64,000 nt of DNA, taken from positions 11,472,001 through 11,536,000 of the forward strand of contig OZ249436.1 in NCBI GenBank assembly GCA_965235115.1, given 5' to 3'. The position numbers were made by a program, and so were the translations under genes. Positions 1 to 64,000 of the stretch are shown here, piece after piece (the stretch's first letter is position 1; the number at the start of each line of letters is the position of its first letter). The notes under the pieces were generated by a model, which saw only the letters and a program-made list of their open reading frames with translations, was not told the DNA's origin and did no database searches. This DNA is from Laetmonice hystrix. Its lineage: Eukaryota.

Positions 1-95
1 CTGACTCGCAAAGAGATATAACTTTTTTGTCAGACCTGATAAGTAGGTGTTTATTTTTATTGATTCCATTATGAATAAATCTCCGGTTAACTTAC

Positions 96-260
96 CACAC
101 TGCCACTTTTGATACTGGATTTATACATTGGGTTGATGCACATGCCATCAGATCTGTAGCAGCCTTTATATTCGAAAGTCGGGCCCCGGTCATCTCCATC
201 AGTGATTGTCACTCGCATTGTAGCGTAAGCTGTTCGCTTGGCGAAATCTGCGCTGTCATC
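96..260 (-). CDS. Cad99C: Cadherin coding exon 7 (DDSADFAKRTAYATMRVTITDGDDRGPTFEYKGCYRSDGMCINPMYKSSIKSGSV)
   Basis: tttcag acceptor, gtaagt donor, 165 nt. EC2-3 linker DGDDxGPxF followed by the Cys-pair loop typical of Cad99C/PCDH15. Confidence 0.93.
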
Positions 261-3200
261 CTGAAACGGTGAGAGCCGGAGAAGTGCTGGATAACTAGGT
301 TACGGTTCCTCTAGTCACCAATGTGACAGACTAAAGTGTGAGGGGAGCACTGATTCCTGCGGTACATGGCCTTCCCAGTGGTTATTCGGCGGCATTGTTA
401 TAGTGAGAATTGTTGTGAAGTTACGATGTGGAGACGGCACTGTCACATGATTCAAACACATCGGTGAAATAGTAACATGGAACTGTTAAGGCAATTCGTT
501 AAAAAGCCAGAACTGTTTTCTTTTATTATTAAAACTTTTGGTTGTTTTGGTTGTTTTGAATTAAATTGTTTAATTAACCTATACAAATTTAACAATTTTC
601 TCGAAACGAAAATAATTAAGGCATATTTTGAGAGTTATAATAAAAGGTGCACTAATAACATGCTATAAAATAGTAGATAATGCTCCAAAAAAAATTTACA
701 ATGGTCAGAATCATGCCTGATAAGCAAACCACTGTTTATGTTCCGTATGCTGACATAACATAGAAAGGCACCGAAAATAAATAAGTCTCAATCACTTGAC
801 AAAGTAATAAAAACGTGCAGAGTATAGGTATTAAACTAGTCGTACATTCCCACTCAATGCAGCCTCGTGTATAAATGTGTACTTTAATGGTACACTGTAA
901 TAAAAATCAGGATCATACAAATCTTTTACTTCCGACAGAAAATCATATTTTTATGGACATGTGTATATACCTAGAAACGTTAAAGTATTCTAGGTTTACC
1001 TGAATTTATATGCTTAGATTAAAACATCATTAAATAGTTTAAATGTACCAGCATTCCTCTTAACCCTTATGTCATTCGATGCCACTATTCATGCTATTTT
1101 TCTGTTTAAATTTTATTTAACGGTCCGTTATTTGAAGCCAGTCAATAAGAGCATCTATGATATACATTTTGTGAATTACTACTCTGTGTCCATGCACATA
1201 CACACGGCTGGCATCACCCAGACTATAACAATTCACAAAATTTATTCAATAGATTAAATAACACTCTTGTTTCATTTATGTTTTTAGAGGAGCTTGTCAT
1301 TAACACAGTAACAATACACTAATTACGTAACTTTATCCTTTCAAGCAAATGCTGTTTTTGTACCGAGGAAGGACAAAAGTGCTTTGCTTGAAAGAATCTA
1401 ACTACTAGTCATTACTTTGAAATCTAACACGGGAAAAAGATATAAAAGGGGATGGGCTGGGGAGGAAAACTCAAAAGTGGGGTATTAAATCCAAACATAA
1501 AAAAGTTGAATTGGTCTCTTCAGCAACAAAAAGGTATACTGCATTGCCTTGAATGACCCTATGCACCAATAAGGTATATGTTTATATGAATGTCCACACT
1601 AAATTAGCACCATGGCTGGAATGTAAGCGAGGCGGGATATTAAGCAGAGTAGACCATTACGCTTCACTACGTTGTGGTCAATTCTCTGTGGGTTCTGCAA
1701 TGCCTAGGAGGTCTACAACCATCACTAAGCTGACGTTATCCTACATATCTCCACTCTAATCATCTGCTTACATTACAAGCCTGGGGAGTCATACATTGTA
1801 CCGGTAGATTACTGGGTGGTCATTCAGAGCAATACGGTATGCCCCAACTTTTGAGTTTTACTTCAGGTACAGTACGGAAAGAAATTTTACTTTGGTTTAA
1901 AAATAATACTACCTCCATGCACTATATGTACCGACACATTCACTATTCAAGACGTCCCGGTAAAATGTAATATGCAGTCTCAGGTCGCCTTTACCTGACC
2001 TTCACACAGGGTACGACCTTCACATACTTGTCTTACCTGTGGGCCATCATAGTTGTCCTGGCAACAGTGCATGTAATCACAACAACATGTGAGACGATGT
2101 CATGAGGCAAACTGACCCACAGAGATAAAGAACCCCGTCAATAATCAAATTGAAATTCTCAAATCACTTACCGGTAGGTTTACTTCAGGGCTACATTTAT
2201 AACACTATCATTATCACTATTATAATGTTTCGAAAACACTACCGAGTAATTAAACTATACTCTCGTTTGAAAAACAGGTCTTAATGCTTACTCTTATGCC
2301 AATAAACTAAGAACTATGAACTATGGTAGATAAATGAGGGGTTCTTTGCTGAGGTCGAGTTTGTATCTGCAAATGTCAGGCTCACACGCACGTACCATAC
2401 TATGGCGGGAAGGAAGGAGGGGGGTTGGCACAGTATGATGGCATACTCTATACGTCAAACATCATGCTTTTAAATAATATCCAACATCGGTTAAAATTCA
2501 CCATGCCTATGTCTACATGAAGACAAGCAGCGTGATGCGGGAAGACTTCGGATAACAAGAATTACATGTACGCGTATTTGACTTTCACAAGTAGCTTAAT
2601 TAGAGCCTTGCAATTACATGTAGTTAACATTCGTGTTCATCATGCTCAGGGTATCCATAAAAAATACTCACATCAACAAACTTCTCTAAAATCTTTAATG
2701 CACTCTACACCCCCCCCCCCCCCCCCCCCGTCATGTCACGAAATATCAAATCATGAATCTGACTAATTTTGAGTTAGGTTTATTCCAAAACCTCCAAGTC
2801 CAAATTCAAGAACGTATATTAAAGTATAAATAAACCGGAACTGTTTTTTTAGGGAATGCACTTGATACACCATGAACACAGGTATCTCAGACAGTCATGC
2901 AATGACCATTGAACTCTTAGCCTAAGGATACACTTATTGCTCAAGGCATATTTCAGTCTTACTCCAGATAGTACCTTGTCGTTTCATGAATGTCCTGACG
3001 GAACAAATGTTTGCCCTAAAGGTCAGAAAGACATAGTATACGACACGGAAGCATTGCCAGACTAAATACATGTTTACGGAACAGGTCACAACATGAGACA
3101 CGTGATATAATATTAGGTCGGAAGCAACCACCCCGCTCATATTTCATTATTTCACTAACCCATGTTTTCTTTAATCAATTTCCATTCAATTCAATTTACT

Positions 3201-6200
3201 TTCTTTTATTATTATCCGTTTCCTCTCCATCCGAGCAGGTTGGGGGCCACTGGCGGGGCGGGGGTGGGGGGGGGGGGGGGGTCATGGGAGGATTGAAGAG
3301 GAAGAAATAAAACGGGAATACCAACAGCTAGGGTAGACAACATCTCAATGATGTTCAGGTACAAACATTGATACCAAAGAACGTAACATTATGTTAGACT
3401 CTTTGGTAGAACCAGAGATCTCTGGTAATACGGTACGCACACACACACCATTGACAAGTGCTACACACAGTGACCATATATGGTATCTTCTCAGGTCAGC
3501 TGATGGAGAGAAAGACAGCAGATAACCAAGAATGGCATGTGTACCTGTGAAGTGTTTACAAACACTATCAAGCCTGACGACTGATACTAACCCAATCCCA
3601 TGGAAAGGCAACATTTGGTGGGTTGTCCTTGGGAAAATTACCACAGAAATGTTAATATTCCTCACGACATTATATACATTAACATTAGAATGTATACAGG
3701 CTGGAAAGAAGACTGGTCCAGAACAAATATACAACAACAGCACACTGTAAACTATATAGTATACTACACCATAGTAACCCCCCGACTGCAGCAGTCCTAA
3801 TATACAATTCCTTGCCCCTATTCCAAACTTGAAATTCTTTGCATACTTTTCCCTTAGTGAACTGTAAGACATAATGTTACCACCAACTATTATCATACAC
3901 CTAGGATTGCCCTATAATTCCTGTGATAGGGTCAATATATCTCTAGTCATGTACAGAGAATGAAAAAGGTCTAGTAGAAATTTATTTATATTTTCCTAAC
4001 TACGAACTGAAAGACAAGCTGGATGAGGGAAATGGGATTAAAATGACAACACTGATTAACTAAATTATCGGTAAGACTACGGTTACATAATCTGTATAAG
4101 GGCAAAGATATTCGACCTTCATATTTCCTTGGTGTTCAGACAAATGCTCAGTAATGGTGACTTACATTTGCGGAGATGTTGAGCATGTAGTAAGTCCTGC
4201 CGGCGGCTCGTAGTGTTTCATAGTCCAGCTGTGAAGACACAGTGAGCATTCCCTGCCTCGGCAACGTAATCCGGAACTTCGTACTCCCATCGAACTGAGC
4301 GCAGACAAAGGTGTACTCCTTATTACTACGCATCATAATGGACATGATAACGCGACCTTCCAGCCTTACATGTAAGTTGCATACGTTTAATATCTCTTTC
4401 TGACTTGCGATATCATATTGGAAGTAACACTGGATATTTGATATGGGGTGCCAAGTGTTACCTTTATAATTTCGTACACGGATTTCTTTTTCGTAAACGA
4501 AATTATAATTTCGTACACGGAATTCTTTTTCGTAAACAAAATTATAACTTCGTACACGAAATTCTTTTTCGTAAACGAAATTATAACTTCATACATGAAA
4601 TTCTTTTTCGTAAACGAAATTATAATTTCGAAATTCTTTTTCGTAAATGAAATTATAATTTCGTAGACATAATAGCCATTTCGTATACGGAATGACATTT
4701 CGTCTAAGCAATAATCAATTCCGTCAACGAAATTCACTATCGTCTCAATGGCATTTAGTGCACAAAATGGACATGATGGAGACGAAATTCCATTCTGTAT
4801 ACAGAATGGCTTATTGTGGAGACGAAATTCCATTCTGTATACAGAATGGATTATTGTGGAGACGAAATAACATTACGTAGACAAAATTTATTTTACGGGC
4901 ACGAAAGTCAATTCCGTGGACAGAATTGATTATTATGTAGACGAAATTCAATTTCGTACACGAAATGGACTTTAAGGAGACGAAATTCCATTCTGTATAC
5001 GAAATAGAATTGAGACGAAATTATACTTAACAGAAGGAGCAAAATGTGCCATCATTCTCGTAGACGGAATGGATGTATTGTGGAGTCGAAATAGAATTTC
5101 GTACACGAAATGAATACTATGGAGATGGAATTCCATTTCGTAGACAAAATGGATGATTGTTGAGACGAAAGTGTATTTCGTTGACGAAAATGATTTTTGT
5201 GTACACGAAATGTCATTTTGTTTAAGAAAAAGAATTTCGTGTACGAAATTATAATTTCGTTTACGAAAAAAAGAAATTCGTGTACGAAATTATAATTTCC
5301 TTTACGAAAAAAAATTTTGTGTTCGTGACATGTAATGGATACTGTGGAGACGAGTATCATTCTCAGAGACAAAATGGATAATTGTTGAGACGAAAGTGAA
5401 TTTCATTGATGGAATTGATTATTGTGTAGACGAAATGTCATTCCGTATACGAAATGGATATTACGTCTACGAAATTATAATTTCCTTTACGAAAAAGAAT
5501 TTCGTATACAAAATTATAATTTCGTTTACTTCGTTTACGAAAAAGAATTTCGTGTACGAAATTATAAAGGTAACACTTGGTACCCCATAATTTGAGACGG
5601 TCTAAATCGGTTGTGTAAAAAGCGTGCTTACGATTCCACCGTCACCGGGAACGATCATGAAGTCGACGTCCTTGTTTCGGCCCACATCCTTGTCTGTGGC
5701 AGAAAGGGCCCGGAATATCGTGGTCCCCACTGGAGAGAGCTGAACACACACACAGATATCATTATTCTGGTATCACTCAGGAAGGGTATCACTCACTATC
5801 AAACACAATCAGAAACATTTAGAAAAGAGAAGGAAACTGCCAGTACAGCTGTTCTTATTTTGTCAGTATTACATCATAATTCTGAGTTCCTTCTCCTCTC
5901 GAAATTCGATGGGTCTGAGCGTCTGGCTGTTATGGTTTCTGTGCCTTGTCTGACAAGATGAAGATAAGTGAAGATGTTTGATAACCTACTTCGTTGACTG
6001 TTGTTTCATAAGGTAAGCCAACAAACTTTGGCGTGTTGTCATTGACGTCTCGGACTGTTACAACAACTGTGTAAAATTTCTGAAAATCAGAATAAGACAA
6101 CAAAATACATTAGTAGAATTCATCAATAGAAACCTATCTCCTGGATGGAGATTAAGAGACCCTATGATAGCTAATCACAACAAGGTTACTTCACCAACAT

Positions 6201-7437
6201 GTTTAGTATCAAGATTCTTCAAAACGTTTTAAGGACATGTATTTTGTGCAGGAAAGAAATCACAGGTTTGATTGCATTCATGAGTAGATCAAACCGCTTG
6301 AAGCAAGGTTTATTCTTGATAATATTGAAAATCCTTCCAAGAAAGAGACTCAAAAATGATTTACAAGTACAAAAAACTATTACGTCCAAACCCGAGAAGA
6401 AAGCTACTCACAATGTCTTCCGAGCCACGCCTCCGACACTCCAACTGGAACTGGACCACGTCGAAGTCATCCAAGGAGTCTGGGCGCTGCCCCTGTATGT
6501 GGACGACAACCAATCATTACACAACATCCTTCTATTGCCAGCCCATCTCTACCCATCTCCTATCTTTGAAACTAAACGAACCATCCAGTTTAGATCCCAT
6601 TTCGTAGCCATTTTTAACTATATGACCAGACACTACCTTTTTTTCCTGACAATATATTTGGGTATGATATTCTTACTAATCCTTTAAGTTCTTTCTTAAC
6701 ACCAAACCCTTTAATACAAGGCTGGATAAATGACATAAAATGACTCACATCACGATCTATTCCTCGGAGAAGTGCTAAATGTATGCCATCATCTTCCTGT
6801 ATGGCTCTGAAAAACCTATTAGGATCCCGATCTTCTCGATAAAAGTCGGGTTTCATGATTATTTGAATGGCAGTACTATTAGGGCCATTCAAGGAGCCAA
6901 ACAAGGGAAGTGCGGCCCTATACCGGGCATTTGTGGGATCTCTTCGAAGCTCTGTGTCGGATGCTTCATAGATTTCCATTCGTAACGTATTGGCCCCTGT
7001 TCTTGAAGAACACGGTTCTGAAAAAAAAAACCCAAATGTCAATCAGCGAATATACGCAAGGTGGCCCTTCTCTGTATACTACTTATAAATGTAACCTGCG
7101 CCAAGTAAACTCCACCTATTGTCGGGTACTTATTTACAGAATAACATGGGTTTCGTTTAAAATGTCATTTTAGAGAGAATTTAAAATCTCCACTTTTATG
7201 AATATTAACATGATTGCTACATATACCTCTGCATTGCAATACACAGGCGTAAGGCTTCTTAAAAATTTTTCGTTTAACTTTCTCAATTTTATAGAATTTC
7301 AATAATTCCCTAGCTTCCACCAATAGTAAGTAGGGTAGAAGTGATTGATACTTACGCTGTGCATGTGTTTGCCTTGCCAGTACGACAAGGAGTAGTAGCA
7401 AGCCGAGGATGGGTCCCCGTGACGTCGCCATTGTCAT
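96..7437 (-). CDS. Cad99C: Cad99C / protocadherin-15-like cadherin, spliced 5'-partial gene model (7 coding exons, 308 codons; continues beyond the window start)
   Basis: Exons 7437-7356, 7017-6749, 6492-6412, 6079-5990, 5739-5632, 4294-4166 and 260-96 all have yag/gt(a/g)ag-like boundaries and join in frame (924 nt). The product has a signal peptide and the cadherin Ca-binding motifs IDRD, DVNDNTPKF, ATDKD, LDYE and DGDDRGPTF. It also has traits I recall for Cad99C/PCDH15: an N-terminal Cys, LPLFG, QFQLEC, ELSPVGTTIF and FEYKGC...CINPMY. Orthology is from recalled sequence similarity, not from a search. Confidence 0.9.
4166..4294 (-). CDS. Cad99C: Cadherin coding exon 6 (FDGSTKFRITLPRQGMLTVSSQLDYETLRAAGRTYYMLNISAN)
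   Basis: gctcag acceptor, gtaagt donor, 129 nt, LDYE motif. Confidence 0.92.
4442..5589. mobile_element. Foldback/MITE-like non-autonomous DNA transposon with long modular TIRs, inside a cadherin intron
   Basis: Left end TATGGGGTGCCAAGTGTTACCTTTATAATTTCG and right end CGAAATTATAAAGGTAACACTTGGTACCCCATA are inverted copies. The arms carry ~39-bp tandem subrepeats. 4660-4750 is inverted at ~5385-5475. TA at both termini, no transposase. Confidence 0.85.
5632..5739 (-). CDS. Cad99C: Cadherin coding exon 5 (LSPVGTTIFRALSATDKDVGRNKDVDFMIVPGDGGI)
   Basis: tgttcag acceptor, gtaagc donor, 108 nt. PVGT and AxDxDxGxN cadherin motifs. Confidence 0.93.
5990..6079 (-). CDS. Cad99C: Cadherin coding exon 4 (KFYTVVVTVRDVNDNTPKFVGLPYETTVNE)
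   Basis: ttttcag acceptor, gtaggt donor, 90 nt. Canonical DxNDNxPxF linker. Confidence 0.93.
6412..6492 (-). CDS. Cad99C: Cadherin coding exon 3 (GQRPDSLDDFDVVQFQLECRRRGSEDI)
   Basis: atacag acceptor, gtgagt donor, 81 nt phase 0/0. Carries the second EC1 cysteine. Not in the ORF track. Confidence 0.88.
6749..7017 (-). CDS. Cad99C: Cadherin coding exon 2 (EC1: PCSSRTGANTLRMEIYEAS...LLRGIDRD)
   Basis: Acceptor tttttttcag, donor gtgagt, 269 nt, lies within ORF 6614..7042, ends in an LDRE-type motif. Confidence 0.92.
7356..7437 (-). CDS. Cad99C: Cadherin coding exon 1: signal peptide MTMATSRGPILGLLLLLVVLARQTHAQ (whole exon 7473-7356 including 36 nt of 5' leader)
   Basis: Acceptor tttgcag upstream of 7473, donor gtaagt at 7355. 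Hydrophobic core followed by THA|Q cleavage-like site. Phase 1 matches the next exon. Confidence 0.88.
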
Positions 7438-10400
7438 GACAACCCCGCGCGGCCACACAACCCCCTCCACGCCCTGCAAACACAATGGACATCACCGACT
7501 TTAAACACGTCTTGCTGCGTCATCACAATACCACAATGTCACCAGGCACATCGTATGTCCGGAACCAGTGCATATCGTACTAGGTGGGTTAGGGCTCATG
7601 GTCGCAAACTGGTGTAAACATTGGTAAAACTAAGTTGATTTTAGTTCCCAGCAAGCAAACATTTAAGGGCCAGGAGTAGAAGATGATCCTCTTCCTTGAA
7701 ACATCTTGGCAAGTAAGAGTCTATTTCCTGCAGTATCACTATATTGAACTCACATAATCACACATTTTCAAGGTAGCTTATTAACATTATCCAATCTTGG
7801 CGATTTCGCACCATCCAAAAGTGGGCGCCCAGAGTACGTCCACCCCCACCCCCTGCTCACCGTTAAGCCATTAAATATCAAGTTATTGAGATTCCCTCCA
7901 AGACCCCAAGAAGAAGTCTAAACTGAAGGTTCTCTTGCTTATAGTGGTGCCGTGGTAGCAGGATTACAACGACAGGAATTCACACATTGTTGAGGAATGA
8001 AGTTCTTCCATTCCCTAGGTGGGGTATGCATTCGTTCATACGGACCCGTTAAGTCGTACAGACCTACAAACGGAGTAGGACTAGCACGGTGAGGTCACAA
8101 GAGGGCCCACCTTTAAGTGTCTTAAATTGTTCCGAAGTGGTATAATCTTCTAACACGCCTTAGTAATGGAGCTTCTGGCCACAAGGTGTACTTTCCGGTG
8201 ATTATCTATTATGAACGCCTATTTGGCTTTGTGCTGACTCAGACATTAATCTAAGCCGACGTACCTGAACAAAACAACTGAATAATGGGCGGACCAACAA
8301 AGGTGAAAAGAAAATACAAAAGAAAAAGAAAAAGACGAAGAAAACGACAGGGAGGAGGTCATTACATGCGACGGTTTTCACGTTCTGGAGAAGTCTCGAA
8401 GAAGACCTCAGGCCGAAGGTGTCCCTCTAGGCCACACCTATCCTTGGGGGTGTTTCACAACCTGTCGTAGTTTCTCGTGTCGTTGATACCAATGTATTTT
8501 TGAAGAGGTATGTATACAGTAGGCTATAGCCCCCCGGACATTCCGTGTCCCGCCCTTGTCTCAGTGGTAACTATTGGCCCTATCCATACAATGAGAGGTA
8601 CTGTCAGAGAGAGCCAGTACAGGACAGTAGCAGTGAATCTCTCCTGTCCGTCCTTTCACCGGTCCTTTCACCGGTCCTTTCATAGCCAAGCCTAGAAGGA
8701 AGGCAGTGAGTTGAGACAGGTTGACTGGCAGCAGTTTAAAGACCTGGAGGTGCCCAGAGGGACCGCGGTCCATGTCCTCCAGGAGGCGGTCATCATGACG
8801 ATATCCTGCCTTCATTTGTCAACAGCTCCCCATGAAGGGAGATAGATACCCTTGGAAACCTATACTTGTCTTCAGGCTACAACACCCCAACTATCACAAT
8901 TATTGTCTCCACCCTCTTTCAATCTGTCTTCACCCTAGCCCCAAACCCTCCGCCTGCCCTACATAATTACACTTCTGCTGGCTTTTCTCTCCATAGTTTT
9001 GACAATTCCATGATGGAAGACTGCGGGCCAGGCAAGAAAAGCTAGTTTAAAGTCAGTATTTTTCTGTGTTAGGCTGTGATTAAGGGTTTAATATGAATTA
9101 CCCTGACAGCAGGAGATCACAGTGGGTTCTCCAGTGGTCATATCAATCTCTGACAACATCTCCGCCGTCCCAATACTGCCACAATACAACACGTACCCAT
9201 CCACCAGCTGTCGGGAGTTTTACTTAAGCCTCCGGGAACTCGACATTCTTCCCTTTCAGCACTCTTTGGCCTTCCCTTACTAATCTCTGCCTTTTTAACT
9301 GGAAATGCTAGCAAAGCTTGGGAAATGGAATGGTTATGCACGGATAGTCCCCATGTGCATTTGTATTTGCTACCTGAAAACTGCAGAGTCATTCTTAACC
9401 CTTTGAATGAATATTTTTATGTCATAATATCGGGGAGATTAAAGGCATTTTTACACGTTTCAGCAAATAGCTTAGCAAGGCTTCTTATCTAACACCATAA
9501 TCATCTGTTACAGGAATGGAAGCAGCTGCACTCACAGTCCCTACCAGTGTCACAATCCGAAAATCCCTCGGACATCTCCGAAGCATGACTTTTTTTTGCT
9601 CTATGCAGTGCAAACATTGAAACATGTCAGCCGAACTCTAAAGTTCACTACAATTTTGAAGGTTTTATAAGTTTCCGTTTTGTAAGACATCGTTTGCATG
9701 TGTTGAGCGAATGTGAACCAAAGTACTCATCCTTGACAAACTAATAGCTGCTGGGCCAACCCACATACCAGCACTCCCGAGTCACGCACTACAAAGTGAA
9801 CTGATTCGCAGGCTGAAATGTTTGGAGCCAAGCCTGTACTAGTATATGCCTGCTGGTCGTTTTGTAGCAATATTTCATGTGTAACATCTAAGTCTGGACA
9901 TACATATCCTTTCATCCCTTTACATACTCTTCTTCCTAAGAAGAAATTGCTTAAAGCTCCCCTCCACCCGCTTTTCTCTCTCTCAGTATTCTGGGTATGC
10001 ATTAGGGTAACACGTCAGAATGCAGGTCCGTCACCACATCGTAAAAAGTTCTTCTGTCAACTCCACATACCCCTGCTCCGCCTGGGAAGTAGGTTGTGTG
10101 TACAAAACTTCAAACGATTACTATACCAGTGAGTTATCGGTGCTGACAACACACATGGCCATAAAAATATTACCCGTGTATTATACCTTGCTTATACACA
10201 TGGCCGAAAGATTATTGCTAAAACGCCAGATCAGTTTTCATCGACATCGGTTTTAAAAATCGCTGCGACTGCACGGTTCGGTCTATATCTTTAGTTTACT
10301 GTCGTACAGAAGCAAATAATGAATATATATTCTAAAGCAAGCCTGTAGGTCGGATATCTAAAGGAACTCGCCCTGATGGCTGTTATGAAGTTTTTGTCAC

Positions 10401-10976
10401 AAACAGGTGGGAAACATGACGCTAAGGGGTTCACTCACTACCGAGCAACCTCTACATTTTATGGTACGTTAGCTAACTTAAAAGGCCGGACAAGCACATG
10501 GGGCAAGGTTGGCAGAAACTGCACCTTGCAATATCCATATGAACGGGTTCTTAAAGGAAGACTTAAAAGCGAGATTCAGTGCAGATTGTGAAATGCCATG
10601 CCACTGGCCGATTCATGGTCGTTTCTCTATCGACTCATCATTGGATTGGTTTAAAGATTTACCACCTAATTGCCCAGTGTTAGGCCTGAAATGATTTTGC
10701 AAATAAGGTACCACCTTTTAGGAAACATTGCTACAACAACAGTATTTTTTACCCTGGAGTCTACAAGAAGCTAACTGCTTCCTTATAATAATATAGCTAC
10801 TATCCAGTGACCCATATTATGGCCTCAACCGTAGTATGTACATGTGCATCACTATTAGTTGGCACCATTTTCTTGTCAACAACCTGCAGATTCACGATCT
10901 AGGAGTTATGTTTTTTTACACCGACTGTTAAATTTGAATTTGAGCACCACGACTGCCTGAGCATCAGAAAATAGAC

Positions 10977-11048
10977 CAGGGACCGGTTCCTAAAATCTTA
11001 AGATCTTACTTAAGCTTAAGATCTTACGATTTTAGGACCTGGGCCCAG
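10977..11048. mobile_element. Tiny palindromic MITE (PIF/Harbinger-like, CAG flanks)
   Basis: cag-GGACCGGTTCCTAAAATC...cttaagatctta...GATTTTAGGACCTGGGCC-cag: a near-perfect hairpin with a 3-bp direct repeat. Confidence 0.55.
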
Positions 11049-12107
11049 CCCTCTGATTGGCTATTTCTCGGAATTGTTACAAACGGTACATTATTTTCTT
11101 ACGGACTTGGGTTCTATGGTGCCAGGCTTTAATCGTAGTAAAAATATCTCCACTGATACCGACAATGACCCTAGCGTGTGTGTTGTAAGGATGAAGATTA
11201 GTTAAGCCACCCATTGTCACAGCTCGGTGCCACCCATTGTCACAGCTCGGTGCTTGGTAGAATCGGGAGGTTTCATGGACAATGTAGAGTCGCGATACTG
11301 GTTAACTTTAAATGTATAACAAAGTGGCCTTTCACGGCCAAATGCCTTGTTGCCATCTACACAATCCTTGTTGGTCAACAGTACACTGCCCAGCCTTTAA
11401 ATCTCCCACCAATGCCGCGACAATCCATAAATGATACATTCTCTAACTGGCAATGGAGACATAATACAAGGTTGATACGAACAATAGGGATAATCTGCTC
11501 CAAGGCCCCAGCCCCTATACCCCTTGGAACGTTGTCCCCAGACGGGCAGGCCACTTTACAAATATGGCCATGATCCAAAACATCCTCTAAAGCTATACTA
11601 TATCCCATCGTCTAACTAGCCAGACGTATAGTGTCCCACGGTGTTAAGCGGGACTTGATTTTCCCAAATTTACAAGTAGCCTCTGGTGGTTTGCCAGGCC
11701 AGTGTCAACACAGACTTCTTACATACACTACCGGCGATTCCTACATACACTACCGGCGATTTTACTACGCATGCTGTTAGGCAAACATGCAGCCGGTAAT
11801 TTTAAGCTGTGTAACGGGCCATTTGCTTCAAATAAGCTGCCATAATACAAAAAGCAGGTTGGCCATCTGTTCCAAGGATTTTCTTTACTTATACCTTATT
11901 CTTTTTAAACTTTGCACCTGCCTCTATCTTACAAACACTGGAGTTAAAAGAACGCCGCGGTAGTATGATTTTGAATAAGAATCCTTTGATCAGATTTCAG
12001 TGTTAATGTTAAGAGCAGCAGACGACATACCGCCACAACTGTAAAAAGCGACGATATTCAGACAAACTATGTGTATTCAAAGACCCAACTGATCAGATTT
12101 TTTAAAA

Positions 12108-12361
12108 CAGTGGCGTATCCAGGGGGGTTCCAAGTATCCCGGACCCCGCCCCCCTTTAAACAAATACTATATTAAGGGCATTTTGGTACAAAAAGGGGGT
12201 GTAAAATGCATTATTTTCACCAAAGGAAACCTTCATTATTCCACACGATGTCCCGAGATTGCATTATCTGATGTCTTTTTTATTTAAATTCCCAGGGAAC
12301 CATGGCCTAATGGCCATCTCTGAAGTACCTAAACTTCGGAAACCCCCCTGATACGCCACTG
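12108..12361. mobile_element. hAT-like MITE with CAGTGGCGTATC TIRs
   Basis: CAGTGGCGTATCCAGGGGGG ... CCCCCCTGATACGCCACTG; flanks taaaa / gaaaa. Confidence 0.75.
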
Positions 12362-12454
12362 GAAAACGTCACACTACAGCAACACCTTGAATGGCAATAC
12401 ATCTTTATTACATGATATGGGTTGGGGACGTGTTTGTACCATGTCGTTCTGGCA

Positions 12455-12981
12455 GGTTCAATGTTCCGTGGTCTCCACCCATTTTTCACGGTGTCCTCAT
12501 GACAGGCCATTGACTGACCACTCGTTCTGGTCCAATGTTCCGTGGTCTCCACCCATGTTTTCACGGTGTCCTCGTCATGACAGGCCATTGACTGACCACT
12601 CGTTCTGCTCCAATGTTCCGTGGTCTCCACCCATGTTTTCACGGTGTCCTCATGACAGGCCATTGACTGACCACTCGTTCTGGTTCAATGTTCCGTGGTC
12701 TCCACCCATGTTTTCACGGTGTCCTCATGACAGGCCATTGACTGACCACTCGTTCTGGTTCAATGTTCCGTGGTCTCCACCCATGTTTACACGGTGTCCT
12801 CGTCATGACAGGCCATTGACTGACCACTCGTTCTGGTCCAATGTTCCGAGGTCTCCACCCGTTTTTCACGGTGTCCTCATGACAGGCCATTGACTGACCA
12901 CTCGTTTTGGTCCAATGTTCCGAGGTCTCCACCCGTTTCACACAGTGTCCTCGTCATGACAGACCATTGACTGACCACTCG
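12455..12981. repeat. Minisatellite, ~7 copies of a 74-78 bp unit
   Basis: caatgttccgtggtctccacc recurs at 12459, 12533, 12611, 12686, 12761, 12839 and 12913. Confidence 0.95.
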
Positions 12982-13235
12982 AATTCTCATGTTTAGGACC
13001 CAACCAACGTCACGGCCAATTCACATACTAAATACCTGAGGACCCTTCAAAAAGTCTGACAGCTTCGCCACATCGTACAATGGCTCTGCCCCCCCCCCCA
13101 CGTGTCTGTCTATATTCGTTATACATGGCACTTCTCTCACAGTCGATAGCCAACTTACTTCGCTTCACTGCAAAACGCTGCTATCTTAACATACAACTTA
13201 AGTCTTCTCATGACTTGCATTATCGAACAGTTAAC

Positions 13236-13365
13236 CAAGGGCGTCCGCAGGAAATATTGGGGGGGGGGGATTGATGAAAATTATATGTGAACTTAAGATT
13301 AATAAGACGGCAACAGAAACGCGGGGGTGGCAGCTTGCCCCCCCCCCCCCTTGCGGACACCCATG
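13236..13365. mobile_element. Short hAT-type MITE
   Basis: CAAGGGCGTCCGCA ... TGCGGACACCCATG with 8-bp flanks cagttaac / aagtgaac (6 of 8 match). Confidence 0.7.
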
Positions 13366-14226
13366 AAGTGAACTCCAAATACGTAACTTTGCAAAACGGC
13401 CCAAATCTAAACAACCACAATGCCTGCAGGACCATGCAGATGGTCATGCAGGCAAGAGGCTTTGGTCATCAATGATGGATCAATGCCATCTGGTGCTTCC
13501 AAGTTATGTACCTGAAATCATCACAGACCACCAGCTAACATCAAATATACGGTCGGGGAGTACAGGTGAAAGGTTTGTTAATGATGATTGAATGCCTAGA
13601 GTCAAAGGTCAGTTCTCATAATTAGCCGCAGATTCACTGACTGATACAAGCTTTAAATAGCATCACCAGAAAACTGGGTATGCTGGTGAGCAGCTAACTT
13701 ATAGACCCTAACAATTGACGTCCTTAGAAGTGAATGTAATCTGCTTCTAGTCCATAGTAATAAAAGCTCTTCGACCTGCAATCGATATCTGAATGCAAAG
13801 CAGCTACCTATAAATACCAATTGTCTGGGTTAAAAATACGTAGCGAGGGCCAGTCCCCGTTAAGCTGGACCAGTCCCCGTTAAGCTGGACCAGCGGGATA
13901 TCCAGCACTTGTACGGGCTTGAATGTAACCATTGTAAACATTGTAACGACTAGACGATCGGCCGATACAAGTCAGGGCAGACACTACCAAGAGATGACAC
14001 TCAATCCCTACCCTATACTTTCTGATGATATTGACATCCAACTAGCTACACCCGTCAATTTATAACACCTGTAGGAACTGTTCTTGGTTTTCTTTTTTCA
14101 CACTCATCGATTCTTTCACGACGGTACATCAATGAGGTCAATCACGGAAAGGGTCATGTTTTTCTATTTTTACAATAGTCTTATTTCAAGAAGGCAGTGA
14201 AACATTTACATCAAAACGACTTTTAA

Positions 14227-14504
14227 AGCAGTCTTGGAAAATCTCATAGAGAAATGTGTCAAAGAGATTTTTAATATATTTTGATTTTGCAAATGTTGAC
14301 ACATTGTCTCAATATGAAAGATGACTGTCAAAAATTAAGGCGTTCGTTGTATCAAACACATCATAATAATTCGAGAATTGCCAGATGATACCCTCACTTT
14401 TTTCTATTTCATCATAAAGGAGAATGTCCTGTAAAAAAAAAGGCTTACCAAAATTTAAGCTCCTCCGAACAGTTTGGAGCTGTAGCAATGTTTCCAGGAC
14501 TGCC
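14227..14504. mobile_element. Degenerate TTAA-type MITE
   Basis: TTAA|AGCAGTCTTGGAAA ... TTTCCAGGACTGCC. The right TSD is decayed. Confidence 0.45.
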
Positions 14505-17500
14505 AAAACAATGCCGTGTGGATTTCAAAGTATTACAAAGAGAGTGTCTGGGGAACACAGGAATACCACCGGCATGGTTCCAATCTTAAGGTTAAAGAAA
14601 ATGAGTGATTTGCTAACAGCTGATACGTGGTCAGAGGAGCATGACTGCTCCACATTCCGACAACCAAATGTGGACCACGGTGACCCCAAATAACTCGACC
14701 ATTATAATGGTTGGCATAACCTAGATTTAAAAATAAACTCACAGCATTTTTATATAATAATTCCAGTCCTTGGGCAAGAAAATGCTCACGATATGTGTTT
14801 AAAGAATAACGATATTGGAGAGTGGCTGTCTGCCCCTTAAGATATAGGCCAAGAAGTAGCACCGCTCCATTAAGGAGTCTCCTTGGGATTTGTAAGACAT
14901 CCAACCAGCCGGCTCGAAGGGAGTCTGTCTTAAAATGCACACAACCCCCTCACAAAAAACCGATCTCTGATACAAATCTTGTCTCAAATACCTTCAGCAG
15001 GTTCATGGCATCCAGCTATGAAAATAAAGCAACTTTACGCTACCTTTCTTTGTGTAAAGTAGGCGCTCGTCGAGGCGATCCCACACCCTTCCGACCGGTA
15101 AGGTATCCGAACACGTATCCGAGTGTCACCGACCGAGTGGGCTGCCTACATACCAGCCCTACAGGCCCACTCAACCCTCACTGCTGCCGTGTGGGGCGTA
15201 GATGTCTCGGAAGTAAAACCAGTCTTTAGGTCAGAAGTGAGAGCCAGCCAAGCATGCCCGCACCCAGCGTTGCAGATCTCGCGACTGGACTAATTAAGGT
15301 GGTCTCTCTCTGGGGCCTCCGAGGGGGCGCGCAAGAAACGCATGCAATTGGCAATTAAGGTGCGTCATGCAAATGAGGTGGGTGGGTGGGTAGCATTTTT
15401 CGAACCCCTGTCTGTTTTAACACCGCTACCAACATCATTGCTAATTACAGTGCATTGAAAAGATTTGTGCTTCTTTCATAGGGGCACTCTGTCATGGCGG
15501 CTTCTATTATGTGATGGATTTAATCCCTAAGTACCAAAAAGAGGGACTGGATAAAGCTTTGTCGCCATTCATTCAAGCCATCTGAAGGAATGCTCTAAAT
15601 AATTCATGTGCATTCCAGCAGACCAAATTGATAATCCTAGAAAAAATCGATGGTTCATGAAGACACTGAAAACACATTACGCTGGAGAAACTCTTTACGG
15701 GACCATTTTATCACTGTATTTACCGGGAGAAACCTAAACACAGCTAGCATGTTCGCCGTGGAACCTAGGTGTTTGACCCTGGTTACCATGAAAAAATGTT
15801 TCAGGTAGCAAAAGGCATGACCTCAGGGGTCAGATGACGGTGCAGACCTTGCGTGTCCTGTGCTCACGAATCTGTCTCTGTTCAGCATAATGTAAGATCG
15901 TGTACAACACAAAGAAATATGTCTGTGTTCCTGGCCATGCAACAAGTGACCCACGAATCGTACTAGAAGGCTTCATAAAGACCTACAGTAATAACCCATC
16001 ACTCACTCGTAATGCAACAAGAATATGGTTTGATCATGCAAAAATCCTTTCCCCATGAGTACTTTCCTTCTTCCATTTTCTCTTTAACAATTCTTTCTCT
16101 CAGTGACTGTAAGAAACTGCTATGTCACGCAATCCGGATAGAGAAAATCCCGGCTTTTTAATCAAGCCTTTCATCCCTCCATGGATCACTAAATATCACA
16201 CCTACACAGGTAAGTTATAGTGATGGTTGGCTGACTCTGCAGGTCTTACAGGATTCCAGTTTGACAGGAGCGGAATGCACACAGCAAGGGCACCGACCCA
16301 GAGGACGCTGACTCACTCTTCCTATGGGGTTTATTGGTTACTCTTGTTTCTTTATCCAAAACATTTCTCCTTTGTGAGGAAAAGTGTCATTATCTTTCCA
16401 AATTATACTGTGAGAACAAGAAAAAATCCAAACTCAATTTGCTATACACTACACTTGATGCATATATGTTCAAATTTCCCTCATTTATAAAGACAACCAA
16501 ACGCAAAGGGGGAAAAAGTACCAATATCCAATTTCCCCGGACAACCTGGACTCTTTGTAATGAGAGAATTTAAAGTAAGAAAATCATAACTAATTTAACC
16601 AGGTGCCTTGAGGTGTAACCGCTGTTGATGACATGTGACCGCCCCTTCGCTCTGTTTCTGAAGTGGCGTCTCTGCAGGGCAGGCAGCTCAGACAGTAGAA
16701 GTTCCCAATGTTTCTTGTTTTTGTGAAAGGACAATGGATTTCTGTGACGGGACATATTCCCATGTTATTTCTGTGGGTAGTGTCACTGAGTACTCTCAGC
16801 GCCCGTACGCGAGCTGTGCACTGGGGGAGCTGAAAGGTGTTGAAAGAATGACACGCTTAGCTTCTGGCAGACGTCGATGTCGAGCTCTCTCGGCCAGCAG
16901 GTCGCTGGCACTCCATCAAAATCTGCCAACCAGACCCAGCAGATATCCTTCCCTGGTGGGTCTGATTATACCTCGTATAACCTGTAGGTGGCATAATCAA
17001 AATGTTTACGGGGGCGGTCATCACGACAAGAACATTGTTTTTGAAGTTCGTTCAATTCCGTAGGCTCTGATGTCAATACCCCTACGCATGGGCCTCAGAA
17101 CTGGAGGAGGTGGGACTGATCCCCCAGAAATGTTCTTACGGGGGTATAAAAGGTCGACCCCGCCGGTGATGAGGTCGAGTTAGCCATTGTTTGAGAGGTC
17201 AAAGATTTACAATGTATCATCCCCCTCAACATGTCTCCTGACGCCATGCCGCTGGACGTTCACAAATCATGAACTCTGAGTAATACTGTGTAGGATCCCT
17301 TTGTTGTTGGCTGTTCATCATCCGCCATTGTTATAGCCTACAGGAACCGAGGTAAAACAAAGACAGTCTGCACAACGCCAGTGGATCCATACTTGTGAGC
17401 AGAATAAAGATTTGCCCACCTAAATATAATATATTACTGACCCTGCATAGTTTTTATAGGCCCAGTAGGGCCACCGGTTGTTTTTATAAGTTCCTTTCAT

Positions 17501-18099
17501 GCGCTATATGCCCTTGAGATCTGTTTCAAAAACTGATACCGGTGACAAAGTTGTAAAAGCTATGATATTCCATGCTTTGAAACCTGAACCCTTAATTTAA
17601 GATAATGTATTCTGAAGTACGCTACACCTGCCACATAACTCTACCCATTAAATATCGGAAATCCTTACAAGTGGCATAACAAATAGAACATAAAAACATA
17701 AATAGAACATTTATAGCTCTCAAAAAAAGCTGCTGGTGGCTCTTTTATACTGCTAATATCATTCCAAGCATGATCTCGTACAATCCATCTAGAAAGAAAT
17801 ATTTTTCAATTCCTACTAAAGCACTCCTGAAGTTGGAATTCTAATGTGGCCGATACTATGTTTGTTTGGGCATGTTTCTTTCTCTTAAACAACTTACCTA
17901 TCTCTACTCTAATGTTATGATACTGAAGCAGTGTAGATGACAAGACATGATGAAGAGAGATGTCCCATTATGAGAACGAAGATATGGACATGTTGAAGAA
18001 TGCCTGGTATGTTACTAGTCCCTGATGTTAAGCAGTACCATATAGCATCAAAGGTAGCCATGCGTGAAGTTGTTGCAGGAGATGTGCAATCAGGAGTTT

Positions 18100-18260
18100 C
18101 GCTCATGAAAATCTTCAAGCTTACTGTCACTGACAAACAGATTACTGGAACATACTTGTCATCTTGGACAGCCCGTGGAAAAGATAGCTTTCGAATACAA
18201 TACCGGTATGTGAGCAATACTACAACAATAGGGTCAGTCCCCTGCTTCATATCTTGGATG
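18100..18260 (-). pseudogene. Decayed LINE ORF2 C-terminal fragment
   Basis: YCIRKLSFPRAVQD..VP.....TVSLKIF resembles the CR1/L2-type tail KxSFFPRTxxDWNxLP...SLxxFK. Confidence 0.3.
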
Positions 18261-18535
18261 ATTTTTAGCTATTTAGCAAGATTTAAAGATTATGGAAATA
18301 AAAGGCAGGATCGTACGTTGTAAGCATGGATACATTTTGATATAATATAAGTGCGACCAGTTAGCCTAATTGTCAAGGGTTATAACATTTCATCAAAGTA
18401 CTCCACTTCCCTAGAAATCTGAACATTCACTAAGATGGCATTAAAAGTATTGCAAAAGACATTAAATCAATAAAGAAGCAAATGAAATTCAATTATATGA
18501 TATGGATATATATTATACTACGTGTCATGCTTTAA

Positions 18536-18875
18536 AGGTGCTATTCGTGAACAAAAATTCAATTATTTTATTTTTAATTTTGTTGACGTTTATGTGATCC
18601 CACCTATCATGGAAATAGATTCACAACAAAGGAAATCAAAATTTTTCATGGATAACGGCACAAATGGGGCTCTCTCAGAAGGCCTGTGGAGACCCTGACA
18701 CGCCCCACCATAGGAAATGGCTCTATCTCGGTGCGCACCGAGATAGGTTTCAAATGCTGCACACAGACTAATAGAAGGTTTATCAGGCCAATGGTATCGG
18801 TAGGAATTTTTTCTAGTACTATGTGCACAATGTATGATAGGAGAAATGCCATTCTGTGCGAGACGAATAGCACCT
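18536..18875. mobile_element. TTAA-flanked MITE (Kolobok-like)
   Basis: TTAA|AGGTGCTATTCGT ... ACGAATAGCACCT|TTAA: perfect 13-bp TIR, TTAA TSD, purine-purine start. Confidence 0.85.
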
Positions 18876-21800
18876 TTAAGCAAATTTTCTCCCAGCTAAT
18901 TTTCTCAGTTTAAAACTCTCTCGGATTTCTTAATTCAGACTGAGTCGATATCTAAGCTGCACACTGGAGGTGTTTAATAGAGGTGTTTTACTATCCGTTT
19001 ACTATCCATTTTAATATCCATTTATGTTGAATTTATTTCTAGTGATTCACTTCTAGTTAGTAACCTCATCTGGACAACGACTTTAATGTATGACCTAAAG
19101 ACAACGCGTGACTCTGAAATAACTTTCCAGTTCTTCCAATTGTTTTTTAATTAAACTTACTTAAACCGGAAAAGGTTTCCATAGAACTGCATTTCGTTGA
19201 GCGTTGTTGGCAAAAGATCAGAACCAGATCATATACATTTCTGTGTACTCTTCTTTATAATGAAAGGGAAAGAAATTCCATTGCAGTTTGTATCTTCAGG
19301 CTGTTTCATTCACTAACGAGTCCGTAGTTTAACTCAAAAAAAGCCAAACTCGTCACATGACTCACTTGTGCATGCCCTAGTTCCCACAGACAGGCTTAAA
19401 ACGTTTCTCCGGGATCTGTTGGCAAAGACTTAGATTCTATGTCATGCCAGTGGGGTACCAGAAAATATTTAACATTTTTCCTTTCCAACAAAGCAATATT
19501 GAGAAAGCTATAATATCCCATTTACAGACTACTACTGCAACCATCCACCTACTAACACAAAATCAGGCCTTTTCACTGAAGTCTACAAGCAGTGTGAAGT
19601 CTTACTTCTTGAAGTTTATGACTGGTAAATGAACGTAAAACGACGTAGGTTATTTCTATGATGGATGTTACCATAAGGCACTGAGACATGCTCCTGGTGC
19701 CGTATTTAACGTGTTGATAGTTAAAGTGTTAAGGTGTCCTTTAGTAACATGACTTGGATGAATCACGATGTGTTGTTGATAATCTCCGTCATTGTACGAT
19801 CCGGGAATGGTGTCAACCACAGGTGTCCTCCGCTAAGGACCCTTCCATCCACCCTCAGCAGGCAACTTGTCACGAATTGAACACCGTCACAATTACTACT
19901 CATCCTAATTTCATTGCTCACTGGTCATTTTGAAATCATTTCAAAAACCTTTTCAATCATCAACCTAATACACCCTGTAATTTCCAGCAACACTTTGCTA
20001 ATCAAATATACCTGGAAACGTTGCAAATATTTTCAGCATTATGCTCGATTACCCAACGACAGAGGCAGGTGGATGATCCTACAGATTTCGTCCTGCAGGT
20101 TAGGGAGTGTCACCCAGATTACCCAGCGAGCTGGGGCATTTCACTTACATCAACACAAAGAGATCGCACCCCGGACCAGGGGGCCATCAGGGTGCACTTA
20201 GAGGCCAGGCAGGTATCTCCCGTGTCCAAGACCCATAAGCCACGGCCTTCCCGGCCCCACACGGTCCGCGCTAGGTGAGTTTGGGAGTCGGGTGAGAAAA
20301 AGAAAGCCTAGCAGGGACGGAGGAATGCCTGACCCGGTGGGAGCATGACGGGCATGCCTCACCGGCCGTGAATAAAAACCCTGTCCTTCCACCTACCCCC
20401 TTGACCCCCCACCCCCCCCCCCCCACCGTACCCACCCCACGCTACCACCCCATCTACCACCCCTACGCACTAGAGGATCCTCCAAACTGACACAGATGAC
20501 ACCCTGCAGTGTGAGTGCAGTGCTGCACCCCGTTGTTACAGGTGCTGCCCCCACACCACCCACTTCCCCCCATATAACACTACATAAACCTCCTATTTTT
20601 TCAACATACCAAATTCAACACGCAAAACTCTATCAGATAACAGGGGGAAATCTATATCAGAGGAAGATTTACCACATACGTAAATCTTCTTTTTTTGTTG
20701 GATAAAACCTTTGAACTAAAAAAAAATTCCTTTCTTAAGTCGTTTTAAGCTAGGTTACACCTTCATACGGTCCAAGTTAAAAAAATATATTTTCGATTAA
20801 CACATTCTAGCCACACGTCATGTTGTGTAGAAACTGTTGTAACCAGTCTGCCCACATGAATGGAAACGGCTATAATGAAGTGAAGTATCCCAATATTTCA
20901 CACCTTACCGTTTTCCCAGTGTGGTGGGGGGGGGAGAGATACATACGCCTACTGTTGTTAATTCCTTTCAGGGCACGTCAATGCGAAGTTTCATTCCAAT
21001 TTACCAGCGATCAGTTTTAAGATTCACCAGAAATTGCCACAACCCGGAGAACAAAAATTCCTACAATACTGGGAAAGATTGGGGACAGCCTGCAGGACTG
21101 TCAGTTGTTTGAACCCTTGGCAGGAGATGTGAGTTAGAGTCTAGAGTCCACTGAGGATAATCTCCCAACCCGTGTTGGGCGTGAAGACTCGTTGGATTCC
21201 GTGAGGACTCGTTGGCAGTCGTCTTATGCCACCCCACATCACCACCTGGCAACATGTTCGCCTCAGTCGGCCGCCGAGCGACATGATCCTTAACAAACAG
21301 ACTCTCATCTTGACCAAGTGACCTGACCCTCTTGACGCGGGTTTCTAGCTGAATCACGCCGGCTGTTCGCCTCACGGCGGCCTCACTCAACCATGACGGA
21401 GACAGACTGAAACAGTTTCTATAACCCGACAATATCATGACAGATCGGCCGATCCCCATAGCAGGTCACCTGGACCCATTACTTCTACAGGTGATGAGGC
21501 AACATTGTCAAACTCATGACAACAAAACTTATTTAGAAATCACCAGCTAGTCCTACTACATATACCGGTATGTAAGGTATCTCATGATAGCCAGATACCT
21601 TACAAGATGATACCACAACTCCATTTAAGTACACAGTTATTTTGAAATTTGGAATATTTCCAAATGCCTGCCCATCTGTATTTCACAGTTGAGTTAATCT
21701 GAGCAACTATTTAACAGGCATAACTAATACTACTGATTCAGACAGATAATCCATTTAAAATTCAATACCTCACACATAAAATCACAATAAAAACCCTTCC

Positions 21801-23258
21801 TTCGTTTGATTAACTTGTTCAGAAAATTATAAATATCAAGTAAATGACAATTGACATGCTATTTAATTAACAGTCAATCTACACGACGGATAGCACGACA
21901 TCCCCAGCAGCAAAACTGCTTAACATCCCCAAACTTCTTTTTATCTATAAAAAAAAAAAAACATTTGGTAGACTTGGAAGAGATGATATCTTTTATGGCT
22001 ATCTTAAAAAGAACCATTTTCTGTTCCTTGTTGAGAGACTGCCAAGATGTTGGTCCATGCTTGGCGGCGCAGACCGCCGGGTGGGGGTGGGTGGGGGGCT
22101 GGGCGTTCACGGACCACTTACACAGGGACGACTGTTTTAACATGTAAAGAAACGGTTCACGCATCATGTTACACTGACCCGTCACAAAATCAATCATTCC
22201 AACTGACCAACAGGTAAATGTACCGTGTCTTCTTCTTTGACACATGAAAGATTCGGACACAAATGATTATCAATAATTGGCATTGCGCCCAGTGTAAAGT
22301 GGCCCTGAATCAGGCCCCTTCAGGACACAGAGAGGTGCCCTCGTATTCCGCCTCCATTTCCTCTTACAGCCGACCCGCACCACCGCAGCTGGGTCTCTAA
22401 TAAAGGTAGTTTACATTCCTCCCTTATATAGATTGGCACTTGTGCTAACATTATTATCTAGTCTGTACGTCTGAATCTGTTTTACTTTTGATCGCCATCA
22501 ATTAACATTACATGTAATTATTTTACCACTGTCAACAGAATGCCATAATTCAACTAGATTTCTATTGACATATCGGATCATAAATAAATTCTGACTTTAC
22601 AAAGCGATTTTTTAAAGACATACCCTGTATACGGTGTCAATTTTAATGGTACATCAATCTACCTCTAGTTGATTAAAATAATAATATATAAGTACCGGTA
22701 TACATTTCTTTAACGCACAGCGGAGGTCGTACAATGCTTCAGGCTATCATTGTGTACAGTAAGTTAGAAGAATACCAGACAAATATAAATAGTAGGTCAG
22801 ATAAAAATAGCATCTCCTTCAGCCACTCACAATTCCACAGCAAAAAAGAGAGAAATCTTTCATGAATTCAATGCTCTCAATGTCAGCAGCCGACCACTAA
22901 AGTCCCTAAGTACCTGCTGTACGCACCGTCCATCGTATACTTGACCTTTCGTGGACTTTTCACGTGGTGAAACACCTACGACCAATCCTGCCATACAATG
23001 TCCACCCTCCCCCTCGTGAATGTTTCTGTCATGCTCTTTCTGTCCACGCCCTGTGCAAATCGTCGCTCTTCTCTTAGGTCTTAGCTTAATTAGTCGGGGA
23101 ATTCAATGTACTTCTTTCATTAACGTTTCATATAGTTCCTGGAACAGGAACAATGCATAGCTGTACCCGAAACTCACGATATAATCTTATATAAGTCTAA
23201 CAAAAATACTACCTGTCCTATTTTACTTATACCAAGAAAGATGTTATCATGCACCAGT

Positions 23259-23440
23259 GGGGCCGCGGTAGCTCAGTGGTCTTAACCTCTGGCTGATGAT
23301 CAAAACACCCCTGACCTCATCCCCTCCTTACTTAAATGAAGAATAGCTTGTTGTAACTTCTGCAGTTTCTCCAGGTATTCACCACCACTAAACCCGACCC
23401 CCTCCCCCCCAACTAAACCGAACTGTTGCTGACGTGAACC
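23259..23440 (+). mobile_element. Decayed tRNA-derived SINE
   Basis: Head ggggccgcggtagctcagtggt (Pol III A-box-like), followed by tttctccaggtattccaccaccactaaac, which resembles invertebrate SINE bodies. No intact cloverleaf or B-box. Confidence 0.4.
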
Positions 23441-26400
23441 CCCTCCCTGTTATCAGAGTTCGAACTCGGCGTGAAGAATTGACCTTTGTCCGGGAAGTGT
23501 CAGACAGGCGGAGTGAGGCGGGGGGGGGAGGACCCTTTATCTGTCCTCCATCCATGATTAATGACTTGGTTTGTTTGGGAGGACAGCAGGGGTTCCATGT
23601 AATGGTTTCAAGGGAATTGTCTTTACCCTTGCTCGGTCACACGGAAGACTTACCGTTGTCTTATCTACCCCTTCCACCATTGATTTATGTTTCCATATAC
23701 TACCTGCCAGTTCTGTCATAACACACAGCCGTACATCGGCTGTAAATTTGTCGAGATAAGAAGGAACCTCGAAGTATTGATATTATTTTCTTGGCTATGC
23801 GAGGGGCGGGAGGGTGTCACCCTCCCTCACCAAAGGCTCTTCAGCCCACCTTTAGGCCTGGTTCACATTGCTTTAAGCAGGTAGATTCTCGTCAGACCGT
23901 GACCAAAATAACATCTGCCATAATGGGTCCCACAGAGATCATGATGACATTATCTGATTCAGACAGTAAGGCATTGTCTTTTTTAAAAGTCTGCTCTGAC
24001 CCTTTTATAGGAATACAATCATAATGTGGGTCACCGTATTCAGATGGTTATTTGTGTCAGGTTAATAAAGCACATATATGTCTGAATATACCGTTAGGAG
24101 TGGGAATCCTCTTAACATTTGATTGATTTGCTTGTCAAACGTGGACAGACCGCGCGTTGTTCGTGCCTGTACTGTACGTGCACTGTGGAGCACCGCTACA
24201 GGCTGCAGCATTTAATTGTCTTGAAACTACCAGTCATTGTGGAGCTCCGAGCACTACAAACTGGCAGGAGGCCATGAACTTCACACCCTGACCCAGTCAT
24301 GGTCAAGACGAGCAGGCCCCAGGATATGTGTACACGGGTAACATGCATCAGTAGCCGCAGTTTTACACCTCCTGTTCAACGCTTCCTCTAACCAAGGGTC
24401 TATGAAGCAATCAGGAAGTAACATTTTATCCCTAGAATAGCAGAGGAACTCTCTCTCTCTCTCTCTCATGGAAGGTAGGCCTAACCATGCAAGGCGGCAC
24501 TGCAATGGGCAAGGACTATTGTAGATATCTCTAGATCACAGCATACTTAATACCAACGCTACACATATTGTTTTACCCGTGTATGACCATTCCGGAACAT
24601 GTCCAATCAATGTCATTTTATTCGATTTTTTCTTTGAGACTTGGAATTAATTCTGGTGGTTTTAATGAGTAGAAAAGATTGGGATACCTTAAACGCTATT
24701 CAGGGATCATTCATGCGTACGATAGCAGTTTGGCCTCTCTGGATAGCAACCTTCACTGCTGGATGGAGGCCAAGACACTTGTGAGCGTATACTGTGGGTA
24801 CCTTACTGAACAATGTTCCTTCAGGCACGTTTTGTGTCGTGGTACCTGAACCGTTCCAACGAGTGGGGCCTCAAAATGTCTGAATGCCAAAATGTGATAG
24901 GCCTATGTGAGGCTTCTCTTGCCTGCAACTCGCCTCATCTAGCCTTTGCATGTGCTTTCACCATGCAGCATAGAAGGTCAACAACCCTGGCCACAAAGGA
25001 ACTAAATTTGCAAGTCTAGGGCAAGGCTAACTTCACTAAGACCATGATCAAACCACCTATTGATTTTTCAAATGAAAGATTAAAAAAGGCGTCGAAAAAA
25101 TTGAAAATAACAAGTTTTTTTTCTGTTAGACCTAGATACATGCAATGCATTACCCATTTTAAACCAAGTAATTTTCACCTTACATTGAATCTATATATAT
25201 ATCTGATAGCTGATAAAGAATGCGACACATGACAAACAATGGTTCCAGAGGCCTCCTCAGGCAGCTTGTTAGATCAAACAACTGAGACATGCGATCGAAC
25301 AACAGGACCCTATGGGACTGAGCAAACCCGGAGCTATAGGCCTAACTCACGCTGAAAACCTTCATCTCATATTGGGTTATACAAACTAAAACATATCCTT
25401 GAGCTACACGTGTGAATTCTTAAGCTCTTTTTTATGGCTATATGATTTACAAAAAGATTCCGTGGCCATATCGTTGACCTACATTACAGTGTATATGTTG
25501 GTTTTTAAATATCGTATGACACTTCAGTACTTTATTCTACGTTACCGATGAAACAAGCCAAACTTCGACCGAGATATGGTCTTACACAACTTACACACAC
25601 CTGGACTGTGTGCACAGGTATTTCTAGTCATACCTTTAAATATATGTTCACTATATATATGCTCGCATCAACATTGGACAATAAACCCGCATTTACGCAC
25701 GAAGATTTTTAATACTCCATTTCCTTTCGTCTAGACGCAAGGTTTGCTCTAGAGGATTGGAGTACCTCAACGCTACATCTCACCTTCACCGATGTACTTT
25801 TACTAATGTATTGCCGTTTCCAAGGTTACATTTTTGATTATATTGTTTTCATGACCCCTAGTTTCACTGAATTTCTTTCCTTTTCTAAAGCAGTCAACTT
25901 AAAAGGTTACTTAGTTCAAAATTCTCTTTCCTTCCTGAAACAGATCTCTGACAAGAGTCCCTTCAATTAAAAAGGGTTACACCACAATTTGAATTACATG
26001 TAAATTCAATTTCAGTGCATACGCAATGGTAATTATTCTGACCTTCTCTTGACCCCTACATACAAGGTTACCTTAAGATTCCTAAATGCGTCTAAATATC
26101 GCGTCGTGATTCCAAGTACTGTCTGTGATTTACGACCGCCAGTGCTAAAGTCTCGGCCGTTTGCATGTTGTTCACACAATGCCAACAGTGTCACTTTTGT
26201 TGAAATGTAAAGTACCTGACGAAGGGTGGTGTGAATGGTGGGCAGTGCGGACACCGAGGGTATGTAAAAGTACCCCGGAATGTGCCATTGTTAATTACCC
26301 TACAGCCCGTTCAGTGTGGGTGCCTGCTGTGGAAAGGGAGATGATGAGGGGTTAATTAAGCAATCAGCACTCTTCTTTCACCTGTTCCTGAGAAACAAAA

Positions 26401-27021
26401 CACGTAACCAGGTACAACAGGTACGACCTTTCCCACATCCATTGTTTTCCACCGAGGAAGGCTAGTTGTACAGTATAAAGTTTGTTTTTTTAATGTCTAG
26501 ACTCTTATCTTCTTTTTCAACAGATTAACCTGAATTCACAGAATCGCCTAACGGAATTTGATATAACAACAACTTTGAATACTCTCTCGTCGGAACTGAT
26601 TCTTTCAAAAAGTTCCTTTTTAAATGCACTTGATATTTACACTTACTGATACCAATAAGTCGACGACTTCGTGTTAGAATTATTATACTGTACATCGTCA
26701 ACTGCAAGAATTCCCGTAAATCAGTATCCCTAACAAGTATACTGGAATATAATTACCGTTTTCATAACTTAGATACTTCTAAACCAATTTTGGGCCTGTC
26801 TCCGACTACATTTTAGACCCATTTACAAACACCGCGTGTGTCCGTGTCATTTACAGACATTCTAATCATGTTTGAACATGTTTTCCACAATCTTAACTTT
26901 CTTAGCTTTGAAGTTGAACCGCACCTGTTCCTTCGTGACATGTTGAACAACAACGATGTCGCCAACTTCTTGTTGATGTTTAGCCCAACAAATTAATTAT
27001 ACCAGCTCTACCCGAGCCCCG

Positions 27022-27432
27022 TCGTCACAGGTTCCCCAATCAACCCCCACACCATAACACCAACCAATCCTAGCAAGCCGTTCACCCGTGACCAATCACG
27101 ACCCTCGTCACAGGTTCCCCAATCAACCCCTACACCATAACACCAACCAATCCTAGCAAGCCGTTCACCTGTGACCAATCAGGACCCTCGTCACAGGTTC
27201 CCCAATCAACCCCTACACCATAACACCAACCAATCCTAGCAAGCCGTTCACCTGTGACCAATCAGGACCCTCGTCACAGGTTCCCCAATCAACCCCTACA
27301 CCATAACACCAACCAATCCTAGCAAGCCGTTCACCCGTGACTAATCAGAACCCTCGTCACAGGTTCCCCAATCAAACCCTACACCATAACACCAACCAAT
27401 CCTAGCAAGCCGTTCACCCATGACCAATCAAG
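27022..27432. repeat. Minisatellite, ~5 copies of an 83-bp unit
   Basis: cgtcacaggttccccaatc recurs at 27023, 27106, 27189, 27272 and 27355. Confidence 0.95.
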
Positions 27433-28329
27433 GCATCTGGAATTTCATGCCACATAACCATATATGTATAAACTGATTATAATAAAATTGCATGTACAAA
27501 ACAGAGAAACTCCTGGGGCTGCCTGGACCCTGGTAATAATGTAGGATTGGAGGTCCTACTAACACGCCCTTATCGGGACCTCATAAACCAATACAGTTAG
27601 AAACGTTATCTCGTCTACCTTTTTATGAGAGAAGCAGTCAGCCTTCAGGATACTAATAAAGGGGTAAAACAAAAACATGTTTCAACACGAACAAATATAT
27701 ACCCTTGTCGTTTATCTGTGACACTTGGCAGTACTTAATGCTACCTCAGTATCGTGTTTCATAATTATCCCATCCCCTATCCAGGGGATGGGATCTAGAA
27801 ATTGTGTGGTTTCGGTTTCCGTATTATTATTTGCGTAGTAGTAGTAGTAGTAGTAAACAAATTTGTTAACAAGGGGTCATAACTCGGTCATTTTTCAAGA
27901 TATCTAAGTCAAACTTGGTGGGCATATTGCCAGTCACAAACTCTGATCTGCCAATGAGTCATGACGTCACATGACGTAACGTCAGGACGTCATGACGTCA
28001 TTCGTGTTGTGACTATTTGGACGGTTTTCAAAGTCAATATGGATACTTTCCAGGAACTGATGACACTGTTAGAATTGGGCAAGGACCTAATTCATATTTT
28101 GCAAATATTTTGACCTTTGACCTTTGACATGTCATAAAACTAGGTCAAAAGTCAGAAAATGCTTAAATCCTTACTTCTTCCTCAATTTTCATTAAAATTT
28201 CATGAAATTGCACAGGGATGGTGTCTAACGAGAGTTTCAAAGGAATCAGGTTTGCTATAATTGATTTGACCTATATTCGCTGAGTCACGTGACTTCAAAG
28301 TTTTGAACAGTGGTCAATTTGGCTATTTA

Positions 28330-31055
28330 TGGCTATAACTCATAAACGGTGCCAGAAAGGGCCATAGCTACTATTGAACACGAATAGGAAGTCATGCATG
28401 CTCTTTCAGTTGACCGCAAGTTTGATGACGTAGCGTGACGTATGACGTCATAATGACGTCATCAATATTTTCAAAGACCTATAACTCCTAAACGGTGGGA
28501 GATAAAGCCATGGTTACTATTGAACACGAATAGGAAGTCATGCATGCTCTTTCATTTGACGCCAAGTTTGATGGCGTAGCGTGACGTATGACGTCATAAT
28601 GACGTCATCAGTATTTTCTAGGGTCTATAAGTCCTAAACGGTGGGAGATAGAGCCATGCTTACTATTGAACACAAATAGGAAGTCATGGATGCTCTTTCA
28701 ATTGAGCCCAAGTTTATTGACGTATCGTGACGTATGACGTCATAATGACGTCATTGGTAGCTTCTATGGCCTATACCTCAAGAGCAGTGCAAGATAGAAC
28801 CATAGTTACTATTGAACACGAATAGGAAGTCATGGATGCTCTTTCAATTGAGGCCAAGTTTGATGACGTAGCGTGACGTATGACGTCATAATGAGTCATC
28901 AATATTTTCAAAGACCTATAACTCCTAAACGGTGGGAGATAAAGCCATGGTTACTATTGAGCATGAATAGGAAGTCATACATGCTCTTTCAATTGACACC
29001 AACATTTATTAGGTAGCGTGACGTATGACATCATAATGACGTCATTGGTATCTTTTATGGGCTATAAGTCGAAAACAGTGCAAGATAGGACCATAGTTAC
29101 TATTGAACACGTATAGGAAGTCATACATGCTCTTTCAATTGTAGCCAAGTTTGATGACGCAGCGTGACGTATGACGTCATAATGACATCATCAATATTTT
29201 CTAGGAACTATAACTCTTAAACGGTGGGAGATAAAGCCATAGTTACTATTGAACATGAATAGGAAGTCATACATGCTCTTTCAATTGACACCAACATTTA
29301 TTAGGTAGCGTGACGTATGACATCATAATGACGTCATTGGTATCTTTTATGGGCTATAAGTCGAAAACAGTGCAAGATAGGACCATAGTTACTATTGAAC
29401 ACGTATAGGAAGTCATACATGCTCTTTCAATTGTAGCCAAGTTTGATGACGCAGCGTGACGTATGACGTCATAATGACATCATCAATATTTTCTAGGGAC
29501 TATAACTCTTAAACGGTGGGAGATAAAGCCATAGTTACTATTGAACACGAATAGGAAGTCATACATGCTCTTTCAGTTGACGCCAAGTTTGATGACGTAG
29601 CGTGACCTATGACGTCACAATGACGTCATCAGTATTTTCTAGGGTCTATAAGTCCTAAACGGTGGGAGATAGAGCCATGGTTACTATTGAACACAAATAG
29701 GAAGTCATGGATGCTCTTTCACCTGAGGCCAAGTGTAATGACGTAGCATGACGTTGACGTCATAGTGACGTCATCAATATTTTCTAAGGCCTATAACTCC
29801 TAAACGGTGGGAGATAAAACTATGGTTACTATTGGACATGAATAGAAAGTCATACATGCTTTTTCAATTGACACCAACATTTATAGGATAGTGTGACGTA
29901 TGACGTCATAATGACGTCATTGGTATCTTCTATCGCCTATAACTCAAGAACGGTGCAAGATAGGACCATAGTTACTATTGAACACAAATAGGAAGTCATG
30001 CCCTTTTATTTGAAGCCAAGTTTGATGACGTAGTGTGACGTATGACGTCATAATTACGTCATCAATATTTTCTAAGGCCTGTAACTCCTAAACAATGGGA
30101 GATAAAACCATGGTTACTATTGGACATGAATAGAAAGTCATACATGCTTTTTCAATTGACACCAACATTGATTAGGTAGCGTGACGTATGACGTCATAAT
30201 GACGTCATTGGTATCTTCTATGGCCTATAAGTCGAAAACAGTGCAAGATAGGACCATAGTTACTATTGAACACGTATAGGAAGTCATACATGCTCTTTCA
30301 ATTGAAGCCAAGTTTGATGACGTAGCGTGACGTATGACGTCATAATGACGTCATCAATATTTTCTAGGGGCTATAACTCTTAAACGGTGTGAGGTAAAGC
30401 CAGAGCTACTATTGAACACGAATAGGAAGTCATACATGCTCTTTCAACTCAGGCCAAGTTTAATGACGTAGCATGACGTATAACGTCATAATGACGTCAT
30501 CAATGTTTTCCAAGGCCTATAACTCCTAAACGGTGGGAGATAAAGCCATGGTTACTATTGAACATGAATAGGAAGTCATACATGCTCTTTCAATTGACGC
30601 CAACATTTATTAGGTAGCGTGACGTATGATGTCATAATGACGTCATTACTATCTTCTATGGCCTATAAGTCGAAAACAGTGCAAGATAGGACCATAGTTA
30701 CTATTGAACACGAATAGGAAGTCCTACATGCTCTTTCAATTGAGGCCAAGTTTGATGACGTAGCGTGACGTATGACGTCATAATGACGTCATCAGTATTT
30801 TCTAGGGCCTATAACTCTTAAACGGTGGGAGATAAAGCCACAGTTACTATTGAGCACGAATAGGAAGTCATGCATGCTCTTTCAACTGAGGCCAAGTTTA
30901 ATGACGTAGCATGACGTATGACGTCATAGTGGCGTTATCTATATTTTCTAAGGCCTATAACTCCTAAACGGTGGGAGATAAAGCCATGGTTACTACTGAA
31001 CATAAATAGGAAATCATACATGTTCTTTCAATTGACACCAACATTTATAAACGTC
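28330..31055 (+). repeat. ~146-bp tandem array 1 (about 18-19 units) inside the HINE
   Basis: Marker ctattgaac recurs at 28371, 28517, 28663, 28809, 28954 and onward. The unit contains aaacggtgggagata, ataggaagtcat and tgacgtatgacgtcataatgacgtcat. Confidence 0.95.
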
Positions 31056-31639
31056 ATAATGACCTTACTAAGTCATAGGGACATGCCCCCCAAGGGATGG
31101 GATCCATCGTGGTTTTCACCACGACAGGTCTAGCTTGCGTAGTAGTAGTAGTAAACAATTTGTTAACAGGGTCATTTAACAGGGCCATAACTCGGTCATT
31201 TTTCAAGATATCTAAGTCAAACTTGGTGGGTATGTTCACAGTCACCAACTCTGATGTGACAATGAGTCATGACATCACATGACGTAACGTCATCACGTCA
31301 TGAAGTTATTCGTGTTGTGAATATTAGGACGGTTTTCAAGGTCATTATGGATACTCTTGAGGAACTCATGACACTGACAAAATTGGGCAAGGACCTAATT
31401 CATATTTTGCAAAAATTTTGACCTTTGACCTTTGACATGTCTGAAATCTAGGTCAAAGGTCAGAAAATACTTAAAACCTATCTTCTTCCTCAATTTTCAT
31501 TAAAATTTTATGAAATTGCATAGGGATGGTCTCTAACGAGAGCTCCAAAGGAATCCGCTTCGCTACCATTGATTTGACCTATATTCGCGGAGTCACGTGA
31601 CTTAAAAATTTTGAACAGTGGTCAATTTGGCTATCTATT

Positions 31640-33200
31640 GCTATAACTCATAAACGGTGCCAGAAATGGCCATAGTTACTATTGAACACGAATAGGAAGT
31701 CATGCATGCTCTTTCAGTTGACGCCAAGTTTGATGACGTAGCGTGACGTATGACGTCATAATGACGTCATCAGTATTTTCTAGGGTCTATAACTCCTAAA
31801 CGGTGGGAGATAGAGCCATGGTTACTATTGAACACAAATAGGAAGTCATGGATGCTCTTTCAATTGAGCCCAAGTTTATTGACGTATCGTGACGTATGAC
31901 GTCATAATGACGTCATTGGTATCTTCTATGGCCTATAACTCAAGAGCAGTGCAAGATAGGACCATAGTTACTATTAAACACGAATAGGAAGTCATGCATG
32001 CTCTTTCAGTTGACGCCAAGTTTCATGACGTAGCGTGACGTATGACGTCATAATGACGTCATCAATGTTTTCCAAGACCTATAACTCCTAAATGGTGGGA
32101 GATAAAGCCATGGTTACTATTGAACACGAATAGGAAGTCATGCATGCTCTTTCAGTTGACGCCAAGTTTCATGACGTAGCGTGACGTATGACGTCATAAT
32201 GACGTCATCAATGTTTTCCAAGACCTATAACTCCTAAATGGTGGGAGATAAAGCCATGGTTACTATTGAACATGAATAGGAAGTCATACATGCTCTTTCA
32301 ATTGATACCAATATTGATTAGGTAGCGTGACATATGACGTCATAATGATGTCATTGGTATCTTCTATGGCCTATAACTTAAGAATGGTGGAAGATAGGAC
32401 CATAGTTACTATTGAACACGTATAGGAAGTCATAGATGGTCTTTCACTGGACACCAAGATTCATGACGTAGCATGACGTATGACGTCATAATGACGTTAT
32501 TGCCATGTCATAGGCCCTATAGCTTGTAAACAGTGGGATATGGAGCCATGGTTACTATTGAACATGAATAGGAAGTCATACATGCTCTTTCGATTGACAT
32601 CAACATTTATCAGGTTGCGTGACGTATCGTATGACGTCATAATGACATAATTGGTATTTCTATGGCCTATAACTCGAGAACGGTGCAAGATAGGACCATA
32701 GTTACTAGTGAGCACAAATAGGAAGTCATATATGCCCTTTCAATCGAAGTCAAGTTTGATGACCTAGTGTGACGTATGACGTCATAATTACGTCGTCAAT
32801 ATTTTCTAAGGCCTATGACTCCTAAACGGTCGGAGATAGAGCCATAGTTACTATTGAACATGAATAGGAAGTCATAGATGCTCTTTTAATTGACACCAAC
32901 ATTTATAACATAGCGTGACATATGACGTCATAATGACGTCATTGGTGTCTTCTATGGCCTATAATTCAAGAACAGTGCAAGGTAGAACCATAATTACTGT
33001 TGAACACAAAAAGGAAGTCATATGCCATTTTATTCAAAGCCGAGTTTGATGACGCAGTGTGACGTATGACGTAATGATGACATCATCAATATTTTCTAAG
33101 GCCTTTAACTCCTAACTGGTGGGAGATAAAACCATGGTTACTATTGAACACGAATAGGAAGTCATACATGCTCCATCAATTGACACCAACATTTATAAAC
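31640..33200 (+). repeat. ~146-bp tandem array 2 (about 10-11 units) inside the HINE
   Basis: Same unit as array 1, preceded by a diverged second copy of the ~480-bp leader. Confidence 0.95.
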
Positions 33201-34984
33201 GTGATAATGACCTTACTAAGTCATAGGGACATGTCCCCCAAGGGATGGGATCCATCGTGGTTTTATCCACGACAGGTCTAGTTCTATATGAAAGGACCTC
33301 AATTAGCTGTGTAATCTGTAAGCAGCGACTAAATGACTGTTGTCTGGCGCGGCGTGCTGTAGTTTGTAATTAGTTGAAGATGCTCACCTCAATCGGTGGC
33401 CACTTAAATGTGCCACTGTTTTTACCTATTATCAGTTACTGTCTAATCCTCGGGGATTCTTCCGACTTCAGGGCTTTGACGTGGCTAAATGATCAAAGTA
33501 CCGTCGTCAAGGATGAATGCCCATCAGTTGTTCTTACCATCTGATGTCAGGAGAGATTTACTACCTTCAGACTATAACCAACCACAAATCGTGGTTCCTA
33601 CCTTCTTAAAGAACGACACCCCCCCCCCCCCCAAAAAAAATTATTTCTTTATCGAAATAGATATCTTAAATTGCAGAATTTTGAAGACCCCGTAACCTGT
33701 AACTCCGTTCCTTCTTATTGGCGTTCTCGGCTGGAGATCTTAATGAATCCTACCACCAGTGTGACGACCAGCTAGGCCAATCACACCTTCACAATCACTA
33801 TAACTGTGTGCAGATGTATTCAAACATAATGTAGTCAGTAAGTGAATAGACCTATTTGTTAGTAAACTATCTCTTGTGCTAACTGAATATTTTACCCCCA
33901 ACTACTTCAGTATGAACGTGACATGACACATATTTATCTGTTCATGAGGCAAGTTTTGCACACTATTTCACAAGTACTCTTAGCACGAAGCTGCGGATTG
34001 CTATAATATCCCTTCTTATGAGAATAGGGCTTGAAATCTACACTCAAAACATAATTTTCTCCGTGGCCCCCATTCTTTACTCCTACCAAACCCAATAGAA
34101 AATATGTATGTGCTACGCTTTACTTTTCTCAACTCTTATCTCTCTGACCATGGGTAAGTCTTTCTTCATACACAACTCTTTGTCATAACTCATTAACTGT
34201 ACCTTTTAGAAAAAAAAAATCAGAAATAATCGGAAATTCCGTTCTTAGGGGCCTACATACATTCCAGAGTTATCGTTTCATCATACAAAACTCCACAAAG
34301 GTAAAGTCGTATTTTACTGCCGTACGTATCAGAAGTGATAATCAAACCGGTTCCTTTCGCAGTCTCTAATCTCTGTGTCAGATTCTATTGCCAGCAGAGT
34401 CACAACCATGTCAGATCCTGAATTTGCCCTGCAACCACAGGGAATCTAGTTACAATCTTCCCCATTCATCAGCGTCTTCTCTCTGCTCGTCACACACCTA
34501 CAGTTACCCTGGTGAGGGCAATTACCAACCCCACTGCCAATCTACAAGGATGTCACCATGTGAAAAACGCGAGTGAGCTCCAATACAAGGAAGTGTCAAT
34601 TTCCATGTTTAATTTCCCTGCCTTATACTGATATATGTACTGTACAGACGCAACGGGGCACGGACAAGTGCCATGTTAAGTCTATAATGTAGTGTGGAGC
34701 TCCCCCGACTGGCTGACATACAGTCACCTCATAGGTAGTCCCCAGGTTACTTGAAAAGTTTAACAAGGCACACGTTCGGCGGCCTATACAATGGGGACTG
34801 TTAACATTGGCAGGCCCCAGTCATTAGATTCGGGAGAGTGGCCGGGCACTCCTGCAAGGTCGTCCCATTGAGACTCGCTCACAGACATTACAACCTTGCC
34901 AAGTTTACAACATGCAACATGATGCATTGCTTTTTCGCAAAGAAGTTCTGACTTTATTTGTCATACGGTCAACAATGACACAAC

Positions 34985-35478
34985 TATGAAACCCCTAAGG
35001 GTAACCAGAAAGGACAGAGGTGGGGAAAAATTACGTTATTTCATTCCAACGAAATGATTTGGTTCCGACGAAATAATCTATTTCGTTCTCAAGAAATGAT
35101 TTCGTGGGAAAGAAATAGCATATTTCATTTCTTAGAAATGATTTTGAGGGAGTAAAATATGTTATTTCGTCCCCCAAAAAATCCTTTTGGAGGAAAATCA
35201 TTTCGAGAGAATGAAATCATTCAATTTCATTCCCACAAAATGATTTCGAGGGAATGAAATAACATTTCATTACCTCAAAATCATTTTGAGGGAATGAATT
35301 CTATACTTCAAAATGATTTCAAGGGAACGAAATATATAATTTCGTTCCCTTGAAATGATAAAATAACATATTTCTTCCCCATGAAATCATTTCGAGGCAA
35401 CGAATTATCTTATTTCGTTCTCACGAAATGATTTTGAGATCATCTTTTTTACACTCATGTCCCCACAGGGGCTCCGTA
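34985..35478. mobile_element. Older foldback-type element with internal (atttcg/acgaaat)-rich subrepeats
   Basis: Degenerate TIRs tatgaaacccct ... aggggctccgta. The interior is made of short direct and inverted gaaatgatttcg-type units. Same architecture as 4442-5589. Confidence 0.65.
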
Positions 35479-35655
35479 CACACCTGTTTCAGCATCTCAT
35501 TCTGCTGATCAAATATGTCATCATTATGAGTTAGGGATCTAAGAAAGTCTTGAGAAAGCTACACATAATCATTATACACATATCAATTCCCTAAAGCCTT
35601 TCTTACTACCGCTATACTGACTCACGTACACCGCTTTGGGGCAAACTTAACTCAC

Positions 35656-35815
35656 CTTTTTATTGACTTCCAAAAGTTAGATGTCAGAAGAAAAGGCAAA
35701 CTGGATTAACATCCTTGGTAAAAGGACATACTGAGTCATGTGGGATCAACCTGGACCGGTTGAAATAGGTTAGGCGGACTGGGAGCTTACCTGCAAAAAT
35801 AAAATAAACAGAAAT
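35656..35815 (-). other. Candidate recursive splice site (3'ss fused to 5'ss) plus 135-nt RS-exon
   Basis: Minus strand reads atttctgtttattttatttttgcag|GTAAGC at 35791/35790. A second donor AAG|gtgagt follows 135 nt downstream (35656/35655). Same strand as the cadherin gene. Confidence 0.55.
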
Positions 35816-38800
35816 TACATTAATACTACTGATGGAACAGAGGTGCTAAACGACTACCTTTTAACAATAACGAAAATATGAAAAAGCAGACCCGATTGGT
35901 TATTTGGTGAGGCCGTAACAATCTATCCTTCTAACCCTAACTTAAGCACACCATTGGAATCCACCCCATTGTGAGGGTATAACTGTAGTCGCGGTACCCC
36001 TCTATACCCGTGTGTACCCTTGCGTGTTGGAGCGGACGGTGTACACGTGGGAATGGGTCAAGGTAATACTCTGGTAAACTCCAACACTAGCAATCAGTCG
36101 TAACCCCACCCTCGTGTTGCTATCAGTTTAAGTTACCCTCTAATACTACCACGCTATTTGACGGACCTTCAAACAGAACGAATCAATATCATCAACATTT
36201 TCTTACAGCTTTAGCTAGTCATTGTTACACTTTCCATGCCCTGGGTCTGGTTATAGCTAGTCATTGCTACACTTTCCATGCCCTGGGTCTGGTCCCCATT
36301 TATCACCTGTGATAGCTGAATCACCCCGGCCCCTATTCTCCACAAATCTACCCGTTTACATACTAGGTCACCCAATCGACCCCACACACAATGGAGTCTT
36401 TGAATACCCCTACATGTCCTGTGACGTTCTCAAGTCGCACTATTATCCAAGAACTTTTATGTTGTACTTAGCCCTGGGAATACATTGTATATAGTTCCTG
36501 ATAAACTGTTCTTTCCTGGAGCACTAAACATTTTGCATGAATTCACGTAGATGAACGTGTATCTCTGTCTGAAAAGACACCAAAATGACAAACAAATAAA
36601 ACACCTAAGCTGTTGGTATTAACTATGAACATTGCGGCTGGAAGATCATTTGATTTGACACTTTTATTATACAACAGGTGTCGTAATTCTGGGACGAGAC
36701 ATGCCAATAGTTATCAGATACCTGGTGAGTCGGGGAAAATTCCAGTTTAGTCCCTCAACGTGCGGATCCTTCCAGCTAGTTTACAACATGAATGGCCGAC
36801 GGCAGTAAACGTTATGAAAAGGGAAGCCTAACAAAAGGTAATCAGTAAGAACGCTGCCCATGAAATAACGCCCAGGATTACATTATACCCCAGCGTTACC
36901 ATCTGCCATACAAATACCAGCTAATCCAAGACGCATATCAACACGCCCCCTCCAACAAAAACAGCACGCCACACCCCCACAGCAGGGTATATTGAAAAGA
37001 AGGCATGCAAATATTGTACGGCCTGCCCCTTGCCGGGTAGGAGGCTGCTTACTCGGAGCAGGCACAGTAGCCCATCAAAGCCGGGAAGAATGTTGAATCT
37101 CGTCCAACCTGACAATCAGAGACTATTTGTGTGTGACCCACAAGACCAGCCCGGGTCCAGGAAGAGGGATCACACCACCTACTTCTGTACATAGGCAGCG
37201 TGTCTGGAAATGGTCAGGTGTGTGTGGGAATGTTTGACCGAGGGTCCCAGTACGAGTACCTGCTGACACCTTAAACACCACAACAAGACGCTACCCGCGA
37301 TCTTACGGTAAAAATCCAACACCGACTCTGACCAGGGATTCTGGTTAAACAATCTTTGTGACAGATCTACTTCAGATAGGATAAGCAGCTTATAAACCAC
37401 ATTATATATCGTAAGGAAACCATTTGGTACATTATTTATCCCCCAAGTGTCTTCTCGGATATGTTCACATATCTCTGTTGCTGTGAAAGAAAACGTGAAC
37501 TAGCATCCAAAAGTTCTCTCTGACAATGGCATGAGGTAATGATGCTTGACCCTCGGGATATAATCCGTCCCTGTCGGATGAGTACATGATATTAAAGGCA
37601 ACTGCATGCATGAATAATTCGCTAAACTTAATTTCAGTCACACTTACCATCTTCCATGAAGTTCATGAGTGTTTCCATAAGAATCGTATACTAAGGGATT
37701 TCTCATTAGGGAAGATGTCTAAGAAATGTACCGTTATATAACAAAATTAACTGTAACATTTTCTTTGTGTTTTGGCTTCCAAACATTTTCCACAGCAAAT
37801 GGAAACAATGATACATGTGCTATACAGGCAATTAAAGTGTGTATACATAAGGCAATCCTTATGTCTTGTTTTATGTCATTGTGTAGAACTACAATGACAT
37901 ATGTCCTCCTTTGTTCGTTTCATAATAAAAACGATAACATCCAACATTTGGTCAAATAAACACGGAATCCTCAAAGATAAAAAAAGAAAGACATTCTCTT
38001 CAATAAAGTACTCCGTTCATATTTATCTGTCAATCTATTTCTCACCTTTTCCGCCCTCCTTGCCAGACCGACATTTCCATCAAACAACATGACAGTCCCC
38101 ACACTCGTTTACCGGTGAAAGCGTGCTTTTGGTGGCAACTTTAACGTCACCTTGGGGTGAATGTATGCTTATTTTGTAAATCGTGTGACTAGTTTTAGTG
38201 GGAATGCGGAATACACAACGTACATCATTCAAATGCAGAAACATTCCGCATTCTGCGGAAGGGTTGTCAGGTATGCCGCCAGTGTAAGGTCAATGAATAC
38301 AATGCCCCCGGCAATAAAACACCTCAGTATATTTCATTATCCTAATGAACTTCAACCATCCTAGCCCTGATAGACTCGACGCAGTTAGGTCATGGAGTTT
38401 TGCAGGAAAGTAGATTATTTTATACTGATTTGTTCAGAAGTAAGAGTCAAAGTCTACTTACTCTATACAGGTTATTAACGCTCAATCGGATTGTTAGTGA
38501 TGGTAGTTCCCACAGGTAAACTCCATGGTGTAAGTAATATAGGTACTAATCCGATGTCGATTTCTACTCGTAAACGTGTTCTGTGCTAAACACATTATTT
38601 CGTTCAATCAATGAATAACGAATTCCTCGCCATTGTGTCTCCGTAACAACAGGAAATACATTGAACCTTTGATTTCAATCAACTGTACAAAATACAATCG
38701 TCGGAACTTGTGATAATGGTCTACTGTTTAATTAAAACTTCAAACAAAGCCTTGCTCGCTGTGGTTTGTCCGGTATTTGCTACAAATTTCCCTTTTCATA

Positions 38801-40699
38801 TAAACTGAGCATACTGCATTATCCGTTTGAAAGATAATTACGGTACATGTCTTTGTGCATAGAATTCAACGAAAAGTCAATAGTGATACTGTTTTCATTG
38901 ACTCTTTTTCTTTCGCATAATGTCAGTGAATGAAGCAGAGCCAGGTAGAGCTTTCCCCACCATGTCACTCCCTTACCGACAAACAGGATTCATTAATTGA
39001 CTGCCCTGCAGACTAACTCTGGTTTATTGAGCAGATGTTACATATTTCACCTCTCGGTCAGTATCCAACTACGTGATTTTCCCACCCTGAGGTATTCCAT
39101 GTTCCTCTGATCCCGGTAAATAACGATAGTTCTGAATCAACAAATACTGTATTGATCAGCATAACACCTAAATTGATCTGTTTTGGAAAGAAATGCAAGG
39201 CTGAAACATACATTACATGCAGGTGTTATACCCATGTTAACTTACGCAGGCTTGTACACACTGTCTGCCCGGTAACAGTGCATAATACCCTTGTAATCTC
39301 GAGCAGAGGGTATATTATCATCAATTTACCTCAGAGCGTGTGTAGGTACGCTATGTGCTGGCACAGAGCTCCTTGATTACTTCAATTTTCACAATTCCAT
39401 GAATGTGTAAACTCCAACTGTACTCCTTGAGTCCCAGGTGATTTCTGGCGTAAAGTTTAACACCTTCCTTGGCGCATTCCGTGTCCCTCAACAAACTTCC
39501 TCTCCTGTGCTACTCTCGAGGTATATGTTTCTACTTAATGACTTCAGTCCATTCACTGCCACCTCGTGTATATGCATATCCACGCTCAAATGCTGCACAT
39601 TTCACAAGACTTTAGCTGTGACTTCTTGCAATGCAGGATGTCTCACCTATCTTCCCCTGGTTCAACTGGCCCGCACTTTGAACCCACTCCTGACCCAGTG
39701 AAGCCAGGCCTGTCCGCCCTAGGCAAGTCCTCTTCCCCCAAGCAACCGGCATGGGTAGTTGCAATGACTCACTCTGATTATCACTGAAGTCCACAAACTT
39801 CTGCCCTCAGGCTTTTTGGACGTTTTTTGTTTTCAAATTTGAGATATTTAGGTCGTTTTCAGTTAGAATTCTTGACCTGCTTCCACTACGGCGGCAATGC
39901 CACTTAATTCTTGCCTCATTGTGGGGTGTGAATATAATTGCAGTGTAACTTGTGGGCTTGGGCTTAAAATACATCACTACATCGCTGAATATGTATTCAT
40001 GTGTTCAATGTAGTGAGACATTGCTTTTTTCATATTTCAATGTCTGGCTGCTTTGAATTCCACAATGAGGGAAGTCTACGGAAAAACTGCAAGCTAGCCG
40101 TTGCACCGTCACAGCCCTGAGGCTGAAAATACTGATGCACTGGCCCATTACATGCGCTTAACAAATTCCTTTAAATCTTAAAACTTTAATGTGCGCAGTG
40201 TGGCCATAGTGAGACCCCGGAGCAGTTTCCAATGGTTGAACTAGAGTCTTTCAGTATAATCTGTATGACCTTGGGCTCCAACAACTGTCGGTAAACAGAT
40301 GTGCCAGTCCTAAAAGTCTCATCGGTAATCCTAATAGATCACCATTCACCTACATCTGAAACCCGCCACGTATCACCTAATACAGGGCTGGCCAAACCGT
40401 ATAATGTGCCCTTTTAAAAGGATGAAAAGTGGTTTGATACTGGCACGATAATCAGATAATGTTATAGTTTTGTACACAAACTTCTGACTGGATCAGATTC
40501 ATACTTACATAAGTTAGACAGTACAATGGGTGGTCTTCACGGTCTAGATTCCTTCCGTTCTGTCGTTTATGTTATCTTTGCGCTGTGTATCAAAGAGTAT
40601 AGTATCCCCTCTGAGCAGGAAAACGAAGGTGTATCAATCGGTATCAGTTCTGTGATCTCCCTCCAAGAAAACATACAGGATAAACTTGACTCCCATCTG

Positions 40700-40800
40700 C
40701 CACTGTACATAAACAAATAAATGTGAAACATTGGGTAATAATACACCTTGTTTCACATCGCTGATAACTGAAAATAAAGACGTCGATATGCATGACCAAT
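40700..40800 (-). pseudogene. Decayed non-LTR retrotransposon reverse transcriptase fragment
   Basis: TSLFSVISDVKQGVLLPNVSHLFVYV resembles the LINE RT motif FxVxxGVxQGxVLSPxLFxxY. Confidence 0.4.
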
Positions 40801-43800
40801 TATCAGATTGGCTCCATGCAGCTGTACAGCCAATGGCTACGATCCCCAGGTAAGGGTTCAATAGTGATTGGGCTGCTACATCAGCATACATGTGTGCTGG
40901 CCAGTCAGGTGTTCCATTCCAGCACACCTGCGAGGGCTGAGCGTGATGTTTTCCCACCCGCTATCCCACCCCCAGCGGGCCCTGCTCCCATCACGGCCCT
41001 TCATGGCTCGACGCCAGCAGACGTCATGCAAACAACCAACTCCATTACTGCCATCCACTGTAGCATGTCAAATACCAATCTACAGCATCAGAGGCTGTAG
41101 CCATTTAGAACTTTCACCAGGTCATGTATGCCATATGGGGAGGCAGGGTGAGGGAGTACCAACTGGCGGCTAACAGAGGGAGAGTTCTGGGAGAGCTCGT
41201 TCTGCTTCAACACGCCAGACTCATCGGGAATTAAACTTTACTGGCCGAGTCGGTAAGAATTCTTCTGAAGAACTCACAACATTTTATTATAGTTTTGTCA
41301 GGGAAACTGGCGGTGCTAATTGAAATTGTCTTTTGTACAGACCCAAGGCTGCTATTGCATGGCAACTCTCAAAGTAAGATATTACCGTACGACTGACCAG
41401 TTCAAAACTTAACCATTATATAATACAAGCATGAAATCACAAAAACTGTATCTGTCCTTGTACGATCCTGCAATTAAAACCTTGGATTTTGCTGGAGGGA
41501 TTCACTGACGTAGAGGCTGCAAGTAACGTTACCTGTGTACCTGTGTATTATGTGCATATCTGAATACAAAATGTGGCTTACTACAGAATTGATTGATTCT
41601 TCATTTCATGTATCAAAACTGAATGCTCCACAGCATGGTGACATTAATTTGACACAGGACACTGCTAGAATTAGGGAAGAACCCATCTCATGATGAAGGT
41701 GATATTAAACCGAAATTATGTAGAGAATCAATATCACTAATATGGTGACACATGGGCCTCAACATCATAATTTGTTGTAGATTATTCAGGAAGTTAATTA
41801 AAATATTGCACATTAATTAAAAATCTGACATAAGTATCTTTACGTGTGTTTTTGTAAAGGTGAGTCATATTCAACATAAATATTTATAACCTACATTTAC
41901 TGTTACCAACACCTAAATTAGCATAAATTTGAATTAAAAGTTAAAACAGAAACCCCGATAAGGTACCGACAATACCAGTGGAAACACCATTTTTAATTTT
42001 TCACCTGCTGCTATTAAATCAAGACGCATTTTGGAAATAATGGATATGGAAATATAAATACAATGAAAATGTACTCCCGTCTTCCCCAGTGACTTTCTTT
42101 CGAATATTTTACGAATATGTCACAGTATTACGTTTGTACGCGGCCATAAAGACGAGTACGTGTATTGGCCCCTCGACAACTGAGGATGGGGACATTACTA
42201 AAGTGCACAGAAAAGTTTAATGTCCGATAAAAGTAGCGAATCTGTCGAGTCCAACATTGAACAACCCTACTCATCACATTATTAGGTGAAGATTCCCGCC
42301 GAGCCTGCATTCAAGGCAAGGCAGGTTAAACGCAATGTGTTTTGTGAAGATAAAATTTCTGTGACCATCCACTTGGGAATGCCGCTTGAACATCTTCCCT
42401 CAAACTTTCCTTCTGGGCTGTTGAGTTACCTGGATACTTCTCGAAATAGCTCGACGTACTAAATTTAAAAGGGAGACGACAATGAAGCCATGCATTGTAT
42501 TAAAATAGGACTGTTGCAGTGCGGAGTATTCAAACATCAGGGTCGCTAACAAAAGAAAACTTAGCCGCCCATGACCAGTGACCATTGTACTGACTGCTTG
42601 ACCTCACTAACCCGTGGGCAGGCCCCCCTGGTCGCGTGACCTTTGACACGTTAATCGTCTCCCCAGGTGGCCGAGACACCCAATCCCCTCCCCCGGGTCT
42701 TACATACTGCCGCCCCGGTGTCCTCTTTATCATTGCGTCATTCCGTCAAATATTACCGGCTTCTTGGTCAATATTACCAACAATCATTGTTCCCTATTTG
42801 CGCAAGCCTTTTAAAGTCTTGGATCTGTCAACTAATAAGGACCCATTTTTATCAAGAAACAAGTCAACTTCAAACATTCATCTGTCTGCCCAATGATTAT
42901 GTGCCTCGCAGCCCCCTCTCTTGAATTCTGCGGATCGTTCAACACAACTTCCCAACATCTTCTTTCTGCTTGAGCCAGCCAAGGGAAATTTGTTACATGA
43001 TTATCTTCATTCAAACACTACCCTCGAGATATTTCCTCAGAAGAAAAGATAGGCAATTTGGGGTGACATACTCAAGTGAGATCTGCGGCTGCCAGCATAA
43101 TTCACATTCCAGGATCCCGTGAAACAAAAAGACCTTTTCAAAAAGACCAACGCCGCCTTTCAGCTGGTGTATATAAATACGCCCACGACCAACCTCTTCT
43201 TTTATTTGCATTTCTAAGTTTTTCATTCCTAAGACATGAACAAAAAAGAGAGAATCGGTGGGCATCATTCAGGCTGACAGATAATGCCCGGGGGAATCTT
43301 TGTAGTACTGCACCGAGCATATAAAAAATCCCCGGTGAATACAATGTGATGGCCAAACGACACTGGGAACTGATGATATGGTATCCCAACATTACCGAGT
43401 CGTACCGCTGGTCACTGAGGTATGAGACGTTCAGAATGACTGACTGAATGTAACGGATCTCTCATAGATTACGTGGTAAGCCACCTTGGCTGCCAACATG
43501 AGAGGTACTTGATAGTATAAAGGTTTAATGGTTTCACATTCTTACCCGTTATGGGACTACCTGCGACTGGTCTTTTCTTAGGTCCTTGTGATTATTATCC
43601 TGAGCGTTAACTTACATATAAACTGGCTAGTAATGGTTTCATGAACCACGACCGCCCCCCCCCCCCAACCTCCTGTTTTACTGCCAGAATCGTTATAACC
43701 GCCCTTACAACACATGGCGTCGAACCTAACGGGACAGCTGTGTTGTGGTTATGGTCAAAGCATTAGTGCCAGTGCAAAACTTAGCTTATGTTAGTGACCA

Positions 43801-46800
43801 AAAAGAATTGTTTATCTTACATTTTAACCAATTATAAATACGATAAACATAATGAAAACATTTTCAATCCGTTGGAATCCCAAAAGCCCTTGACAACCTG
43901 CCAGTCCTTGCTGTGACCAATCCTCAATTACTATTGTCACATACTGGTATAAATATAAAAGTTAAGTCTTATCCCACAACATGACTTAACTCCATAAGTC
44001 GATTTTAACCCGGTTTATTATGTCTGGAAGGAGCCAGTTGACTGGGAGTGAGTGAAGTCTTTGTATAGTAACTGACCGAGTCTGGCTACCTAACCGTCCC
44101 ATCTAGATGAGACATTCCACACGCCCTGGAGATGTGCACAACATAATTCCTGCCCGGATTTTCCTAAAATCAAATCTATCCTCTGTTTGAATATTGTGTG
44201 GGATTTCAGTGTTTATAAGAGCAAGCGCTCAGTTCGTGCCGGCGGTTCTTTACTACACCATTCTGCAATGACCTTCCACCTCTGACCCCGCTGTCAGGCT
44301 GAAATGTCTGCTTGATGACGCAGGGTTAATGGTCGGCAACTGACCGTGACCAGCCGTGGCAAGTGTCGCTTATTCTTGTCACAACTACTTTTTATACGGT
44401 CAGTTGACTGGCAGCATTCCTTTTTACCTTGCAATTGGCATGTGGGAGTATAAGAATTCGTGAAACTTGAACAAGGAGAAAGAAAGATCCAAGCACGTTT
44501 TCTCTGCCGAAGAAAACATTTGTGCTATTGTCAAATAAACCGTATAAACCTCTGGTACACATCGAATATATGCGTGAGACCTATGTCCTTTGGAAACAAC
44601 GGCTTGCGGCAGCACCATAAAAAAAGTACCCATACTTTTTTTTACACTTAATGCATTATACCTTCAAGATATTTTTCTTGTGCATGGAGTTTATCTACGA
44701 GCAACTGTTGCCCATTTTTTACAAGAGACTGCATTACCAATATATTACCTCGCCCCCTCCCTCCCACAAAGTCTGGCCCCGTACACCTGCATCATTACCT
44801 GTCACGTGTACACCTGTAATTACATCACAACCAGTGTTCGTCTTATTGTTTCTGACTACAGGTGTATAGTGAAAACAGGTACCAGATCCCCTAACACTTG
44901 CACAAACCTACTTTTCTCAGCTATAATGTCTGCCCTGATGCTTTTTTTCTTCCAGTGACACAGAACGATAAACACTGAAAATGAAAAAGATCCAGGGCTC
45001 GAGCCCTTATACTGAATGCGTCGATTCAGCTTGGGAATGGCCCAGCTTGATTCAGAAGGGAAGTGGACGTGCCTCTGAATATACAATAAACAGATCTAGT
45101 TTATGCACAGAGTCAGTCAGTGTCTGTCTCCGTCCTTTGCTGACATAGCAGTGTCACCTTTGCTGGGCTGTGATCAAAACCTAGATGTTTGTTTTTTATG
45201 AAACCCTTCTTAACGCTTTCCTAGCTCACAAGTACATGTCTCGTATGGGCGTAGGTAAGGCACATGGATCCACGCAGAAGCCACTTGGCAGGCTTACAAA
45301 AGGAAACCGTCCCAGTAGATCCGGCCTGTTGACTCTGTGTTTGGGGCGACAGGTATCCTGATAGTGCCCATGGTGTAACTTTGGCAGGTGGGCATCACGG
45401 TTATTGTGATGTGCAAGAAATGAGGACAACGATAAAGGTGTCTGGCAGGTCATGCTGGGTAAATGTTAGGGTTAGTCCCTGCCTCTTTATCACATCCATC
45501 AGAAAGCCATTCTATCAACGCTTTGGCCGTACGTTGGTCTTTGGACCGGAATGAAGGCAGTGTCATTATTTTGTACTTCAGCATCAAAACAGCATCTTTG
45601 TACAACTTTGTCAGGAAAGAAGGCCAATAACAACTCTTGCATTCGTGTCCAAGAATTTAGGAAGGTCTTTGGAATGTCTCACGGAAGCAGTCAATATGGA
45701 TCGTGAGAAAGCACCATGAACTATTAATACTTTACAAGCGATTCTACAGAAAGAAAACCGCATGCCCTTGTCTCAAATTAAAAATTCTGGTTTTAATGTT
45801 TAGATAGCAATTCTATTTCCGTCACTTCCTATAAAAATCACGCTGCCAAAGCACCAGGGGTCCGTTACTAAGTGACACAATCGCCTCCATATGACTGAGG
45901 ATTTACGTGGGGATCCACCTTAGTGAAAAGATCCCTAGCACCTGGATATAGAAACAACTCTAAGTTTAGTTTTGTTCCCAAGTCTAATTCCTAAAGATCC
46001 AACTAAAACGTCGTTGTCTGGTTAACCATGAAGAAATCGTGGTTTCTATTGCAAGGGCTCACCTGAGGCTCTCACATTGTACTTAACTCACTATATTTTG
46101 GTCTTAAAACATTTTACACACTGGTCGGACAGATGTTCCATTTTCCTTCCATTGAAAGGTGTGTGATTGTTAGTTGTATGTGTGTTATGTGCTTGCCCAA
46201 CTCCGCATCTACGGATTACATGGCCACTACTATATCCTAGTAAACATCTCCAAGCAAAGTAATCACGCAAACGTTGAAAAAAAACATCTTTGGAGCTTTT
46301 TGTCAAAGCGTGTTGTCGTCACTTGTCTCAGTTTTGACACATGACCAGATTGCCTGTTCCTGCTACAATGACCTGCGCCTAAAACCCAAGGAACCCCCCC
46401 GCTCCTCTCCCTAACCCGGCCCCAGCACCAGCTTCACCGTACTCCCACTCGCCATTTTCATGAACCAGGTCAGGCATGGAAGGTGGAATGTATGATCATG
46501 ATAAATACCCTAGCACACTCCGCAGTCAAACACCCTGATACTGCCCTTGAAAAACATATCCAGACCCTAAAAAGATTATTACAAACTGCGTACAGGTGGG
46601 CGTATACCGTTATACTGTTATAGAGCACGAATCCTGCTTTAGTTGCCAGGTCAAATATTTCTCAATCTTGACCTGTGACGTACACTTGGTATAATATATT
46701 CGTGTGCAGCAACTGTGGCTGCCTGACACATAGTTTGGAACTAGTAACCGTAAAATGGTATTGGTCCATTGTACTCCCATGCATCACTTCATGACATAAT

Positions 46801-49800
46801 GGGTGTACGCTAAGCCACATTGCATGTTTAATCGGGCATGGCGACATGATAAATATGAACCATAACTTAAGGTTGATATAAACAGCAATACTGCCAATAG
46901 ATTCATGCATGTCATAGAGCAATCACTGCTAAGTTTTTTTTCGTATTCTCACGTAAACGTGTGAGAGAAGCAGTTTGAGTAAGAAGAAAGGCCCGAATGT
47001 TATAATTTTGCTTAGGTTTTCAAAATTGAAATCGTATATCTAAGCCTTATTGTGAGCTCCTTTCGTCAATTTCTGTCAGGAATAGAAACACACAATTTTT
47101 TCTAGAGTTGAAGAAACCATTTTGTCTGTGAGTGAAGTAGGCCTAGATCTACACCTGACATAGGCCTACATTTCCATGAAAGATTTTTATCTAAATTGGA
47201 GTTTCCTTTACTTGAGAGAACCTGAAGGTAGAACGTAACTGCTACCAGGTATCGGCTTCCTTGTAAAAGTTCTGTCACTCAGATTCATAGGACAGATACA
47301 AGTATCATGAGATTCCGGAGGGCTCTTCCTTATTTGTTACAATAACCGGGGGGGGGGACTTCAGAACGAAACGAAGCTAATGTTCCTTACCTGCTTTCCA
47401 ATCGCCACAAGACGATTTTCATAGGATAAAATTTATTCGAGAAGCGCAATTTTTCTTCCATGTGTTCGATTCCCTACATCGACAATGGTTAGGTTACATA
47501 ATGTTTGCTCGACTGATATATTGAAGAATTCCGTTAGCTTCATTGTCTTCCATCGCATCCAGAAAATAACACATAAATCAAAGTGCACTACAACATATAG
47601 CCTACACCAGACGGTCATTGCTTATCTGACAGTGGAACAATGGCTTACGATTGGATAATGACGGTGGCTCCGGGCAGAGGTGATCGGTGGGTAACGTGAC
47701 CCCTGCTTCTTACCGAGCACCCTCGGGCAGGTTAGACCAGACAAGGTCTGGCACAGACAGATGGTCTGTTTGTGAAGCTACAGTCTACTTCCGTCTGATC
47801 TTATCTGTACGGCTTCTGGTCAAACCTAATCATTATAAGGTTTGGAAACTGCTGGGCGATATACAGTGGCAGTTCTCTACTAGGATTGTTGTAAATTAAG
47901 AACACCGACTAAGCTAGCAGAATATATGCTTCTACCTAGGACCGGCTGGGGCCCTGCTAGCATGACTCGGGTCAGCATTAATTATTTACCACTAACGAAC
48001 ACGGCCCAAACTCTGTAACTTCCAAATGGTCGTCCACTGAACCACCTCTAACTGACGGTGAATCGTCCCATTTACTTTAACTTGTACCGTAAAGTTCCCA
48101 GATCACATGCTACATGTGAGAAGTACTTCTGGAATATTTCAGCATATCACCATGGCCAGTCTAAGAAAAGACATTTAGCATATTTAAAATGTTAGCACGG
48201 GTGACGTCCCTCCAAGACGTCTTTAAAACAACTTATTATACTTAGACACGGTTATTTCAGAGCTTGGTTTGAAAGTCGTAAACCTTCTATGGATGCTGCT
48301 ATAGAAATCCCTAAAAAGTCTGACAGCGTGGTTGCGTTTGAAAACATTTCTCTTCTTTTTGCGGAAAATATTCATTAGGGTAATACTTCACGGAACTCTG
48401 ATCTACTATCCATAACTTCCCACGGTGAAATGCCCTTTCAGAAAAGAAAGAAGTAATCCCATAGTTTTCCATAGAATCTGCCATTTTGTAGAGGAAAATT
48501 TGAAGAGTGTAATGCGATTTGAATTTCCTGCTAAAATGGGATTCGGGATACAATCTTCAGAGTATACATTCTTGCTGTGGATTTAAAGTTTCTCAAAATG
48601 TCATTTTATGGAGTCATCAAAGGTTGAAACCGGCAGTCACACCTTTGCAAAATATCATATGGCATGGACTCCAGATCAATTTGCACGGATAAAAAGGGAA
48701 AATTCGAGTTCCAACATAGGTCAACATCAAATAGGTAGGCTTCAGAACGTCATGAGATGCGTCACATATGTAAAGTAAGAAGAGCATTTCCTTAATATTT
48801 TAATATATTCAGAGACTTTTGTTTGTCAAAGTTGTCCTATTACCAAGCAAGTAGTAATGAGTAGTGCTCTCTGAGTCAGCGGTATTCCCTATGACTAAAC
48901 ATTAGGCTGATTCACATGTTCTATTTATCATGTGATCCTAAAGTAAAAAAGACGCCATGTGAACTATGTCATCCTAAGAACCGAATCTGGACCACTTTTA
49001 CTTAGCAACTCCCATATTGGTTTTGCCTCAGTCACCCTCCACCTTGCACTCTGACCTTTTCCTACGTTCAGGAAGATCTGACAGGGACGTCTAGAGGACA
49101 GGGGTCAGCCTATGTTGAGGTGCCCTCTGTCAGGTTAACGGTAAATGGGGTAAGGATGTCAAACATCTCAGGTTCCTGTCTTCTTTACTCTGTCAGTAAA
49201 CACCAAAAGGGAAAGAACGAACACAACGTTTTTGCAAGATACCACTGGAGAGTGGCAAATAGGTAACTTTTCTTTCCACCATGTTTCTTGCAGTCTTCTT
49301 CTTGTTTAAAAGCAGGTAGTTGTACACAACAGACTCGGACAGGTGTTCCTTGTTGGTAATATTGATATTAGGTGGATATTTATTGGAGACTCAATGAAGC
49401 ATTACTCTGGGTAAATTATCCGTCATGAATGACCTCCATTTGAGTCAGACAACCTGAAATCAGGTCATGTTATGATATCAGCTAATATAAAATACGGCTT
49501 ACATGTCTTTATAACACGTTATTGACATCATGACAGACATATTTCGATTAGAACAAGCACCTGTCTGGTTGAGACCTTGGTAAGTCAGTGAGAGTAAAAA
49601 AGGGAGCTGTGACCAGGACATGTGAAGTTCATTCTGTGTACCTGCAGACAGAGAGCAAATATAGACATGGGTCTCTGGCAGCCGCTGGGTCTACGTCAGT
49701 GGCTGCCGGGCAAGCCGCTATGTCCTCAACTCCACTGTCCACGGCAAACACACCCCGACTTGGGTCCAGCAACAACCAAACACCAACGACCAGCTGCATG

Positions 49801-52800
49801 GCCTCTGTCACCGGCCCACTACGCCACTTCAGTTGACACTGGTAAAATCGACAGAAAACCCGGGGAGATAACCATGGTTACCACATCAACAACTTATGTA
49901 ACGTGTACAGACGGCATTTTCGCTCGTAATGAATGACGTGTAGTGATGCGCTCTATCGAAATTCTGTAGTTTGTGCGTTTCTTCTTCAATATGAAAATAC
50001 AGTTAGATTTTGTGAGACTTTATCTTATAACTTCTGATTATAGATCCAACTGAAAGAATTTTGTCGGGAAAGACAGGCCCTTACAAAGCACATCACTAGA
50101 TTAAGCTTCCTTTACTCTCATGTCGAGTCTAGTTCCATCCTTCGAGTTGGTAAAAGAACCCCTCAGTAAATATTAGCTCGGCTATTGTACATACATCTAA
50201 TTAGTCCCAGTAGCAGCGTATATTCTGTCCTTCAGTTTGCTCTGCTCCGCATTATCTTACAAATAATCCTCACTGTCCGAAAGGACAGTACTTGGGTAGT
50301 CACTAAATTCTTCTATGTCAACCCTATAAGTTGTCACCCTGAATAATTTCTGTTGACCTGTGAGGCCTCTGTCCAGAAACACTATTCTAAAGGATGATAC
50401 AGGTTGAGCGCTTGAATTGGACACGTTATAACTCGGCCGGTGTCATGCAATGGGCGAGTCCAGTTCCTCCTTGTCTCTAACAGATCTTGCAGATGTCCTT
50501 TGAACATTGGGTCCTTCACAGAAGGTTCTACATGAAGTTATGCCCTCTGTCTTTCCCGACACCTTTCTGTCACCTGCCGGTATGCGAGCAAAAAGATAAA
50601 TATTGGTCGCGTTCCATGAGCGCTGGCGGCATTCCCTTCTCTTGTCTCCTTTCAGCAAACAACGTTGGCAGCATTTTTATTTCAACATTGATTTTGAAAC
50701 CTCAAAAGGCAGTTTTTGCAACTACCGTAAACGGTAAAAACACGGAAAGATGCGGGAAGAAAAAGATGCATAATCATAATGAGATGAAATATTTGTGCCA
50801 TATTGGAGATATAGTTACAGTGGGCTACACCAGTTATTGGTAGACAAAACTCGCTGAATAGGTTCCCAAACATAGTCTTTGACGTGGTGAGTGGAGTTTG
50901 CCTTTGACGGACAGTTATAATCAGTCTGTCAGTATTCATAAAGTCAATGGCTATCTCTCCTCCACCAGACATAAGGCTACATACACTGGGTCTGAATAGA
51001 CACAGGTGATGTTATACCCGTCTGTGTGCGTGTGGCAGTTTTGTGAAAGCTGGAAAGGCAAACAAACAAACATGGCGCGCCCCAATAGTGTTTTATCCCA
51101 TCATGACAAGCCCTATCCTTTTCATGATATGCACAAGTCACCATATAATGCACAAGTCACCACGACGCCCTAAATTAAAAAAAATCAGAACCACTAAATC
51201 AATTGTTGGCAGCTGAGTATATGCACGACTGACAAGTGACTTTTGACAACTTTAGGGGGGGGGGGAATAGAAATCTCTCGTTTGACTTACCTGCCAAAGG
51301 TTTGTGTTTCCACAGCTTGCTTACAGGAATTTTCCCTTTACTTTTATTTGTTTTAACGTACACTGACACTGATTCTCTCCACACGTCAGTAACAAAAACC
51401 TGTGATACTCCTTTTCATCTTAAGTTCCAAGGTGCTGTATAGGACGCGTATGCTTGTATCAATGCGGGCACTCAGCTTGATGCTCAGTACAGGAGTACTA
51501 TTACCACAGATACTGCCGCAAATCTCCTCCACTCGAGATGGGCAGCCTCTAATAGTTTCACCTGTCTCCCCGTCCCGCACTGGGGGCCGCCACAGCCAGC
51601 CTGCCAGCCTCTCATTAACTACTTGTCATTGCCAGCATTTTCACATCATGTTATCCCAAATCGGTAATTCATGTTTGCCATCATCATGTGCACGGGGCCC
51701 AGGCCCGATGGCATTGCCTCTGCTACTGCTGCACTCGGCGCTACCATTGACACAGATCCATTATCTGTGCTATTGACAGCAGTCTGTTCCAACTACGGTC
51801 AGGATGATTTGAGGTGTTTCTAAATTACCGGTGATTATGTAATCACAATCAGAGGTAGTTATTTCATGAAAAACAGGAGTGACCTGGGGTATGCGTCAGG
51901 TCCACTGAAATACAGGGCAACGCGATACCTCCCTCTTATCATTTCTGGGTTCCAGTTTACCCCCTAACCCTAGAGTTCAAGTTAACCTCCTATTATATTT
52001 TACCTGGTGTTAAAGATATTACCTGCCGTTAATAACAAGAAAATATGAATTTGACTCTCATACGTGAATAAAAAAGGACAAAACTGTCACAGCTCATTCA
52101 TAGAAGGTGGGCGGATTAATACAAAAAGACCACACTCCAGGCTCTAGCCAACATTTCTTGACATTTTCACCTATATGTGACTGTGCATTGTACTTGTTGA
52201 AATGTTCAGGATCGAAAAGTGTCTAGTGAAAAACATAAGTCAAATATTTAAGATCCCTTACGATTGCGATAGGCGTCCTTCTAAATAGGGCACCCATCAA
52301 AATGACTCGTTGAACTTACGACCAATCATAGTCGAGGCCGACGTAGTGTGAACGAGGTGGCCCGACACCCCCACACCGTCAACGACCCGTGACTGCACGG
52401 TGACGTATACCTGTGTCACCTTCAAACCTCAGCCAAACCTATGTGATTGTGACACAGATACGTCAAGTACATTTATATAATCAAATGATGGTGGATAACA
52501 TTTTACTTTTCCTTTGAGTTCGGAGCAGTTTCCACCTGTAGTACAAAGTACACTTTATTAGAATCCAATTTTGAATTTGGTAGATTTTGACATCGATTTC
52601 CCGGCAAACCTAAGGAAAACATACCATAGATGTGGCTTTACCATGTAAGATGAACATAATACAGAAAGTATTCTCGGTAATTATCAGTGACGTTTCCTTT
52701 ACAAAATATCTTTGGGTTAAGATGTATGATTGATGAGTAAGATTAGGAGTAAACTTACATTATAAATCATTCAACGTGCATGGATTATGATAATTTCGCA

Positions 52801-53119
52801 CCCAGATCCTAGAATCTGCCCCTGCACACCCGGTGGGGGGGGGGGGGGGGATAATGCAGTATGAATAACAACATAATAACAAAAGCTTGTAACTGTCACA
52901 TGTCCCAGTTTCAAGCTCGGTCACATACTTGAAATGGTTCTCAAGGATTGAATAATGGAATCGTCACACCACTGCACAACCTAAAAGGAACTGCGACACA
53001 AAAAGCTGACTAACCGTCTGCCATTATGGATCTGAAGTGAATGTCGTCTACCTGTTAAATCAAGGTAGGTCACTTTGATGGATAAAGACATTATAGTAAC
53101 GTCCAAAACGGAATGAGAA

Positions 53120-53580
53120 TGAAATGAGGCTAAAGGACCTGCATGCCAGCCTTCAAGTTGAGTCTGGGGACAGTGAGGTACATTACTTAATTGAAATGAG
53201 GCTCAATGACCTGCAACCCAGTCAAGGCGAGTCTGAGTGAATGAGGCCAATTGAGCTGCGTACATACCAGTCCACAAGGCGAGTCTGAGTGAATGAGGCT
53301 CAATGGCCTGCAAACCCATCCTCAAGGGGTATGACTGAATGAGGCTCAATGGCCTGCGTGCATACTACTCCGCGAGGCGAATCTGGTTGAATGAGGCTCA
53401 ATGGCCTGCGTGCTACATGCCAGCAAGCCGAGCCTGAGTGAATGAGCCTCAAGGCAAGTCTGGTTGAATGAGGGTCGATCAATGGCCTGCATATCAGTCT
53501 GCATGTCGCGTCTGAGTAAGAGGCTGATTGAATGAGGCTCAATGGCCTGCATACCAGTCTGCAAGGCGAGTCTGACTGAC
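53120..53580. repeat. Degenerate minisatellite (~45-70 bp units)
   Basis: About 8-9 recurrences of gaatgaggctcaatggcctgc...aaggcgagtctg with irregular spacing. Confidence 0.85.
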
Positions 53581-56500
53581 AGTTTTTGCAAGTTATTGGT
53601 TAAGATCGGTAGAACGCCGTTGCATCAGAAAAATCCAAATTCAATGAAGATTCTTTTGCAGTGACCGCTACATCGTGAGTAGCAATCGCAGGAGTGCGGA
53701 ATCCCCATGATTGGCATTACATCTCACTTTGCCATCAAGTCTGAAAATCAAAAACTCCCCGCCTTGTCCGTATCCTTTACAACCAGCAGGTCTAGTATTT
53801 GTTAATGCCATTCACCCGAGGGAAATCCTACACTTCCCCTGGTGCAACTACACAACTCCCAGTGAAAACCAGCATAGAAAACTGTAACCCGCTGAAATAC
53901 ACCACCGGTACTCTGCATAAAGCGAATTTGAAATATAAAAATGTATCCTCGCAACCAGAGCAGAAAGTAGTAAACCTCACACCTTCCACCATACAACATC
54001 GAGACATAATGCAGACTGTCCCATCTAACCTCTCGTTTGTCAGATATCTCCATTTACATGACATATGGACTTCATCATTAACCTGCTTAAGATAGTGTGA
54101 AATATAGAACTGCAATTTGAGTCATTGCATGACTACCGGCTGTTCCATTCTGCATGTCTCCTAAGCGGAACCATTTCCTTCCTTACCTCTGCATGCTATT
54201 CTTCATCGTTTAACAATAAAATACTGTTATATATTTGAAAAATGTCATTATCCTTGGAGGAGATATGCTCAATTTTATTGGACGAACGTTTAACTGTTAT
54301 ACCATAATACCAAAGTCATAAACTTTACTGATGCATGCCAACCCATATCTCTTTTCGTACCCATGGCACAGACAAACTGTACTTGTTGACTATAATACAT
54401 ATATACTAGTAATTCAGACAAATGTCTTTTCTTGACAGGTTACGCCTTTCGGGAATTTCCTCTTATGATGTAAGCATTATCATTTATCCAACCACATATA
54501 ACCGTTATTTGAGAATCTTTAATTCTTAAAATATCATCGTATCTCTTTGAATGGCGATCACATCTCTTAAACTCATTTTTGAAATTATGTATCTACATTG
54601 CGCTTTTGAGTTTTCTTAGAATTATGCTAGCGCTGGTGACATCAAATTTATGCTAATGATGTGACCTGGAGGAAGATGGCCGCCTCCCAACAACATTTCA
54701 AAGACGAGTTTCTGCCCACCTTTTTTAGCAAAACTTCTGTTATACCAGGGTACACTACTGGACACATTTATGGCAAATGAAAGGTTAATCTGTCAACCTA
54801 TCTTGACAGATCGTATAATTGTGACATTCTTCGTCATGACTTTTCCTTCAAGTTATGTTGTATTTTGGGGACAACTGAGGGAAGTATGTTGTACCGACTG
54901 CTCACGTAATCACACCACCTGTCTCGTGGAGGTTCGTTCTGATAATCACATAGTCTTTCAGCCAGTTGGGGTCTTGCCAGTGAAGAATGTTTAAGAAGAA
55001 GTTACCTAAACATTCCACCTGGACAGTGTGAGACGGGAAGTGTCCTACATGGTTACTCATCTGTCTCTAGCTATAACAATTTTCATCGCCTGCTCTTAGG
55101 CCTAATACCAAACGTTTTGCATGATATACGATAAATATTTACAAATACACATTTTGCCAACAAATAGTCTTAGAAATCCTACCTCACAGCAGTACTTTTC
55201 ATTATTGTACTTTCTTCATGTTTTTTTCTAGTATAAATATTACGGATTCCAATGCGTATACGAATTAACCCGAAGGGCATTGAAAAATTTCATTATGATC
55301 CTGCTGTTCAAAAAAAAAATCATTCCGACCTGTTCAATATGATCTCGAGTAGGCCTCTGTGAACTTTGAGTCTAATTAGCGTCAGTGCAGACACCCGTGG
55401 CAGTCTGAGGAGGCGCGTACCGGGTCGGTTTATGAGCTGGCATACTTCTTCCTGAACCGGTTTTTAGAATGATTAACAAACACCTCATGGACTGGCGCGG
55501 TGACAGACAGGAAGAAAACGTCTATCCGCAACCTTACACTAGCTTTCCCTTTGTCGTCTCACCTAGCTACTTCATCTTTTGTTTGAGGGATCCAGCGATT
55601 CATCAAAATACCACAGATCCACAAACGCAATGATGGGCCAGTTAGGTTACAATGGTAATGTCCGGGTGTAGTTATTGTTCGGAAATCTGTATGGTCGTAG
55701 GTTATCAAGATAAAATAATCCGATCAACAATAAGCAATAAACAGGGCGTAGAGAATGGAGCTAATTCACGGCTCACAGACATCCAAAATTAACAATAGTC
55801 GAAGGTATTCGGCCGCCTTTTTTGCGACCGTTTGGAAAATGTAACTTTGAGTACGCCATTCTGATCTTTACAGTCCCACTGTCTTTTTAACCAGGACCCA
55901 TTGTTTGTCATCCCGCTGACGGGGTTTGTGTTGTAAATCAAACAAACAATTTTAGGTAGTGAGACTTAATACTGCTTTTTATCGGTTGACGACCTTTTGA
56001 TGTCTTTTCTACCAGCATGTTACGGAGGGCAACATTTTGATGTCCATCCTAAATCACAAGAATACCTCTTTATGCTTTGGCGGTTACACCATGCCAGCTG
56101 TGATTTACTAATTAGCTATTCCATCACCTATAGCTTTCCCATGGAAGTCTACAATAATTATGAAAAATAGTGGAATGAAAGTCGAAAAGCTAAATCTCAC
56201 TATCATGTATTAGTTTTAGAGATTAATGGTATTTTAGCTCTTTGAGAGTTGTTTCTATGGAGACATCTTACACACCATTGAGACGTCAATGATGGCATGT
56301 CTGTAACACCGTGGGATATGTCTGAAACGGGCCTCTACACGTCATAAATCACTTCTCCGGCAAACACTGCCAATCGGTACGTAATCCTTTGCATCCGTAA
56401 CCAAGCATGAAAGCACGGGGAATAAAACCCAGCCTATAATGAGAAAAACGATGTTCACGACAAAGCAGGAAGCATCCCAGTTGATTGTTGAAAATTTACT

Positions 56501-57146
56501 CGGAACGATGCGTCTTTATTAACTGGTGTTGGATTGTGTGCTGGTATTAGTTTCAATTTCTTATCACCCTTATAGTACGTATGTCATACTGTAAACTCCC
56601 TTGTATGACAAACATTGTTGTTTTGCTATAAATGCAGCTAGAACAACTCGCGAACAGGTTGTTTTTATTTCATATCACAGCAAATATTATTGTATTTTTC
56701 ATATTTTTTCTATTCGTTCTTTTCCTCATTTGTTTCTAACACAACAACATGTAATCTATGAAATAATTTAGATATACCAATATGTGAACGTTTACAATAA
56801 TATCCATGGTAACAATCATAACAATGGCATCAAAAAATGTAATATATTGCAAGTCTTACTAGTATCACTGTTAAACAATGTGACCTTTTGTTTAATGTTC
56901 CTTTTTGGCGAGCTTTGAAAGAGAAGCACACCGCCCACAGGAATTACAACGTTCGGTCTCACACTTGGCTATAAAGGCAATCAACGATCAAACTTTTTCA
57001 GTTTCATAGTTTCATTTTTATATATAGTAAATACGTGAAATGAAAAATTCATGTACTTATTACCTTCACTAGTGAATGAATCTCTCTTTCTAAATTTATG
57101 AGCATACTTAAAAAAACCTGAGGCATTTTCTCTTAAATATAGTTAA

Positions 57147-57378
57147 AGCAATCAGAGTATCTCTCATTTCAATGACTCCAAAATGCATACATGGACTGTG
57201 TGCCGACGAATTTCATTGGCTGTTCAAGTCAATGCCAGGTAAACAACCAGTCATGAAACGATCGCTTCATTGCGACAACAGGCAACTGGAATGTAGAATT
57301 TCATTAGATTTCTCCATTTCCTCACAGTCCAGGTATGCATTTTGGAGTCATTGAAATGAGAGATACTCTTTGATTGCT
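57147..57378. mobile_element. TTAA-flanked MITE (Kolobok-like) with ~45-bp TIRs
   Basis: TTAA|AGCAATCAGAGTATCTCTCATTTCAATGACTCCAAAATGCATAC ... GTATGCATTTTGGAGTCATTGAAATGAGAGATACTCTTTGATTGCT|TTAA. Confidence 0.88.
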
Positions 57379-60300
57379 TTAATAGTAAAATTGGCTGTTA
57401 CAAAGGTACGCATAGCTATTGAGAGCCAATTATATGATCTCACTGCTCTTCAGGTCAACTAGACATAGAGAGAGCCAACTGCTTTACACTGCTGAAGGTC
57501 ATTCTTTGACTTCTAAAAGGCACCCGTCGTCCTTTTTCAGCGTTTATAAATAAATGAAAGTCAACCCTTCTATCACCCCTGACCGCTTGGATGTCAGCAT
57601 GACAAAGCCGAAATGCGAACGTTTGATTGATATTCAACAAGGGTAAAAGGCTACCCTTTATGACCTTACGGTGGTATCCTGGGGAACCAACACCATAATC
57701 TGGACCTCATACAGACCCCTTTCTCCCAGACAAATAGCGCAGACTAAAATAGATCCTTCATAGTTCCTTCAATGCCTGTCTCGTATATAAACCTATATAA
57801 ATGTAACCCTATCATGTGTTTTTATCTTACTGCGTATCTGTGAACTATCCGAAGGCTTATTGTGGTGAATGAACAGAATTACATGTATTCAGCTGAAAAC
57901 AAACCTTTTTGCAAAGGTCTAATCAAAATATTTGAAAACGGGGGCATTTCTAAGGAATATACAATACAATTTAGTCTTGCTTTAAGGTATAGTCTGCCAC
58001 TTTTTAGACAACTGTTCAACTACAAAGTTAGTGCTTGTCAAGAGGTACAAACTTAAAGAGGTACACACCTCCTCCCTGAGGTTCAACAGTGAATGAGCCG
58101 CGGTACTCGTACATTAACAAAAGAAGTGGATGGAAAGAAAGATAAATGACCAAATGAGAGTCACCCAAGGGGGGAAAAACTGGCCAGAGCTAGACATTTT
58201 GGTCAGCTGCCATTTTTCCCTCCAGTTTCAATTAAGGAGCTCGCACACTAGACACCTACACTCAGAATGTCGTTTTATCTTACTTAGAACTAGGACAAAA
58301 CTTTTAACACCATTCCAGTGAAGAAAATGTATTGGAATACATTTTTTACAATATTTGTACTTTTCTTTTCTTTTTCATTGGAAATGTAGAAAAGATTCCT
58401 AATGCTGCAATAGTGTATTCATGACATCGATACAATTTCTTATAATTGCTCTCAAACTGACACTATCATTTCCTTGATCTATAAAAGGTAATACGCCCTC
58501 CATTCTGTCTGACAAGGAGGGCTAGTGAGAGGAAACGCTCGCTCTAAAGACGGCTATACGTAAATGCAGACAAGGCGTTTTAAAAGAATTTGAAATGAAA
58601 AAGCATTCGCAAACACGAAAACTTGGTTACTTAGGAATAGTAAACTACGTGTATATTATACTGGCGACAACTTTCGCGATGATTCCTGCATATAACATAA
58701 TAGCACCTGCTGCGTGCGTATCAAATGACATTCAATAACATCCAATATAACTTTTCACTTTGTAGTTTGCCAATATTTTCCTTTCTATGATTCAAAGGCG
58801 AAGGTTGATCCAGGAATGTGTTCTTTTATTCCGTTCCCCAAGCATCTCTTTTCGCTTTACTCCGAAGGTCAAAAAGCTTGTGACTACAGTGGCCACTGCT
58901 GGGGGTGTTACCCCTGGGTCAACCTTATCCTTTCCTTCAATTGTTAAGGCCCTCCAGGAGAACATTGTGCGTTGAAACCCAGTCTTGGTTCACTGCCTCA
59001 GTGTTTCATAACACCGCCAGTATTGAGGTCATCAACAGTGTCCCAAACAGAACGATACCTTTTCTAATACTCACTCATACACAACCAGAATCTAACAATC
59101 TGCATCAGATAGAGTTTTCCGTATCAAAATTAAAAGAGCCACAAAACAGCTGACGAAACACTGTAGGTGTCGTCACACAAGAGGGTACCATTTAACAATA
59201 TAAATCTCAAGTGAAAACATGCATACGGATTTTTAATTAATAATGGTTTAATGTTTTAGGAAATAGACTCAATTAGCGTTAATCGATTGAATTTACATAA
59301 ACTTAGTTAAAATAAAACAGACAGCGTCAAGGTGGCTGACTTGTCGACCTTTTACAGTGCTCTCCTCATCGTAACCAAATCCAGACAGACGGAGGCGAAA
59401 ATAAAATTCGCTGCAGTAAAACCATTTTACTTTTTTAGCTGTTAGTTCTTGATTGGCAGTATCAAAAAGGGCTGTAGTTTATGTCTGGATGAAATAGTGG
59501 ACTGACAGAACATGGGAACTATGCCATCTCACTTCCACCACACGAACAAATTTACTTTTATCTCTTCCTGAATCACATAACCTAACTGGGAGGGGAGGGA
59601 CAAGCATACCAAAACAGTGGTGAACTGACAAAGACCAGCAACGTGGGCGAATTCACTTTGCTTGTTCATCTTTATCATTCTCCTCTCCCGCAATACTTTC
59701 TATAAAACCCCACTTCACATTTTCATACGAGTTGGTTTCATTAGATGCTATATTATAAATGGCCTGTAAAGTCTCCACTTTCCTTTGTGTCCAAAATGTC
59801 TTGAGTCATTTTGTAACTTTGCAGTACTTTTAGCATGAGAACCCTCTGTTGATAGTTTGCTCTACATGGCGTAGCTCCACCTTTTAACGGGTCCTTTCAA
59901 CTATAGCCTCTAGACCACACCGTCAGAATGGCGCCTTTCAATTGAGAACTTATCCTGTGACTGCCTATTTCTGGAAAGGCTGTTATTATACGATGTGCTA
60001 AGAGTACACCTTCCTTTTGCGGTGCAGTTACCGCAGTGTAGTTATCTAGAGTTCTAGCATATCTCTGCTACAACCAGATAAAAGGTCATGATGTACGAAC
60101 GTTGGCCTGACGCGAAATTGCTTAAAATTGCTTCTTGACGTTACACAGAATATCAGCCTGTGCCATTGGAGAAATTACTGTATTATCTTCACTGACCCCC
60201 CCCCCCCCGCCCCCCACCCCCACCAACGTATTAAGATCAGACTCACTCTCAAGTATTGAGGTTCAATTTTACGAAAGATTATCCCCCCTTGCAGGCGAGG

Positions 60301-62036
60301 GGTTGCAGGAAGACATCATTTGCATTAAGCAGGATCTTTCAAGAGGAAGAGCTCAAATATTAATCCTTCCTTCTACAATACCATCTTTCTTGTCATCATA
60401 ATGTAGATCACTTCCTCAAAAATACCATTGAAGACATGTTAATTATGAGGTTTTATAACATTGTGTGAATCCACCTTTTTCCTTTACTGAGCAGGAAAAG
60501 TGGTCCACGTCCATTAAAGGGTCATTTTCTTGTCAGATGGTATCGAGTATCGCATGCGTAACATTTATCACAAATCTTTACTTCACTCACCACGTGATTT
60601 CAACAGACAGGAATATCATTTACGGGACATGCAACCTAAAGCGAAGGTAACGATGCAAACTTGTCCCACAGAACACAAAAAATTACCGACTCAGGAATTT
60701 GAGAATCAATCTGTTTTTACTAACACGGGTATAGCAGAGCTGTATACAAAATTAGAGGGGTTGTCCCGCTACCTTCTTCATTATGTAGTGGCCATTTCAG
60801 GATGTGAAATCTGTCTCTGTGGAGACCAATAAATTATCATACCGTTCTCAAAACAAAGAGCAGATGGAAAGCAATTCATGCTCAGCTTAATTATGGTAAT
60901 ATTGCTATCAACATGCACTTGATAACTTACAGTACGCTGCCACGGTACGCTGCCACGGTATCTCATACAGATTTGACAGCAGCATATGTTGGCAGATCAA
61001 CTATGTTTGGTCCTTGAAGTCATGCTCTGTATTACAGGCTAATTGCTCACACGTTAGTCTGGTGTAAATGAACATCAACTGCGACTATTTCACCGCGCCC
61101 GGTACTATCTCTTTGTGAAGTGGCTTGCCAACAGGCAACAGGTACCCAAAGACGCAGTTACTTAAAGCGACAGGCACAGGGCCCTTTCATTTTCTTGGTT
61201 CTTAGAAAAATATTTACAATCGTATTAATCCCATGTGAAGAGCTCTCATACTGTATGCATGGGCCTTATTAATTGTCACCAATTGGCATTTTAAATCCCT
61301 TAGTTCTCTGCAACTCGAGTTATCCACACTATTATACTGGAACATTGAGGTCACTATACGTCTCCAGCCACACACTGCAAAGGGTAGCAGGCGCGTGTCG
61401 GGGGGGGGCTCTGGTTTTTTTTAAAGACACTGATAATTTACTGAAAACAAAAGAATACTGTTGCCAAGAATACGGTATGCACACTCTCCGCCCCCCCCCC
61501 CCCCCCCATGGATGTACAAGGGCGGATCAAGGTAGGGTATACCACACACCACCACACACTTGTAATATTGACAGTACTAACTAGTCAGTAAGGGGGAGAT
61601 TTGTTCCTTGACTTGAGCCTTGAGTTTGTCTATTTTTTTAAATAAGGATCCTACTCCAGTCCTAGCCAGATGAAGCCTGTATGCCCTGGTTATGACCGGC
61701 AGAGTGGGGCGTTGAAATATCCAACCTCGGTCTGTCCCATCTTCCCTCTCCCTCTTATTTATGGCAGGTGTCTACAGGGTCAAAATATAATAAGTTGAGG
61801 CATCCATGTCTTGGCAAAGCGGCTCGACACGTGTACTGCTGACACTCCCCGTAAGCTACCCCAAGACACTGGTGTCACAGCCAGACCTGTGGGGTGGAAA
61901 ACACCGTTCCTGCCCTGTCTGTGCAAGTACAACATCCAGGCTGTGGAAGCATACACCCTCCATGCATCCTGAAATCATGGGCTTATAACGTTAGAAAATA
62001 GCGACCGATCATATCTTCACATAAAGTCCAACTTAC

Positions 62037-62620
62037 CTGATCGACAAAACGTCCTAGGTATCAATTTTTGGAGGAAGGTTTGTGCGTTCCGACAGAGCAG
62101 GGAATCTTGGCAGTGACTCTCTCCACAGCTCAGAGCACCCCGGTTAAGGCGTCGACGTCGGCGTGCTTAAGATCGGGGGTGGCAACGGGTCTCGTGCACA
62201 CCCAGAACGCCCCGCGTGAGGGCCTGGCCGGCAGGGGCTGAGCGTGATACACCTCCTTAGTGCAGCGATCCGGAACCGCCAAAGTCCTCAGCCAACCCCG
62301 CCGCCACCGCTGTCGTCTGCTCGCCGTCAATCCACTCAACTGTGACGACGTCGGCGCTGCCGCTGGATCCTCATTGCAGGTTAGGACATCGGTATTCAGC
62401 CGGACCGCCACGGCCCCCTCGACAGGCAGCGTGGGTTCCACAGGGCGGCTTCAACGTGAAACCAAGCGTGCCGTGCCAAACCAAAATAGTATAGCGGACG
62501 GTCCAAAGGTCCACATAAACCGGTTTTTCCGCCCGAACACAGGGGAAGGCGATTGCCGGCGGTGGCGGCGAGATCTACTCGGCGCCCACGTGACTCGGTC
62601 ACATTCAGCCACGGTCGGGT
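62037..62620 (-). promoter_or_regulatory. CpG-rich candidate promoter / non-coding first exon (possibly of the cadherin gene)
   Basis: Most GC/CpG-rich non-repetitive block in the window by eye. Contains an E-box (CACGTGAC, ~62587). Ends on the minus strand at a consensus donor CAG|gtaagt (62037/62036). The 5' boundary is approximate. Confidence 0.45.
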
Positions 62621-63054
62621 AACTGTCACAGGTCTAGCGATCTGGATAGTTCAAGATTATAAACTATAGGCCTTTAATGGGCTACATCTCGGCGGATCAG
62701 CCCCCCCCCCCCGGCACCATTTTTTCCTCTCTCTCCCTAACTTTTTTAAGTTCACTAAGTTGGATTCAGCTTCTTGGCCAGATACCCCCACCCCCATCCC
62801 TTCTCTCTTTTCAAAATCCGGTATTCACCCTGGGCCCAGCTATCGAGGCCTGCCATTGTCTCTCGTTCAAAAGTTATTCAATTTTTTTTTTTAAATCAAC
62901 AATAAGACTGTTCCTGGTGAAATCTTCATCACTGTAATTGGCCTAAAACTTGTCCTGGATAGGCTAAAACTTACACAACCTGACTAAATAAATTCTCATG
63001 ATAGGATTTGAATACTGCACAGAAGCCTAAATAGTTTACGCAGTGGCAAAGTTG

Positions 63055-63264
63055 AAGCGATGAATTGCATTGGCTGTTCAAGTCAATGTCAGGTAAGCGA
63101 TTTTGTCAACAACCATCCATAAGACGATCGCTTCGACAACATCAGACAACTGTAATGTTGAATTCTGGGAGCATTCAGTGATTTATGTAGTCCAGACCTT
63201 ATCCAACAGCCCCTGTCTTCTTTTTGGAGTCATTGAACTACGAGATAATCGTGAATGGCTTTAA
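63055..63264 (+). mobile_element. Decayed second copy of the 57147-57378 MITE family
   Basis: Shares cattggctgttcaagtcaatg.caggtaa, acgatcgctt and ttttggagtcattgaa in the same order, ending in gctttaa. The left end is not recognisable. Confidence 0.65.
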
Positions 63265-63274
63265 TGGTTGGAAA

Positions 63275-63637
63275 CACTGGGGGATCCAGGGGGGGGCCCA
63301 AGGGGCCCGGGCCCCCCTTAAATTTTCCTTCCGCCCGCTTTTTTTTTTAAAGAAGATGCATTATTCAGACCCTGAAACCAGTATAATGTATTCCTACAAA
63401 ATTCTTTTTTTAAAAAGCCTCCTATATTGTACGTGATAGTAACATCGGGCCCAAAAGGGCCTCCTCAGTCATCCAGGAGCAACATAACTCTGGGCCATGC
63501 AGCATTGAAATAGACCAAAAGGGGCCCGAAACGGTCCCGATCACAATAAAATCATTCCGAGCGTAGCGAGGCTAAAAATTTTTTTAGGTGGGCCCCCCCC
63601 CCCCCCCCCCATTATCAAAATCCTGGATCCCCCACTG
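63275..63637. mobile_element. hAT-like MITE with 5-bp TSD
   Basis: CACTGGGGGATCCAGG ... CCTGGATCCCCCACTG (one mismatch) flanked by ggaaa on both sides. Confidence 0.78.
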
Positions 63638-64000
63638 GGAAAGAATGCCGGCGAAAACCAGTGCTGCTTTGTGCCCCGCGAGGCTCTAGACTGCCTTGCC
63701 CTTGGCCCTCCACTTCCCATCGTGTTCCTACGCCCCTGGAAGCCACCCTGCCCTGCATGGTTCTCACCCGTATTACTCTCGATTTGGGTTGACACACACA
63801 TTTTAAGGGGATATAATGTCAGTGGTGGTCCACACGGACCGTAGGAAAGATGCCGAGTAAAAAACGTATTGTATGTGACATACAGATCACAGTGCACACA
63901 AGGGAAGGGCGACAACCACGTGTCAGCCTCGATATTATATAAGGCCGATTATATAAACATTGGCATATCTATAGACGATTTGGTGGGAGCGGTAAAAAAC

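Follow-up and report, generated by a model that had tools for sequence, protein, structure and literature searches.

Is the very long putative first intron of a giant cadherin gene in Laetmonice hystrix removed in one step or in two? The question is raised by position 35790 of the window, the 64,000-nt stretch of genomic DNA analyzed here, where an acceptor AG on the minus strand (35792-35791) runs directly into GTAAGC, a donor that begins at 35790. A second donor, AAG/GTGAGT (the slash marks the splice junction), has its GT at 35655-35654 and closes a unit of 135 nt (35790..35656). The first-pass annotation had reported both the fusion and the second strong donor, and its coordinates are confirmed on the minus strand. 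Judging from the sequence, the inferred first intron of this gene is likely to contain a recursive splice site at 35790, accompanied by an RS-exon. The features discussed below are collected in Table 1.

Table 1. Features of the cadherin locus and its surroundings, in window coordinates.
Feature	Position	Strand	Remarks
COX6B1 gene, co-oriented, ending about 2 kb above putative exon 1	about 64500-65900	-	
Putative GC-rich non-coding exon 1	62037..62600 (upper end approximate)	-	inferred
Exon 1 donor CAG/GTAAGT, 5' end of the inferred intron	62031..62039	-	score 11.0
Inferred first intron of the cadherin gene, 54,563 nt	7474..62036	-	from skew, gene bounds and motifs
Branch-like motifs (-33 and -28 relative to the acceptor), T-rich tract and CAG acceptor	35791..35823	-	score 14.0
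Donor GTAAGC, predicted to be regenerated when exon 1 (...CAG) joins 35790	35785..35790	-	score 9.8
Putative RS-exon, 135 nt, non-coding, single-copy	35656..35790	-	stops in 3/3 frames
20-codon uORF within the RS-exon	35677..35739	-	translational effect inferred
RS-exon donor AAG/GTGAGT, putative exon-definition partner and competitor	35650..35658	-	score 11.9
Second, weaker acceptor/donor fusion cag/GTACGT at 8264, with a candidate donor at 8110 (154 nt downstream)	8111..8290	-	doubtful
Exon 2 of the giant cadherin gene, start codon at 7437, signal-peptide-like segment	7356..7473	-	

A first intron of about 55 kb, linking exon 1 (62037) to exon 2 (7473), is probable because four observations point to it: the strand skew, a unique GC-rich exon 1, the position at which COX6B1 ends, and the lack of convincing coding exons between 7.5 and 62 kb among the open reading frames of at least 100 aa examined. 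On the minus strand, G exceeds C in 25 of 27 2-kb bins from 8 to 62 kb, as against 5 of 18 above 68 kb, and each of the 13 bins between 36 and 62 kb has a positive skew, a pattern that suggests a transcript entering from higher coordinates. The 62-63 kb bin has a GC content of 0.54 and an observed/expected CpG ratio of 0.94, the putative exon 1 sequence is unique in the genome and closes with an almost perfect donor at 62036, and two poly(A) signals of COX6B1, at 64635 and 64527, bound the space available to it. Proteins of annelids, nemerteans, and molluscs are the nearest matches of the COX6B1 exon (83-90%, the best two being annelid), which makes the host a lophotrochozoan and a probable annelid; with 41 residues, the match is weak below the lophotrochozoan level. 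Within the inferred intron, 35790 lies at 48% of the length and leaves segments of 26,246 and 28,317 nt, so that the near-equal halves described in the first-pass annotation have the right sizes, given this intron.

Besides its signal-peptide exon, the cadherin gene has six further exons within the window; repeat exons follow by the dozen in the adjoining 60 kb, and the gene is still continuing at the far end of the 60 kb examined below the window. After a PCDH15-like early repeat come dozens of similar ones, in which the exon has a stereotyped length of 183-198 nt, and some of the repeat introns are missing, either lost or never gained. We rejected the label of PCDH15 orthologue, given that exon 8 matches PCDH15 weakly (E 9e-6) and that dozens of repeats run for at least 60 kb; the other named match, also weak, is a 'cadherin-23-like' protein of starfish (31%). 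Exon 3 returned nothing in Pfam, PDB, or Atlas searches, and a relative of it with 75% identity exists. A metagenome scan for an orthologous locus with the exon 3 alignment confirmed none of 324 candidates. Six exact 20-base metagenome matches were dismissed as chance, since similarity stops at 20-21 bases and the matches lie in long open frames.

The unit at 35790 displays a branch, a tract, and a YAG acceptor fused directly to a consensus donor, with the closest upstream AG 37 nt away from the acceptor. The branch-like motif and polypyrimidine tract of the earlier description are thus present, except that the first letter of the tract was given wrongly (it is g, not t). Three ATGs fall within the putative RS-exon, in which a 7-codon uORF (35729-35706) overlaps the longer one. 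The surroundings (35500-35950) have a single match in the genome and repeats are confined to about 35010-35490; a transposon- or repeat-derived pseudo-site, for which multi-copy surroundings would be expected, was therefore discarded. No Rfam family for a structured non-coding RNA matched the window at gathering score. Three DNA-like sequencing runs from one sample, inspected over 33300-43300, display normal, even depth and allelic differences at the locus; they contain no joint at 35790 or 35656, which, the runs being DNA-like, is uninformative on splicing.

Motifs of this kind could also come to lie side by side by chance, without any role in splicing. By a crude criterion (YAG/GTRAG with at least 15/20 pyrimidines), 35790 is the sole site on either strand, one of nine YAG/GTRAG on the minus strand and none of five on the plus strand qualifying. 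Because 7-17% of simulated 64-kb Markov strands (60 runs per order) contain such a site, the bare motif is unremarkable alone, and very many windows were scanned. We therefore built a scoring matrix from the gene's own splice sites. Cadherin motifs in the 60 kb below the window yielded 46 donors and 35 acceptors, from which three of each were removed by eye as not real and to which seven of each were added from the exons in the window; the final set of 50 donors and 39 acceptors comes from one repetitive gene, with sites picked by motif rather than by RNA.

On this scale, the acceptor at 35790 (14.0) exceeds the maximum of the 39 training acceptors (13.4) and ranks second among 3376 AG in the inferred intron, and the RS-exon donor (11.9) lies above all 50 training donors and ranks first among 3738 GT. 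The GTAAGC donor (9.8) falls at the 76th percentile of the 50 donors. The fused score of 23.8 is the highest of 271 sense AG/GT sites, in agreement with the earlier statement that this is the strongest such fusion on its strand, as against 16.9 for the best of 229 antisense sites. It was attained in none of 300 simulated introns, a null that covers only the choice of the best site within one intron. The motif at 35790 is real, beyond chance. Independently of the fusion, the top donor of the intron sits 135 nt downstream, the chance of so strong a donor within 40-250 nt being about 0.004. A chance juxtaposition of motifs with no splicing role is hence very unlikely, and the segment 35656..35790 is probably a real, selected-looking exon unit and a candidate RS-exon.

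A genuine exon at this position could still be an ordinary one: a non-coding 5' UTR exon of 135 nt, constitutive or cassette, whose donor-like start is accidental and whose rebuilt donor is never used. Its two outer splice sites rank first or second in strength within the intron, as for an exon isolated between long introns, its length is unexceptional and does not fall in the 35-80 nt mode that characterizes the genomic class described below, and its donor is at least as strong as the rebuilt one. Furthermore, one of 39 true exons of the cadherin gene opens with a donor-like GTGAGA (7.7), so donor-like starts do occur in ordinary exons. A start with so good a donor is, however, expected in just 0.08-0.23% of ordinary exons (0.35-1.1% at a laxer cut), and fused sites with cryptic exons form a class in this genome. 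We therefore regard an ordinary UTR exon as unlikely.

Another explanation holds that 35790 is only a donor, belonging either to an alternative first exon or to a 280-nt exon that starts at 36070 and has a T-rich 3' end, or that the unit is part of another minus-strand transcript and the cadherin gene starts lower. An acceptor scoring 9.4 is indeed located 280 nt upstream, and YAG/GTRAG sites are commoner on the minus strand than expected (nine against about 4.3) and may mark extra first exons. What such an arrangement leaves unexplained is the branch-tract-CAG combination, stronger than all true acceptors, together with the top donor 135 nt below; there is also no GC- or CpG-rich patch at 35-37 kb, and the uniformly positive skew from 36 to 62 kb argues against a start in this region. 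This family of explanations appears quite unlikely.

Under the recursive reading, the very strong acceptor and the downstream donor would allow the 135-nt unit to be recognized as an exon, and exon 1 would be spliced to 35790, removing 26.2 kb. The join is predicted to rebuild CAG/GTAAGC, which would then rival the RS-exon donor. Use of the rebuilt donor would remove the other 28.3 kb and leave no trace, and use of the RS-exon donor would extend the 5' UTR by the 135-nt unit and its two small uORFs; the exon 1 region already contains several ATGs. Which of the two would prevail depends on a close competition. The matrix places the RS-exon donor 2.1 bits (bootstrap 0.5-4.0) ahead of the regenerated one, and it is the higher of the two in 99% of bootstraps; their pairing energies with the end of U1 are tied at -10.7 and -11.0 kcal/mol, respectively. 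As the two donors are nearly equal, both outcomes probably occur. If splicing is recursive here, we lean slightly toward an RS-exon that is mostly skipped, and frequent inclusion has a little less than an even chance; since the exon donor is as strong or stronger, the unit could plausibly be included in part of the transcripts, as a 5' UTR exon with uORFs.

The donor balance bears directly on the subtype of the site. The always-skipped (zero-nucleotide) subtype is marked by a ratchet donor stronger than the RS-exon donor, an order of strengths that 35790 does not display. In flies (PMC8605326), a weaker ratchet donor usually leads to RS-exon inclusion. Weakening the Bx ratchet donor below the exon donor results in full inclusion, and hth, skipped despite its weaker ratchet donor, is described there as an exception. 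The 'zero-length exon' of the first-pass annotation is thus weakened by the 2.1-bit advantage of the RS-exon donor and the U1 tie, considered together with the usual outcome in flies (PMC8605326). The remainder of the recursive architecture that it proposed is supported, with an acceptor above ordinary acceptors fused to a donor, a downstream donor delimiting the putative RS-exon, and a location at the midpoint of an inferred first intron of more than 40 kb. The genome also holds a class of candidate sites elsewhere.

This class emerged from a survey of 627 Mb in 35 contigs, in which all pattern counts are lower bounds. The pattern Y10-N-YAG/GTAAGY occurs at no fewer than 50 sites, as against at least 24 for the reversed pattern, at least 43 for a shuffled-donor control (Y10-N-YAG/GAATGY), and at least 15 for RAG/GTAAGY; the shuffled control rules out the raw excess of at least 50 over at least 24 as proof. 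A T-tract followed by CAG/GTAAGT was found at least 34 times, compared with at least 3 for AAG/GTAAGT. T-tract CAG/GTAAGC, at 11 sites or more, is barely above its reversed control (at least 7), and two narrower, over-specific patterns gave at least two matches each. Among the first 30 fused sites, strong donors are clustered 38-64 nt downstream; the GC skew of their 3-kb flanks carried no orientation signal.

A test fixed before the held-out sites were scored (a donor of at least 8 at +35..80) was applied to the other 20 sites of the first pattern and to 30 sites of the second, whose other four were already in the first set. Such a donor is present at 10 of the 20 and 7 of the 30 sites, as against 84 of 2520 background windows (3.3%). 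With a repeat copy removed, 17 of 49 held-out sites are positive, a result robust over thresholds 6-10, and plain GTRAG at +35..80 accompanies 19 of the 49, compared with 178 of the 2520 background windows. Taken together, the downstream donor is present at 27 of 87 fused sites and at 1 of the 35 control sites (Fisher p 0.0003), where one repeat enters the 87 in triplicate, a single repeat family supplies 5 of the controls, and 17 of the 43 GAATGY matches were examined as controls. The 32 candidate exons have a median length of 53 nt and no frame preference (13/10/9); none of 32 exons of the cadherin gene, a narrow comparison with one repetitive gene, is 35-80 nt long. On this evidence from sequence patterns, it is quite likely that the genome holds a class of candidate recursive sites with short cryptic exons, the signature of fly RS-exons.

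The site at 35790 is an atypical member of this class, given its 135-nt exon, its GTAAGC ratchet donor, and the strength of the exon donor, which equals or exceeds that of the ratchet donor. A longer tail of donors at 81-160 nt is seen in 6 of 32 cases, as against 75 of 1440 in the background (p 0.006); against the controls, the corresponding comparison (12 of 87 vs 2 of 35) is not significant (p 0.17). No donor at 81-160 nt accompanies any of the 13 strong-acceptor GTAAGC sites, and 5 of 22 GTAAGC fusions have one at 35-80 nt. Among unrelated acceptor/GTAAGY fusions that are followed by a strong donor after 35-68 nt, the distance is exactly 48 nt in five. Three dispersed repeat families carry an acceptor/GTAAGY fusion, so mobile DNA can seed such motifs.

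The closest parallels lie in Drosophila. Fly ratchet points typically lie near the midpoint of first introns longer than 40 kb and have a very strong acceptor (PMC6110457), and fly cryptic RS-exons are about 50 nt long and generally out of frame (PMC8605326). The described examples, Ubx, kuz, Bx, and luna (10.1101/006163, PMC6110457, PMC8605326), share with 35790 the fused acceptor/donor, the unusual strength of the acceptor, and a downstream donor that delimits a non-coding exon near the midpoint of such an intron, and in Bx, the RS-exon lies in the 5' UTR, as the unit at 35790 would. In exon size, the L. hystrix class as a whole is fly-like (median 53 nt vs about 50 nt in Drosophila). The candidate unit at 35790 differs in its length of 135 nt and in having a GTAAGC ratchet donor that is not stronger than the exon donor (the latter likewise in hth), and its host is a probable annelid.

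Vertebrate RS sites such as those in CADM2 and LSAMP (PMC8797253, PMC5126111) resemble 35790 in their location in the first intron of a cell-adhesion gene, their AGGTAAG core, and their reliance on exon definition. In another known RS-exon system, the exon likewise begins with a donor and competition between donors sets the outcome; in mouse, a strong downstream donor accompanies intermediates that contain the RS-exon. Mouse recursive host genes exceed 294 kb, and the known sites number only about 20 (PMC8797253, PMC5126111), whereas the inferred intron here measures 55 kb and three narrow patterns yielded dozens of candidates. Unlike in the RS-exon system with donor competition, inclusion at 35790 would add uORFs to the 5' UTR and leave the protein unchanged.

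The first-pass annotation called recursive splicing little documented outside flies and vertebrates. This needs qualifying, as RP motifs are enriched 8.2-fold along the sense strand within large introns in sea urchin, and are also enriched in large introns of mosquito, bee, and beetle (Shepard 2009, PMC2773006), although the evidence in these lineages is computational only. In its accessible text, that study covers no lophotrochozoan species and does not look for an RS-exon donor downstream, both of which are present here; it compared sense with antisense strands. A literature search at title and abstract level, with most subscription papers outside its reach, found no report on recursive splicing in annelids, lophotrochozoans, or molluscs. 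The mechanism is thus already known, and what this locus probably adds is a new lineage and a candidate site.

Recursive splicing is backed by RNA proof in flies and vertebrates; for sea urchin and several insects, the support comes from motif statistics. That held-out sites of a probable annelid carry a sequence signal for short cryptic exons suggests an origin of the fly mechanism, exon size included, before insects. A more far-reaching proposal is a lophotrochozoan with genome-wide fly-type recursive splicing through RS-exons of about 50 nt, in which the cadherin unit acts as a regulated uORF switch with two balanced donors; in this combined form we consider it doubtful. If such exons were indeed used genome-wide, the mechanism would be at least as old as protostomes. 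The survey yields about 30 concrete candidate ratchet points; the site at 35790 is itself a good but atypical target for testing recursive splicing.

Elsewhere in the inferred intron, the fusion at 8264 has the second highest fused score (19.5, second of 271), a U1 pairing energy of just -7.9, and a long T/C-rich tract upstream, 790 nt above exon 2. The 8264/8110 unit may represent a weak recursive site or, alternatively, a further exon of the UTR. The top acceptor of the inferred intron (14.9) is at 51049 on the minus strand, without a strong donor within 300 nt downstream; a strong minus-strand donor at 51290 lies 241 nt upstream of it. The minus-strand YAG/GTRAG sites include 55562, 51290, 47390, 46062, 39646, and 17897, and some of these sites may end alternative first exons.

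Several repeats lie near the unit and further along the window. A degenerate, partly palindromic 20/40-bp AT-rich repeat with many dispersed genomic copies occupies 35010-35490, starting about 170 nt below the RS-exon donor, and recurs at 4460-5560. A 146-bp unit forms two arrays, of 18.6 and 10.6 copies, at 28333-33189, just below the candidate recursive site, and further arrays are found at 27022 (83-bp unit) and 12455 (75-bp unit).
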